Shown: one piece after another, positions 1 to 64,000 of the stretch | Layout of the letters: each line of letters starts with the position of its first letter | Numbering within the stretch: position 1 is the stretch's first letter | Position numbers and translations under genes: made by a program | The notes under the pieces: generated by a model | Database searches by the model: none | The model's input: the letters and a program-made list of their open reading frames with translations, nothing else | What the model was told of the DNA's origin: nothing | Assembly: GCF_032191835.1 (NCBI RefSeq) | Contig: NC_083227.1 | Span: 24,800,001-24,864,000, forward strand | DNA length: 64,000 nucleotides | Source: Heteronotia binoei | Taxonomy: Eukaryota | Direction: 5' to 3'

Positions 1-6
1 ATCAGC

Positions 7-200
7 CTAGAGCATCCCTGACAATTGTTTGTCCAGCCACTGCTTAAAGACTGCCAGTGAGGGGAGCTCCCCACCTCCCTCGGTAGCTGATTCCACCATT
101 CGACAACTCTTGATGGTAAAAAAGTTTTTCCAAATATCCAGCCGGTATCTTCCTGCCCTTAATTTAAACCCATTATTGCGAGTCCTCTCCTCTGCTGTCA
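7..200 (-). mobile_element. CR1 LINE 3' fragment (end of ORF2)
   Basis: Minus translation GFKLRAGRYRLDIWKNFF...LPSLAVFKQWLDKQLSGML* matches the CR1 ORF2 C-terminus. Confidence 0.8.
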
Positions 201-219
201 ACAGGAACAGCTCCCTGCC

Positions 220-746
220 CTCTGATAGTTTTGTAGAAAAATAGGTAGTAGAATTCATTAGCATAACTCATTAGCATATGCCACCCACCACCCACCAGCC
301 AAAAGCAAGGGGAGACGCGAGAAAGGAGAGCCCCAGGCAAGCGAGGCCTGGACATGGATGACCAAGGCTAGCTGGATCTTATCAGATCTCAGAAACTAAG
401 CAGGACTGCTAGAGATCCAGCCAACCCAAGCAGGTCTCACTCAACTGGGGCTCTGCTTGGCTGCACCCCCCCCCCCCCCAGTCAAAAGGCCTGCAAGTCA
501 CTCGCTGCCCAAAATCACATAAGAAGTGAAGAAAAGGTGGCATGGGCTTCTCCAGGGGTTAATGAGGGCTGCTGGGGGTGTGGCAAAGCCCCTGGTGGCT
601 GGCTGGCTGCCTGCTTTCCTAATCCAGGGATTGTTATGCAGCTGCACCTACTATTCAATCAACAAGATAGGTGGAGAGGAAGAGGAGGAACCATCAGAAA
701 AGTGCAGTGCTGAACTCCTGTGAGCTCCTGCTGAATTCAAGGCCTG
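220..746 (-). mobile_element. Non-autonomous hAT-like DNA element (same family as 14007-14449 and 27407-27871)
   Basis: Shares GTTTTGTAGAAAAATAGGT...CATTAGCATAACTC and GAATTCAAGGCCTG end blocks with the other two copies. Confidence 0.6.
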
Positions 747-925
747 GTAACAGCCCTTCAAATACTTCAAGAGAGCAATCCTGTCCCCCCTCAACTTTCT
801 CTTTTATAGACTGAACATTCCCAAGTAACTCGGCCTTTACTCCTAGGGCTGTTCTCCAGAACTGCACACAATACTCCAGGAAGGGGGGGAACTGTGACAT
901 CTTCTGATTTGGATGCTCTGCCTCT
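747..925 (-). mobile_element. Degraded CR1 RT fragment
   Basis: Minus translation contains LEYCVQFW...LE(V)FEGLL, homologous to the CR1 ORF2 LEYCVQFW motif. Confidence 0.6.
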
Positions 926-1311
926 CCTGGAGTTAATCTCCGGATGACAGAGATCATTTTCCCTGAGAAGATGGCAGCTCTGGAGGGCAGACTCCGTGGC
1001 ATTACCCTCTAATAAGGTTCCTGCCCACCCCAAACCCTATTCATAATGATTATCTGCTTTTAATTGAATCATGACGTAGTCATGTCTGTGAGCCGCCCTG
1101 AGCCCGCCTTTTGGTGGGGGAGGGCGGGATATAAAAATAAAATTTATTATTTATTATTATTATTATTATTACCCTCCCAAGGCTCCACCCCCAAACCACC
1201 AGGAATCTCCCAACCCACAGTTGACAACCCTAATGGCAACTATGGGACTCTGAAGAAGACAAGAAGGGTGGGCCCAAGAGTTCCGTTTAGCCCAGAACAG
1301 TTTCCGATGAA

Positions 1312-1778
1312 GCTTTTTTTGTAGCAGGAACTCCTTTGCATATTAGGCCACACACCCCTGATGTAGCCAATCCTCCTGGAGCTTACAGTAAAAAGGTAAA
1401 GGTAGTCCCCTCTGCAAGCACCAGTCATTTCCAACTCTGGGGTGATGTCGCATCACATTTTCACGGCAGACTTTTTAACGGGGTAGTTTGCCATTGCCTT
1501 CCCCAGTCATCTACACTTTCCCCGCAGCAAGCTGGGTACTCATTTTACCGACCTTGGAAGGATGGAAGGCTGAGTCAACCTTGAACCAGCTACCTGAACC
1601 CAGCTTCCGCCGGGATCGAACTCAGGTCATGAACAGAGAGCTCAGACAGCAGTACTGCAGCCTTACCACTCTGCACCACAGGGCTGCTGGAGCTTACAGT
1701 AGGCCCTCTAAAAAGAGCCCTTTAAGCTCTTGGAGGATTGGCTACATCAAAGGAGTTCCTGCTACAAAAAAAGCCCTG
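1312..1778. mobile_element. Palindromic MITE interrupted by a Sauria SINE
   Basis: Arms GTAGCAGGAACTCCTTTG...GTAGCCAATCCTCC and GGAGGATTGGCTAC...CAAAGGAGTTCCTGCTAC flank the SINE. Confidence 0.75.
1391..1686 (+). mobile_element. Sauria SINE with 15-bp TSD
   Basis: AAAGGTAAAGGTAGTCCCC...CAGCAAGCTGGGTACTCATTTTACCGACC...GGAAGGATGGAAGGCTGAGTCAACC; TSD CTGGAGCTTACAGTA at 1376-1390 and 1687-1701. Confidence 0.85.
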
Positions 1779-2178
1779 GGGGACAGTAAGGTGAACCCAA
1801 GAGGCTCATAAAGGCCAGAGCCTTGTGACAGTGAACTCACAGACTGGGTTCAGAAATATTTGTCTTTCCTGGTTTGGTGAAGAAGCCAGACTCCACCTGC
1901 CTGTCAAGTGACAAATGTACGGAATCCAGGTGACAGTGTGTGTCCAAAAAGGAGAGTAGACAGCTAGGAATCCCTGGATCAGCTTTGAGCGGGAGTTCCT
2001 GTTTTTTCTACATCCACCCAGGAAGCCAAAGTGAGAGGAAGACCAAAGTGGATGATAATGATATTGGATTTATATTCCACCCTATACCCTGAATCTCAGA
2101 ACAGTCACAATCTCCTTTACCTTCAGGAGAGCCAGTATGGTGTAGTGCTTAGTTTCTGAGATCTGATAAGATCCAGCT

Positions 2179-2452
2179 AGCCTTGGTGTAGTGGTTAAGT
2201 GTGTAGACTCTTCTCTGGGAGAACCGGGTTTGATTCCCCACTCCTCCACTTGCACCTGCTGGAATGGCCTTGGGTCAGCCATAGCTCTGGCAGAGGTTTT
2301 CCTTGAAAGGGCAGCTGCTGTGAGAGCCCTCTCCAGCCCCACCCAGCTCACAGGGGGTCTATTGTGGGGGAGGAAGGTAAAGGAGATTGTGAGCCGCTCT
2401 GAGACTCTTCGGAGTGGAGGGCGGGATATAACTCCAATATCTTCTTCTTCTT
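2179..2452 (+). mobile_element. tRNA-derived SINE with L2/MIR-like tail (family A)
   Basis: Head TTGGTGTAGTGGTTAAG (A box)...GGTTTGATTCCCC (B box), CCCACC..CTCACAGGG stem, (TTC)n tail; at least 13 copies in the window. Confidence 0.8.
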
Positions 2453-2455
2453 CTT

Positions 2456-2643
2456 CCCCTCCCCCAACAGACACCCTGTGAGGTAGGTGGGGCTGAGAGA
2501 GCTCTCCCAGAAGCTGGCCTCTCAAGGACAACTCTGCGAGAGCTATGGCTAACCCAAGGCCGTTCCAGTAGCTGCAAGTGGAGAATCAAACTTGGTTCTC
2601 CCAGACAAGAGTCCACACACTTAACCACTACACCAAACTGGCT
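2456..2643 (-). mobile_element. tRNA-derived SINE family A (tail-to-tail with the previous copy)
   Basis: Ends in CTTAACCACTACACCAAACTGGCT, the reverse complement of the family A head. Confidence 0.75.
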
Positions 2644-2649
2644 GTGCGG

Positions 2650-3020
2650 ACAGGTTACATGATGGGCAGTAGGTTCACGACAAAAGGAAATGCTATTTTA
2701 CACAGAAAGTGATTAAAATGTGGGCATCGTTGCCAAAAGGTGTAGTGACGGCCATAGGAGTCAACAGCTTGAAAAGAGGATTGGAGAGATTCACGGAGGT
2801 GAAGTCTATCAATGCCTACTAACCATGGTGACTGAGGGGAACCTGCATGTTCAGAGGCACTAACCTCTGAATCCAAGTCAGGAGGCTACCTCAGGGGAAG
2901 GCCTTGGCCTCTTTGCCCTGTTGTTTGCTGTCCAGAAGAACTGTTTGGTCACTGTGTGAGGCTGGAAGCTGGGCTAGGTGGACCACTGGTCTGATCCAGC
3001 AGGGCTCCTCTTATGTTCTT
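2650..3020 (+). mobile_element. Old CR1 3' fragment
   Basis: YFTQ.VI..W..LP-like coding remnant followed by a CR1 3'UTR ending TCTTATGTTCTT. Confidence 0.6.
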
Positions 3021-3784
3021 GTCTGCACGGGGTTTCTCTCTGACAAAATATTCCGCTGCCCCCTCCATCTCATTGTTACATCAATCACAAAATAATTAAG
3101 AGCGCAATGAACCAAGTTGGATTTCACATTTAATCATGCTGCTGGGATTCAACCCCCCTCCCCCAAGTAAGAGAATGCTAAGCACTGAGTTAACCAGTAT
3201 ATCATAATGGAATGCATAAAAGACATTTTTTTAAAGCCCTCCCAAAGTTTATAACCCAGAACACTAGTCATTTTGTAGAATAAGAGGTGCCAGAGCCCAC
3301 AAGCACAACTCATTTGCATATGCCACATGCTGCTGACATCACCAGAAGGTGTACTAAATTACATCAGCTCAGCCCTTAAAATGCTTCTTGAATTATAATT
3401 GTCGTAACAAAACCTTACTCCCATCATACTCTTAAAAATTACTTTTTCCTATGTGGCCACAGTGGCATGATGAAGATTTCCATCTGTCTGCTTTATATGT
3501 TTCGATTATTTTCCCTTTTTTTGCGGGGGGAAATATTTAAGTTTGTCAAATCTTAGAGTTCAGCAAAATTCTCACAGGGGGGTTGAACAATTAAGCAATT
3601 ATGGGGGGTGGGGGAGAGAAGCAAAGAGCACAATAAAATTTAGAGGTTCCGGAGCTCTGCTCCTATGAGCTCCTGCCCAAAATGAGACCTGGCCCTGAAA
3701 CAGGAGGAGGTATGGACAACAATTCGTGAGACAGGGTAGCAAGCCTTTCAGAAAGAATCAGGATGGGAAAACGTGTCCTGTAGG

Positions 3785-3978
3785 CAGTGTTCCCTCTAAG
3801 CTGAGTTAGTGTGAGCTAGCTCACAGATTTTTAGCCTCTAGCTCCCACATTTTTGTCTTAGTCCAGGAAGGATGACCCCAGAGCATACTAATTTATTCAG
3901 TAGCTCACAACGTTAATGCCTGTAGCTTACAAAGTAGAATTTTTGCTCACAAAACTCTGCAGCTTAGAGAGAACATTG
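3785..3978. mobile_element. hAT MITE (CAGTGTTCCCTCTAAGCTG termini), 8-bp TSD
   Basis: TIR CAGTGTTCCCTCTAAGCTG / CAGCTTAGAGAGAACATTG; TSD CCTGTAGG at 3777-3784 and 3979-3986. Confidence 0.8.
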
Positions 3979-4413
3979 CCTGTAGGAAGTGTTGCCAAAT
4001 CCGGGTTGGGAAATATTCAGGATTTTTTGGGGGGCGGGGGGGATGCCTGGAAGGGTGGGATTTGGGGAAGGGAAGGACCTCAGTGAGGTATAATGCTATA
4101 GAGTCCACCCTCTGAAACGGCCATTTTCTATAGTCTTGCCATTTTGGGAGCTCTCCAAGTTTTTCCTGGAGATTGGCAGCCCTGTCCAGACGGGCAGCAG
4201 CTGCCCAGGGTCTCGGAGGGGGGGGGCGTTGCATCAGCTTCTACCTGGTCTTTACTGGAGACACAAGACCTTCTGAATGCTAAGCAGATGCTCTACCACT
4301 GAGCCATGCCTCCCTCCCTAAACGAACCTGCTTTTTCCTGAGATGCTTGGTTGACCTCATCTTTTGAACGGGAGATCCATCAGTGGCTCTTGGCCACAAG
4401 GTATAGATGGAAC

Positions 4414-4571
4414 CAGGGGTGGAATTCTAGCAGGAGCTTCTTTGCATATTAGGCCACACACACCCTGATGTAGCCAGTCTTCCAAGAGCTTACAAGGCTC
4501 TTTTTGTAAGCTTTTGGAGGATTGGCTACATCAGGGGTGTGCAGCCTGATATGCACAGAATTCCACCCATG
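4414..4571. mobile_element. Palindromic hAT MITE inserted in a CR1 3'UTR remnant
   Basis: CAGGGGTGGAATTCTAGCAGG... hairpin; near-TSD GATGGAAC / GACGGAAC. Confidence 0.7.
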
Positions 4572-4852
4572 GACGGAACACTATGGCTGGGGCAGTGATG
4601 CTCTGTATTCTTGGTGCTTGATGAGCAATAGCAGGAGGGCTTCAGGAATATTGGCCCTACTGGTGGACTTCCTGACAGCACCTGGGTTTTGGCCGCCGTG
4701 TGGCACAGAAGCCACATTCACACACACTAAAACAATGAATTTTCATTCCATTTCAAAGCAATTTGCAACCTGCATCTGGATTTGACTGTGTGAAATGGCA
4801 ACCTCCACTTGCAAATGGTCGCTGAGGTGGATTGAAACTGTATTATTTAGCT

Positions 4853-5160
4853 CAGGGGTGGCCAAACTTGTTTAATGTAAAAGCCACATCGAATAAATGT
4901 CAGATGTTTAAGAACCACAAATCATGAACATCAGATGTTTGCGAGCTGCAAGACGAGGAGGGAGGGAGGGAGGAAAATAGTTGGGAGGGAAGGAGGGAGA
5001 GGTGGAAAGAAAGTGACTTTGAGGCTTGGCTTGGAGAAAAGATTTAAAGAGATAAATGTCTTCTCCAAGCCAGCTGACAGGGTGGTGGGGGCTTCAAGAG
5101 TCACACAATTTGCATGAAAGAGCCACAGGTGGCTCCCAAGGTGCAGTTTGGCCATCTCTA
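4853..5160. mobile_element. Non-autonomous hAT (CAGGGGTGGCCAAAC TIR; Charlie/Buster-like), 8-bp TSD
   Basis: TSD ATTTAGCT at 4845-4852 and 5161-5168; interrupts an older palindromic element (about 4712-5185). Confidence 0.8.
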
Positions 5161-5745
5161 ATTTAGCTCGTGTGAAAGTGCTTATAATAGTGTTGGACAG
5201 GATAGGCTACTGAACTGATCCAACATGGCTTCTCTTACGCTCTTATGAGATGCCCGGGATTGAACCTGGGTCCTTCTGCATACTGAGCAAATGGTCTACC
5301 ATTGTCCCACAACCACTCCAAAATGTGAATCCATCAACTGACTTGGCAACATTACTTTTGCGTTCTTCTTAAGTACAGTGCTAGCCCTACTATGAAGCAA
5401 GTGGCAGATTTCAGGTGCCGTTTCAGTGGTGTATAGAGAGGGCTGGCACTATGTTGGCACAGTGCTGTCCCCATTCAAAGCCAAAGAGATCCACCCGGGA
5501 GAGGTGATATAGAGTACTATACAGTGGGAGGGAAAACCCTGACCTTTTGGTCTTGAGGGGGGAGTGCTGCTTTGAGAACCCCAGCAAGGGACCCTGGCCC
5601 AGCGTTCCAGAAGAAAGCCATCCAAAACAAATTTATTAGACGTCTCCCTGGTTCTAAAGCAATTAGCATCCAAGGAAGTGTACAAGATTGCATCACCTCT
5701 TGTGTCAAGAGCAGGATTTCTGCAACCCTCCAGTTTTGTAGTTCT

Positions 5746-7898
<2,153 letters not shown>

Positions 7899-7906
7899 TT
7901 ATCAGT

Positions 7907-10900
7907 CAATTAAACTAAATCTTGGGGGAAAGCCGATAGGAGATGAAATGTCTCTGGTTCGGGAGGACTCGTCTCAAAGAGATGAAGGGTTAGCTGCTAT
8001 TTTTCTACCGGGTAACGGACCGGAGTTGTCCACTGTGAAGGTGACAAACAATATGGACTGTCTGCCAGTGTCTCGAGGCGGCAGGAGGAAGGTGGCGGGC
8101 CTAGCTCGCCTGGGAAATTATAGATGTTTGTATGCAAATGCTAGAAGTGTTCAAAGTAAAATTGGTGAATTGGAATGTTTAGTGCTGGGAGAAAACATAG
8201 ACATTGTGGGAATTTCAGAAACTTGGTGGAATGAGGAGAATCAGTGGGACACGGTGATTCCTGGATATAAGCTATATCGGAAGGATAGGGAGGGAAGGGT
8301 TGGAGGTGGGGTGGCTCTGTATGTAAGAGAGGATATACGGTCCAGTAAGGCTGAGATCAGAGAATTAGATTCACTTTTAGAAATGCTTTGGGTTGAAATA
8401 GAGGGCCCAAAAGGAAATTTAACTATGGGAGTTTGTTATCGCCCACCAAATCAAAAGAGAGAGGACGATTATAATATGATGGAAGGCTTAAAGATAGCGG
8501 CTAAACGTAAAAACTGTGTTGTAATAGGTGATTTTAACTACCCGCAGATTGATTGGGTCAATATGTGTTCTGGTCGAGAGAAAGAGATTGAGTTTCTTGA
8601 TGCTCTCAATGACTGTGCTATGGAGCAGATGGTCTCAGAACCTACCAGGGGTGGGGCGATCCTGGATTTGGTCCTAAGTAATGCCCAAGACTTGGTGAGA
8701 GATGTAAAAGTGATTGCGCCGCTTGGGAGCAGTGACCATAATGTTATTGATTTCACCGTTTGTATAAATAGGGAGTTGTCCAAAAAGACCACCACAACCA
8801 CGTTTAACTTTAAAAGGGGTAAATACACTGAGATGAGGAGGCATGTGAGGAAGAAACTGAAAGGAAAGGTACATACGGTCAAAACCCTTGAGAAAGCTTG
8901 GACGCTATTTAAAACTATAATCCTAGAAGCTCAGATAAAATACATACCACAAGTTAGGAAAGGCACAAACAGGCATAAGAAAAGGCCTGCGTGGTTAACA
9001 AATAAAGTAATGGAAGCTGTAAAAGGTAAGAAGGACTCCTTTAAGCGGTGGAAAACCAGTCCAAGTGAGATTAGTAAAAGGGAACACAGGCTGTGGCAAA
9101 TCAAATGCAAGACTGTGATCAGGCAGGCAAAAAGGGACTATGAGGAGCATATTGCAAAAAACATAAAGACCAACAATAAAACTTTCTTCAAATATATTAG
9201 AAGTAGGAAACCAGCCAGGGAGGCAGTGGGGCCCTTGGATGACCATGGGGTAAAAGGATTACTGAAGGAGGATAGGGAAATGGCTGAAAAGCTAAATGAA
9301 TTTTTTGCCTCCGTCTTCACTGTAGAAGACGAGAACTTTTTGCCCGCCCCAGAACCACTAATTTTGGAAGGGGTGTTGAAAGACCTGAGTCAGATTGAGG
9401 TGACAAATGAGGAGGTCCTACAACTGATAGACAAATTAAAAACTAATAAGTCACCGGGTCCGGATGGCATACATCCGAGAGTTCTGAAGGAACTCAAAGT
9501 TGAACTTGTGGATCTTCTAACAAAAATCTGTAATCTTTCATTGAAATCTGCCTCCATTCCTGAGGACTGGAAGGTAGCAAATGTCACCCCCATCTTTAAA
9601 AAAGGTTCCAGAGGAGATCCGGGAAACTACAGGCCAGTCAGTCTGACTTCAATACCGGGAAAGTTGGTAGAAACCATTATCAAGGACAGAATGAGTAGGC
9701 ACATTGATGAACACGGGTTATTGAGGAAGACTCAGCATGGGTTCTGCAAGGGAAGATCTTGCCTCACTAACCTGTTGCATTTCTTTGAGGGGGTGAACAA
9801 ACATGTGGACAAAGGAGACCCGATAGATGTTGTTTACCTTGACTTCCAGAAAGCTTTTGATAAAGTTCCTCATCAAAGGCTCCTTAGAAAGCTTGAGAAT
9901 CATGGAGTAAAAGGACAGGTCCTCTTGTGGATCAAAAACTGGCTGAGTAATAGGAAGCAGAGAGTGAGTATAAATGGGCAGTCTTCGCAGTGGAGGGCGG
10001 TAAGCAGTGGGGTGCCGCAGGGCTCGGTACTGGGTCCCATGCTTTTTAACTTGTTCATAAATGATTTAGAGTTCGGAGTGAGCAGTGAAGTGGCCAAGTT
10101 TGCGGATGACACTAAATTGTTCAGGGTGGTGAGAACCAGAGAGGATTGTGAGGAACTCCAAAGGGATCTGTTGAGGCTGGGTGAGTGGGCGTCAACGTGG
10201 CAGATGCGGTTCAATGTGGCCAAGTGCAAAGTAATGCACATTGGGGCTAAGAATCCCAGCTACAAATACAAGTTGATGGGGTGTGAACTGGCAGAGACTG
10301 ATCAAGAGAGAGATCTTGGGGTCATGATAGATAACTCACTGAAAGTGTCAAGACAGTGTGCGTTTGCAATAAAAAAGGCCAATGCCATGCTGGGAATTAT
10401 TAGGAAGGGAATTGAAAACAAATCAGCCAGTATCATAATGCCCCTGTATAAATCGATGGTGCGGTCTCATTTGGAGTACTGTGTGCAGTTCTGGTCGCCG
10501 CACCTCAAAAAGGATATTATAGCTTTAGAGAAGGTGCAGAGAAGGGCAACTAGAATGATTAAAGGGCTGGAGCACTTTCCCTATGAAGAAAGGTTGAAAC
10601 GCTTGGGACTCTTTAGCTTGGAGAAACGTCGACTGCGGGGTGACATGATAGAGGTTTACAAGATAATGCATGGAATGGAGAAAGTAGAGAAAGAAGTACT
10701 TTTCTCCCTTTCTCACAATACAAGAACTCGTGGGCATTCGATGAAATTGCTGAGCAGACAGGTTAAGACGGATAAAAGGAAGTACTTCTTCACCCAAAGG
10801 GTGATTAACATGTGGAATTCACTGCCACAGGAGGTGGTGGCGGCCACAAGTATAGCCACCTTCAAGAGGGGTTTAGATAAAAATATGGAGCACAGGTCCA

Positions 10901-11063
10901 TCAGTGGCTATTAGCCACAGTGTATGGAGCACAGGTCCACCAGTGGCTATTAGCCACAGTGTATGTGTGTATATAACATTTTTTGCCACTGTGTGACACA
11001 GAGTGTTGGACTTGATGGGCCGTTGGCCTGATCCAACATGGCTTCTCTTATGTTCTTATGTTC
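7907..11063 (+). mobile_element. 5'-truncated CR1 LINE with intact ORF2
   Basis: Ends in a (TTCTTATG)n tail; candidate 8-bp TSD TTATCAGT at 7899-7906 and 11064-11071; 39-bp tandem duplication at 10884-10961. Confidence 0.92.
7948..10914 (+). CDS. CR1 ORF2: APE endonuclease + reverse transcriptase (988 aa)
   Basis: EN motifs YANARS, GISETWW, GDFNYP, SSDHNVI; RT motifs QHGF, YLDFQKAFD, GVPQGSVLGP, FADD; no stops. Confidence 0.95.
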   Translation: MSLVREDSSQRDEGLAAIFLPGNGPELSTVKVTNNMDCLPVSRGGRRKVAGLARLGNYRCLYANARSVQSKIGELECLVLGENIDIVGISETWWNEENQWDTVIPGYKLYRKDREGRVGGGVALYVREDIRSSKAEIRELDSLLEMLWVEIEGPKGNLTMGVCYRPPNQKREDDYNMMEGLKIAAKRKNCVVIGDFNYPQIDWVNMCSGREKEIEFLDALNDCAMEQMVSEPTRGGAILDLVLSNAQDLVRDVKVIAPLGSSDHNVIDFTVCINRELSKKTTTTTFNFKRGKYTEMRRHVRKKLKGKVHTVKTLEKAWTLFKTIILEAQIKYIPQVRKGTNRHKKRPAWLTNKVMEAVKGKKDSFKRWKTSPSEISKREHRLWQIKCKTVIRQAKRDYEEHIAKNIKTNNKTFFKYIRSRKPAREAVGPLDDHGVKGLLKEDREMAEKLNEFFASVFTVEDENFLPAPEPLILEGVLKDLSQIEVTNEEVLQLIDKLKTNKSPGPDGIHPRVLKELKVELVDLLTKICNLSLKSASIPEDWKVANVTPIFKKGSRGDPGNYRPVSLTSIPGKLVETIIKDRMSRHIDEHGLLRKTQHGFCKGRSCLTNLLHFFEGVNKHVDKGDPIDVVYLDFQKAFDKVPHQRLLRKLENHGVKGQVLLWIKNWLSNRKQRVSINGQSSQWRAVSSGVPQGSVLGPMLFNLFINDLEFGVSSEVAKFADDTKLFRVVRTREDCEELQRDLLRLGEWASTWQMRFNVAKCKVMHIGAKNPSYKYKLMGCELAETDQERDLGVMIDNSLKVSRQCAFAIKKANAMLGIIRKGIENKSASIIMPLYKSMVRSHLEYCVQFWSPHLKKDIIALEKVQRRATRMIKGLEHFPYEERLKRLGLFSLEKRRLRGDMIEVYKIMHGMEKVEKEVLFSLSHNTRTRGHSMKLLSRQVKTDKRKYFFTQRVINMWNSLPQEVVAATSIATFKRGLDKNMEHRSISGY

Positions 11064-11399
11064 TTATCAGTGAATTTATCCTTAATAGGATATATATGTG
11101 TGTGTGTATTTATTGGCAAACTGGACTTTATCTTAAATCCTAAATAATATTTTCTAGAAGGTTATATATACTATAGTACTTTATGCAAAGTAGAATTTTG
11201 CTATGCGTGGAATTAATCTACTTGACACTACTTCATCCAACAAGGTTCTGTATAACTTGGAATTTTCAATAAACTTTATCATATGTTGTTGTTATTTGTT
11301 TATTTATATTCTGCCCATTCCCCCGTTTGGGGGTTCTAAAAAAAGAAGAAGATCTCAATAGCTCAGCTGGGTTGACCAGGCCCTGATTAGTATTCAGAC

Positions 11400-11750
11400 A
11401 GGAGACCATCAAGAAAGTCCAGGGTTGCTATGTGGAGGCAGGCAAAATGGCAAACTACCCCTTTGCTCCATATGCTTATCCAGTACCCTCTTGAAACTGT
11501 CTATGCTTGCAGCCGCCACCACCTCCTGTGGCAGTGAATTCCACGTGTTAATTACCCTTTGGGAGAAGACGTACTTCCTTTTATCCATTCTAACCTGACT
11601 GCTCAGCAATTTCATTGAGTGCCCACGAGTTCTCGTATTGTGAGAAAGAGAGAAAAGAACTTCTTTCTCTGCCTTCTCTATCCCATGCATAATTTTGTAA
11701 ACCTCGATCATGTCACCCCTCAGTCAATGTTTCTCCAAGCTAAACTAGAG
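11400..11750 (-). mobile_element. CR1 3' coding fragment
   Basis: Minus ORF MIEVYKIMHGIEKAEKEVLF...NTWNSLPQEVV is nearly identical to the C-terminus of the 7948 ORF. Confidence 0.85.
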
Positions 11751-12279
11751 GTTGGCAGCCCTAGGAAGCAAAGATAGAGAGCCTGCATGTTTCTGGAGCA
11801 AAATAAGCAGCAGAAAAAGAGCCAGTCAGATATGGCAGCCGTGTTCTCTTATGAAATGGTTTTGTGGGAGAAACGTGAGCGGGCAAAAAGAGGTAAAACA
11901 GTTCCTCTTTACCAGACTCGCTTTATTTGTCAGAGGCTGGGTTGCAGGAGAGATAGTAGGAGAACACTGCCTCCCCACACTTTACACATGAACAGGGCAA
12001 ACCCAGTTATAAATATGTACACACAGGTAGGGAGGTATACATGGCTTGCCCTTCTTCATTTTATTCTCACAACAACTCTGTCAGGTAGGCTAGGCTCAAG
12101 GGAGCATGACTGGTCTAAGGTCAGTCTCAAGACAACTGAGAATTCGAACTGGGGTCTTTTACACAAGCAATTTTCCTCCCCACCCCATCCTGTCCAGTTT
12201 GGCCCACTGTGTAAGGATTTCATTTCCCTGCATACCTCTTTGGGAGTGAACTGAGAAGAATTGGGGATCTGGATCTAAC

Positions 12280-12382
12280 CTGGCAGCATTCTCAGGATCT
12301 TCCTGCATGACGTCCTTGCATGGGGTCCGTGTCCAATGAGCCACTTTAAAACATGCTTTGTGCACAGCTTTTGTTCAAGCTC
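12280..12382 (-). other. Candidate internal exon of ZNF gene 1 with degenerate KRAB-A-like sequence
   Basis: Acceptor GGTTTTTCAG, donor CAG|GTTAGA; one frame reads CKDVMQEDPENAARL (compare KRAB-A YKEVMQENYENVASL). Confidence 0.4.
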
Positions 12383-12615
12383 CTGAAAAACCAAGCAGGC
12401 TTGAATTAGTCACACATGAATAGATATAACTGAGAAACAAGCGACTGCTGTATATAAAATCCCTCTCCTCACTCATTGGGTGAGCTGCTGTGATGTCACA
12501 GAAGGGGCACCAGAATTCTAGTGCCAGAGAGTAAATAAGACAGGAGAACTATCAGCTGGTGAGACTCAAAGAAAAGGTTGGGTTTTGCTGATGGGGGAAA
12601 AAAAATCTACACTTG

Positions 12616-13191
12616 CAGGGGTGTCGAACTCATTTGTTATGCGGGCCGGATCTGACATAAATAAGACCTTGTTGGGATGGGCCATGTCAGGTTGGGCTGA
12701 GCCATGTCAGGCTTGGCCATGTGTGTACCTATTTAAGATTAGGTAGCGGAGATATAAATTTTATAAGGAACACAGACATTAAAACATTAGCACTCATTGG
12801 TCTTAAAGATGCTTTCTTTTTATTTCCTGGGGGAAAGGAAGCTCTGGCTCTTTCCTTCTTTCCCCAGGGGACTGGGGGGTGGGAGGAGCCTCAGCCAATA
12901 GAAGGAAGAGAGGCGTGACTCAATAGCTCTGCTGTGCAATCAAGAGAGCCTGGCAAAGCACGTTATTCCTCCCCCCTTCCTCCCCAAGGGAGGAGCCCTA
13001 ACCAGTGGAGAAAATACAGGTTTTGCTCTGTAGCTCCTGTGCAATTGAGCAAGCCTTATAAAGCAAGCTGTTATGCAGAAAGAAGCAAGATGTAGGGAGA
13101 AGGAAGCACATGACAGCCAGTTGCTTGGGGGCCTGATAGGAGACCTCTGGGGGTCTGACTCGGCCACCGAACTGCATGTTTGACACCCCTG
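12616..13191. mobile_element. Non-autonomous hAT-like element (CAGGGGTGTC(G/A)AAC TIR)
   Basis: TIR CAGGGGTGTCGAAC / GTTTGACACCCCTG; related copy at about 28600-29098; TSD not recognisable. Confidence 0.7.
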
Positions 13192-13707
13192 ATCTACAGG
13201 ACCCAGAAGAAGAGGGAATATGTGCCATAGGGAGGGGTGTAGGAAAGAATGGGGAGAGGGGTTCAGAAGACAACATTGTCTGGCTATTTATTTATTTTGT
13301 GTGTGTGTATGAGAGAGAGAGAGAGTGATCCTTGGTTGCCAGCAAGTTTCCATGGCAGAGTGGAGATATGAACACCCTGGATCCTAGTTCAACACGCTAA
13401 CTCCTGCATGCAAAAAGATGAAGAAGGATATAATCTTGGTGCAAAGGAGTCTGGAGACACCATGGAGGCTTATCAATCCTGCCTCCAGCTCTCCTATGCA
13501 ATTGCAATCCTACATTCTAACCCAAATTACTGGAATAGCAAAACCCAAGATTTACACCCAGCTTAAGGCATGTGAATTGTTAACCTCCATTCCGATAAAT
13601 CTTGCTGCTAGAAGACAGATTCAGGTGGTTAGCTCTGTTGGTCTGAGGCAACAGAACAAAGTTTGAGCCCAGTGGCACCATTAAGAATAAAGGTTTAATT
13701 TTAATAG

Positions 13708-13998
13708 GAGCCCCATGACGCAGAGTAGTAAAGTTGCAGTACTGCAGTCCAAGTTCCGCTCACAACCTAAGTTTGATCCCAATGGAAGCTGGATTCAGGT
13801 AGCCAGTTCATGGTTGACTCAGCCTTCCATCCTTCCAAGGTCGGTAAAATGAGTACCCAGCTTCCTGGGGGTCAAGCGTAGATGACTGGGAAAGGGAATG
13901 GCAAATTACCCCATAACAAGTCTGCCATGAAAATGTTGTGAAAGCAATGTCACCCTAGAGACAGAAATGACTGGCACTTGCACAGGGGACTACCTTTA
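13708..13998 (-). mobile_element. Sauria SINE (diverged)
   Basis: Reverse complement of the Sauria consensus: GGTTGACTCAGCCTTCCATCCTTCC...GCACAGGGGACTACCTTTA. Confidence 0.75.
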
Positions 13999-14006
13999 CT
14001 TGAGTC

Positions 14007-14449
14007 CAGAGGTCGTTTTGTAGAAAAATAGGTGGTGGAGCTCATTAGCATAACTCATTCGCAACCCAACACAAGAAAGGAGAGCCCTGGGCGAGTGAGG
14101 CCTGCTTGGGCTGACTAGAGATCCAGCCAACCCAAGCAGGTCTTGCTCGCCTGGGGCTCTCCTGGGCCACCCCCCCAACCCAGTCAAAAGGTCAGCAAGC
14201 CACCTGCCACCCAAAATCACATAAGAAGTGGAGAAAGGGTGACGTGGGCTTCTCCAGGGGTTAATGAGGGCTCCTGGGGGCATGGCAAAGCTCCTAGTGG
14301 CTGGCTAGCTGCCTGTTCTACTAATCCAGGGATTATTATGCAGCTGCACCTACTGTTCAATGAACAAGCTAGTTGGGGAGGAAGAGGGGGAGCCGTCAGA
14401 AAGGTTCAGGAGCTGTGCTCCTGTGAGCTCCTCCTGAATCTGAGGCCTG
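14007..14449 (-). mobile_element. Non-autonomous hAT-like element, 8-bp TSD
   Basis: TSD CTTGAGTC at 13999-14006 and 14450-14457. Confidence 0.8.
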
Positions 14450-14676
14450 CTTGAGTCTGTTTTAAAGGCTGAATTTTGTTTTAAAAGTTTAACTCTTAAT
14501 AAGCTTTTACGTGCATGCACGTTACCAGCAGATATGTGCCAAGGTGGCCTAGTCTCCCTCTGACTGCTGGTGCTGTCATAGTGAGGAAGCAGAAAGCAAA
14601 CGGACCACCAGCCCCCCCTACCTGAGGTGAGCTCATCCCAAGCCAATGGCATGTTCCCCTCGTGAGTTCCCCTCAC

Positions 14677-14893
14677 CTCTCCTGCCAGATCTGCAGCCAG
14701 ACCCGAATTTCCCCTGCTGCCCGGCTACTGCTCCAAGAGTTGCTGCTTCTCTAGGGGAAGCCAGTGTGGAGCTCCGCCCAATGGCACAACAGGAAAAGGC
14801 ATCATGATTTGCATCTCTCCGCCCCCTCCCCTGCTTGTCAAGTTTGTCTCTCTCTGGCCTTTCTAGGAGTTGAGCTGCGTCGCTTTAACCCTT
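14677..14893 (-). promoter_or_regulatory. Putative promoter/first non-coding exon of ZNF gene 1 (cassette copy A)
   Basis: Minus strand AAGGGTTAAA...CCTAGAAAGG, GC boxes, CCAAT, octamer at 14807-14814, and donor GGAGAG|GTGAGG at 14676. Confidence 0.5.
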
Positions 14894-14894
14894 G

Positions 14895-15200
14895 CAGAGT
14901 GATCCAGGTAGGCAGCCGCGTTGGTCTGAAGCAGTAGAACCTTTAAGTAGCACCTTTAAAACCAACAAACTTTTATTCGGAATGTAAGCTTTCGTGTGTG
15001 AATGCACACTTCTTCAGACGAGGAATGGGGTACAATAAGCAGAGCTACATATAGCTGCTGGGGTTTAGAATGCAAAGTGGTACAAAGTTAAAATCCAAAA
15101 GCAGAATAGTAAAATTAGGAAATTCAGAAAACCTTTGATCTGGGCTGCATTAGCATGGGAAACCAATAACACAGTCACATGTGAGAATGCCTGTTAATTA
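14895..15200 (-). mobile_element. Penelope-like element terminal (pLTR) fragment
   Basis: GTTGGTCTGAAGCAGTAGAAC...GCACCTTTAAAACCAACAAA...AAGCTTTCGTGTG..GCACACTTCTTCAGA; related pieces at about 13615-13700, 30810-30890, 36840-37010, 58465-58595, 61940-62070. Confidence 0.6.
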
Positions 15201-16217
15201 TTCTATTGCTAATGAGCCTGGGTCAAAATGAGGACATTTCTTTCCCAGAAGTTTTGCCTATCCAACTAATTTACCTTTTAACATGTAACATAAATAAATA
15301 TAATTCTAGTTTGCGATTATGAAAAAATGCATTAAAATATATTGGAGGATGGGTTTAGTATATGTAATGAGATAAACAACCAATATAAAATATCAGCCTC
15401 CCCTTTTTTTGTTTTGTTGTGTGTATATGTCTATATGTGTAAGTGTTTTGTCTCGACAAGACACTTATTCTATGCACATGCTTAATATTAATAACCTCAA
15501 TTGTAAGTTGACAGCACTAGATTAGTTTGAGCTTCAAAATCTGTTGACATTTATTTCATGATTGCATTGGATTTAGTCGATGGAGAATATTTTATATGTA
15601 TGGTTAATTAGTATTTTAATAAACATTTTGAATTACTTATTTTAAAAAAAACAAGGTTCAGAATCAAGTGCAAAGGTTTGGGGCCTGAAAGGTGGCTTTT
15701 ATGCATCTCTTGTTGCTTTGAGAAGGGGACAGTGTCTCTGCTCCAAAGGGATCTTATTGGAAGGTTGGGATATTTCACAAAGGATTTTGCATCTGAGTGG
15801 GGTGTGGGGGGGATGCCCAATTTTTAAAAAAGGTGGAATGTTTTAAACAAAACCTCTGTCTTATTTTAATGCATTTTTCTTTTAAGATGCTCATACCCTA
15901 AAGCAAAACGTTAACATAGCAACAAGAGAGGTGACAAGACAATTAAACAATGTGAAATAACATCCAGAGAGAGACATAGAAAGCCCTTAAGGGCAAAGCT
16001 AAGAAAAATCCAAAGAAAATATGAAAAACTAAACACCGAATTTCAATGCTGTCCCCCCCCCTTTAAAAAAACAATTTGGAACAGCTCTAAGACCAAGGGT
16101 AGGCAATTTTTATCCTCACAACCACCCTGCGAGGTAGGTTAAGCTGAGAGCATCTGATAGGCCTAGGGTCACCCAGCAAGCTTCTGTGGCAGAGTTGAGA
16201 TTTGAACTTGGGTCTCC

Positions 16218-16595
16218 CCAGGGCTTTTTTTTTTTTCAGAAAAAGCTCAGCAGGAGCTCATTTGCATGTTAGGCCACACACCCCTGACACAACCACTGTT
16301 TGCACAGGGCTGGCAGGAACTCATTTGCATATTAGGCCACGCCCATGATGTCAAGCCAACCAGAACTGCGTATACTGGCTAATGTCTAGTCTGACATTAG
16401 CCAGTATACCAAAACCAGGACCCAGATATATGAATAATACTTACCTTACAATGTTGTTGTATGGTTACAATAAAACCAGGGCCTTTTTTGAGCAGGAATG
16501 CATAGGAACATAGTTTCAGTTGGCTTGGTGTCAGGGGGTTTGGCCTAATATGCAAATAGATTCCTGGTGGGCTTTTTCTACAAAAAAAAAGCCCT
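16218..16595. mobile_element. Cluster of CAGGGCTTTTT-type MITE remnants
   Basis: CAGGGCTTTTT...CATTTGCATATTAGGCCAC and ...GGCCTAATATGCAAAT...AAAAAGCCCTG; contains octamer ATTTGCAT sites. Confidence 0.55.
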
Positions 16596-16776
16596 GAATA
16601 AAACAATGTATGTGAGGTGCTTGGAACATTCACTCTCAAATGTTATACAGAATCTCTATAATAGATTAGTTTTACTTCTCTTCAATCCCTGCCATCTCCA
16701 CTCTGAAACAAAGAAGGATCTCTTGTGCATTGGAGATTAAGAAAGACCTCTCTGGAGTTGAGACCTTGGGCCAACT

Positions 16777-16900
16777 AAAGGGTTAAAGCAGCTGAGTTTC
16801 CCATCCTTCTCTTCCTAGAGGGGCCAAAACACATCCCAGTGGATTCTTCCTCCTCAGGAGGAATCAGACAAAGAGCTGCCTTCAGTTCCTTCCGGTTGGC
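16777..16900 (+). promoter_or_regulatory. ZNF-cluster promoter cassette copy B, upstream of the ZBED ORF
   Basis: AAAGGGTTAA-N7-GAGTTTCC-N13-CTAGAGGGG plus 16/16 AGTTCCTTCCGGTTGG, shared with copy C at 29834-29951. Confidence 0.6.
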
Positions 16901-17112
16901 ATTTTTTTAAGAGCAGCTGCCGTGAATCAATAGGGGCTGCAGTTGCTGAGCTGAATGGAAGAGGTCTCGAGCGTTTTCATAAGGTTGTAGTTCATTTTTT
17001 AATTTAAAAAACAGCAAAATTGCAATACATAAGGTAGCCCTCCCCCCCCAACTCAAATAAGAAAGCATATTTTAAAGGAAACCCCCTTCCAAAGGAAGAT
17101 ATGGACAGAAAG

Positions 17113-17578
17113 TAGGGTTGCCAATCCCCAGGTGGGGGCAGGGGATCCCCCGGTTTGGAGGCTCTTCCCCCCGTTCAGGGTCAAAGTGGGGGTGGAGCAG
17201 GGATAAATCTCTGCTGGGCACTCTATTCCCTATGGAGACCAATTCCCATAGAGTATAATGGAGAATTGATCCACAGATATCTAGGGCTGGGGGGGGGGGC
17301 TGTTTTTTGAGGTAGAGGCACCAAATTTGTAGCATAGCATCCAGTGCCTCTCCTCAAAACACCCTCCAAGTTTCAAAAGAATTGGGCCAGGGGGTCCAGT
17401 TCTATGAGGCCCAAAATGAGGTCCCCCTATCCATTATTTTTAATGGAGGGACGGCATTGAAAAGGTGTGCAGTTCCTTTCAATGTGATGACCAGAACTCC
17501 ATTTGCTTGTCACAACCTTGCTCCTGGCTCCACCCCCAGAGTCTCCAGATATTTCTTGAATTGGACCTGACAACCCTA
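17113..17578. mobile_element. Non-autonomous hAT element with TAGGGTTGCCA TIRs
   Basis: TAGGGTTGCCA / TGACAACCCTA; TSD ACAGAAAG / GCAGAAAG (7/8); related copy at 56876-57399. Confidence 0.8.
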
Positions 17579-18454
17579 GCAGAAAGATATATATTGGCTG
17601 CAAGAAAGCAAGAACTGAAATGACAAGCCCAGCAGGCTCATGACTTTGAAAAGAGAGAGGAAGAGTAGATAATGCAATACCCAAGTTACCCACCCACACA
17701 CAGGATGCTTCACCCCCCCCCCCTCCCCAGGGCAAGAGGAAATCAATTCCCCACAGAATTCCCTCTCTTCGAGGCACAAAGCAAGGAAAGATGCAAATGA
17801 GACAAAATGTGGGAAATCTCGAAAATCATCAAACCACCCCAGGAAATCCTTTAGCTCATCCCCACATTCTTAGGGGGCATCTACAGTCCCACTGAGAAAG
17901 ATGGACCAGAAATGAAAATCATCACAGAATTTAAAAGCCCTTTTTTTGATTCTCAGGTAGTTTTCTCCATCACTTTAAATTGGCCAATTCTTCACTAGAC
18001 CTTTAATCCTGGTTCAGCCTCGTCCCCAAACTGACATTCTACACTTAAATCGTGGAACCATAGAAACCCTCTCTATGAGCTTACGATTCTGTGATTCTAG
18101 TGTAGAAAATCAGTGTGGGGACAGGACTGTACTAGGATTAAAGGTCTAGTGTGGAATTGGCCTTTTTTTCCAAAGCACCCATTCAGGAAATGCTATGTTC
18201 TCCAGGCAGGTCTTCTTGACAATTCACCCATTTCTGCTTTTGTTCTTTGCAGCTCCACTGATGAGTCAGAGGGTTCCAGAACCATGCTGAAATCCTGCAA
18301 CTCATTTGCGGGCTCTGTCATATGAATGCTCCAGCCGTTGCCTTTCCAGGTACTGCAAGACCTTGGATATAATTGCTGTTACTAAATCTGTTAAGAGATT
18401 TCTTTTGTAGGTGTTTTCACACCCTAAAATGACATTGTGGCTTCTGCTCACTTA

Positions 18455-18745
18455 GAATAGAATCATAGAGTTGGAAGGGACCTCCAGGGTCATCTAGTCC
18501 AACCCCCTGCACAATGCAGGAAACTCACAAATACCTTCCCCTAAATTCACAGGATCTTCATTGCTGTCAGATGGCCATCTTGCCTGTTTAAAAACCTCCA
18601 AGGAAGGAGAGCCCACCACCTCCTGAGGAAGCCTGTCCCACTGAGGAACCGCTCTAACGGCGAGGAAGTTCTTCCTAATGTTGAGCCGGAAACTCTTTTG
18701 ATTTCATTTCAACCCATTGGTTCTGGTCCTACTTCCTGAGGCCAC
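18455..18745 (-). mobile_element. CR1 3' end (second subfamily)
   Basis: TAGAATCATAGAGTTGGAAGGGACC...GTCATCTAGTCCAACCCC tail, the reverse complement of the canonical CR1 (ATTCTRTG)n end. Confidence 0.75.
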
Positions 18746-19726
18746 AGAAAGCTTCCCTCCTTCCTGGGGGCTGTCAATGTCAGCTGTTAGTTGGGGCTTG
18801 GAGAGAGGGTTGCCAGGTTTGACTCAGAAATATCTGGGGAACTTTGGGGGCGGAGCCAGGAGCAAGGGTGTCTTAAGCATGATTGAACTCCAAAGGGAGT
18901 TCTGGCCATCACATTTAAAGGGAAACGCCTTCCAAAGGAAGAGATGGGCAGAAAGATATATATTGGGTGCAAGGAAGAACTGAAATGACAAGCCCAGTAG
19001 GCACATGACTTGGAAGGGAGGGAGGAAGAGTAGATACGCAATACCCAAGTCACACACCCACACCTGGTGCTTCACCCCCTCTAGGCAGGGCTGGATTAAC
19101 AATTAGGCCAAGTAGGCACTGGCCTATGGCCCCCACACCTTTAGGAGCCCCAGAATGGCTCTCCTCCCATTTCCCGCCCTGCTTGCAGCCCTCCCAGCCT
19201 CCACACGCAGCCAGCTTCTGGGAAGACAGCAAGCAGGCGGAAAACCAGGGGGGAAAGCCAGCCTGGGGCCCTAAAGGCATGGGGGCCATAGGCCAGTGCC
19301 TACATGGTCTAATTGTTAATCCAGCCTTGCCGCTTGGTCTCATCTGGCAGGGCTCTTCTGGTGTTTGTATTCAAACTCAAGTAGATAATCATGAAAGATG
19401 ACTGGTGAGGCAAGGGGAATCTTTTTGGTGAGAGCTGGAACAGTCCTTCCTTCTTTAAATCTCTCGACTTCTGCCTCTCTTTTGTCCCCCATGCCTATTT
19501 CTACCCCACCCCCCATATACTTCTCTGCCTAAACCTGAGCTTTCGTTGCCACTGATTTGTCCATCTCTAGTATGAGCAATATGTCAAAAATAAAAATACG
19601 TGCCTGTAGAACATATTTACATCATTTAAAAATATTTTCTTTATTTATAAGCTGCCTTTCTTCCCAGTGGGGAGCCAAAGCGGCTTATATTGTTTTCCTC
19701 TGCTCCTTTTTTATCTTTGCAACAAC

Positions 19727-19897
19727 CAGGGGTAGAATTCTAGCAGGAGCTCCTTTGCATATTAGGCCACACACCCATGATGTAGCCAATCCTCCAAGAG
19801 CTTTAAAAAAAGAGCCCTATAAGCTCTTGGAGGATTGGCTACATCAGGGGTGCGTGGCCTAATATGCAAAGGAGCTCCTGCTAGAATTCCACCCCTG
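19727..19897. mobile_element. 171-bp palindromic hAT MITE, 8-bp TSD
   Basis: Near-perfect hairpin; TSD GCAACAAC at 19719-19726 and 19898-19905. Confidence 0.88.
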
Positions 19898-20093
19898 GCA
19901 ACAACCCTGTGAGACAGGTGAGGCTAAGACTGTGTGACTGGCCCAAGGTTACCCAGCAAGTTTCCCTGGCAGAGTGGGAATCAAACTTGTGTTTCCCAGA
20001 TCTTAATCTGACCTTTTAACCAAGATACCACACCTGCTGTTTAGGTCACTGAGTACTGTTACTCTGTGAGAGCAGAAATATTTATTGTATATA

Positions 20094-20372
20094 GAGCCAG
20101 TTTGGTGTAGTGATTAACTGTGCGGACTCTCATCTGGGAGAACCAGGTTTGATCCCCCACTCCTCCACTTGCACCTGCTGGAATGGCCTTGGGTCAGCCA
20201 TTGCTATCGCAGGAGTTGTCCTTGAAAGGGCAGCTTCTGTGAGAGCTCTCTCAGCCCCACCCACCTCACAGAGTATCTGTTGTGGGGGAAGAAGATAAAG
20301 GAGATTGTAAGCCACTCTTGAGTCTCTGATTCAGAGAGAAAGGCGGGGTATAAATCTGCAATCGTTGTCGTC
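20094..20372 (+). mobile_element. tRNA-derived SINE family A
   Basis: AGAGCCAGTTTGGTGTAGTG head, B box GGTTTGATCCCC. Confidence 0.8.
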
Positions 20373-20528
20373 TAAAGGCCATCACAATGGAAAATCAAGC
20401 GCATAATCTGTTACTCTGTGTCAGCATAGGATTTGAATTGGTTGCAGGTCTTAATCTTCAGTGGCACAAACTGTATCCCTTCAGGTGGGTAACTGCCTTT
20501 TACAAAATCTGTTTTCAGGAATCCAAAC

Positions 20529-23033
20529 ATGAAGCGCCTCACGCGGTCTGCCATCGCCTCAGGCGCCATTACCATGGTAGCTCCAGAGATGCTCCCGAGA
20601 CCTTATCGGTGCCGCAGAACTCTCACCACAGACAAAGCCACGGTGCCCTTGGAGCACAATTTGTCTCAGGTGGTGAAAAAGACTGAGGATCCCGCCTCCC
20701 AGATGTGTTTGGAACTTCCTGACTCTAAGCTGCTCGCAGCTGATCTGAAGATGGAGGGTGTTGAAGGGGAGGAGCTGGGTTTGCCCACAGTGGCTCCCTA
20801 TCATACCGTCACCTTGTGGGAATGCCCGGCGAGTAACCCCGCCTCGACGTCAGGTGTGTGCAGCGCAGAATCGGAGCTCACCCCCTCGCCGCCAAAGCGC
20901 CGGAGGACCACGTCCTACGTGTGGGAGCACTTCAGCATCGACAACCGAGACAGGTTCGTGGTCGTGTGCAACCGTTGCCGAATGCGGGTGAGGCTTGGCA
21001 AGGAGGGTGGTTGCGGGAGGGTCGGGACCTCCGCTATGCACAAACACCTGCAGATCCACCACCCTTTCCTCGTGCTGCCAAAGAAGGATGGGGTGGCATC
21101 TCCAGGGGTCACGCCAGTAGCAAAGTCCCCCCAGAACACGACGACCACACCGGATCTGGCATCGCCACGAACTGCCGGGGTGGAGTCAACAACATTGCAA
21201 CTGACTGCTGATGAGCTGCGGGAGGGAAACCAATACCTTTCTCCGTTTGACCCTCTGGCTCTGCAGTACAACAGATTTTTGGCCGAGTATCTGGCTGAAG
21301 GGATGTTGCCCTACTCCACTGTAGAGGAACCTTCATTTCTGAGGATGCTGAAGCACCTCCAACCAGGTTGGAGAGTCCCTGGACACACCTACTTTGCAAC
21401 CCGTGCTGTCCCGGCTTTGTCAGCTGCGATCAAGACTGCCATGCAACGTGAGTTAGAGCTATCCATTGACCCAGTGGTGCCCCTCGCAGTAAGCATCTGG
21501 ACTAGCAACAGGAGGCAGGACTACATGACAGTGACGGCCCACTGGGTCTTGGACACAGTCGGTGTTCTGGTCCGGCGCCGTGCCACCCTGGCCGTGTGCA
21601 GCTTTGAAGAGAGTCCCGCCACCGGCAGTATCGCCCGTAAGATGAAAGCGGTGGTCAGCCAGTGGCTGGACCCCTTGCACCGGGAAGCACGCTATGTGGC
21701 TTGTGATGGTGGGGCCACCATGGAAAAGGCAATGGCGGATTCCAATCTGCATCCCATCCCTTGCATCTCCCGCTGCCTTGATCTGGTCGTGGAGAGGGTG
21801 TTGGAGCAGGCTGGTACGGAGGTCGATAGGGTACTGGGGAAGGCTCAGAAAGTTGTCAGCCACTTCCAAAGGTCACGCAAAGCCCGCCGCCGTCTGGCAG
21901 AGCTTCAGGCCCTGCACAGTCTCCCGCAAGAGCCACTGAGACTCAACGAGCAGGATCCAGTTGGGTGGAACACCACCCTTGAGATGGTGGAGCAACTGTG
22001 CACTCACCAGCGAGCCGTCGACGATTACCTGATTGAGAACAGGGAGCTCTGTCTGACATCCAGGGACTGGAGGCTGATGCGGGAGGTGGTGCGGCTGCTG
22101 GAAGTCTTTAAGGAGGCCACCGGTGTCATTCTCCGCAGAGATAACGCGACTCTGGGCCATGTCCTGCCCTTACTCCGTGTCATTGAAGGGTACGTGGAGG
22201 ACTTCTTGGATCAGGCCCGTCAACAGGGCGATGATGGCGCAGCAGCTGCCTGTCTGGCATCTGACTTACTGCAGGCCCTGAACGAGAGCAGACAATTGAC
22301 CGAGGTCAAGGGAAATATACTTTACCAAGCGGCAAGCTTCCTAGACCCTCGTTTCAAGGACTCCATGTCCCAGTTTTTGGTGGGGGATGCAGAGTACCAG
22401 ATTGAGGCTGTAAAGGAGCATGTGATCCAGCTGACGACGACAGAGGTGTGTCAGAAAAACCTGCCCCTGGACAAATCCATCAGTGGCCTCGAGGGGTCTC
22501 CAGCACTTGAAGAAGCACTGTTGTCTCCTCTGCCCCCGACGGGCAGCACCTCCTCGTGCTCGTCCCCTGAGAGCAGTGGCATTTGGACAAAATGGTGTGT
22601 GAGGCTTGGCTTGACTAAGGCTCCACACCCCAGTTCTGGGTCCCCCCCAGATGCCGCGTTGGTAGCCAGAGAAGAGGTGGGGGCCTACGTACGGGATTAT
22701 GTCGGATACATCGGGGCAAATACAGACCCCTTAATCTACTGGCAGCGGAAGCGGCATGCCTGGCCCTCTCTCTTCCTCGTGGCCCTCCGCTACGCCTCCT
22801 GCCCTCCCACCAGCATCTCTTCCAAGACGCTTTTCAGTGCCGCAGTGCCTGACATGAATGCGAATCTGGCTCGCCTCTCTCTTAACACTGCTGAGGTTCT
22901 GTCGTTCATCCGCATGAATCGGCAGTGGATTCCGGAAGGCTTTATGGCCCCACCTCCTATTTCCATAAATAGGAGGGTGAACCCCCCACACACTGAGGAT
23001 GATGGGAAGGAGGAGGAACCTGTGTTGGCCTGA
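20529..23033 (+). CDS. ZBED-like protein: BED finger + hAT (Ac-type) transposase core + hATC dimerisation domain, predicted catalytically inactive (834 aa)
   Basis: NLS-like PPKRRR; BED finger SYVWEHF...CNRC...GTSAMHKHLQIHH; hAT motifs IWTS, CDGG, WNTT, LDPRFK, DPLIYW...WPSL...PPTSISSKTLFS; single ORF; acceptor TGTTTTCAG at 20510-20518. Confidence 0.9.
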   Translation: MKRLTRSAIASGAITMVAPEMLPRPYRCRRTLTTDKATVPLEHNLSQVVKKTEDPASQMCLELPDSKLLAADLKMEGVEGEELGLPTVAPYHTVTLWECPASNPASTSGVCSAESELTPSPPKRRRTTSYVWEHFSIDNRDRFVVVCNRCRMRVRLGKEGGCGRVGTSAMHKHLQIHHPFLVLPKKDGVASPGVTPVAKSPQNTTTTPDLASPRTAGVESTTLQLTADELREGNQYLSPFDPLALQYNRFLAEYLAEGMLPYSTVEEPSFLRMLKHLQPGWRVPGHTYFATRAVPALSAAIKTAMQRELELSIDPVVPLAVSIWTSNRRQDYMTVTAHWVLDTVGVLVRRRATLAVCSFEESPATGSIARKMKAVVSQWLDPLHREARYVACDGGATMEKAMADSNLHPIPCISRCLDLVVERVLEQAGTEVDRVLGKAQKVVSHFQRSRKARRRLAELQALHSLPQEPLRLNEQDPVGWNTTLEMVEQLCTHQRAVDDYLIENRELCLTSRDWRLMREVVRLLEVFKEATGVILRRDNATLGHVLPLLRVIEGYVEDFLDQARQQGDDGAAAACLASDLLQALNESRQLTEVKGNILYQAASFLDPRFKDSMSQFLVGDAEYQIEAVKEHVIQLTTTEVCQKNLPLDKSISGLEGSPALEEALLSPLPPTGSTSSCSSPESSGIWTKWCVRLGLTKAPHPSSGSPPDAALVAREEVGAYVRDYVGYIGANTDPLIYWQRKRHAWPSLFLVALRYASCPPTSISSKTLFSAAVPDMNANLARLSLNTAEVLSFIRMNRQWIPEGFMAPPPISINRRVNPPHTEDDGKEEEPVLA

Positions 23034-23659
23034 GTCGTCAACAGATAATTGTGGGACTCTAGTCTTCAAGCCTCTTTTGTTATCGGTGTCTTTTTTACGT
23101 AAAGACCCCTCTAGAATGGTGTATAAAATATGAGCAGTTGAATTAGGATTGGTGGACCAGTTAAATCGGGAGTATTTGTCTTCTCTCTTTGTTTTCTTTT
23201 CGTTTTTGAGTGGGGCAGGTGATGTTTCCTGGCTCTCAAGCCCAGCACTTGAGCAAAGCTTCTCCTACTGGCCACCTGCTAGAATTGCATCTCGATACAG
23301 GAAGCATTGGCCTTTAAAAACTGCTGGTTTTTTTCCCCCCTGTGACTTTCCTTTAATTTTATTTAAAAAAAAAAAAAAGCACTAACACTGTAACCGTAGG
23401 CTGAGTTCTGGTGTTCCAGGCTAAAAGCTGCTGACCAAAAAAAGTATTCTGCCAATCATTCATATTTCTACAAATATCAAGTAACCTTATTAAATGTTTG
23501 TAATTTATTAAAATTTCTTTTTTAAAAGTTAACTTGAATTCCTTTGCAGCAAACTCCTGTGTGGCATGATGATTGTTTGCATCAAAACTGCTGATGATTA
23601 AAGCAACTTTTCAAGTTAATTTATTGATAAATAAAGGTAGACAGGTGAACCGCTGTAGT

Positions 23660-24064
23660 CAAACTCCCCAAGAAGTCCATCAGTGGCTATTAGCCACAGC
23701 GTATTGATGGATCTCTTTTTCTGGGGCAGTGATGCTCTGTGTTCTTGGTGCTTCGGGTTGGGGGGCAACAGTGGGAGGGCTTCTAGTGTCCTGGGTCTGC
23801 TGGTGGACCTCCTCATGGCACCTGGGTTTTTTTGTGGGGGAACACTGTGTGATACTAATCTAATTCGTGATGTAACTAATAGGAATTTGAGTAGACTTCG
23901 GAGGATGGTGGAAGACAGGAGGGCCTGGCGTGGCTTGGTCCATGGGGTCGCAAAGAGTCGAACTCGACTGTGCAACTGAACAACAACAACAAACTGTGTG
24001 ACACAGAGTGTTGGACTGGATGGGCCATTGCCCTTTTCCAACATGGCTTCTCTTATGTTCTTAT
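23660..24064 (+). mobile_element. CR1 3'UTR remnant interrupted by a BovB fragment
   Basis: AAGTCCATCAGTGGCTATTAGCCACAG...GGCTTCTCTTATGTTCTTATG. Confidence 0.75.
23853..23992 (+). mobile_element. BovB/RTE LINE extreme 3' end, 9-bp TSD
   Basis: GAAGACAGGAGGGCCTGGCGTG..GTCCATGGGGTCGCAAAGAGTCG..CGACTG..CAACTGAA(CAA)n; TSD ACTGTGTGA at 23844-23852 and 23993-24001. Confidence 0.85.
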
Positions 24065-24158
24065 GATGCTATCAGGCACATGGAGCTGGACGTGAGACCC
24101 CCTCAGGACTCATTCCCCCCCCTCTATTTCTGGGTAAGTAAGAAAACTAATAAACAAG

Positions 24159-24329
24159 CAGGGGTGGAATTCTAGCAGGAACTCCTTTGCATATTAGGCC
24201 ACACACCCCTGATACAGCCAATCCTCCAAGAGCTTACGAGGCTCTTTTTTGTAAGCTCTTGGAGGACTGGCTACATCAGGGGTGTGTGGCTTAATATGCA
24301 AAGGAGCTCCTGCTAGAATTCCACCCCTG
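24159..24329. mobile_element. 171-bp palindromic hAT MITE, 8-bp TSD
   Basis: TSD TAAACAAG at 24151-24158 and 24330-24337. Confidence 0.88.
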
Positions 24330-24529
24330 TAAACAAGCTATAGCATTTCACCCATTTATTCTATACCTCTCTTTAACGTGCCAGAAAAAGAGTTAAAGCA
24401 GAAGAGTTGCCAGCTCTGTCAACCACCAGGAGAGAGGGGATGGGGACATGGAGGGGGGCAGTCATCGACAGTGGTGTGATGTCACTTCCATGGTGGGAGT
24501 TCGGGAATTTATGTAGGAGGGTGTCAAGG

Positions 24530-24800
24530 AATAGAATCATAGAGTTGGAAGGGGCATTGAGTCATTTAGTCCAAACCCCTGAACAATGCAGGATATTCAC
24601 AAACACCTCCCCCACCCCCCATTCACCCCCAGGGACCCCTGCTCCATGCCCAGAAGATGGCAAAAACAACAACAGCAACCCAGGATCCCTGGCCAAACTG
24701 CAGAAAAATTGCTGCTTGAATTCCAAGTGGCTGTCAGCATTTCCAAGGAGTCCAGGACTGAACCTCATGGGTCCCCAGGGTTGTTGTACACAGGTCACCA
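24530..24800 (-). mobile_element. CR1 3' end
   Basis: ATAGAATCATAGAGTTGGAAGGGG...TTTAGTCCAAACCCC tail. Confidence 0.6.
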
Positions 24801-24881
24801 ATCCCCTTCAGGATTATACAAAGTTTTATTTAATTTCGCTCAAAACAAAGTTTGATCTACAGGCAACACAATGCTCTAAAG

Positions 24882-25192
24882 CAGGGGTGGGCAAACTGTG
24901 GCTCAGGAGCCATGTGCCTCTTTCACACAGCTTGCGTGGCTCTTGATGCCTCCATCAACCCTTTGGCCGGCTTGGAGAAGACATTTGTCTCTTGACTGGT
25001 GGCTTGGAGAATGAATTTCTTTCCACCTCTCCCTCCCCTCCCATCTATTTTCCTTCCTTCCTTTCTTCCTTCCTTCCCTCCTTCCTTCCTGGATTGTGGC
25101 TCTCAAACATCTGATGTTCATGTCTTGCAGCTCTCAAACATCTGACATTTTTTCTATGTGGCTCTTACATTACACAGGTTTGGCCACCCCTG
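24882..25192. mobile_element. Non-autonomous hAT (CAGGGGTGG(G/C)CAAAC TIR), 8-bp TSD
   Basis: TSD CTCTAAAG at 24874-24881 and 25193-25200. Confidence 0.85.
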
Positions 25193-26289
25193 CTCTAAAG
25201 TCACACAGCAAAAAACAAGAAAACTAGCTTAGCTATCTAACACATTTTGAGGACTTGCATTAGATGGCACAAATGTTAAGTCAAAAGTCAAAGGCCTCAG
25301 TTTAAGCATTCTCTGCCTTGCTGTCTTTTGCAATGTTAGCATTATACTCCAGGCTTTCAGCACAGGAATTTTTTTCCTGAGGGAGCGCAGTAGAATGCAG
25401 TTCTGGAACCTCTTTGTGGAAACAAAATTCTTGAACAACGTTTAAAAGTTCATGAAGGGCACCTGTGTATTTCTCTTTCATTTTCCTCTTGGGAGTTCCA
25501 GCACCTCTTTTTCCAGAAAAAAAGCTCCGCTTCAGCCCATCAGAATCCAAGCAAGCCTCTTTTCTCCAGGCTCTTAGCTTAATTATAGGGTGTTGTGTGT
25601 GTGTGTGTGTTTTCTGCCAGGCAGCATTAGGTGACAACGACAGGACACATTCTTGCTGGAACCCTCTAGAAAATTATCACTCTTTTTTCCTCCCCTTCCA
25701 TCCTGTGGGCCACAGGTTCTCAAGATAAGGTACGGTAATCACCACATTTCCAACTCTGGCCTTGAAGGTGATAAGGGCTGTGTAGGCAGAGAGACCAATT
25801 AGCGACCCCTACAGGATGGAACAAGCTCCTTACCATTCACATTAGGCCTTGAGGGGGGATCAGGGGTGTTTTGTCTCACAGAGGTCATTGTCACCCGCAT
25901 GACATCACTTTCAGCGAATACCCGGAAGTGATGGTGGTAGTTCTAGGAATCACTGGAAATTATGGTATTACTTTAGAGTTTCTGGTAATTCCTAGAGCTG
26001 CTGCTGTCACTTCCAGGTATTCCCCAGAAGTGCTGTCATTGAATGGGCTACGTAGCTCTTACATTACATATATGCCAGTGAGCTTTTAATTTTTTAAAAT
26101 TTATTTTAATTTTAAATCCCCCCTCCATGTGGTGGTGGGGAATGGGAACTTAGAGCAGAGGACCAAAGGCTTGGCAGCCTCCCACACAGTCGACAAAACT
26201 CCACAGTCACCGAACTCCAGATAAGCCTGGAGTTCCCCTGAAATTACAACTGATTTCCAGACTCCATATGCGCCCCAGAGATCGCTGTG

Positions 26290-26725
26290 TTCCGCTGACC
26301 ATCCCTGGCCCAAAGGACATTCGACTTGCCTCTACCAGGGCCGGGGCCTTTTCAGCCTCGGCTCTGGCAGAATCGGCTTCCTGTGGAGATCCAGGCCCTT
26401 CCTGATTTGATGCCATTTCGTAGGGACTGCAAGACTGAGCTATTCTGCTAGGCCTTCAGTTGAGGCAGCGGACGTCCTTATTTCCATCTGCTTGGCCTCT
26501 CTTGCCTGTCATGATGCAATCTTATCCTAATCTATTATTCCATCTCTGGGCCCACTGCTGCACTGATATATAGAATGCGCCCAATGGAAACCGCCACATA
26601 CATGATATTTGTTTCATTGTATTTTATGGCTTTAGCTTGTCGTTTTTAATTGCGTTAACTTTTTGTTGTTCCCCGCCCTGAGCCCACTCGCAGGAAAGGG
26701 CAGAATACGAATGAACAAATAAATC
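26290..26725 (+). mobile_element. L2-clade LINE 3' remnant
   Basis: Remnant translation RLASTRAGAFSA...(P)DLMPFRRDCKTELF, plus a CCCGCCCTGAGCC...GGAAAGGGCAG...AAATAAAT tail. Confidence 0.6.
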
Positions 26726-27110
26726 AAAAGACTATGGAGACCAGTTCCCCTGGAGGAAATGGCAGCTTCGTAGGGTAGACTCTGCCTTTCTCAGGCTCCA
26801 TCCTGAGTCTCTGGGAATTGCCAAAGCAGCAGTTGGCGAACCTATGAGAGAGGATAAGATGGTGGAAGAGAAAGCCACAAGTGCAGGGCAGCCCACAGGC
26901 CTGGAGAAAGACACCTTGTCCCTTGAGCAGAGGATTCATGGGATGGGATTTCCCTTCAGGCCGTGAAAAGCTTCATCTGCCTAGTTCCACCCACAGTGCC
27001 TCTCTTCAAGGGACAGGATATGTTTCTCCTGGCCCAGTGAAAACACTGCATGTCTGAATGTCTCAGCTGGGATCTATCCAAGGTGAAAAAGTATTATTTC
27101 TTTTTGTTCC

Positions 27111-27385
27111 AGAGCCAGTTTGGTGTAGTGGTTAAGTGTGCAGACTCTTATCTGGGAGAACCGGGTTTGATTCCCCACTCCTCCACTTGCAACTGCTGGA
27201 ATGGCCTTGGATTAGCCATAGCTCAGGCAGAGGTTGTCCTTGAAAGGGCAGCTGTGAGAGCTCTCTCAGCCCCACTCACCTCACAGGGTGTCTGTTGTGG
27301 GGGTGGAAGATAAAGGAGATTGTGAGCTGCTCTGAGATTCAGAGTGGATGGCGGGATATAAATCCAATTTCTTCTTCTTCCTCTT
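27111..27385 (+). mobile_element. tRNA-derived SINE family A
   Basis: Full head-to-(TTC)n tail copy. Confidence 0.8.
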
Positions 27386-27406
27386 TTTCCTCTCCTTCCA
27401 TAAATC

Positions 27407-27871
27407 CAGGCCTTGAATTCAGCAGGAGTTCATAGGAGCATAGCTCCTGAACCTTTCTGAGGGTTCCCCCTCCTCCCCACCGACCTTGTCCATTGAAGCA
27501 GCTGCATAACAATCCCTGGATTAGGAGAGTGGGCAGCCAGCCAGCCACCAGGGGCTTTGCCACACCCCCAGCAGCCCCCATTAACCCCTGGAGAAGCCCA
27601 CACCACCCTTTCTCCACTTCTTATGTGATTTTGGGTGATGGGTGGCTTGCTGGCCTTTTGACTGGGGAGGGGCAGCCCAGGTGAGTCTCAGGTGAGCGAG
27701 ACCTGCTTGGGCTGGCTAAATCTCTAGCCAGCCCAAGTAGGCCTTGCTCACCCAGGGCTCTCCTTTCTTGCATCAGGTTGCTTTTGGCTGGTGCGGGAGG
27801 GGGGGGGCAGCACATGCTAATGATTTATGCTAATGAGCTCCACCATCTATTTTTCTACAAAATGACCCCTG
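27407..27871 (+). mobile_element. Non-autonomous hAT-like element, 8-bp TSD
   Basis: TSD CATAAATC at 27399-27406 and 27872-27879. Confidence 0.82.
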
Positions 27872-28348
27872 CATAAATCCCTCACCTCCCTAGATGTATT
27901 TCTTTTCAACTCTGGCGGGCCGGGAGGGGTCACCCGCAGAGGCACCCCTGGGGAAGAACCACCTGTTGTGCGTTGAGCTTAGCGCACAGCTGCTCTGAAG
28001 GCAAACACAAGAGCCTCTGTTCATTAACGATCCGGGGAGGCGGCTGGTGTTTGAGAAACAGCAAGAGAGTTGTCGGCTCCTCTCCGTTTAGCAGGGGCCT
28101 GAGTTGCAGCGATTGGCAGCGGAAAAGTTTCTACCGCCAGGAGCTCAGGTACCTTGAGGTGTAGTTAAGGTTGCCAACTCTGGGTTAAGAAATTTCTGGA
28201 GATTTGGTGGGGGCAGCCGAGGGAAGGCAGAATTTGGGGAAGGAAAGGAGCTCAGCAGGGATGCCATCTTGGTGGACAGCCACAGAAGGCGTCATGGCTA
28301 CCATGGGCACCGTGTTTGAGGACTTATTCATTTTATGTAAATTATAGT

Positions 28349-28504
28349 CAGGGTGGCATTCTAGTAGGAGCTCCTTTGCATATTAGGCCACACCCTGATG
28401 TAGCCAATCCTCCAAGTCTCTTTTTTGTAAGCTCTTGGAGGATTGGCTACATCAGGGGGTGTGGCCTAATATGCAAAGGAACACCTGCTAGAATTCCACC
28501 CCTG
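28349..28504. mobile_element. Palindromic hAT MITE
   Basis: Same family as 19727 and 24159; near-TSD ATTATAGT / TTTATAGT. Confidence 0.75.
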
Positions 28505-28599
28505 TTTATAGTGAACCTTTCTCACTGAGACTCAAGATGGATTTCTTGGGAAAATCTTCTTAGTGTCACTCCCTCGTCTACTTTATCCTTTAGGGCAGC

Positions 28600-29098
28600 A
28601 GTGTTGAGCTCATTTGTTATGAGAGCCAGATGTGACATAAATGAGAGCATGTTGGGCCAGGTCATGCGTGCCATCAAATGTAATGCCAGGAAGTGGCATT
28701 TTTTTAAAAAAGGTGCTTTCTTTGTATCTGTCCTGTGGGATCCAGGGAACTGGGCAAAGGAAGCTCTGGCTCTTTCCTACCTTCCCCAGGAAACTAGGAG
28801 GGGCAGGAGCCTCAGCTAACAGAAGGAAGATAGGCTTGGCTCAGTAGTTCAGCTGTGCGATTGAGAGGGCCTGGAAAAGGTCTCCCTCTCCCGCTTCCTC
28901 CACAAGGGAGGAGCCTCAGCCAATGGAGAAAACAGATGCTTTGCTTTGTAGCTCCTGTGCAATTGAGCAAGCCTGCCAAAGTAAGCGGTGATGCCGAAGG
29001 AAGCAAGAGACAAGGAGAAGGAAGCAGACTTGCTCACAGGCCTGAGAGGAGCCCTCTGGGAGCCTGATCCAGCCCCCGGACAGCATAACTGACACCCC
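28600..29098. mobile_element. Non-autonomous hAT-like element (family of 12616-13191)
   Basis: CTCATTTGTTATGAGAGCCAGATGTGACATAAATGAG start; CTGACACCCCTC end. Confidence 0.6.
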
Positions 29099-29139
29099 TC
29101 CTTTAGGGTCCTTGTGTTGTGTAGTGATTGTTGGGTGTA

Positions 29140-29420
29140 AGAAGAAGAAGAATTGCAGATGTATACCCCCGTCCTGCTCCCTGAATCAGAGACTCAGAGC
29201 GGCTTACAATCTCCTATGTCTTCTCCCCCCACAACAGACCCCCTGTGAGGTGGGTGGGACTGAGAGGGCTCTCACAGCAGCTGCCCTTTCAAGGACAACC
29301 TCTGCCAGAGCTATGGCTGACCCTAGCCGATTCCAGCAGCTGCAGGTGAAGGAGTGGGGAATCAAACCCAGTTTTCCCAGATAAAAGTCCAGGCACTTAA
29401 CCACTACACCAAACTGGCTG
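29140..29420 (-). mobile_element. tRNA-derived SINE family A
   Basis: Reverse-complement copy ending ACTACACCAAACTGGCT. Confidence 0.8.
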
Positions 29421-29833
29421 TAGTGAGTGTTGGGTGAGGATCTAGGGGAGCCAGGTTTGACTCTCACCTCAGTCCTGGAAGCTTGCTGGGTGACCTCGGA
29501 ACAGTCACACACTCTTGGCTAGACCCACCTCACAGGGTTGTTGTTGCCAAGACTTTAGTAAATCAACTCTGTCTCCTTTCACTGCCAAGAACAGATGTAG
29601 GCAGATCTATTTTTGCCAGGTAAAGCACCCGGCTTTAGCACCGAATATCTCCTCTTCCCCCCTTGTTTTGATAGTCTTTGACAGTTTCCTGCGTTAAGCC
29701 CCCTTTGAATCCTTTGTGGTGGAATAAAAATGCATTAAATAAAAATCCCTCTCCCTCCTCTTCCTGCTGTTTTTTGGCCCTCGCAAGCCTAAAGGAGAGA
29801 CCCCCCTCGTCACTCCAATGCTCTTCCACTATG

Positions 29834-29977
29834 AAAGAGTTAAGACGAGCGAGTTTCCGTGAATGAGATTGCTAGAGGGGGGGGGACTTCAAAGCTCTGT
29901 TAAAAAAAAAAAAAACCGCACAGACAACCTGCCGGAGTTCCTTCCGGTTGGAATTCTCAGCCGCTGCCCAGCAGGAG
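29834..29977 (+). promoter_or_regulatory. Promoter cassette copy C / first non-coding exon of ZSCAN gene 2
   Basis: AAAGAGTTAA-N7-GAGTTTCC-N13-CTAGAGGGG, AGTTCCTTCCGGTTGG, donor GCAGGAG|GTGAAT at 29978; CpG-rich. Confidence 0.6.
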
Positions 29978-30949
29978 GTGAATGGCGGCCGCGTGGTGAG
30001 TTAGGGAGGCTTAAAGTGGGGAAGGGGGCTCTGGAGGGGAAGGGGGAAGTTGCAGGGAATGCAATGTGTGGAGGGGAGGCTAGTTTGGCCAGAGAGAAAA
30101 AGGCTGGAAGACCAGAATAACATTTCCCACCCCCAGCCAGCCAGCTCCCCCCCACAAGCAGTGTGTGGCACCTAAGAATAACTTTGCAAGCAGTTCCCAA
30201 GCGTGCAAGCTTCTGAGTCAACACAGGACTCTTCTCCAGGTGTCCTCTATGACCCCTGTTTTTAAAAAGGCTTCAGTAGATGGGCATCTCCTCCTCTTTG
30301 CCATTCAAAAATTAGTCTTTTAAAGGTGTAGGCGGGCTGACTTCCCTGTAGCAACCCCCTCCTCCCGCATCCAGTTGACAGGATCTTTTAAAAATAATAA
30401 CAATAATAATTTCCTTCGTTCAGTTCTGCCTTCCTTTCCTGAGTGTGCCCACGCCCCCACCCATGTCAGTTTCCTATCCTGAGTGTGTCCACGCCCCCAC
30501 CCTTGTCAATTTCACCTTCTCTGTCAATTTAAAACTAATTTCGTTTTTACTTGTTGGCAGTCCCAGTTGGGGCATTTTCAATTGTGTGTGTTTCATAATT
30601 GTTTTATTTGTATTGCAGACTGCTTTGAGATCCACAGGATAGGGCAGCTAATAAATGTTTAAAATACCTAAATAATAAATAAGTAAAATTGCAATAATTG
30701 TTTTATTTATATTGCAAACTGCCTCGGGATCCACGGGATGGAAGGGCAGCTAATAAATGTTTAAAATACTTAAATAATAAACGAGTAAAATGTCGGAAGT
30801 GCTGACTTCAGCCAGTTAGAACAAAGTTTGAGTCCAGTGGCACGTTTAAAACCAACAAAGTTTTATTCATAGTATAAGCTTTCAGCACAGGAGCTGCTTG
30901 CAAAACCCTGTCCATTGGAAACTTCAGCTTAAAAAAATGTGCAGCAGTT

Positions 30950-31225
30950 GAAGAAGAAGATGATATTGGATTTATATCCCACCCTATACTCTGAATCTTA
31001 GAGCGGTCACAATCTCCTTTAACTCCCCCCCCTCACAACAGATACCCTGTGAGGTGGGTGGGACTGAGAGGGCTCTCACAGCAGCTGCCCTTTCAAGGAC
31101 AACTCTGCGAGCGCTATGGCTGACCCAAGAACATTCCAGCAGGTGCAAGTGGAGGAGTGGGGAATCAAACCCAGTTCTCCCAGATAAGAGTCCGCACATT
31201 TAACCACTACACCAAACTGGCTCTC
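30950..31225 (-). mobile_element. tRNA-derived SINE family A
   Basis: Reverse-complement full copy. Confidence 0.8.
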
Positions 31226-32390
31226 AGTATTCTTTGTCACAATCCTTGCTGAGAACTCTCCAAAGATCTTTCTCCTAATTCAGGGGTAGGGAATGTTGGC
31301 TCTCCAGATGGTTTTTTTGCCTACAACTCCCATCAGTCCCAGCCAGCATGGCCAATGGCTGGGGCTAATGGGAGTTGTAGGCAAAAAACATCTGGAGAGG
31401 AGAGCCAACATTCCCTACCCCTGTCCTAGTTTGTCTTGGGAAACCTGTGAAGAAAATCAAGGGGGAAAAAACAATTGTAGGTGTGGGTTCCCCCCTTCTT
31501 TATATCCACTCTTATCACACTTCCTCAGATACAATGAAACAGAACCTCCTCAACCATTACCTAAATGGGTAAACCTGAGTTCTTTTTAATGACAGGAAAA
31601 ACTAAGGGTGTATTGTAACTCAATTTACCCACCCTATATGACTGGCATCATCCAATCCTGGATCTAAAAAGGCCTTTTCCTGAACTTTCTGTATTCAAAG
31701 CAGGTGCCTTATTTGTGAATCCACCAGTGCTCTTTATGCATTCATAAATCTACCGGATTAGTCCATGTGGTTGGAGGTACCAGGGCTAGAATGTGGTGCC
31801 CTCAGTGGGTGGGTGGGAGATGCCTGTCCCACTGAGCCACCTCCTTTCCCTTTCTGGGCAGGTACAGTGGATTAAATCAGCATGCTGACAATCCCACCCC
31901 CTCCTGCCCCACACACACACTGTATAATTTTTCAGTGTCATCTTGAACTTGCATTCATAGGTCATAGCTGCTTCATCCAGATTAATTTATCTGGGTTCAT
32001 GGCTGTTCCTGGTTCCCTAATTGGCCCTTGCTAATGGAAAAGTGGGATCCAAATGTGCCAGTACATGATTTTTGGAGATTTAAAGTAAGGATTAGGAACA
32101 GGTTATGAGGTTGGGCTTTGGCTGCTCGGCACGGAGTTGGCACGAGTGGCAGAACTTGGGTGAAGTTATTTTGTTGTGCCTTTCAAACCACCTGCAAATG
32201 TTGCACTGCTGTTTTGTGCTGTCATTTTCCCTCTGCCTTGTTAATCAGTTCGATAGGTTACTGATTGTTTCATTAAGGCATGTATTAGTTGCATTTCTTC
32301 CTTCTGAAACTCAGGGTGGCTTACAATAATAAAAAAATAAAACAGACTACATAGAAATACATAAAACCAAAGTTTTAAAAATCACCATTT

Positions 32391-32560
32391 AGGGCTGATT
32401 TAGCTCGATCTGGTCAGATCTTGGAAGTTAATTTGGATGGGAGACCACCAAGGAAGTCCCGGGTTGCTAAGCAAAGGCAGGCAATGGCAAACCACCTCTG
32501 AACGTCTCTTGCCTTGAAAATCCTACAGGGTCAGCATAAGAAAGCTGTGACTTGACAGCA
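32391..32560 (+). mobile_element. 5S rRNA-derived SINE
   Basis: GATCTGGTCAGATCTTGGAAG...TTGGATGGGAGACC (5S internal control region) + GGCAATGGCAAACCAC tail; copies at 59062, 60150 (minus) and 11355. Confidence 0.7.
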
Positions 32561-32915
32561 AACCTTCGCCGCCCCCAGTTAGTCGAAGCCCTAAATAAAA
32601 GCATCTCGGGGGCTTTCTAATGATCGGAAGCCAGGATCACCAACCAAGGGAAGTTGTTCCATAATCATGGGATTGTCACTGATTTTTTGTCTTCGTAATG
32701 TGCATTTGTTTTTATTCTGTTGTTGTTAAGCCGCTTCTTGTGGAGGTGTCAAGTGTCTCACATAACCGAATGCCTTTTTCTTCAGGGATAACCCCTCTGG
32801 AATGGGATTGTTGCTTATCCGTAGCCTCCTTTCAGTCTGGAAACAGCTGTAACCTGAAGAAGCCCTGAGAGAATTCACAAGACATTTCTGTGGTAACCGG
32901 TTGGCCTCGGACAAA

Positions 32916-33866
32916 ATGGCTGCTGAGCACAGAATACCATGTGGCTTGGGGGCCAAGTTCCAAATGCCACTAAAGCAGGAGGGGCTGTTAGAGAGGGAAG
33001 GGGGAGAGCCAGAGGGGGCAGGCCTCGTTCTGGGTCTAAAAACGGAAGCGCTGGAGGTGGCGAGCCCTGCTTTGGGGGATGAAATGGAGGAACTGGGGTC
33101 GGTAGACTCCAGAACGGAAGAGGTAATAGAGAGACTGAAAGGGGCAGGCCCAAAGCTGGAAGAAAAAATGGAGGAACAGGAGGTAGAAGACCCCATATTG
33201 CGGGATGAGTGGGAGAAAGCTCCTGGTGTCCCTCAGGCTGAGGGCTCTGGAGATTCTGTACCACGATGGCAAGACCAAGTTCAACAGAGCCCTGAACTGG
33301 GGCTGCTTCCACTGAGAGACACCCGAGAGAGGCAGACAGTCCCCCAACGAGTAGCATCTCCTGGCTCTGACAGCAGGACTCCCCAGGTTCTGAAGTCTTC
33401 TTGCCTGGAGGGCACTCGGACTCCTCCAACCTTCTTCAGAAGAGAGGCAGGCAGCAGCCAGTGGCCCTCAGAGGAGCAGGAGGCCCTGACCCAGGCAGGG
33501 CTTGGTGAGGAGGCCTCTAAGATGGAGGATTTCTCTAAGAAAATGAAGGAAGAGGTCCCGGATGAGGACATGGTTGTCTCGGAGATTCAGCGGCAGCACT
33601 TCCGGCAGTTCTGTTACCATGAGGCCGAGGGACCCCGCGAGGCCTGCAGCCGCCTCTGGTTCCTCTGCTGCCGGTGGCTGAAGCCGGAGAGGCACACCAA
33701 GGAGCAGATCTTGGAGCTGCTGGTCCTGGAGCAATTCCTGGACATCCTGCCGCCAGAGATCCAGAGCTGGGTCATGGAAAGCTGCCCGAAGACTTGCGCC
33801 CAGGCGGTGACCTTGGCGGAAGGGTTCCAGCCAAGGAATCGGGTATCAGAGGGCCAAGATGAGCAG
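32916..33866 (+). CDS. ZSCAN gene 2, first coding exon (SCAN domain)
   Basis: ATG in GACAAAATGGCTGC context; SCAN motif [54 protein letters not shown]; phase-0 donor GAGCAG|GTAAGA at 33867. Confidence 0.9.
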
Positions 33867-34857
33867 GTAAGAGCAAGGCTTGTCCCAAGGAGAGCAACGC
33901 ATGAGGAGGCTGTGGAACAATATACTTCACAGACAATAATTACAACTAGTATATCACAGCTTAATATAAGAATTACACACTCTCCATAAACATATCAGTG
34001 CTTGACTGTCAGGGCTGGATGGCCCACTAGGCAAACTAGGCAGTTGCCTTGGGAGGTGGGGGGGGCACCGAATTGAGCTCCCCCCTCCCGGTGCCCGTGG
34101 CAAACACCTAGTTTGCCTCCCTGCTGCTGCCGCCCGCACCCTCTCTTGTGCTTCTCCCCCCCGGCGCAATCAGAGGAGCGCCCCGAGGCTGCTCCTTACC
34201 GGCATCGATGGGGCTGGCGCAGCTTCTAATCCTTTCAAGAGCCTGCAAGAGGAGCCTTCACTTCTCCTCACCTCTGGTTTCAGGAAGGAGGGGGAGTGAT
34301 TCTTCTCCTGAAGGCTCCTCAAAGGATAAGATGCTACGCCAGCCGCATCGAAGCCGAGAGGGACCAGCTTCGATGTAGCTTGGTGGGGAGATGCAATGGA
34401 GCACTGTGCTGCCTTGCGGCACCATGCAGAGAGGAAGAGCGGCAGCAGGGGGGCAGTGGACAGAGAGCCTGCTTAGAGCGCCATGCAGCTTCAGGCCGGC
34501 GCTGTTGACTGCACTCTGCAGTGTGTTGAGTATTTATGTTCATGGCGTTTAAAGGGAAAGCATAGCAGTCAATTTTTTAACAACAATTACTTCTCAGAAA
34601 AACATGCAATGTTTGCCAGGTTTAAACAGCAAATACTTCATGGTACAACATGTAAAGGTTGCAGTATACGCAGCCAACTCTTTGAATTAAATGTAGGTTT
34701 AGGAGAATGAATTAAAAGTTGTTTTTCTGTTGATTATCCATGTGTATAGATTCAGTAACGTGGTAACACGCTTCCTAGGTTTCTATCTTTGCGTGTTTCA
34801 AACATCTTCTTTGACCACATGATTATGTCTCTGGAACCAAGGCTTATAGCATTATAT

Positions 34858-35072
34858 GGGGAGGTACAGTGGCTCAGTGGAAGAGCATCTGCTTGGTAAG
34901 CAGAAGGTCCCAGGTTCAATCCCTGGCATCTCCAACTAAAAAGGGTCCAGGCAAGTAGTTGTGAAAAACCTCAGCTTGAGACCCCGGAGAGCCACTGCCA
35001 GTCTGAGTAGACTGTACTGACTTTGATGGACCGAGGGTCTGTTTCAGTAGAAGGCAGCTTCATATGTTCATA
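34858..35072 (+). mobile_element. tRNA-derived SINE family B
   Basis: GTGGCTCAGTGGAAGAGC..GGTTCAATCCC head, CATATGTTCATAT tail; copy at 59385-59575, short heads at about 4250, 5230 and 56222. Confidence 0.75.
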
Positions 35073-35489
35073 TAAGGGAATCAGTTTCAGCATTTACACA
35101 GGCAAAATGGTTCTCCTGTCCCAAGGAGAGCCAGCATGTTGCAGTGGCTACAGAATTGAATTGCGAGCCATGGGTGATTGTAGGGAAGAACTCCCTCTCC
35201 ACCTGACGTACTTTGCAGCGTTCTTGTGAAGACAAAATGGAGGAGAGGAAGAATGTTGTAAGCCCCCATGGGTCTTCGGCTGGAGAGAAAAGTGAGGCAT
35301 ACCTGAAATCAGCAAAAGGAGCAGATGATTTGGGATCCCAGGGGCAGCCCCTGTTCACATGCAAATAGACATGCTTTCAGCCCCCAGGATCTCCAGTTAA
35401 AATAGTCTTGGGAAGCAGATGTTGAGAAAGTCCTTCCTCAGCCTCAAGACCTTAAAGAGGCCAGGCTCATGACAACCAGGGCCTTTTCT

Positions 35490-36450
35490 TTTCTTTTATA
35501 ACTCACGTTTGTATTATTTTTTAGCACAGTAAAACCAACACTAAGTATATACAGTTATACAACATACAGAAAAAGTGCAAAAACAGAAACATAAATAAAA
35601 ATGACATAGAAAAATAATTAATTCAGGTTACATTTTCACAACATATTCGTAGATCCAATTAATACCGAATGTAGTCCAAATATTTAGTTGGAATAGATGA
35701 ATTGGACAATGGTTTTTCGTTTATGTATGCAAAAAAAACAAACAAACCATTTTTCGACAAAGGTATCTGCTAATGGATTTTCATATTTCAAAATGCAGGA
35801 TGCCAACTTATCTTGAATCAAGAGATCCCAGACTTTATCAAAGCATTGACGAGTACTAGGACTTTTGTCAGATTTCCAACATTGTGCCACATTAATTTTA
35901 GCCGCCATTAATAAAATAGAGAGTAGTTCTAAATTCAAATTAGAACAAAGTTTCTTATTCCACATATTAAGAAGCATCGACTCAGGTAGGAAAGGGATAT
36001 CACAGCCTATTATTTCCATAGCAATCTTTAGTACTGATTTCCGAAATGATTTTGTTGTGGGACAGTCCCACCAACAATGTTTTAGCGTGCCTATTTCCCC
36101 ACATCCTTTCCAACAACTTGGATTTGGAATCAATTTACTACAAAACATAACTGTACGGCGTGTAATACCACCTGGACCAGACTTTAAAGTTTCGGATTCT
36201 AATGTAAGAGGATCTTGATTTAAATAAAGAGCTTTTCCATACTGATTTCCATTGTTCTTCCGAGAAAATCTTCTCACAGTTTTTTTGCCAATGATTTTGT
36301 TGCGATGTGCATTGCGCCCAGGTTTTTAAATTGTCAGGGCCTTTTCTGTTGTAGCTCCATGCTGGTCGAATGAACTCCCTGAGGAGGTTAGGGCCCTGCG
36401 AGAGCTCGCAAAGTTCTGCAAGGCATGTAAGACAGCACTCTTCCACCAGG
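35490..36450 (-). mobile_element. L1-clade LINE 3' fragment (ORF2 C-terminal cysteine-rich region)
   Basis: Minus translations ...FKVWSRWYYTP and SCWKGCGEIGTLKHCWWDCP...AAKINVAQCWKS...FDKVWD...EKW. Confidence 0.8.
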
Positions 36451-37155
36451 CATTTGTAAATTAAGATCACAAACTACAACAGACTCCAAAATATCCGGAC
36501 CACCTCTAGCATGAACCTAAGATCTTGTTTTTATACAGAACATCCAGCTGGAACAGCAGAATGGTAAATCGTGATATAAAAACAGACTGGGCAACTTATC
36601 CATCTTATCAAACAGATTGCCATCCGTAATTTAATATAGCACTTGAAATGTTTTAATTTTTATGATTTTATGTTTCTGTGTTGTAACATACTTTTATATT
36701 TCATGTGTATACATAAACATGTAAGCCACCCTGAGCCTGCTTTGGCGGGGAGGGCGGGATACGAATCAAACAAAATAAAATAAATAAATAAAGAGCAGCT
36801 GCACTGTCAGAGCAGGCAACACTCGGTGTGATGGATGGAGAAGGCAACAAAGTTTGGCACCTTGAAGACCAACCGAGTTTTGTTCCAGGTATAAGCTCTC
36901 ATGTGCATGCACGTTTCTTCACCCAAAAGCTCCCACCTTGAATGAAACTCGGTTGGTCTTCAAGGTGTCACTGGACTCAAACTTGGTTCCGCTGCTTCAG
37001 ACCACCTGGATGTGTAGACGGCGGTTTTGTATGGTCCTTTGAGCTCTGCCTTTGCATGTGGAAGGCGTCGTGACAGGAACTTTCTGTCTACTCTGCAAAG
37101 TGAGCCAGGTTCCTTGGCTCAGTCCTTAACATTCCCAGTTAAAAGATCTCCACTG

Positions 37156-37646
37156 TAAACCCTACATCAGAAAACGTACTCCTCAATAGAGGTATAGATC
37201 CTAAATTAAATAAGAAAAGAGCAGAATTAATATCAATCTTAATTTCGACAGCCAGGCTAACTTTAGCCGCTAAATGGATAGCTTCCTCCCCTCCAACTAT
37301 AGAGCAATGGCATGAAAAAAATCTGGGAACACTCTGCGTTGTATAAATTATCCTACAATCTTTCAGATTCACCTATTGGCCAATATGAAAGTAAAGTAGT
37401 GGAAGTATGGTATCCTTTAATGAGTTATATGGCTGAACATAATATAGTTCCAAAATCACATTATTATAGAAGCTTGATTTATTTTTTATAATTTTTTTTC
37501 TCTTTTCCAGTTTTATTATTTCATATTCCATATTTGATCAATCACTGTACGAATGTCAGTGGCAAATGCTTGTTGTTGCCCTTATTGTAACGCTTTATTG
37601 AATTCACAATAAAGAATTTTTGAATCTTAAAAAAAACAAAACAAAA
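37156..37646 (+). mobile_element. 5'-truncated L1 insertion with poly-A and 15-bp TSD
   Basis: TSD AAAAGATCTCCACTG at 37141-37155 and 37647-37661; translation ISTARLTLAAKW...PPTIEQWHEK...VWYPLMSY; AATAAA + A-rich tail. Confidence 0.8.
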
Positions 37647-38258
37647 AAAAGATCTCCACTGGCGAGTGCTGAAAAAGAACTTTTAAAAAAATCCTGCATC
37701 CTTCAGAGCTGCTGCCAGTTTGGTTCGACGGTACCAAATTGGATGGTCTGAACTGAATAGATTTAGGGCATAGCTTCGCTGATGGTCCCTCTGGCACCGC
37801 CTTGTCTCCCTAATGCCCTCCGCCTTGCGGATTGCACGGCACCTCCCTTTTACAGTCCTTTACATGACAAGCCAAAGCATTTCATTTTAGCCAGTCTGTT
37901 AACAGAAGGCAGGGTTACATCTTTGGAGGGGATTTTTTTATTTAGACAACTGATCCTCTGCCTCTCCAGAGAACTGCTCAGGGGGGATCACCAAGAGGGG
38001 GTGGGGAGTATAATAAAAATCCCCCAAACAAGGATGTAGGATTTGAGTCCAGTAGAAACCAACACGATTTTTTTGTGGTTTCTCTGTCAGTATCTAAGGT
38101 GCTTCTGGCCTCAAATGGACCTGTTCTACCACAGACCAACATGGCTACCCTCTGAAAATGATAAGATAGGAATTACCAGTATTAAAACAAGCCACAAAAG
38201 AACAGCCCGAAACAACATTCTGCATCCTCAAACACTATCTATTAGAGAGGCTTTAAAC

Positions 38259-38879
38259 CAGGGATGGCCAAACAGTGGCTAGGTAGCCACATGAGGCTCT
38301 ATCACACATATTGTGTGGCTCTTGAAACCCCCACTGCCCCGTTGGCTGGCTTAAATCACTTCTCCAGGCCAAGCCAGCCAGCAGCTTGGAGAATGCATTT
38401 AAAGTTGTTTTCTTTCCACTTCTCCCTCCTCCCTCCTTTCCTTTCTAGAGAGCCAGTTTGGTGTAGTGGTTAAGTGCGCGGACTCTTATCTGGGAGAACC
38501 GGGTTTGATTCCCCACTCCTCCCCTTGCAGCTGCTGGAATGACCTTGGGTCAGCCATTCCTTGTAAGGGCAGATTCTGTGAGAGCTCTCTCAGCCCCACC
38601 TATCCCACAGGGTGTCTGTTGTGGGGAAAGAAGCTAACAGAGATTGTAAGCTGCTCTGAGACTCTGATTCAGAGAGAAGGGTGGGTTATAAATCTATGGT
38701 TCCTTCCTTCCTTCCTTCCTTCCTTCCTTCCTTCCTTCCTTCCTTCCTTCCTTCCTTCCTTCCTTCCTTCCTCCCTGCTGTCTTGTGGCTCACAAATCTG
38801 ACATTCATGTCTTGTGGCTCTCAATCATCTGACATTTGTTCTATGTGTCTCTTACATTATGCAAGTTTGGCCACCTCTG
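38259..38879. mobile_element. Non-autonomous hAT (CAGGG(G/A)TGGCCAAAC) with nested family A SINE and (CCTT)n
   Basis: TSD CTTTAAAC at 38251-38258 and 38880-38887; SINE at about 38450-38698; (CCTT)n at 38699-38772. Confidence 0.82.
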
Positions 38880-38900
38880 CTTTAAACCATAAAAGCAGCA

Positions 38901-39080
38901 CAGGGCTTTTTTTATAGCAGGAACTCCTTGCATATTAGGCCACACACCCCTGATGTAGACAATCCTCCAAGAGCTTACAGTAAGCCCTGTACTAAAAGCC
39001 CTGTAAGCTCAAGGAGGATTGGCTACATCAGGGGTGTGTGACCTAATAGGCAAAGAAGTTCTTGCTATAAAAAAGCCCTG
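38901..39080. mobile_element. Palindromic MITE (CAGGGCTTTTT termini)
   Basis: CAGGGCTTTTTTT...AAAAAAGCCCTG hairpin. Confidence 0.75.
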
Positions 39081-39174
39081 TGCCCCACCATCCAAGAAAT
39101 GACATACAGAGAACAAAGTCCACGGCTGAGGGATAGAAACTAGTCAAAGGGTCAAAATTACTGATTTTACTGAC

Positions 39175-39530
39175 ATAAGAAATAAGAGAAGCCATGTTGG
39201 ATCAGGCCAATGGCCCATCCAGTCCAACACTCTGTGTCACACAGTGGCCAAACCCCCCCCAAAACCCAAGTGCCATCAGGAGGTTCACAAGTGGGGCTAG
39301 AAGCCCTTTCACTTTGCCCCCCTAAGCACCAAGAATACAGAGCATCACTGCCCCAGACAGTTCAAATAATATGCTATGGCTAATAGCCACTGATGGACCT
39401 TTGCTCTATATTTTTATTTAATCCCCTCTTGAAGCTGGCTATGCTTGTAGCCACCACCACCTCCTGTGGCAGTGAATTCCACATGTTAATCACCCTTTGG
39501 GTAAAGAAGTACCTCCTTTTATCCGTGGGC
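39175..39530 (-). mobile_element. CR1 3' fragment
   Basis: Minus translation RYFFTQRVINMWNSLPQEVV...RSISGY*; CATAAGAA tail. Confidence 0.85.
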
Positions 39531-39646
39531 AGATACGTACTCTGGACTTTCCCCCTTTTATCACGCCTGATGTAGCCGAGAGCGGCCGTTTTAACAGCAA
39601 TCCCCTTTCCTGGGCTTCTAATTGGGATCTTCATTTCTGCTTTCAG

Positions 39647-39776
39647 GTCAAGGGGATGCTAAAAGAAGAAATCCCGAATTTCCTCAAGGCAGAGCAGGCT
39701 TCGTTGCATGGTGAGGCAAAGCGAGTCTCCAGAGAGGCCAAGCCTGAGGACGGCTCTGGGGGTACAAACTTGATGG
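39647..39776 (+). CDS. ZSCAN gene 2, linker exon
   Basis: Acceptor TTTCTGCTTTCAG (phase 0), donor ATGG|GTAAG (phase 1); reads VKGMLKEEIPNFLKAEQ...GTNLMG; joins both flanking exons in frame. Confidence 0.75.
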
Positions 39777-39875
39777 GTAAGAACTGCCTTGTGGCTGAGT
39801 TTGGGGGGCTAGAAAAGAGGGAGCAGTCCAGGGGTATTGCTCTGATGATATTGCTCTGGTGATACTGGTCAGCTC

Positions 39876-40052
39876 CAGGGCTATTTTTGTAGCAGGGACT
39901 CCTTTGCCTATTAGGCCACACACCCCTGATGTAGCCAGTCCGCCAAGAGCTTTTAGGGCTCTTAGTACTACTGTAAGCTCCAGGAGGATTGGCTACACCA
40001 GGGAGGTGTTGCCTCATATGCAAAGGAGTTCCTGCTACAAAAATAGCCCTGG
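39876..40052. mobile_element. Palindromic hAT MITE, 8-bp TSD
   Basis: TSD GTCAGCTC at 39868-39875 and 40053-40060. Confidence 0.82.
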
Positions 40053-40339
40053 TCAGCTCAATCTGTTGGGTTAAATGTGAAAAAGAAAGCATTTGCTTTG
40101 GAAGCACAGAAGCTTTTTCATAGTGTCCCCCACCCTCTATGTTTCTGGGTTAAGGGGAAACGCCGTTCACACCGATTACAAAGATGATCTGACTCCGGTG
40201 GTGACAAGAGAAAGAAAGTTGACTTACAAAAACAGAAGCACACCTACGTGACATATTCATGGAGGTACATTTGTGAATGGATTAACTTCAAAGAGGTTAA
40301 CTTGCTACAGCTCCAAGCCCAAATAAGAGAGAAGAATTA

Positions 40340-40650
40340 AAGAAGAATTGCAGATTTATACCCTGCCCTTCTCTCTGAATCAGAGACTCAGAGCAGCTTA
40401 CATTCTCCTATAACTTCTCCCCCCACAACAAACACCCTGTGAGGTGGGTGGGGCTGAGAGGGCTCTCACAGCAGCTGCCCTTTCAAGGACAACCTCTGCC
40501 AGAGCTATGGCTAACCCAAGGCCAGCAGGTTAACTCAGAGACCAGAGAGCTATGGCTAACCCAGCAGGTGCAAGTGGAGGAGTGGGGAATCAAACCTGGT
40601 TCTCCCAGATAAGAATCCTCACACTTAACCATTATGACAAACTGGCTCTA
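40340..40650 (-). mobile_element. tRNA-derived SINE family A (with internal duplication)
   Basis: Reverse-complement copy; CCAGAGCTATGGCTAACCCA duplicated. Confidence 0.7.
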
Positions 40651-40809
40651 CATCCAATTGGCTCAAGAGAGAGAAGCAGAGAGGTCCTATTTAGGATGAA
40701 ACACAGAAAGACAAGCCGGCCCCTGGGCCGCATGTTTGACACCCCTGGTGTAAGTTGCTCTGGGTTTTTCTTAGGGAGATAGGATAGGATAGGACAAGAC
40801 AGGACAGGA

Positions 40810-41143
40810 CAGGGGTGGCCAAACTTGCTTAACAGAAGAGCCACATAGAATAAACGTTGGATGTTTGAGAGCCACAAGACATGAACATCAAATGTTTGAG
40901 AACCGGAAGAAAGACAGGAAGTCAGGCAGGAAGGAAGGCAAATAGATGGAGGGGGAGGGAGGGGGAAAGAAAGCAACTTTAAATACATTCTCCAAGTCAG
41001 CAGCTAGCTTGACTTGGAGAAGTTATTTAAAGAGAGAAATGCCTTCTCCAAGCTGGCTGACAGGGTAGTGGGGGCTTTGAGAGCCACACAATATGTGTGA
41101 AAGAGCCACATCTGGCTCCCGAGCAGCAGTTTGACCACCCCTG
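40810..41143. mobile_element. Non-autonomous hAT (CAGGGGTGGCCAAAC TIR)
   Basis: TIR pair; right flank GGATAGGA; left flank is a (GGAYA)n microsatellite. Confidence 0.78.
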
Positions 41144-41263
41144 GGATAGGATAAGGCTTTATTATGGTGAAAGACCAGAACTTAAATACCCATGGATAAA
41201 ATGCCGCATAGGGCAATAAACAGTATACAAACCATCAGGATACAATAAAATAGATTTTGAGGG

Positions 41264-41560
41264 AAAGGAAAGGTCCCCTGTGCAAGCACCAGTCATTTCC
41301 AACTCTGGGGTGACGTTGCTTTCACGTTTTCACAGCAAACTTTTTTAATGGGGTGGTTTGCTATTGCCTTCCCCCGTCATCTACACTTTCCCCCCAGCAA
41401 GCTGGGGACTCATTTGACCGACCTCGGAAGGATGGAAGGATGAGTCAACCTGGAGCCGGCTACCTGAAAACCCAGCTTCCACCAGGGATCAAACTCAGGT
41501 TGTGAGCAGAGTTTAGAACTGCAGTACTGCAGCTTTAACACTCTGCGCAACGGGGCTCTT
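41264..41560 (+). mobile_element. Sauria SINE
   Basis: Sauria consensus blocks as at 1391. Confidence 0.8.
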
Positions 41561-42303
41561 AAAAACATTCATGTTGAAGGAATAAAATGTTAAAATTCCA
41601 CTACTTGAGCTAAAAAAAGATTTTCTTATCCCTACACCATGCCACCCAAATCTAGTTCCCTGATAAGTGACATCAGAATGCTTGTCTGAAAGAAGTCTTC
41701 TCAAAAGGCACAATCTTTGTCTGCCAGTGGGGGATAATGTTGTGGCCAAGGAAAGGGATTCACAAAGCTTGTTGGTGCATCTAGTCCAGCACCCTGTCTC
41801 ATACAGTGGCCAACCAGTTCCTCTGGACAGCCAACAACAGGCCAGAGAGGCCAAGGCCTTCCCCTAATGTTGCCTCCAGGCTCTAGGATTCAGAGGTTTA
41901 GTGCCTCTGAATATGGAGGTTCCCCTCAGCTACCATGGCTAGTAGCTGTTTATTTGTTTACTACAGTTGGACAGGAGACCATAAGAAGAGCCCTGCTGGA
42001 TCAGACCAGTGGTCCATCTAGTCCAACATCCAGTCTCCAACACTGGCCAGCCAGTTCCTCTGGACAGCCAACAACAAGGCAGAGACGCTGAGGCCTTCCC
42101 CTAAAGTTGCCTCCAGGCTCTGGGATTCAGATGATTAGTGCCTCTGAATGCAGATGTTCCCCCTTAGTCACTATAGCTAGTAGCCATTGATGGACTTCTT
42201 CATGAATTGAACTAATCCCTTTTTAAATATGTTATTTCTGTGGCTATCAATCCGTCCTCTAGCAGTTAATTCCACATTTTAATTCACATTTTAATCACTC
42301 CAG

Positions 42304-43574
42304 CAGGAGAACCACTGCTGACTGCGATTGAGGACGAAGGAAGCAAACGGCGTGGCGGTTCTGATGAGGATGAAACCAATGGGGTTCCGATGGGCAGCAC
42401 AGTAGAGGAAGGTTCCCAAAGTGAGGAGCAGACGGAAGCTTCTGGAAGTTGGCAAGGGCCAGAGGATCCTCAGAGGAGTTCCCCAGGTGGAAAAATAGAA
42501 AAGCTTCACAAAAGTGAGGAGTCTCCAGGGGAAAGTGCAGGCCAACTGAGAATCCACACAGTAAAGAGTGAGCACATGGAGAACGAGAGCAGCTTGGTGG
42601 AGAATTCGGACATAATTGAATTTAAGGTGACCCACACGGGTGACATGCCGTATAAATGCTTGGACTGCGGGAAGAGCTTCAATTACAGCACCAGCCTCGT
42701 AAGACACCAGAGAATCCACACCGGAGAGAAACCGTACAAGTGCCTGGACTGCGGAAAGTGTTTCTGCCAAAGTTCAGGTCTCACCATCCACCAGAGAATC
42801 CATGCCGGGGAGAAAGCCTATCAGTGTCTGGACTGTGGGAAAAGCTTCCGCGTCAAGTCGCATCTGATCCGCCACTCCATCATCCACAAGGGAGAGAAGC
42901 CGTACAAGTGTCCTGAATGCGGGGTTAGCTTCTGCGAAAGGTCAGAGCTGAGAATCCACCAGAGGATCCACACGGGGGAGAAACCGTACAATTGCGCCGA
43001 CTGTGGGAAAAATTTCTGCCGGAAGGCGGACCTCACTCTCCATCAGAGGATCCACACGGGAGAGATGCCGTACACGTGCCTGGAGTGCGGCAAAGGTTTC
43101 CGCTGGAGTTCCAACCTCATTACCCATCAGAAAACCCACACAGGGGTGAAACCCTTTGAGTGCACCGAGTGCGGGAAAAGCTACTACTCGAACATGAGCC
43201 TGGTGAGGCACCAGAGAGTCCACACAGGGGGGACCCCGTACATCTGCTCTGACTGCGGGAAGAGCTTCTGCGATAGCACCAGCCTGACGAGGCATCAGAA
43301 GATCCACACAGGGGAGAAGCCGTACACCTGTGCGGATTGCGGGAAAAGCTTCAACCGCAACTCCAACCTCATTTCTCATCAGAGGACACACACGGGAGCC
43401 AAGCCATTCCTGTGCGTGGACTGCGGGAAAAACTTCCGCTCCAAATCAGAGCTTCACAGGCATTACACGGTCCATGTGGGAGAGAAAAGTCGGGGGGGTG
43501 AGGCAGAGGTTCCTGCACCCGAGAGAACAAACAGCGACGAGAAAAACAGTGAACAGGAAGTTATGAATGAATGA
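42304..43574 (+). CDS. ZSCAN gene 2, final exon with 10 C2H2 fingers (spliced product about 783 aa)
   Basis: CAGCAG tandem acceptor at 42301-42306 (phase 1, both in frame); 10 complete fingers with TGEKP-type linkers; stop at 43572-43574. Confidence 0.92.
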
Positions 43575-44817
43575 ATGAATAGTGGGGGGGGGGGAGGAGA
43601 AAGCCTGCCATAATTAGAAACTTAGATTGCTTGGTTTATCACCCTGCGTAATCCCCATTAACTTTTTTTTTGTTTTTGCAAAGACTTTTAAAAGATTTTC
43701 AAAAAACAACAGCCCATGGCTTTGTGTTCCCATCTTGATAGATAGGTAGAAATCTATGGCCTTCTGTGCCGCTAAAAACATGTGGACGTCTATCCTTGCT
43801 GCCAGTTTCCCCCTTATCCTCTTCCTCCTTCGTCTCCTAAATCTGAAACTCGAAGAACAATATTGTCCTTTTTGTAAAAAAAAAAAAAAATGTGTGCGCT
43901 GATGAAATCAGGTGTCTGATCTTTGCATGTTCTTGAATCTCAAGTTAACGCTTTGTTCTAATAACACACTAATCCTTTTATTATTTTGCTCTTTTTAATT
44001 TTATTGTTAGAAACTGGCTCACCTACATGCTCTGAAGGAGTTCATTTTTAAGACAAAGCTTCAGACACATTTGGATGATGTCATATTCCGGGGGCCCTCT
44101 CACTCTGGGCACTTCTGGAACTCGGTATTAGGCGCCTTAATGGCCCGAGTCAATAATTTCTCTAAACCTGGAGACTAAGATGGGAAAATATGGCCGTGTT
44201 GGATCTCATCAGCTCTTTCGAGGGCCACTTAAGTCTACAAACAATGTGAGGTTTGTTCCTTGGATTGCTAGCGACAATATGCAGTTCATACTTTAAATAT
44301 TTAAGCTGTGTCATTTTCTCTCTTTTTTTTTTTTTGAGGAAGTACTTTTAAGTTATTAGGAAGCACTTTTGAAGGCCTGAGAGGCAGAATTAAATACGAA
44401 GTCTCATGTGAAGTTTTATTTGCCCTTTGCTCTGTTTGGAAGATGTGTTCCTTGCAGGTTTCCAGGCTCCTTTCTAATTTTCCTTATCTGTGTGCCTCTT
44501 GATAAAGAAAATGTTATTTCAGTACAATATATTGCATGACATTTTCCTGAGGTGGCAACTTATTTTATTCCCTCCCCTCGCCAATAGCTACATGATCTGC
44601 AGATGTTACTCAGTAAAAAAAAAAAAATCATTCATCTGTTCTACTGCGTTTTTGTTTGGGGGTGCGGGGTGGGTTTGCTATCCCTAAGCTGAACTAGAAA
44701 ACACAAAGAAGAGGAGAGGTCTCCTTTGGCCAGAAAAATATGAAGTCATGGTCTGGTACACTGTGGCCAGAGACTTTTGGCTTGACAGCTCCCAGCGGGA
44801 ATGGGAACTACCACAAG

Positions 44818-45045
44818 GAAGAAGAAGAGTTGGGTTTTATATCCCACTTTTCACTATCTAAAGTAGTCCCAAAGTGGCATACAATCCCCTTCCCTTCCCC
44901 TTTCCCCACAACAGGTGCTTTCTGAAGTAGGTGGGGCTGAGAGAATTCTGAGAGAACTTGGGCCTGCTGGCTGCATGTAGAGGAGTGGGGAATCAAACCC
45001 ATTTCTTCCAGATTAGAGTCCACTGCTCTTAACCACTACACCACG
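44818..45045 (-). mobile_element. tRNA-derived SINE family A (diverged)
   Basis: Ends CTTAACCACTACACCA; GGGGAATCAAACCC B-box complement. Confidence 0.65.
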
Positions 45046-45169
45046 CTGCTTTGGGGGGAAACTACCATTTCATTCTTAAAACACAGTGGGCTGTTTGTCT
45101 ATGTTCCTTTTAATTTCACCAGCCCCAGCAGGTCTTCAGTGACCAGAATCAATGGGTTGAAATTGTCAG

Positions 45170-45410
45170 AAGAGTTTCCAGCTCAACATTAGGAAGAACT
45201 TCCTGACAGCGTGGTTCCTCAGTGGAGCAGGCTTCCTCGGGAGGTGGTGGGCTCTCCCTCCTTGGAGGTTTGTAAACAGAGGCTAGATGGCCATCTGACA
45301 GCAATGCAGATCCTGTGAATTTAGGGGGAGGTACTTGTGAATTTCCTGCATTGTTCAGGGGGTTGGACTAGATGAGCCTGGGGATCCCTTCCAACCCTTT
45401 GGTTCTATGA
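45170..45410 (+). mobile_element. CR1 3' end
   Basis: CAACATTAGGAAGAACTTCCTGAC...GGGTTGGACTAGATG...CCCTTCCAACCC...TCTATGA. Confidence 0.7.
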
Positions 45411-45645
45411 GTGTGAACAAACTGCAAATGGGTGAACATGTGTGCATGGAAAAATGAGTCACTGGTGGGCATCTTGCTTAGAGGCCGTTGGATGCCCACC
45501 AGCCTTATTGTTAATAGTTTGTTTTCCTCAGAGGGGCTTACTCTTTTGTTGGCAGTCAAAGCGCTAGGAAAAGTGGGAGCCCAGGAAACTTGAGAAAAGG
45601 AAGTCAAAGGAGAGTGCCTGGGGGTGAGGATTAAGTCAATAACAT

Positions 45646-45944
45646 TAAAGGTAAAGGTAGTCCCCTGTGCAAGCACCAGTCGTTTTCAACTCTGGGGTGA
45701 CGTTGATTTCACAGTGTTTTCACAGCAGACTTTTTACGGGGTGGTTTGCCATTGCCTTCCCCTGTCACCTACATTTCCCCCCCAGCAAGCTGGGGACTCA
45801 TTTTACCAACCTCGGAAGGATGGAAGGCTGAGTCAACCTCGAGCCAGCTGCCTGAACCAGCTTCCGCTGGGATCGAACTCAGGTCGTGAGCAGAGGGCTC
45901 CGATTGCAGTACTGCAGCTTTACCACTCTGTGCCTTGGGGCTCT
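45646..45944 (+). mobile_element. Sauria SINE
   Basis: Full-length consensus match; imperfect flanking repeat CAATAA(C/T)ATTA. Confidence 0.85.
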
Positions 45945-46439
45945 CAATAATATTACCCCTTTTCAAATAGTACTAACCATGGCATCAACGATATGGTCGA
46001 AGCTTCTGAAAACACAGGCCAACCACAGTTGAGAATTGCTGTTGCATCTTTATGAAACCATGATTTTAAACCAGGGTAAGTGCAGCCAGTGGAGGTCAGC
46101 TGCTTCACTATGATTAAATGGGGTCTAGCAAACTGGGACCATCAACTTTGAACTTTGGGGGTTTTTTTAAAGCAGCAGTTAGTCTTAATTACAGTTTCAT
46201 GTGACAGGAATGATGGTTTTGTTTGACAGGAGCATCTCATCTTGGTCCCCCTGCTTCAAGACGCCATATGGATGAAGATGTGGAAATAAAGCGAAACTGA
46301 GGTGGTCGACTGTGAACAAATCTGTGTTTTGTGAACTAGCCACTTTGGTGTAGTGGTTAAAGGTGAACTAATTGGTTAAGAACTAAGTTTGAGCCACTTT
46401 GATGTAATGGTTAAAGGTGAAGTAATTCGTTGAGAACTT

Positions 46440-46742
46440 AGAAGAAGAAGGCATTGGATTTATATCACATCCTCCACTCCGAGTCTCAGAGCGGCTCACA
46501 ATCTCCTTTATCTTCCTCCCCCACAACAGACACCCTGTGAGATGGGTGGGGCTGAGAGGGCTCTCACAGCAGCTGCCCTTTTAAGGGCAGCCTCTGCCCG
46601 AGCTATGGCTGACCCAAGGCCGTTCCAGCAGGTGCAAATGGAGGAGTGGGGAACCAAACCTGGTTCTCCCGGATAAGAGTCCACACACTTAACCACTACA
46701 CCAAACTTAACCACTACACCAAACTTAACCACTACACCAAAG
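46440..46742 (-). mobile_element. tRNA-derived SINE family A with triplicated 18-bp head
   Basis: ACTTAACCACTACACCAA x3 at about 46686-46739. Confidence 0.8.
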
Positions 46743-46751
46743 CAGAAAGGT

Positions 46752-47012
46752 TAAAACGGATAAAAGGAAGTACTTATTCACCCAAAGGGTGATTAACATG
46801 TGGAATTCACTGCCACAGGAGGTGGTTGCGGCCACAAGTATAGCCACCTTCAAGAGGGGTTTAGATAAAAATATGGAGCACAGGTCCATCAGTGGCTATT
46901 AGCCACAGTGTATGTGTGTATATAAAATTTTTTGCCACTGTGTGACACAGAGTGTTGGACTTGATGGGCCGTTGGCCTGATCCAACATGGCTTCTCTTAT
47001 GTTCTTATGTTC
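46752..47012 (+). mobile_element. Young CR1 3' end, near-identical to the 3' end of 7907-11063
   Basis: ACGGATAAAAGGAAGTAC...GGCTTCTCTTATGTTCTTATGTTCT. Confidence 0.88.
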
Positions 47013-47609
47013 TAAACTAGCTCTCGAAGATATTGGCAGAGCGTGGCTTGAAGTCGGCTAACGGACATGAATCAGAAACTATAGTATGCATGCTAACCCT
47101 GGTTGGGTACAGTCTGAGTTGACAAAACATGGTTATGTGCATCATTCTGTGTCCAAAGACTGCTCTGTTGGGACAGGAGCAAACTTAGGAAGTCAAGCAC
47201 TGAGGAGACAGAAATCAAAGTGCAACTCACAGGAGAAAACAATTTATTTCACGAGAAGGAGGAGGAGATTGGCTTTATATCTCGCCTTTCACTCAGAGTG
47301 GCTCTCTAAGATAACCAGTGTGAGCCAGTTTGGTGTAGTGGTTAAGTGTGTGGACTCTTATCATAAAGATCTGATTCCCTACTACTCCACATGCAACTGC
47401 TGGAGTGACTTTGGGTAAGTCATAATTCTGTCAAAGCAGTTTCTGTCAGAGCTCTCTCAGCCTCACATACCTCACAGGGTATCTGTTGTGAGGAGGGGAA
47501 GGGAAAGGAGATTATCAGCCACACATTGAGATTAATATCGATTATAATTTCCAGGGGAGGTCTGAAGATCCCTGGAAAAACTGGTTGCTTTTGAGGGTGG
47601 GCTTGATGG

Positions 47610-47922
47610 CATTATACTCTGGTAAGGTCTTTTCCCTCCCTGAACCCCACCCTTCTAGTCAGCTTCAAGAGGGGATTGGATAAACATCTGGAGCAGAAGT
47701 TCATCAGTTGACTATTAGCCACAGCGTATTGTTGGAACTCTTTGGGGCAGTGATGCCCTGTATTCTTAATGCTTGAGGGGGCCATAGTGGGAAGGCTTCT
47801 AGTGTCCTGGCCCCACTGATGGACTTCCTGATGGCATATGGGTTTTTTGGGCACTGTGTGACCCAGAGTGTTGGACTGGACAGGCCATTGACCTGATCCA
47901 ACATGGCTTCTCTTATGTTCTT
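47610..47922 (+). mobile_element. CR1 3'UTR remnant
   Basis: CTTCAAGAGGGGATTGGATAAACATCTGGAGCAG...TCTCTTATGTTCTT. Confidence 0.7.
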
Positions 47923-48003
47923 ATTCTCCAGGAATTTCCCAACCCAGAACTTACATTAGTTTGTGATGTGCCATGGCTGCAAAAAAAAGGCTATTTCAAT
48001 TTA

Positions 48004-48299
48004 AAAGTAATGGTAGTCCCCTATACAAGCACCAATCATTTCCAACTCTGGGGTGATGTTGCATCACAAAGTTTTCACGGCAGACTTTTTACAGGATGGT
48101 TTGCCATTGCTTTCCCCAGTCATCTACACTTTCCCCCCAGCAAGCTGGGGACTCATTTTACTGACCTCGGAAGGATGGAAGTCTGAGTCAACCTTGAGCC
48201 CGCTTCCTGAACCCAGCTTCTGCCGGGATCAAATTCAGGTCGTGAGCAGAGTTTGGACTGCAGTACGGCAGCTTTTCCACTCTGCACCACGGGGCTCCT
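48004..48299 (+). mobile_element. Sauria SINE with 12-bp TSD
   Basis: TSD TATTTCAATTTA at 47992-48003 and 48300-48311. Confidence 0.82.
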
Positions 48300-48719
48300 T
48301 ATTTCAATTTAGGTTACATCAATATAGGCATAGAGTGTCCAGGTCACAAGAATGAACAAGTTGCACTATAAATTGCTCTTGACAGACTAAGGATTGGAAA
48401 CTTCCAGGTGGGGCCTGGAGATTTCCCGGAATTACAATTGATTTCCAGGTGACAGGTATCAGCCCCCTAGAGAAGATGGCAGCTTTGGAGGGGGGGGGGG
48501 GCACTGTAGCAATGCATTCCCAAACCCTATCCTCAGGCTCCACCCCCAAATTTCCAGAAACTTCCCAGCCTAGAGGTGGCAACCATATGTATGCATGTGT
48601 GTAACAAAATATCTGCCTAATAAGGTCCTACTACATGCATATGACTTAGTAGAGTCTTTAATGGAAGAACATAAATTTGTTAAAATTTTAGGAGCCTCCA
48701 AGCTTCTGAATTGTCTACT

Positions 48720-49420
48720 GGCAAGTGCTGTCCTTAGGGCAAGCGTGGTCTCCATTATTCCCTATGGGCAATCATATATTTTCTATTGCCAATCATACAC
48801 GGTGTACGGGCAATCACTGTCCTCACTGTGAAAGCCTGGTCTCCTTTATTTCCTATGAGCAAGCGTGGATTCCACTATTTCTTATTCACAAGCGCAGATT
48901 TCATTGTTTCTTATGGGGAAGCATGGTCTCCATTATTCCCTATGGTCAAGTGTGGATTCTCTTTTGGCAATTGTGTATAGTCTAAGGGCAATCACTGTCT
49001 TTAATCCCTATGGGCAAGGTGATCTCCATAATTCTTTACGGGCAAATTAGTGTCCATTATTCCCTATGGTCAAGTGTGGGTTCTCTATTGGCAATCATGT
49101 ATAGTCTATGGGCAATCACTTTCCTGAAGGCAAGCCTGGACATTATTTCCTATGGGCAATCATCTATTCTCTATTGGCAATCATGTATTGTCTATGGACA
49201 ATTGCTGTCCTTAGGGAAAACCTGGTCTCCATTATTCCCTTTTGACCAGCATGGATTCTCTATTGGCAGTCATGTATGGTCTATGGGCAATCGCTGTCCT
49301 TCACGGAAATCTGGTCTCCATTATTCCCTATGGGCAAGTGTGCTCTCTATTATTCCCTACAGGCAATCTTGCATTCTCCATTAGCAATCATGTATATTTT
49401 ATGGTCAATTACTATCCTTA
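48720..49420. repeat. Degenerate higher-order minisatellite built from GGGCAA-initiated 19-29 bp subunits
   Basis: Recurring GGTCTCCATTATTCCCTATGGGCAA / TTCTCTATTGGCAATCATGTAT..TCTATGGGCAATC; about 90-bp higher-order unit. Confidence 0.8.
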
Positions 49421-49658
49421 ATTTTAGTACGCCCAACTTGGATTTTACTGTGCAAAATGGTAAAATCCACTTGCAAACAAGTCACCGAAGGGGATGGAAA
49501 CTGCATCATTCAGCACGTGTGAAAGCACCCAAATTCATTAAATAAATAAACATACATTGAATACATCAAATGCCTTAGACTGGTCAGCAGGCAAGATGGA
49601 AACAGGTAGGACGTGGGTTAATGGATCCTTTGAGAGAAAGAAGGAAGCGTGGCTCACT

Positions 49659-49902
49659 AAGGGTTAAACTAGCAGAGCGGAGTTTCCTAGAGAGGACCAG
49701 AAAGGAAAAGGGGGGGCTGTGTTTTTTTTCTTAAACAAATAAGAGTGAATCCCCTTCCTTTTCATATTGAGATTCTCAGTAGCACTGGTGCACACACCTG
49801 GACATCAAAGGAGAGGTGAGTTCGGGTGCAAAGGTTTTTTCCCAGGGCAATGTCTTTGCCCAAGCCAGCCTGGGGCAGGAAAGAGCAATTCTGAAGCAGG
49901 AG
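49659..49902 (+). promoter_or_regulatory. Promoter cassette copy D / first non-coding exon of ZSCAN gene 3
   Basis: AAGGGTTAAA...GAGCGGAGTTTCCTAGAGAGG; donor AATTCTGAAGCAGGAG|GTGGGG at 49903 resembles the copy C donor. Confidence 0.5.
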
Positions 49903-50945
49903 GTGGGGTTTTGTGAATGCCACTTTACGCAAACAGACCCACAATTATTAGGGTGGCACAGCAAAACCTTCATCTTCTACATATATAGTTGGGGGGAGGA
50001 GAGTGTTTTTTACCTAGGCATTTTTTATTATGCATGATTTTTTTGTTTGTTTCTTTATCCCCCACCCCAAACAACAGCATTTTTTAAAAAAAACCCCTTA
50101 ATGTTGCAGAACCTGTTTTCAGTGTTATCAGACGCTTATCAAAATCGACTGAAGCATTAAAAAAAATCATTCCCGTTTGATATGGGGTTATGTGCCGATT
50201 TCCACCAGGCTGGGCTTCAGGTCTTTTAACATGTGATCCACTGAGGGTTATACATTTTGGACCTCTTGTGAGGTACCTCAAGAGTTCTCAAAAAGAACAG
50301 GCACAGATGTTTGACATTTAGTTTTTTTTTAAAATGCACGATGAGTGCACTTCTTATTTCTGCAGGGTGAGTTTATTTGAATACGGCTGCTGAATGTATG
50401 CTAAGCTGCCGCTTAAATTATGTTTTATTGCTAGTGGATTGTTTACGTTACACTGTAGGTGGATCTCTTTGACGGCTGCCGTGGGATTCTTTGATTTGAG
50501 AACACAAGGTGGAAATATTTCATGTAAATAGGTTTGCCAGGCCTCAGGGTATGGCCTAGTTTCCCAGGCTTTGGATCTCTAGGGAAAAGAGTAAGATCTT
50601 GGCCTGCGATGCAAAAAGGAGGGGCTGTTTTCTAACTAGTGAGTAATCTTTGCTAACTCAACTCATTAGACCAACCCTAAAGTGACCTAGAATGTCAGAC
50701 TAGGTAGATTAACCATCCTCCACATGGGGCCTGAGGATCTCCTAGAATTGTAGCTCATCTCCGGACTACAGAGATCAGTTCACTTGAAGAAAATGGGAGC
50801 TGTGGAGAATGGACTCTGTGACCCAGGGTGACCCAGTCAATTTGGTTTACCTAGACTTCAAGAAATCTTTTGATAAAGTTCCTCGTCAAAGGCTCCTCAG
50901 TCAATTCAACAGTTGTGGGATAAGAAGGCAAGTCCTCTTATGTGG

Positions 50946-52110
50946 ACATGTGGACAAAGGAGACCCGATAGATATTGTTTACCTTGACTTCCAGAAAGCT
51001 TTTGATAAAGTTCCTCATCAAAGGCTCCTTAGTAAGCTTGAGAGTCATGGAGTAAAAGGACAGGGCCTCTTGTGGATCAAAAACTGGCTAATTAATAGGA
51101 AGCAGAGAGTGAGTATAAATGGGCAGTCTTCGCAGTGGAGGATGGTAAGCAGTGGAGTGCCGCAGGGCTCAGTACTGGGTCCCATGCTCTTTAACTTGTT
51201 CATAAATGATTTGGAGTTGAGAGTAAGCAGTGAAGTGGCCAAGTTTGCAGATGACACTAAATTGTTCAGGGTGGTGAGAACCAGAGAGGATTGTGAGGAA
51301 CTCCAAAGGGATCTGTTGAGGCTGGGTGAGTGGGCGTCAACGTGGCAGATGAGGTTCAATGTGGCAAAATGCAAAGTAATGCACATTGGGGCCAAGAATC
51401 CCAGCTACAAATACAAGTTGATGGGGTGTGAACTGGCTGAGACTGACCAAGAGAGAGATCTTTGGGTCATGGTAGATAACTCATTGAAAATGTCAAGATT
51501 GCAATAAAAAAGGCCAATGCCATGCTGGGAATTATTAGGAAGGGAATTGAAAACAAATCAGCCAGTATCATAATGCTCCTGTATAAATCGATGGTGCGGT
51601 TTCATTTGGAATACTGTGTGCAGTTCTGGTCACCGCACCTCAAAAAGGATATTATAGCATTGGAAAAAGTGCAGAAAAGGGCAACTAGAATGATTAAAGG
51701 TTTGGAACACTTTCACTATGAAGAAAGGTTAAAATGCTTGGGGCTCTTTAGCTTGGAGAAAAGTCGACTGCAGGGTGACATGATAGAGGTTTACAGGATT
51801 ATGCATGGGATGGAGAAGGTAGAGAAAGAAGTACTTTTCTCCCTTTCTCTCAATACAAGAACTTGTGGGCATTCAATGAAATTGCTGAGCAGTCGGGTTA
51901 GAACGGATAAAAGGAGGTACTTCTTCACCCAAAGGGTGATTAACATGTGGAATTCACTGCCACAGGAGGTGGAGGCGGCTACAAGCATAGCCAGCTTCAA
52001 GAGGGGGTTAGATAAAAATATGGAGCAGAGGTCCATCAGTGGCTATTAGCCACAATGTGTGTATATATATATTGGCCTGATCCAACATGGCTTCTCTTAT
52101 GTTCTTATGT
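50946..52110 (+). mobile_element. Young 5'-truncated CR1 (RT C-terminal half, frameshifted near 51500)
   Basis: ORFs 50809-51507 and 51522-52049 are nearly identical to the 7948 ORF2; (TTCTTATG)n tail. Confidence 0.9.
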
Positions 52111-52190
52111 TCTCTTCTGGATTAAAAACTGGTTCATGAACAAGGAACAGCGTGTATAAATGGGCAATATTCCCAGCGGTACGTGGTAAG

Positions 52191-52409
52191 CAACGTTCAT
52201 TCCCTCTAAGCTGCAGAACCTTGTGAGCAAATATTCTACTTGGCGAGCTACTGGCATTCAAGTTGTGAGCTAGTGGCATTCAAGTTGTGAGCTACTGCGC
52301 AAAGCAGTGTGCTCTGGGGATGTCCTTTGTGAGCTAGGAAAAAATGTGTGAGCTGGAGGCTATGAATCTGTGAGCTAGCTCGTGCTAACTCAGTTTAGAG
52401 GGAACCCTG
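52191..52409. mobile_element. hAT MITE (family of 3785-3978), 8-bp TSD
   Basis: TSD GTGGTAAG at 52183-52190 and 52410-52417. Confidence 0.78.
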
Positions 52410-54933
52410 GTGGTAAGCAGTGGTGTATCATAGGGTTCAATGTTTCGTTTGGTGCTTTTTAGCTTGTTCATTGATTATTTGGATTTGGAGTAAGCAGTGA
52501 AGTGGCTAGGTTTGGGGATGACTCTAAGTTGTTTAGGGCAGTAAGAACCAGGGAGAACTGTGAGGTGCTCCAGAGGGATCCGTCAAGACTGGGTGAATGG
52601 GCATCAATGTGGTCAGTGAGGTTCAACGTGGGCAAGTGCAAAGTAATTCACAATGAAGCCAAAAATCCTAAGTAGAAGTATACTTTGATAGGGTCTGAAC
52701 TGGTGGGAACTGACCAGAAAACAGGCCTTGGAATCCTGGTAGATAACTCACTGAAGATGTTGAGTGAGTGTGCAACTGCAATAAAAATGCTAAATTTGGG
52801 ATTATTAGGAAGGGGATAGAAAACAGATTAGCCATACCCTTGTATAAATCTATGGTGTGGCCTCATTTGGAATCCTGTGTACAGTTCTGGTCACTGCATC
52901 TCAAAAAAGATATAGCATTGGAAAAGGTGCAGGAAAGGGCAACTAAAACGATTAAGGGGATGGAACACCTTACCTATGAAGAAAAGTTAAAGAGATGAGG
53001 GCTGTTTAGCTTGGAGAAATGGTGAATGAGGGTGACTTGACAGAGGTTTATAAAATGCATGGGATAGAGAAGGCAGATAAAGAAGTCCTTTTCTTCCTTC
53101 CTCATAATAGAAGAACTCATGAGCACTCAAAATTAATGAGTAGTAGGCTTAGAAAACATAAAAGTCAGTACTCCTTCACCCAGAGAGTAATTAACACATG
53201 GAATTTACTGCCGCGGGAAGTGGTGACATCTACAAGCACAGACAACTTCAAGAGGGGATTGGATAAACATCTGGAGCAGAGATCAACAGTGGCCATCAGC
53301 CACAGGGTACAGATGTGTCTGGGGCAGTGATGTATTCTTGATGCTTGGGGAACAAGAATGGGAGGGCTTCTGGAGTTCTGGTCCCACTGGTGGGCCTCCT
53401 GATGGCACCTGGATTTTGGCCACTGTGTGACACAAGAATGATGGACTGGATGGGCCATGGTCCTGATCCAACATGGCATCTCTTATGTTCTTTCATATAT
53501 ACCATAGAGCAGGGCTGGCCCTAGACTGTCTGGCACCCTAGGCAAGGCTAATGTCTGTCACCCCCCCCCCCCCCATTCCCGCACTGATAATGTCACCGAG
53601 TCACATGAGGGGCACCAAATCGGGCCCCACACAGAAGGCCAGAACCCTAGGCAACTGCCTAGTTTGCCTAGTGGCAGCCGTTGGCCCTGCCATAGAGTTT
53701 ACCGGAAAAATAAGAGTGGGAGGACTTCTGGAGTTCTGGTTCAATGATGCCCCTCCTGATGGCACCTGGATTCTGGCCACTGTGTGACACAATAATTTTG
53801 GACTAGATGGGCCATTGTCCTGATCCAACAAGGCTTCTCTTGTGTTCTTTTATATCTACCATAGAGTTTACAGAAGATATAAGTGCCTCCACTGGCACTG
53901 CTCCCAGATCACCAGGAATTTCCAGTAACAGAATTAGCAGCCCTATTGGATGGGGAAGACCTACTCAGCCTTGAAACTGACCCTGGCTGAAGGAAGGGAC
54001 ATGGTGTGTGTGATGTCAGCGATGTTGCTACATCACTTTTGGGTAAAACTCTGAATTTACAAGGGGTAGTTTTAGGGATTGTCAGAAATTCTGTGGTAAA
54101 AGCACTGAGTTTCTGGTGATTCCTAGAGCCACCCTTATGCCAGTTTCAGGTTTTACCCAAAAGTAATGTAGCTAAGTTGGCAACATCACTGTTTTTTACT
54201 TTATTTTCCTTCCACTGCAGCTTCAGAGGCCTGGCAGGTCTTATTGGCTGACCTCATATCACTTGGTTTGTCAGTTCTATCCTACTTCACAGGGTTATTG
54301 TGAGGATAAAGTGGTGTAGAGGAAGACTATGTAGATTGCCCTGGGCTCCTAAGAAAAAGGGTGGGATAGCATGGGATAGATAGAAGTTAAATATTTAAGA
54401 TGTTTTCCCTCAGTATGATCTCAGTCTCTACTGTTCTTTTTTCTTTCAGGAAGAGCATATTTTCTTTCTCTCAAATATCAGCAAATTGATACTTCATATC
54501 CTGGCTCTTTAAAGATCCCAAGAATCTGGAATATTTCCAAAAGACACTTTTTCATTTGGGACCATCTTTCGTAGTGAGAGTAAAATTCAAAGGCCTTAAG
54601 ATTCCTCAAGGTTCTGTTGGACTCTGAGGGACAAGTAATAAACATTGTAGAATTCATACAGATTTAATCTTTAATTCGTTTTTACAGATAACACATCACT
54701 GTGGCATTTTGATGTGCTAAATTTGGGGCATACTTTAGTTGCCACCAGTTGTAAAGCACTCTGGGATTGTAACTAAGCCATAAGTAATTCAATTTTATTT
54801 TATATTTTTCCCTCAGAGGGAAAACTTCATTGAGTGAGAAAGGTCACATACAGCACAAGAGTGTTTGTAACTGACGTGACAGTGTAGGCCGCAACTAAGG
54901 AGAAGCCTGAGGAACACTGGCCCACGAGACAAA

Positions 54934-55752
54934 ATGGCTGCCGATCAGGGAATCCTGTCAAACTTTGGTCTCCATTTCCAAGCAGATGTAGAACCCTGGA
55001 GGCCTCCCAGGATGAAAACAGAGGAACAAGATCCAGAAAGTTCTAAAGAAGCAGAGGAATTAGAGAGGAAAAGGAAAGCTCCTCTGGTCATCCAAGCTGG
55101 GAGTATCAAGGAATTCCTGAAAAGGAAACCAGGTCAACAGGCTAGGAAGGAATCGAGTGAGGCACTCCTACAACACTGGGAAACCCAGTGGCAAGAGTTT
55201 CTGAAGACAGTAGAGTCCCCTCACGCAGGCTGGGGGATCCCACAATTGTTGGTAGAGCCCACACCATGGGACGACACTAAAGGGTTCCTGGCCTCCTTTG
55301 AGCAAGTGGCCGAAGCCTGTCAGTGGCCCAAAGAAGTGTGGGCAACCCGACTCCTGCCGGCCCTCAGCGGAGAAGCTGAACAGGCCTTTAGAAGGCTGGA
55401 TCCAAGAGACAGGGAGGATTATGGAAAGGTGAAGGGGACCATTTTGCAATGGGATGCCCTTACCAGGGAAAGGAAACGCCAGCAGTTCAGGCGCTTCTGC
55501 TACCAGGAAGCTGAGGGGCCAAGGGCAGTTTATAGCCAGCTCCGGGAACTTTGCCATGGATGGCTGAAGGCTGAGAAACAAACCAAGGAGCAAATCTTGG
55601 AGCTGCTTATTCTGGAGCAATTCTTGACTGTCCTGCCCCCGGAAATGCAGAGCTGGGTCAGGGAAAGTGGCCCAGAGACATGTTCCCAGGCAGTGGCCCT
55701 GGCAGAAGGTTTTCTACTGAGTCAGCAAGCGATTGAGAGGAAGGAAGAGCAG
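54934..55752 (+). CDS. ZSCAN gene 3, first coding exon: Gag-capsid-like N-terminal extension + SCAN domain
   Basis: ATG in GACAAAATGGCTGC context; [42 protein letters not shown]...[10 protein letters not shown] precedes [20 protein letters not shown]...LEQFLTVLP; phase-0 donor GAGCAG|GTGAGA. Confidence 0.9.
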
Positions 55753-56422
55753 GTGAGAACATTTGATCTGGACCATCCCAAAGGGCCTGGTACTAGTGAT
55801 GAGTTGTGGAAGGCAATTCAGGGTTGGAAAATTCCTGGAGATTTGTGGGTATGGCCAGAGGAGGGAAGGCACCTCTGCAGGATATGATGCCATAGAGTCC
55901 ACCCTCCAAAGCAGCTGTTTTTTTATACAAGGTCTCCAGACCGCAACCACATGTTGGCAATCATATATACTCGATGGACAAAAAAAGAAGTTGGGGGAAA
56001 GGTCTTTCATCTTTCTCAACTAGAGTGTTCACTAACATTGCAAAGAAAGTTGTCAGGTCTTTTGTTTTGGACTTCACACTCAGGTTTTGGGTTTCATGAC
56101 TGGGGACTCTGGTAGGCTGAATCCTCAAGGCCTCTAGTGAGCCAGCATATTTGAGGCTTCTGTAATCTCTGGGCTATCGGCTTGTCCACGTTCTTGATGC
56201 TGCCTCTATGCATGCCTGCTACTAGGAAGAGGGCGTAGCTCAGTGGTAGATCATCTGCTCGGCATACAGAAGGTCCCATGTTCAATCCCTGGAGTCTCCA
56301 GTTGAAAGGATGAGGTAGACCAAAGAGCTAACTCGGTAAAAGACAGGTTCATTTCAAGAGGGGCCATGGCTCAGTGGCAGAGGCTCTGCTTGGAATCCCC
56401 TACAGCACAAGGACCTTCACTG

Positions 56423-57736
56423 CAGGGCTGTAGCCAGAAAATCTTGGATGGAGGGACCCAACTGCCCAAGGGATAAAAGTTCAGGTGAAGGGGCCCAAAA
56501 TGCTGCCAAAGGGGGGAGGAGGGCCACCGTAAGAAACACTCCAATGTTAATAGGAGCCATTGTGGCCACCCACCTCCAGCCAGCTCCCCTGCTGCTCCTT
56601 CTTGCCGCCATGGACTCTCGCTGCCTCCGCCTCCTGCACCCGCACCCTCCAGTGGGGGAGGGTCCTGATACTTGTACAGTGTGCTCCGCCGAGGCCGAAG
56701 ATGCTGCGCTCTGCCTGGCGCTATGCCCAGCGTGAAGCCAGAACCCGGCTGCTGCTCCTGCCGGGGTCAGCAAGTGGGTGAGGGTCTGCTGCGGCCAGCA
56801 GGCAGAGGAAAGGGCGCCATGAGCAAAAGGCCCTGCTGCTGCTGCTGCAGGCGGAGGGACAGCCTGGTCTGATGGTAGGGTTGCCAATCCCCAGGTGGGG
56901 GCAGGGGATCCCCCAGTTTGGAGGCCCTCCCCCCACTTCAGGGTCATCAGAAAGCGCAGGGTGGTGGGAAATGTCTGCTGGGTACTCATGATTCCCTATG
57001 GAGATTTATTCCCATAGAAAATAATGAAGAATTGATCTGTGGGTATCTGGGGCTCTGAGGGCTGTTTTTTTGAGGTAGAGGCACCACATTTTCAGTATAG
57101 TATCCAATGGCTCTCTGCAAAATGCTCCCTAAGTTTCAAAGAGATTGGGCCAGGGGGTCCAATTCTATGAGCTCCTAAAGAAGGTGCCCTGATCCTTCAT
57201 TATTTCCTATGGAAGGAAGGAATTGAAAAGATGTGCCGTCCCTTGAAATGTGATGGTCAAAACTCCCTTTGGAGTTAAATTATGCTTGTCACACCCTTGC
57301 TCCTGGCTCCACCCCAATGTCTTCTGGCTCCACCTCCAAAGTCTCCCAGCTCCACCCCAAAGTCCTCAGATATTTCTTGAATTGGACTTGGCAACCCTAT
57401 CTGATGGAGAAGAGAGGGCTCACCTTGGCAGGACGGCACACCTGTGTCACCCTGGGGGGGGGGGCGTGCTTCCTTAGCACAGGCAGCAGGCGCCTTACCT
57501 TGGCTGTGGCGCTCGGGTTGCCAGGCTGGCTTCGCTCGCTTTGGGTGGAAAGTTTTCTCTGAACGGGAGCTTGAAACGGGGCAGAGGAGGAGGAGGGTGA
57601 AGGTGGCACACTCCGCTTGTCTCTCCCACTCTATCCCACGGGTCCTGAAGACCCTCCAATGGAAGGGCCCTACATCGGGAAGTGGGGGTTTAACAGAACG
57701 GCATGGCCCCCCTGGGCCCCCGTAGCTACGGGCCTG
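56423..57736. mobile_element. GC-rich non-autonomous hAT-like element containing a nested element
   Basis: Termini CAGGGCTGTAGC / GCTACGGGCCTG; near-TSD CTTCACTG / CTTCACTT. Confidence 0.6.
56876..57399. mobile_element. Non-autonomous hAT element with TAGGGTTGCCA TIRs, 8-bp TSD
   Basis: TSD TCTGATGG at 56868-56875 and 57400-57407. Confidence 0.85.
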
Positions 57737-57981
57737 CTTCACTTTGTGACTTAAGCTAAGCTGTGGCAGCCATTTTGTGGCTGCATCCACCGCATTATGT
57801 CAGAATTCCAATGGTGCTCAAAAAGGTCAGGGAACCCTGGTATAGACAGCACTAAGATAGATGGGTCAAGGCTTTGATTTGATATGTGATGTTCCTACAA
57901 TCTTTTCATTCTCCAGAGGTTATGGGCAGCTCATTCAGTCTTACTCTTCCACTGTGATTGACTTTCCGTTTTCTGTTTCAG

Positions 57982-58099
57982 GTGCCAGCACCATTTGAAG
58001 AAAAGCCTGGGACTTTTTGTGAGGCAAAGAAGATGATATCAGACCTTACGCCACGGCAGGTGTCCAGGGAAGGTGACAGTGGAGGCATGAGACCTCTGG
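57982..58099 (+). CDS. ZSCAN gene 3, linker exon
   Basis: Acceptor TTTTCTGTTTCAG (phase 0), donor CTGG|GTAAGC (phase 1); reads VPAPFEEKPGTFCEAKK...VSREGDSGGMRPLG. Confidence 0.75.
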
Positions 58100-58159
58100 G
58101 TAAGCGTCCCCTGTGTCAGGGTTAATGGGTGGGTGCTTCTAGGCTGAGAAGACAGGACT

Positions 58160-58335
58160 TAGGGCTTTTTTTGTAGCAGGAACTCCTCTGCATATTAGGC
58201 CACACACCCCTGATGTCCTCCAAGAGCTTATAGGGCTCTTAGTACAGGGCCTACTGCAAGCTCTTGGAGGATTGGCTACATCAGGGGTGTGTGGCCTAAT
58301 ATGCAAAGGAGTTCCTGTTACAAAAAAAACCCCTG
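58160..58335. mobile_element. Palindromic MITE
   Basis: AGGGCTTTTTTTGTAGCAGG...AAAAAAACCCCTG hairpin. Confidence 0.7.
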
Positions 58336-58593
58336 CATACAACGGGAAAGGAGTGGGCTTTGCAAACCAGGTTTTGCTCAAGAATCCATTTGCTTTTAAA
58401 GTTAAGTTATTTTTTTTAAAAAGCAAACCCCCAAACAGTGTGCACAGACATTAAACAAGAGATAGATTCAGGTGGGTAACTATGTTGGTCTGAAGCAATA
58501 GAACAAAGTTTGAGCCCAGTTTGAGCCCAGTGGCACCTTTAAGACCAACAAAGTTTAATTCTGGGTGTGCACATGAAAGTTTATACCCAGAAT

Positions 58594-58777
58594 CAGAGCT
58601 TTTTTTTTGTTTCAGGAACTCCTTTACATATTAGGCCACACACCCCTGATGTAGCCAATCCTCCAAGAGCTTACAGGGCTTTTAGTACAGATCCTACTGT
58701 AAGCTCCATGAGGATTGGCTACATCAGGGGTGTGTGGCCTAATATGCAAAGGAGCTCCTGCTAGAATTCCACCCCTG
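58594..58777. mobile_element. Palindromic MITE
   Basis: Hairpin with GGCCACACACCCCTGATGTAGCCAATCC arms. Confidence 0.7.
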
Positions 58778-59061
58778 CATCCAAGTACTGACTAAAGCCA
58801 TCCTTGTTTACCTTCCAAGATCAGAAGAGATCAGGCTGTCCAGGTCAGGATTTGCCCAAGGTAAGGCAATGCCATCCAATAGCATGAGACGTCCAACAAA
58901 CAATTCAGTAGGACTAAAATCACAAAAATTTGAGACAACACAAAGAAGAATCAGATGTGCGATGTCATAAATGATGCAAAAAAGAACGGGTTCGTGAAAG
59001 TAGAAAGTCATACTGTAAGAGCAAGAGAATAATATACAGTAACCAAGGGAACGCCCTGACG

Positions 59062-59226
59062 TGGATAGCCCAGGCTGGCCTGATCTTGTCAGATCTTGGA
59101 AGCTAAGCAGGATCAGCCCTGGCCAGTATTTAGATGGGAGACCTCCAAGAAATACCAAGGGTCCCTATGCAGAGTCAGGCAATGGCAGACTGCCTCTGGA
59201 TGTCTCTTGCCTTGAAAACTATAAGG
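59062..59226 (+). mobile_element. 5S rRNA-derived SINE, interrupted by a hAT element (resumes at about 60030-60062)
   Basis: CCTGATCTTGTCAGATCTTGGAAGCTAAGCAGG...GATGGGAGACC matches vertebrate 5S rRNA positions of about 28-100. Confidence 0.75.
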
Positions 59227-60023
59227 CAGGGGTGGACAAACTTGTTTAATGTAAGAGCCACATAGAATGATGCTTGAGAGCCGCAAGACATGAATGCCAG
59301 TTGTTGGAAGGAAGGAAGGAAGGAAGGAAGGAAGGAAGGAAGGGAGGGAGGGAGGGAGGGAGGGAGGGAGGGAGGGAGGGAGGGAGGGATGATGGCTCAG
59401 TGGTAGAGCATCTGCTTGGTAAGCAGAAGGTTTCAGGTTCAATCGCTAGCATCTCCAACTAAAAAAAAGGGTCCAGGGAAATAGGGGTGAAAAACCTCAG
59501 CTTGAGACCCTGGAGCGCCGCTGCCAGTCTGAGTAGAAAATACTGACTTTGATGGACTGAGGGTCTGATTCAGTANNNNNNNNNNNNNNNNNNNNNNNNN
59601 NNNNNNNNNNNNNNNNNNNNNNNNNNNNNNNNNNNNNNNNNNNNNNNNNNNNNNNNNNNNNNNNNNNNNNNNNNNNNNNNNNNNNNNNNNNNNNNNNNNN
59701 NNNNNNNNNNNNNNNNNNNNNNNNNNNNNNNNNNNNNNNNNNNNNNNNNNNNNNNNNNNNNNNNNNNNNNNNNNNNNNNNNNNNNNNNNNNNNNNNNNNN
59801 NNNNNNNNNNNNNNNNNNNNNNNNNNNNNNGGGAGAGGTGGAAAGAAAGCAACTAACTTTAAATGCATTCTCCAAGCTGCCAGCTGGCTTGGCTTAGCGA
59901 AGTGATTTAAAGAAACAAATGCCTTCTCCAAGCTGGCCAATGGGGCCATGGGGACTTCAAGGACCATACAATATGTGTGAAAGAGCCACATGTGGCTCCT
60001 GAGTCATAGTTTGGCCACCCCTG
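59227..60023. mobile_element. Non-autonomous hAT with nested family B SINE and assembly gap
   Basis: CAGGGGTGGACAAAC / TTTGGCCACCCCTG; flanks CTATAAGG / TTGTAAGG. Confidence 0.7.
59576..59830. other. Assembly gap (255 N)
   Basis: Run of N. Confidence 1.
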
Positions 60024-60149
60024 TTGTAAGGGGTCGTCATAAGTCAGCTGTGACTTGACAGCAAAAAACAACTACTACCATCAAGGGAATAAACTTAGTA
60101 CGGTTCTCTTTGTCAGAGTGCCCTCCATTCCATTATACAGCATCCTTCT

Positions 60150-60325
60150 ACATCAGGTGACTTATGGTAGGATTATCAAGGCAAGAGATGGATAAAGGAA
60201 ATTTCCAATGGGCTGCCTCTGCGTAGCAACCCTGGACCTCTTTGGAGGCCTCCCACCCACATACTAACCAGAGCTTAGCTTCTGAGATCTGATGAATTGG
60301 GCTGGACTGGGGCATCCAGGTCAGG
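60150..60325 (-). mobile_element. 5S rRNA-derived SINE
   Basis: GCTTAGCTTCTGAGATCTGA, the reverse complement of the 5S box A region. Confidence 0.65.
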
Positions 60326-60352
60326 TCTTGCATACAATAATGGATTGAATTC

Positions 60353-60610
60353 TTCAGTTTTGTGTAGTGGTTAAGAGCACAGACTCTAATCGGGGAGAAC
60401 CAAGTTTGATTCCCCACTTCTCCACATGTAGCTGCTGGTAGGACATTGTGAACAGTTCTCTCAAAGCTGTTCTCTCAAGAGCAGTTCTTGGGGAGCTCTC
60501 TCAGTCTCCCCTACCTCATAGGATGTCTGTTGTGGGGAGAGGAAGGAAAAGGAGGTTGTGAGCTACTCTTGAGACTCCAAGTGAAGGGTGGGGTGTAAAT
60601 CCAATTATCC
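60353..60610 (+). mobile_element. tRNA-derived SINE family A (diverged)
   Basis: TTTTGTGTAGTGGTTAAG head, AGTTTGATTCCCC B box. Confidence 0.65.
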
Positions 60611-60688
60611 TCCTCCCTCTCCCTGGTTGAGGACATAAATCATGTCTAGGAATCTCTCTCTCTCTGTCTGTCTTTTTAACTCTACTAG

Positions 60689-61491
60689 CTGAAGGATTGC
60701 TCAGTACAAGCAAGGAGGAGAAGCGCCTGCCCAAAAGCCCTGATCCAGAGGAGCCCATCGTGATTTCAGAATGGAGGGCCAAGCAGACCCTTCCCCTGTG
60801 TCCTGAGAAGGAAGGAGAGCCTCTGATTCCGCGCGGCCCCAAGAGACAGCAAAGAAGCCACCCCGGGGAGGAAGGGAGGAAGCCTGTTCCCTTCCAGAGC
60901 CCACTCCTCAGCAAGGCCTTTGTGCAACAGCAGAGCTACACGAGGAAAGCGGATGCTGCTTGTAACATAATAGTCCAAGGCTTTGCGCAGAGGCCGAGCT
61001 TTGTGGGTTGCCCCGACTGCGGGAAAGGCTTCATCGACAACGCCACCCTCGCTCGGCACCGGAGAATCCACACCGGAGAGAAGCCCTATCAGTGCTCAGA
61101 ATGCGAGAAGAGCTTCAGCCAGAATGCCACTCTCAAGGCACATCAGAAAACCCACTTGGGGGCAAAAGCGTTCCAGAGCTCGCCGCTCACCAAAAACCCG
61201 AGGGTCCACGCGGGGAGCAACCTGCCGGCCGGCTCAGCCAGCGGGGTCGCCTTTGGTGCTGGCCCCAGCCTCGTCGGACGTCGGAAGACTCACACGGGGC
61301 CAAAGCTGTTTGAATGTTCAAACTGTGGGAAAGGGTTCAGCCGGATCGCCCACCTCATTTCGCACGAGAGAATCCACACAGGAGTGAAGCCCTTCGAGTG
61401 CTCGGACTGCGGGAAAAGCTTCAGCGACAAATCGAACTTCAACAGGCATTACAGACTCCATATGAGAGATAAACAACAGTCCTCCAGTTAG
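60689..61491 (+). CDS. ZSCAN gene 3, final exon: 4 intact C2H2 fingers (2+2) with degenerate fingers between (spliced product about 579 aa)
   Basis: Acceptor TTTTTAACTCTACTAG (phase 1, in frame); CPDC..HRRIH, CSEC..HQKTH, CSNC..HERIH, CSDC..HYRLH. Confidence 0.88.
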
Positions 61492-62069
61492 AGCTTTTGT
61501 TGTGCACAAAGGACTTCCTGCTCCTGTAGCTGTTTGCTTGCCAGTTAAGATTAACACTTGCTTTTCTGAGTATTCCTACCTTCTGGTGGGTCAAGATAAA
61601 GGCAGGGCTTTTTCAGTGGTGGCACCTCAGTTTTAAAGCGACCTCCCAGCTGTCCCCCCCAGTGTCCAATCTTTCAGACACTAGGTGTAAACATTTGTAT
61701 TAGTGTTGTAGACAGCCTTTGCTGAGGTTCTTTTTAGGGCAGAAGCTGTTTCTTGGTCCTTTTTTTATCACGTAGCTTATTCTCTGCTGCTTTAGCCTCT
61801 TCTAATTTCACGCCGCTTTTTATCTGCTGCTTTAATCATTTTGCTTTTTAATTTTTGTTTTAAAAATTGTTTTTTTGACTGATTTTCCAGTAAGCCAAAC
61901 ATAACACTGGCGAACACAGCTAATAAGTGATCCATACAACTAATTCACATGGGTAGCCATGTCAGCCTGAAGCAGCTGAACCAAGTTTGAGTCTAGTGGC
62001 ACCTTGAAGACCAACCATTTTTTGTATCTGAAGAACTGTTCACACACACAAAAGCTTATTCCCAGAGCA

Positions 62070-62423
62070 GTCGGGTTAGAACTAATAAAAGGAAGTACTT
62101 CTTCACCCAAAGGGTGATTAACACATGGAATTCACTGCCACAGGAGGTGGCAGCTACAAGCATAGACAGCTTCAAGAGGGGACTGGATAAGCATATGGAG
62201 CAGAGGTCCATCAGTGGCTGTTAGCCACAGTTTATCGTCGGAACTCTCTGTCTGGGGCAGGGATGCTCTGTATTCTTGGTGCTTGGTGGGGGAGGGCTCT
62301 GGTGTCCTGGCCCCACTGGTGAACCTCCTGATGGCATCTGGTTTCTTTGGCCACTGTGTGATACAGAGTGTTGGACTGGATGGGCCACTGGCCTGATCCA
62401 ACATGGCTTCTCTTATGTTCTTA
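62070..62423 (+). mobile_element. CR1 3' fragment inserted in a Penelope terminal fragment
   Basis: AAAAGGAAGTACTTCTTCACCCAAAGGG...TCTTATGTTCTT; Penelope-type sequence on both sides. Confidence 0.75.
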
Positions 62424-62904
62424 ACAAAACTTTGTTGGTCTTAAAGTTGCCACTGGACTAAAACTTAGCTCCATATAAATAATGATTTTTTTTTCCTACG
62501 AGGAAATCCTTGACCAGCTCCAATATCTTTATTTTGAGAATCGAGTGGCCAAACCTCGGTGGCCATGTGTGATTAAAAGAAGTCCCCTTCATTTCAGTTG
62601 TGCAGGAGCTAGTCTCAGTGGATGAAGCCTTACCTTGACTGGTTAAGGACAAGGTACAATTTGACTAAGAGAGTTTGGTCCACTCCTGAGCGGTGTTGTG
62701 AATTTTATTGTTATTGTCGCCTCCTTCCACAGAACTCAGGGTCATGTATGCAGTTCTTCTTTCCTCTGTTTTATCCACACTACAAGCCTTTGGGATAGGT
62801 CAGTTCTTGAGAAGGTGAGTGACTAAGGTCACTTCAGTAAACTAGTCAAGGATTTGAACCGAGATCTTGGCCAAAGTCCAATGGCCTGCAGATCATTGGT
62901 AGAG

Positions 62905-63172
62905 AGACAGTTTGGTGTAGTGGTTAAGTGCACAGACTCTTATTTGGGAGAACTGGGTTTGATTCCCCGCTCCTCCACTTGCAGCTGCTGGAATGGCCTT
63001 GGGTCAGCCATAGCTCTCATAGGAGTTGTCCTCGAAATGGCAGTTTCTGGAAGAGCTCTCTCAGCCCCACCTACCTCACAGGGTGTCTGTTGTGTTTGGG
63101 GGAAAGCAAAGGAGATTGAGACTCTGAGATTCAGAGTATAAGGAGGGATATAAATCCAATATCTTCTTCTAC
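62905..63172 (+). mobile_element. tRNA-derived SINE family A
   Basis: AGAGACAGTTTGGTGTAGTGGTTAAG head to (TTC)n tail. Confidence 0.8.
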
Positions 63173-64000
63173 GTCCCTGACATGCAGAAGGCTCCAGCTT
63201 CAAATCTCATCCTCTACAGTAAGAGAAATCTACTGGGTTGGATGGACCAGTTGCCTGTCTCAGGGCTGGGATTCTGGCTGTACCTGGGCATCGCCTCATC
63301 AGCGGTTATTAACTTGGGATCTCATGCGAACTCTCACTTGCGTTAGGTTAACCGAAATGTATACAAAATTAAATTTCAGGGTTTTAAAAAAAAAATTAAT
63401 TTTAATCCGAAAGCACTATACATGTGCTTGCAGCATGTTGTACTAGTCTGAATTATGGTAGACTGATAGTGGTGACCTTATATAATCTGGGAGAGGGGGC
63501 CGATCCTTCTTCTTGAGTTTGAAATCTGCTGAGGATCTGCCTCAGAATAACCCAGTTTCTTATCCACCGGCGTTTGAAGGTACACTGGCTCTGAATACAG
63601 CAGTTCCATTTTGGGAGCATTGCCCCTCAGAATCCTGTCCAATTTTAATACATTTTATTCCCTCAAAAGCCATCAAAAACTTAAACATTTTTGGGTCTGA
63701 GTGGTGGGAGGGGGCTGGTCGGCTGTACGACATTTGATCACGCAAACTCTGCAAACGAAATGAAAAGCAGAGCTATCTGAGAGGGAGAAACCTCGCAGGG
63801 CCTAGTGGAAAAGAGGAGCAGCGGGGCCTGGTACCAGCATGCCTAAGGTGAGGCAGCCAACAAGGCCGAGAGCTTTTGGTAGGCCCCAGTTCCATTGGCT
63901 CCATCCCCGCATACAGGTGATAGATGGGTTTGTGGGAGGGGAGGGAGACAATGGGGGTGGGGATCTAGTGGTGGGGAGACAGAGCCCCAGGATACTGCCT

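Follow-up and report, generated by a model that had tools for sequence, protein, structure and literature searches.

A conserved paralogue of a SCAN-ZNF promoter cassette lies upstream of a domesticated hAT-derived gene in geckos

Organization of the locus

The window, that is the complete stretch of 64,000 nucleotides of Heteronotia binoei DNA that was analyzed (contig NC_083227.1, positions 24,800,001 to 24,864,000), holds a ZBED gene among zinc-finger genes (ZNF gene 1 and ZSCAN genes 2 and 3), as well as five cassettes, A to E, that resemble each other (Table 1). The orthologues of the ZBED gene reside at syntenic loci in three genera, with protein identities of 72-79% and dN/dS ratios of 0.21-0.32. 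In the alignment with Hermes, all four geckos have S in place of the first catalytic D and K in place of the E, so that two of the three residues of the triad are lost; the positions of the triad in ZBED follow from the catalytic residues described for Hermes in the literature. Given this loss, the gene should be considered a domesticated one and not an active transposase, and the earlier suggestion from the sequence-only reading that a transposase is co-regulated with repressors of transposable elements was overstated. Inverted repeats flanking the gene, searched for as hAT termini, did not rise above chance level. By its sequence, ZBED is a domesticated, catalytically dead hAT-derived gene.

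Apart from the BED and hAT domains, no Pfam domain was detected in the protein. A host-derived N-terminus was considered and rejected, as the first 130 aa scored at shuffle level against 137 SCAN proteins. The same holds for a relic of a SCAN exon underneath the start of the gene. Residues 166-209 of SCAN3 did match positions 20441-20578 in another frame (tblastn E=0.001), but shuffled 130-aa queries equalled the bit score, the corresponding peptides of the orthologues in the three other geckos were at shuffle level, Pfam returned nothing and a SCAN profile gave E=0.9; the match is likely due to chance.

Table 1. Positions of the main features within the window
Feature	Position	Strand	Remarks
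Cassette D, promoter and exon 1 of ZNF gene 1	14677-14893	-	Head-to-head with B; donor GAG/GTGAGG
Cassette B	16777-16963	+	GGGTTAA box, GAGTTTCC, CTAGAGGGG, ETS-type 16-mer (16884-16899), first-exon-like tail up to the expected family donor
Donor positions for B	16964-17034	+	PWM scores -0.8 (16964), 0.2 (16984) and 4.3 bits (17034)
Palindrome CTTCCAAAGGAAG	17086-17098		Two inverted GGAA cores; 3' edge of the conserved B block
Candidate non-coding 5'UTR exon	18253-18349	+	Acceptor (pyrimidine tract, TTGCAG/) and donor CAG/GTACTG kept in three geckos
3' splice-site region	20477-20518	+	GGGTAAC, pyrimidine tract, CAG/G 10 nt before the ATG
ZBED ORF	20529-23033	+	834 aa; BED finger, RNase-H-like core, hAT dimerisation domain (Pfam PF02892, PF05699; Hermes alignment)
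Probable 3'UTR	23034-23634	+	AATAAA at ~23629; 80% identity to Paroedura over 23242-23605
Cassette E, orphan decayed copy	24380-24440	+	Box and GAGTTGCC block; no 16-mer, gene or strong donor
Cassette A, promoter and non-coding exon 1 of ZSCAN gene 2	29834-29995	+	Donor GTG/GTGAGT at 29996; annotated CDS from 32916
Cassette C, promoter and exon 1 of ZSCAN gene 3	49659-49815	+	Donor GAG/GTGAGT at 49816

The cassette family

The cassettes A and B share an ordered series of blocks. In B, AAAGGGTTAA (16777-16786) is followed after 7 nt by GAGTTTCC (16794-16801) and after another 13 nt by CTAGAGGGG (16815-16823), and the spacers are the same in A, where AAAGAGTTAA (29834-29843) precedes GAGTTTCC (29851) and CTAGAGGGG (29872). 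Further downstream both carry the 16-mer AGTTCCTTCCGGTTGG (16884 and 29936), for which the window contains no further match even when up to three mismatches are allowed. The shared blocks, equal spacers and identical 16-mer had been described before, and both a renewed reading and a script confirmed them; the local alignment of A and B has z=10.9, a score that was reached in none of 300 shuffles. A lone pair of identical 16-mers is close to what chance would yield in 64 kb; a collinear set of blocks is not. In an alignment of six cassette sequences the blocks are invariant, and pairwise alignment identifies A and B as each other's closest paralogues.

The motif AAGRGTTAAR (16778-16787 in B, 29835-29844 in A) occurs six times in the window versus 1.18 times expected, a number reached in none of 100 shuffles. 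Five of the six matches sit at the cassettes D, B, E, A and C, and the sixth lies on the minus strand (14488-14497), off any cassette. Within the other gecko loci that we retrieved, all seven matches fall at cassettes, and in other SCAN-ZNF genes of H. binoei the motif is found 3-3.7 kb upstream of the coding starts. The combination of the box with a CTAGAGGGG-type block is present in B and likewise in A, C, D and two further loci (L005 and L006). The TTCC (ETS-type) element that is expected 40-60 nt beyond is also found in B, as part of the 16-mer that is identical to that of A.

The looser copies that had been noticed before ZSCAN gene 3 (C) and ZNF gene 1 (D) were indeed found at those sites. 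Both are marginal when searched with a profile derived from the orthologues of A and B (nhmmer E ~0.2), and the pairwise alignments are significant (z=6.2 for C-D, 5.6 for B-C, 3.9 for A-C and 3.0 for B-D). The donors with which A, C and D end are strong, as had been proposed (9.6, 11.6 and 10.2 bits, respectively). The claim that the cassette occurs once per gene did not hold, considering the orphan relic E (nhmmer E=0.04, z=5.6 for B-E), the Paroedura orthologue of which lacks the blocks, and the additional box on the minus strand. In short, B is genuinely an ancient paralogue of the promoter/first-exon cassette of the SCAN-ZNF genes, and the shared elements define a compact and testable promoter grammar for these genes in geckos.

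A similar distribution might in principle arise if the cassette were carried by a transposable element. This is very improbable. In line with the original statement that the cassette represents none of the TE families, no repeat match was found in the window and six further gecko loci, which amount to ~185 kb. Moreover, there are no surplus copies beyond orthologues and gene-linked paralogues in the window plus ~120 kb of other gecko loci, the cassettes occupy orthologous positions in three genera, and their flanks do not look like the ends of repeats.

Conservation of cassette B

In Sphaerodactylus and Paroedura (L001 and L002), both A and B occupy the orthologous sites, and D is conserved in these two geckos as well. 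Three-way invariance in the MAFFT alignment amounts to 66% for B and 64% for A, with D alike, versus 25-38% for the flanks (38% for the downstream flank of B). The 16-mer is identical in five of its six copies and has a single change in the sixth, where neutral evolution is expected to have produced at least 14 changes. Of the motif positions of B, 37 out of 43 are invariant in the three species compared to a background of ~63% (P ~8e-4), and at the 3' edge of the block, around the palindrome, 18 of the 25 positions in bin 17075-17099 are invariant. The orphan E decayed over the same period. The alignments thus indicate that B is under constraint, with its blocks kept by selection, and that the copy is older than the split between Gekkonidae and Sphaerodactylidae.

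These numbers bear directly on the possibility that B is a dead promoter relic that has no function now and resembles A simply because it decays slowly. The family donor is gone from B in all species, and the 66% identity of B is barely higher than the 61-64% of intron blocks, which were selected by BLAST. Such a reading is nevertheless improbable in view of the nearly unchanged 16-mer, the motif positions that are conserved well beyond background, the low invariance of the flanks and the fate of E, a true relic that did decay.

Other properties of B were less informative. The cassette is not rich in CpG (o/e 0.25), and a CpG-island test of its promoter function was abandoned: an island is absent, yet the coding exons in this region are just as rich in CpG, which makes the test uninformative. 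No RNA-family match overlaps B, and those elsewhere in the interval are sub-threshold hairpins. A sub-threshold match to a miRNA family was observed at 30063-30159, just downstream of the donor of A.

The path from cassette B to the ZBED exon

Cassette B lies 3.6 kb upstream of the ZBED gene and in the same orientation, and ZBED is the only ORF under selection downstream of it on that strand. The interval had been described as consisting of TEs only, without SCAN or finger exons. The second part of this description stands: a tblastn search with E-values up to 10 recovered no SCAN or finger exons or relics thereof between 14.9 and 29.8 kb. The first part has to be adjusted, as about a third of the interval (~1.2 of 3.5 kb) is ancestral and runs collinear with the sequences of Sphaerodactylus and Paroedura. 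B therefore lacks the coding exons that the cassette family has at 2.4-3.7 kb downstream, and since no SCAN or finger remnant was found, the proposal that a ZNF gene lost or replaced its coding exons stays pure inference. The interval contains the small candidate exon at 18253-18349, whose splice sites, with a donor of only 3.6-3.9 bits, are suggestive of a non-coding 5'UTR exon. Its interpretation as the 5' relic of a SCAN exon was rejected (z at most 2.1, versus 4.9-37 for positive controls).

The weak point of the path is its beginning. All gene-linked cassettes have a GTGAG donor of 8.1-11.6 bits at +145 to +254 after the box, whereas a strong donor of this family type is absent from B in all three geckos. 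The best donors of B reach 5.3 bits in H. binoei, 2.7 in Sphaerodactylus and 8.4 in Paroedura, the last being a species-specific site, and the entire 1.4-kb interval of Sphaerodactylus lacks any donor that reaches 6.5 bits. Position 16964, the homologous counterpart of the donors in A, C and D, now reads GTCTCG and begins with AT in Sphaerodactylus. A U12-type reading of this RTCTC was discarded because, judged by eye, it fits the consensus badly and lacks a conserved branch site. The sites near 16983 and 17033 put forward by the sequence-only reading are poor. The former (AAG/GTTGTA at 16984) is the sole conserved GT just past B, and with 0.2 bits it ranks at the 56th percentile among all GTs in the window, which is practically random; at the latter (17034) the other two geckos have no GT. 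With the family donor lost, splicing from B cannot follow the path originally proposed. If the first of these sites were used, an ATG within B would share the reading frame of the ORF in both H. binoei and Sphaerodactylus (frames over the putative junctions were followed by eye in the exons), and the annotated proteins begin at the proximal ATG, which hints weakly that the gene models do not use this junction.

The end of the path is better preserved. The pyrimidine tract and CAG/G directly before the coding exon are kept in all four geckos, and the GGGTAAC preceding them resembles a branch point and also supplies an in-frame stop. In one Logan contig (L003), a repeat fragment abuts this 3' splice-site region at 52 nt upstream of the ZBED ATG, leaving room for a branch point, the pyrimidine tract and the AG, and nothing more.

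These observations have to be weighed against a start of transcription close to the gene. ZBED might use a proximal promoter of its own, within the conserved stretch of 120 nt that precedes the ATG or at the CpG-rich 5' end of the ORF, with B as a conserved regulatory relic in the form of an enhancer, an orphan promoter of an ncRNA or a partner of the divergent promoter D. A usable conserved donor is indeed absent from B, the block at 20410-20528 is conserved, D and B stand head-to-head in all three geckos, and the segment 20701-21100 has the highest CpG o/e of the window (0.76-0.86) at a GC content of at least 0.5. The finger exons, however, have a similar CpG o/e, so that this signal is no mark of a promoter. 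The Logan contig points both ways: it is collinear with the genome across the putative acceptor, but it may well represent genomic DNA, and its repeat at such a short distance from the ATG argues against a proximal promoter, as do the pyrimidine tract and CAG/G of the four species. On balance we regard this explanation as unlikely, though it is the likeliest of the alternatives.

Another possibility is that B is a distal alternative promoter of ZSCAN gene 2, with ZBED nested in a long first intron and expressed via alternative splicing or intron retention, like ZBED6 in ZC3H11A. The close relationship and equal orientation of A and B would fit, no gene separates ZBED from gene 2, and the orthologues carry the name 'ZBED6-like' at NCBI. 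The lost donor of B poses the same problem here, however. In addition, a separate poly(A) signal and a conserved 3'UTR belong to ZBED, cassette A is equipped with an exon 1 that is itself strongly conserved, and the relic E intervenes. We consider this arrangement quite improbable.

Discussion

The explanation that we favour is that B most likely serves ZBED as its promoter or main upstream control element. The GGGTTAA box, CTAGAGGGG and the ETS-type 16-mer would then be factor-binding blocks kept by selection, and transcripts would reach the coding exon via the 3' splice site that is conserved at 20518, with the small non-coding exon possibly en route. We infer both the start of transcription at B and the splicing path. 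The space upstream of B is limited by the divergent cassette D. The 'promoter capture' proposed earlier is plausible, if somewhat short of an even chance: paralogy, constraint, orientation and the conserved 3' splice site speak for it, and the lost family donor and the lack of a relic of ZNF exons speak against it. The module of this family has been duplicated together with the genes. Compared to the gene-linked ZNF modules, B is exceptional in that it is followed by a transposase-derived gene and not by ZNF exons, and in the loss of the family donor.

A comparable situation exists in mammals, where ZBED6 lies in the first intron of the intact gene ZC3H11A. ZBED6 and the gecko ZBED are both domesticated hAT/BED proteins encoded by one intronless coding exon, and ZBED6 relies on the promoter and an upstream non-coding exon of its host and not on a transposon promoter, as is proposed here for the gecko gene. 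The two cases differ in that B is followed by no coding exons of a host, in that the putative promoter has its paralogues in a tandem ZNF family, and in that shared transcription has the status of a proposal.

Host-transposase fusions form a second point of reference. A DNA transposon then lands in or beside a KRAB or SCAN zinc-finger gene, an acceptor just upstream of the transposase ORF takes host exons, and in the course of time the transcript of the host disappears (Cosby et al., bioRxiv 10.1101/2020.05.07.082677). The gecko ZBED is similar in having a conserved acceptor by the start of its ORF and purifying selection on its coding sequence. Unlike these fusions, it contains no host protein domain, and the capture would have involved no more than a promoter and 5'UTR. 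Squamate gene models that do join SCAN (and KRAB) to BED-hAT are found in Eublepharis (LOC129329364) and Sceloporus (LOC121921799). They likewise place hAT/ZBED exons inside SCAN-ZNF loci, but carry the host domains; in the Eublepharis locus (L004), for instance, a SCAN exon (6869-7048) precedes the ZBED exon (17261-19438), and no cassette could be recognized there. Given identities of 32-33% to the gecko ZBED, these models represent separate events.

Domesticated transposases need control sequences of the host, and the route by which these were acquired has been documented for few cases. The gecko locus offers a dated and comparable one, with working copies (A, C and D), a decayed one (E) and the candidate for exaptation (B) next to each other, in an arrangement that is common to at least three gecko genera and with an identifiable family of donor promoters. 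If B does not drive ZBED, a conserved orphan regulatory element has to be explained; if it does, promoter capture is possible without protein fusion. More tentatively, and with a good deal of doubt, a ZNF-family promoter that has no ZNF gene of its own may have been driving a dead hAT-derived DNA-binding protein for ~100 million years. ZBED would then be switched together with its SCAN-ZNF neighbours via the ETS-type element and the GGGTTAA box, and would constitute a transposon-derived member of the circuit of the cluster, acquired by capture of the promoter alone and without domain fusion.

The cassette family

The cassette, a promoter and first-exon module of gecko SCAN-ZNF genes, heads the three ZNF genes of the window (copies D, A and C) and also lies upstream of the ZBED ORF (copy B). 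The collinear blocks that a sequence-only reading had claimed for A and B are present, in the order AAAG(G/A)GTTAA, 7 nt, GAGTTTCC, 13 nt, CTAGAGGGG, CAGACAA...CTGCC and the exact 16-mer AGTTCCTTCCGGTTGG, and their local alignment (z=10.9) was equalled by 0 of 300 shuffles. BLAST at E<1e-3 leaves the A and B regions unjoined, and thus it is the blocks, rather than the sequences as a whole, that are alike. No third match to the 16-mer was found in the window with up to 3 mismatches allowed. The looser copies C and D are marginal against the profile (E ~0.2), yet lie exactly where that reading had placed them, align significantly in pairs and are each followed by a strong donor.

Features of the locus, in window positions
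Feature	Position	Strand	Remark
Window			Heteronotia binoei, chromosome record CM063329.1, position 1 = ~24,800,001
ZNF gene 1	fingers 5746-6879	-
LINE ORF	7948-10914	+	intact, 988 aa, endonuclease and reverse transcriptase; inside first intron of ZNF gene 1; may be a young element
Cassette D	14677-14893	-	ZNF gene 1
Cassette B	16777-16963	+	upstream of ZBED
ZBED (BED/hAT) ORF	20529-23033	+	834 aa
Cassette E	24380-24440		orphan
Cassette A	29834-29995	+	ZSCAN gene 2
Cassette C	49659-49815	+	ZSCAN gene 3
SCAN-ZNF genes 2 and 3	SCAN exons ~32.9 and ~54.9 kb; fingers ~42.4 and ~60.7 kb	+
255-N run	59576-59830		assembly gap or mask

The window contains six AAGRGTTAAR boxes where 1.18 would be expected, and 0 of 100 shuffles reached six; five of these boxes belong to D, B, E, A and C. 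All occurrences in the other gecko loci examined are at cassettes. In two further SCAN-ZNF genes of H. binoei the box precedes the coding start by 3.1 and 3.8 kb, and a CTAGAG-type block, a TTCC element and a GTGAGT donor come after it. Since genes 2 and 3 have their annotated coding starts within the SCAN exon, the first exon of the cassette is non-coding. No dispersed repeat matched any cassette in the window or the other gecko loci searched, in line with the earlier statement that it is not a TE family. The cassette observation is confirmed and extended: there is a defined ZNF promoter family, of which B is a conserved member. The sixth box of the window, AAGAGTTAAA, is found at 14488-14497 (-), ~400 nt downstream of D within intron 1 of ZNF gene 1, and no other cassette blocks were seen beside it.

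Age of and constraint on copy B

Orthologues of the ZBED ORF (72-79% identical) are present in Sphaerodactylus townsendi, Paroedura picta and one gecko Logan contig. The Sphaerodactylus and Paroedura loci are syntenic, ZBED being preceded by a minus-strand ZNF gene and followed by SCAN-ZNF genes, and each contains the 16-mer exactly twice, upstream of ZBED and upstream of the next SCAN gene. The A/B duplication is therefore older than the split of these gecko families, which is of the order of 100 My. Between the species dS is 0.35-0.80. The 16-mer shows one change over six copies, where at least 14 would be expected neutrally (Poisson P ~1e-5). When the blocks are delimited on the H. binoei sequence alone, 37 of 43 block positions of B are invariant in three orthologues versus a background of ~63% (P ~8e-4). 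With gaps counted, invariance amounts to 66% for B, 64% for A, 62-65% for the D blocks and 25-38% for the flanks. BLAST-selected intron blocks reach 61-64%, so that overall identity alone is a weak argument and it is the block-specific signal that counts.

An internal control is provided by E, a decayed fifth copy located downstream of the ZBED 3' end and upstream of A. It is similar to B (z=5.6), and over the first 32 nt more so than to A. The 16-mer is missing from E, and neither a gene nor a strong donor accompanies it. In Paroedura the orthologous copy no longer has the blocks and has decayed further. E shows the appearance of an unconstrained cassette after equal time.

A palindrome with two inverted GGAA cores, CTTCCAAAGGAAG, lies at 17086-17098 on the 3' edge of the B block and is kept in three geckos. 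It recurs at 18929 in a local duplicate: ~180 bp of ancestral intron sequence (17071-17112 and 17579-17717) was copied to 18914-19079, before the SINE at 17112-17578 split the first copy.

The ZBED gene

All six pairwise comparisons of ZBED gave a dN/dS of 0.21-0.32. In an alignment with the Hermes transposase, and taking its catalytic residues as given in the literature, Ser stands in place of the first catalytic Asp and Lys in place of the catalytic Glu, while the second Asp is kept, identically in four of four geckos. No terminal inverted repeats above chance were found around ZBED, and its 3'UTR is conserved, with AATAAA at its end near 23629. ZBED is a domesticated gene rather than a live transposase. 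Its best non-gecko relatives are 'ZBED4-like' proteins of the tick Dermacentor (P0005 and P0009; 30-31% identity), as close as the squamate paralogues are, which may hint that this hAT lineage spread horizontally long ago.

Does copy B drive ZBED?

Several observations favour the link. A pyrimidine tract and CAG/G, 10 nt before the ZBED ATG, are kept in four geckos, and a GGGTAAC ~30 nt further upstream is conserved. A repeat fragment adjoins this 3' splice-site region in the Logan contig, 52 nt from the ATG, so that a proximal promoter would have little space. On the upstream side, the divergent cassette D limits where transcription could start, and B is the only promoter-like element between D and ZBED. 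At 18253-18349 a good to strong acceptor (pyrimidine tract, TTGCAG/) and a moderate donor (CAG/GTACTG), ~97 nt apart and both kept in three geckos, may delimit a small non-coding exon.

Other observations speak against it. All gene-linked cassettes carry a GTGAG donor, located +145 to +254 from the box and scoring 8.1-11.6 bits (scores are approximate, the donor PWM being built from published frequencies). B lacks it in each of the three geckos compared; the homologous site at 16964 reads GTCTCG in H. binoei and begins with AT in Sphaerodactylus. The splicing details proposed earlier are unlikely to be correct: the donor suggested at 16984 keeps its GT and scores 0.2 bits (56th percentile among all GTs of the window), and that at 17034 (4.3 bits) has no GT in either of the other geckos. 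Splicing from 16984 would place an ATG of B in the reading frame of the ORF in two species, yet the annotated proteins begin at the proximal ATG. Strong donors between B and ZBED in H. binoei sit in lineage-specific insertions, and the 1.4-kb interval of Sphaerodactylus contains no donor of at least 6.5 bits. Capture of the B promoter by ZBED is plausible, at slightly less than an even chance. The nearest known case of promoter sharing is ZBED6/ZC3H11A.

Origin of the unit

No relics of SCAN or finger exons were found at 14.9-29.8 kb in H. binoei, as the sequence-only reading had it for the stretch between B and ZBED, nor between the cassettes of the other two geckos. Its statement that this interval holds only TEs needs correction, as about one third is ancestral sequence and the rest later insertions. 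From the pattern of the family it can reasonably be inferred that a ZNF gene body formerly followed B. A SCAN-like match across the ZBED start (20441-20578, frame +2 relative to ZBED; 41% identity over 46 aa to the SCAN start of gene 3) is probably due to chance, since it has no support from orthologues or a SCAN profile and failed controls. The element at 18253-18349 was also considered as the 5' end of a SCAN exon and is unrelated.

In the transposase capture described by Cosby et al. (bioRxiv 10.1101/2020.05.07.082677), the transposon brings the acceptor and the host transcript is lost later. The present ZBED locus fits this route, but here no host domain is fused. In Eublepharis macularius (P0007, LOC129329364; L004 6001-19579) and Sceloporus undulatus (P0008) annotated models join SCAN (+KRAB) to a BED-hAT exon. 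With an identity of only 32-33% to the present ZBED these are separate events, and they may represent fusions of host and transposase that arose independently in squamate ZNF clusters.

Follow-up and report, generated by a model that had tools for sequence, protein, structure and literature searches.

The window (the whole 64-kb stretch of the Heteronotia binoei genome that was analysed) contains a gene derived from an hAT transposase; its neighbors there are a C2H2 ZNF exon at 5746–6879, a LINE and two SCAN-ZNF genes, one of them at 32901–43574. The first-pass annotation had recognized a 2.5-kb ORF without a stop and had described it as CpG-rich; the frame is indeed open from start to end, and its CpG observed/expected ratio is 0.57 vs 0.29 for the whole window. 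The gene and its flanks comprise the following features, all on the plus strand and numbered by their positions in the window.

16656–17102, 17582–17975, 18199–18452 and 19460–19727 (+): upstream non-repeat blocks, collinear in Sphaerodactylus and Paroedura; candidate promoter or 5′UTR elements
20510–20518 (+): acceptor-like polypyrimidine-AG motif TGTTTTCAG, 10 nt before the ATG; candidate only
20529–23033 (+): complete CDS of the hAT-derived gene, 834 aa plus TGA, one exon, no internal stops
20529–20885 (+): N-terminal region (aa 1–119), predicted to be disordered; weak constraint (omega ~0.38)
20886–21074 (+): NLS-like PKRRR (aa 121–125) and single BED zinc finger (aa ~128–182)
21234–21968 (+): helical pre-core domain and N-terminal half of the RNase-H-like core (aa 236–480)
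21492–21494, 21771–21773 and 21963–21965 (+): altered core sites S322, R415 and G479
21705–21707 (+): D393, which together with W480 is a retained core site
21969–22493 (+): all-helical insertion domain (aa 481–655) with LDPRFK motif; pLDDT >90
22665–22943 (+): hATC, the C-terminal core part (aa 713–805); omega ~0.21
22824–22826 (+): K766, in place of the catalytic Glu
23179 to ~23605 (+): conserved 3′ flank; candidate 3′UTR
23630–23635 (+): first plus-strand AATAAA after the conserved 3′ flank

A LINE ORF2 (RT and endonuclease, 988 aa) is also open, at 7948–10914 of the window, so that the hAT ORF is not the lone intact ORF of transposon type in the window.

Descent from the hAT superfamily (Ac-like) is recorded in a BED finger, an RNase-H-like core split by an insertion and an hATC block, each of which is present in the ORF. 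Pfam identifies zf-BED at aa 130–179 (E = 3.6e-5) and Dimer_Tnp_hAT at aa 732–795 (E = 2.5e-6), the latter matching the C-terminal hATC block that had been read from the sequence; in aa 1–127, a stretch that is predicted to be disordered, Pfam finds no domain. The BED finger had been described as complete, with an H-x-H ligand pair; the finger itself stands, but its ligands are more likely C147, C150, H173 and H178, as judged from the family consensus (GTxxLxxHLxxxH). The NLS-like stretch that had also been pointed out is present and is kept as PKRR[R/K] in the orthologues. In a phmmer search of the PDB, aa 292–531 and 728–794 align to the Hermes transposase (E = 2.4e-6), and the AlphaFold model (pLDDT >90 over the BED finger, aa 225–655 and aa 686–830) has Hermes throughout as its top PDB fold matches (E = 1e-14; TM by target 0.70). 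The gecko protein shares both domain order and fold with Hermes (from Musca domestica; PDB 2bw3, 4d1q, 6dww and 8edg), including the insertion domain that splits the RNase-H fold.

The DDE triad, the CxxH motif and the RW motif of an active hAT transposase are not intact in the 834-aa protein, which has S322/D393/K766, CISR and GW at these positions. In the printed phmmer alignment, Hermes D180 corresponds to S322, D248 to D393 (i.e., it is kept), H268 to R415, R318–W319 to G479–W480 and E572 to K766; a family alignment of 69 sequences places all of these sites in the same columns. The four substitutions and the kept Asp393 that the first-pass annotation had proposed are, therefore, borne out by the Hermes alignment, the family alignment and the codon positions. 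Compared with Hermes, the gecko protein retains D393, the Cys of CxxH and W480 but has S, R, G and K in place of D180, H268, R318 and E572, and its gene is single-copy and without TIRs.

That gene occurs once in the 2.63-Gb H. binoei genome, in which the next best matches are 40%, 35% and 34% identical, and no TIR/TSD pair bracketing the ORF was found in its flanks; many near-identical copies with TIRs, which had been named as the outcome that would speak against domestication, are not what the genome contains. The sole long inverted pair in the flanks (19727–19897 and 24159–24329, 171 nt) was considered as element ends and rejected: each arm is a copy of a MITE, itself palindromic and 172 bp long, for which the genome yields more than 2000 candidates (94–96% identity). 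Because the orthologous synteny block ends exactly at 19727, both arms are later (young) insertions.

Orthologues that are 72–79% identical to the window gene occur in three other geckos. In Sphaerodactylus townsendi and Paroedura picta, the CDS is intact and confined to a single exon, and the loci are collinear with the window and have the same downstream SCAN-ZNF neighbor; the search for a syntenic, single-copy orthologue between ZNF genes that had been recommended thus succeeds in both species. In the fourth gecko, the orthologue is located on a 2.9-kb Logan contig that is too short for synteny to be judged. The window copy is without an 18-aa N-terminal stretch that is found in the other three geckos and is shorter than their copies by six C-terminal residues. 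Promoter capture was considered for 16777–20518 and rejected: blastn (including word size 7) gave no window paralogy for the conserved upstream blocks, only SINE/MITE repeats. The identified orthologues are at the level of geckos and not of squamates as a whole; a search of a database that includes the Eublepharis proteome returned no protein from that genus above 33% identity, and some geckos may lack the gene or its annotation.

The codons for S322, R415, G479 and K766 are identical or synonymous in all four gecko species, the comparison that had been suggested for these sites. With dS of 0.36–0.81 between the four geckos, dN/dS is 0.21–0.33 in each of the six species pairs (NG86; bootstrap upper bounds ≤0.43). 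When calculated per domain, as had also been suggested, omega is ~0.02 for the NLS and BED finger and ~0.2 for the dead core, the insertion domain and hATC; the BED finger is near-identical across the four geckos (one Asn/Asp difference). Four species with the same inactivating codons, a near-frozen BED finger and a constrained dead core lead us to conclude that a non-catalytic transposase body is under selection.

The ORF could instead be a recently immobilized or slowly decaying transposon copy that is functionless and open by chance, as its full transposase architecture and very low expression would allow. Support for transcription is weak: in three raw RNA runs (~6% of each sampled), coverage of the ORF is thin (depth ~0.5–4) and resolves neither transcript ends nor splice joints; RNA-library contigs lie over 21789–23304, and the non-repeat stretch 19273–19666 is silent in the RNA reads. 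However, we consider a chance-open copy to be very improbable given a single-copy, syntenic 834-codon frame that is open in four species over dS of up to 0.81, with dN/dS of 0.2–0.3 and a near-invariant BED finger.

NCBI already predicts the gecko orthologues, under the name ‘ZBED6-like’, and by fold the gecko protein comes closest, among reviewed proteins, to ZBED6, ZBED4 and ZBED1, so the gene might be taken for an orthologue of vertebrate ZBED1, ZBED4 or ZBED6/ZBED6CL. These genes resemble the gecko gene in encoding BED finger(s), a transposase-derived core and hATC in one coding exon and in being single-copy host genes under constraint; in ZBED4, which has four BED fingers, the first catalytic Asp is also gone (Gly in P0010 and P0011). 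However, ZBED4 and ZBED6 form their own starred clades and are separated from the gecko gene by a branch with 99% SH-aLRT support (the tree held no named ZBED1 sequence); the gecko sequence is 27–30% identical to true ZBED4 and ZBED6, and a structure-based alignment to human ZBED1/4/6 gives 19–22%. The gecko protein has one BED finger and ZBED6 has two, and the known ZBED genes adjoin DHRSX, ALG12 or ZC3H11A (intron 1) (Hayward et al., 2013; PMC3606216), none of which is among the ZNF and SCAN-ZNF neighbors of the gecko gene in the 64 kb examined. In addition, the DDE triad is reported to be conserved across the ZBEDs (Hayward et al., 2013; PMC3606216), whereas two of its three residues are replaced in the gecko protein, and the ZBEDs are vertebrate- or placental-wide, whereas the gecko gene is gecko-restricted. 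We assign next to no probability to orthology with a known ZBED, in agreement with the first-pass annotation, which had set ZBED4 and ZBED6 aside; its further suggestion of an independent squamate domestication holds in that the gene is located apart from the ZBED4 and ZBED6 clades, but the orthologues found are from geckos only.

In the tree, the window gene is located inside a lepidosaur(+tick) hAT clade, with the tick copies nested in the reptile clade. The same clade includes three further single-copy gecko genes, each an open frame that is 34–40% identical to the window gene.

C5, 17.87 Mb: L002, the nearest paralogue; keeps every catalytic motif; single-copy and conserved
C5, 20.76 Mb: L003, counterpart of a Eublepharis SCAN-KRAB-ZNF-BED-hAT fusion; has lost the first Asp only
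C15, 12.80 Mb: L004, which has orthologues in Salvator and Varanus; the His and Trp are gone

Three of the four genes (the window gene and L002–L004) are within 7 Mb on one chromosome. This lepidosaur hAT clade has given rise to several domesticated lineages, of which the window gene is one. The Hemicordylus protein P0016, which likewise has Ser in place of the first Asp and Lys in place of the Glu, was considered as a non-gecko orthologue and rejected: it falls among six paralogues that form a clade confined to Hemicordylus, and its flanks have no nucleotide similarity to the gecko loci. Because some of the six Hemicordylus paralogues keep the Asp and Glu, the shared Ser and Lys are convergent. 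The Hemicordylus and gecko clades are sisters in the best tree (71/93.6), a placement that is not secure, as the alternative with L002 and the ticks is not rejected (p-AU 0.28). Rhineura P0041 (SCAN, two BED and a partial transposase) was also rejected as an orthologue, as it is nearest to L002 (49%, vs 40% to the window gene). An hAT pair (two open frames) at C5, 18.33 Mb, 6.45 Mb from the window gene, has no tblastn similarity to it and, therefore, is a different lineage.

Several relatives, that is, P0007 from Eublepharis, P0008 from Sceloporus, P0041 and L003 from the same genome as the window gene, are SCAN/KRAB-BED-hAT fusions, and the ORF could likewise be the final exon of a longer gene in which host and transposase parts are fused, with an upstream SCAN/KRAB-type exon joined in frame at 20518/20519. 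The acceptor-like motif that had been noted before the ATG is present and is kept as TGTTT[T/G/C]CAG in both Sphaerodactylus and Paroedura, and 12 codons without a stop precede the ATG in frame. RNA depth at 20455–20651 is almost nil, with no joint listed, and these reads are too few to speak either way; Logan contig L023 is collinear with the genome from the position corresponding to 20477 onward, across the acceptor, so it is either unspliced or genomic. The other observations argue against a fusion: Met1 and the MKRLTRS N-terminus are kept in all four geckos, the genes annotated in the Sphaerodactylus and Paroedura assemblies begin at this ATG with the CDS in one exon, and tblastn with the SCAN/KRAB/ZNF parts of the relatives finds nothing in 7000–20500, only separate neighboring genes. 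A fusion is, in our judgment, improbable. DNA-binding domains of transposases have been captured repeatedly as vertebrate regulators, with KRAB and SCAN as the usual partners (Cosby et al., bioRxiv 10.1101/2020.05.07.082677); the gecko gene differs from such fusions in that it keeps the whole transposase, not the DNA-binding domain alone, and in that no host domain was detected in the ORF or upstream.

The reading that we favor, with a probability of roughly three in four, is that an Ac-like hAT transposase gave rise to a host gene in the gecko lineage and that the product of this gene is most likely a BED-directed, DNA-binding regulator of the ZBED type. An element copy would have been immobilized at the ZNF/SCAN-ZNF locus before the Gekkonidae–Sphaerodactylidae split; it would have lost its terminal repeats as well as the first Asp, the CxxH His, the RW Arg and the Glu, and purifying selection would have kept it ever since. 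The PKRRR motif most likely carries the protein into the nucleus, the near-invariant single BED finger most likely binds specific DNA, and the folded, constrained dead core and hATC most likely provide an oligomerization or protein-interaction scaffold. We propose that the protein is a regulator, not an enzyme, because the BED finger would bind DNA and the dead core would act as a scaffold. The first-pass annotation had suggested a co-opted factor that lost catalysis; domestication is supported by the copy number, synteny, selection, fold and shared codons, and whether the protein acts as a transcription factor or as a transposase inhibitor is a matter of inference.

As such an inhibitor, the dead transposase would compete for the ends of related hATs or poison their transposase by heteromerization (dominant-negative), and a location in a ZNF cluster would fit genome defense. 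The conservation pattern, in which the DNA-binding finger and hATC are best or well conserved while catalysis is dead, is compatible with this role. Possible targets are also present: the nearest paralogue, L002, retains every catalytic motif, and the genome hosts a young, catalytically intact, multi-copy hAT family (at least 45 open ORFs of ~940 aa, 95–98.5% DNA identity). However, this live family is only ~30% identical to the window gene overall (34% in the BED finger, 35% in hATC), which makes it unlikely that the two recognize the same ends or form heterodimers. Nor is L002 a mobile target, being a conserved gene present in one copy. In addition, the gene has been retained over dS of 0.36–0.81, which is probably beyond a typical transposon burst. 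We regard transposon control as an unlikely function, and a BED-directed regulator remains the preferred assignment.

On a broader and more speculative view, the hAT lineage shared by lepidosaurs and ticks seeded at least four squamate domesticated genes, several of them in the ZNF/SCAN-ZNF region of one chromosome, and the nuclease-dead member might have joined the transposon-surveillance or regulatory network of the neighboring SCAN-ZNF genes as a BED-based counterpart of KRAB/SCAN zinc-finger repressors and so be more than one further ZBED-type factor; we offer this scenario tentatively and think it doubtful as a whole.

Transposase domestication is a recognized source of vertebrate transcription factors, and the gecko gene is a real but fairly ordinary case of it. 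A literature search on the gene found no paper, and documented reptile cases are few; the automatic name ‘ZBED6-like’ is misleading and is corrected by the phylogeny and the locus. One genome holds the dead gene, a single-copy paralogue with its catalytic motifs intact, another paralogue fused to SCAN/KRAB and an hAT family that is live and multi-copy, and this natural series allows the steps from transposase to host factor, that is, loss of the ends, loss of catalysis and fusion, to be asked about.

The window gene, an hAT-derived frame, is well supported as a real domesticated gene of the gecko lineage: it is immobile, old and selectively maintained, and it encodes a structurally complete hAT transposase. 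Its 834 codons (window 20529-23033, +) are uninterrupted, and Pfam places in them the BED finger and C-terminal dimerisation region that the first-pass annotation had read from the sequence. That annotation had also chosen an H-x-H pair as BED zinc ligands; from the family consensus, C147, C150, H173 and H178 are probably the canonical ones. It had described almost all other transposons in the window as decayed; a LINE ORF2 is likewise intact. The reported CpG richness is borne out (observed/expected 0.57 in the ORF, 0.29 in the window), with 20500-21250 being CpG island-like.

Features of the window and its gene
5746-6879 (-): C2H2 ZNF exon, upstream
7948-10914 (+): LINE ORF2, 988 aa open, with endonuclease and reverse transcriptase
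~19726-19898 and 24159-24329: palindromic 172-bp MITE, two copies 92% alike
aa 130-179 of the window gene: BED finger (one)
aa 732-795 of the window gene: hAT C-terminal dimerisation region
32901-33989 / 42390-43574 (+): first downstream SCAN and multi-finger C2H2 gene
50809-52049 (+): second reverse transcriptase-bearing LINE copy, fragmented
54934-55887 / 60697-61491 (+): second downstream SCAN and multi-finger C2H2 gene

A phmmer search of the PDB aligned Hermes transposase to aa 292-531 and 728-794 (E 2.4e-6), with S322 opposite D180, D393 opposite D248, R415 opposite H268, G479-W480 opposite R318-W319 and K766 opposite E572; in an alignment of 69 family sequences the columns match these, and the coordinates of the codons were confirmed. 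Both alignments agree with the earlier reading of four altered critical sites (S322, R415, G479 and K766) and a retained D393; the protein is missing four residues on which the cleavage and hairpin chemistry of Hermes depends. The AlphaFold model (84-sequence alignment) has pLDDT mostly >90 over the BED finger and aa 225-655 and 686-830; aa 1-127, 188-221 and 656-685 are disordered. All 12 PDB fold matches with E <0.001 are Hermes chains (best E 1e-14, TM by target ~0.70). Among reviewed proteins, ZBED6, ZBED4 and ZBED1 rank highest, followed by plant SLEEPER proteins and Ac, with Buster-type ZBED5 lower; this ranking supports the proposed assignment as Ac-like rather than Buster.

The protein database contains three close relatives: a Logan contig from run SRR13336341 (79%), Sphaerodactylus townsendi (76%) and Paroedura picta (72%), the last two named 'ZBED6-like' by NCBI. 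In both named species these are syntenic orthologues: the CDS is a single exon, and collinearity of the flanks with the window extends over at least five blocks upstream, one 3' block and, downstream, the SCAN-ZNF gene. Paroedura is collinear with the upstream ZNF and first SCAN exon, and in Sphaerodactylus the SCAN exon alone was matched; the ZNF-cluster setting described earlier is confirmed, with two SCAN-ZNF genes downstream of the frame and a single C2H2 ZNF exon on its upstream side. The four gecko proteins align end to end, with a BED finger identical except for one Asn/Asp difference, and all four carry S322, D393, R415, G479, W480 and K766, the substituted sites sharing the codons AGC, CGC, GGR and AAG. 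Nei-Gojobori dN/dS is 0.21-0.33 in all six pairs (bootstrap upper bounds <=0.43; dS 0.36-0.81), not near 1; by domain, it is ~0.02 in the NLS and BED finger, ~0.2 in the pre-core, RNase-H half, insertion domain and hATC, and 0.4-0.5 in the disordered N-terminus, linker and tail. Compared with the other geckos, 18 residues are missing from the N-terminus of the window copy, and a CAA to TGA change cuts it six residues short; both differences fall in weakly constrained parts.

The possibility that the ORF is the last exon of a larger SCAN/KRAB fusion is weakened because Met1 and the N-terminus are conserved, gene calls in two other assemblies have one exon starting at this ATG, and upstream SCAN/KRAB coding matches are absent. 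The acceptor-like motif at 20510-20518 is kept in the Sphaerodactylus and Paroedura orthologues, and the first plus-strand AATAAA past the stop is at 23630, just beyond the conserved 3' block. In three raw RNA-seq runs labelled as the same species (roughly 6% of each), depth over the ORF is ~0.5-4, and one metatranscriptomic run yields contigs over 21789-23304 with 0-6 differences; this thin coverage weakly supports transcription at a low level. The high upstream depths are all on repeats, and the non-repeat stretch 19273-19666 is silent; reads also stack up on the 172-bp MITE. Within the window, blastn found no paralogy of 16777-20518 beyond repeats, so we rejected this segment as a captured ZNF promoter cassette.

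When all six frames of the 2.63-Gb genome were searched, the only 100% match was the window copy; near-identical copies are absent, and three single-copy relatives come next, ahead of a large family at ~30% identity.

Single-copy relatives in the Heteronotia binoei genome
L002 (also L026), chromosome C5:17872767-17875493 (-): nearest paralogue, 40%
L003, chromosome C5:20760804-20762921 (+): 35%
L004, chromosome C15:12797818-12799794 (+): 34%

The sole long inverted pair flanking the ORF was rejected as element ends because both arms are copies of the palindromic MITE, in agreement with the earlier failure to see a TIR/TSD pair. This MITE family is young, given >2000 genomic candidates at 94-96% identity, and the gecko-shared synteny block stops exactly at the start of the upstream copy. 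The genome also holds a young multi-copy hAT element (loci L005-L020, e.g., L016:943-3774) with at least 45 open ~940-aa ORFs that have BED, hATC and intact D, D, E, CxxH and RW; its copies share 95-98.5% DNA identity across >5 kb, and it looks currently or recently active. The alternative that the window protein is a dominant-negative transposon inhibitor is weakened because the live hAT family is only ~30% identical to it overall (34% in BED, 35% in hATC).

An exhaustive HMMER search of 1.84 billion representatives revealed no sequence intermediate between the gecko orthologues (77%) and the hits that follow (40%); ZBED6 (Moschus, 30%) and ZBED4 (27-28%) are far down the list of named hits. 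In a 46-row tree, the four geckos form a 100% clade within a 16-row lepidosaur and tick clade (98%), which a 99% branch separates from ZBED4 and ZBED6. Known ZBED genes adjoin DHRSX, ALG12 and ZC3H11A (PMC3606216), whereas the neighbors here are the C2H2 ZNF exon, a LINE and two SCAN-ZNF genes; the earlier exclusion of ZBED4 and ZBED6 stands. In a careful 31-row tree, the gecko clade (100/100) falls together with three others in a group whose branching is poorly resolved.

Neighbor clades in the 31-row tree
Clade 1: Hemicordylus capensis expansion, six divergent paralogues
Clade 2: SCAN/KRAB fusions (own L003, Eublepharis, Sceloporus, Phrynocephalus)
Clade 3: own L002, its gecko orthologue and tick proteins

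The best topology joins the geckos with Hemicordylus (71/93.6); joining them with the L002/tick clade is also compatible with the data (p-AU 0.28). Hemicordylus, a cordylid lizard, carries at least six strongly diverged 'ZBED4-like' paralogues on a single chromosome (CM050090.1, L024; P0016, P0018, P0023, P0026, P0038, P0056), and the accession numbers of five of them lie close together. The paralogues make up one clade in which various catalytic residues have been lost, a lineage-specific expansion of hAT-derived genes. L002 retains every catalytic motif, shares 83% identity with a protein found in the run that also yielded the window gene's other-gecko orthologue, and may be a domesticated, possibly still catalytic hAT gene; closest to it is Rhineura floridana LOC133381080 (SCAN, two BED and a partial transposase; 49%). 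Tick proteins P0012, P0005 and P0028 (Ixodes, Dermacentor), annotated as ZBED4 or hAT-25-like, nest within the lepidosaur clade beside L002 (100/100); they deviate from the canonical residues at the second Asp and at the Arg of RW, near-identical copies occur on several Ixodes scapularis contigs, and tick-reptile horizontal transfer is possible. L003 pairs with a Eublepharis SCAN-KRAB-ZNF-BED-hAT fusion (LOC129329364) and has Arg for the first Asp; L004 groups on a long stem with proteins of Salvator and Varanus, and its His and Trp motifs are gone. To judge from these relationships, one hAT clade gave rise to several domestications. Another domesticated hAT pair 6.45 Mb upstream on the same chromosome (two open frames) has no similarity to the window gene; this chromosome region therefore contains independent domestications.

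We infer that the window protein would act as ZBED-type factors do, with the BED finger providing sequence-specific DNA binding and the dead transposase core serving as a scaffold. Our literature search found general papers on ZBED genes and transposase capture and nothing on the gecko gene; the window gene, itself absent from that literature, is a further case of the already recognised domestication of transposases.
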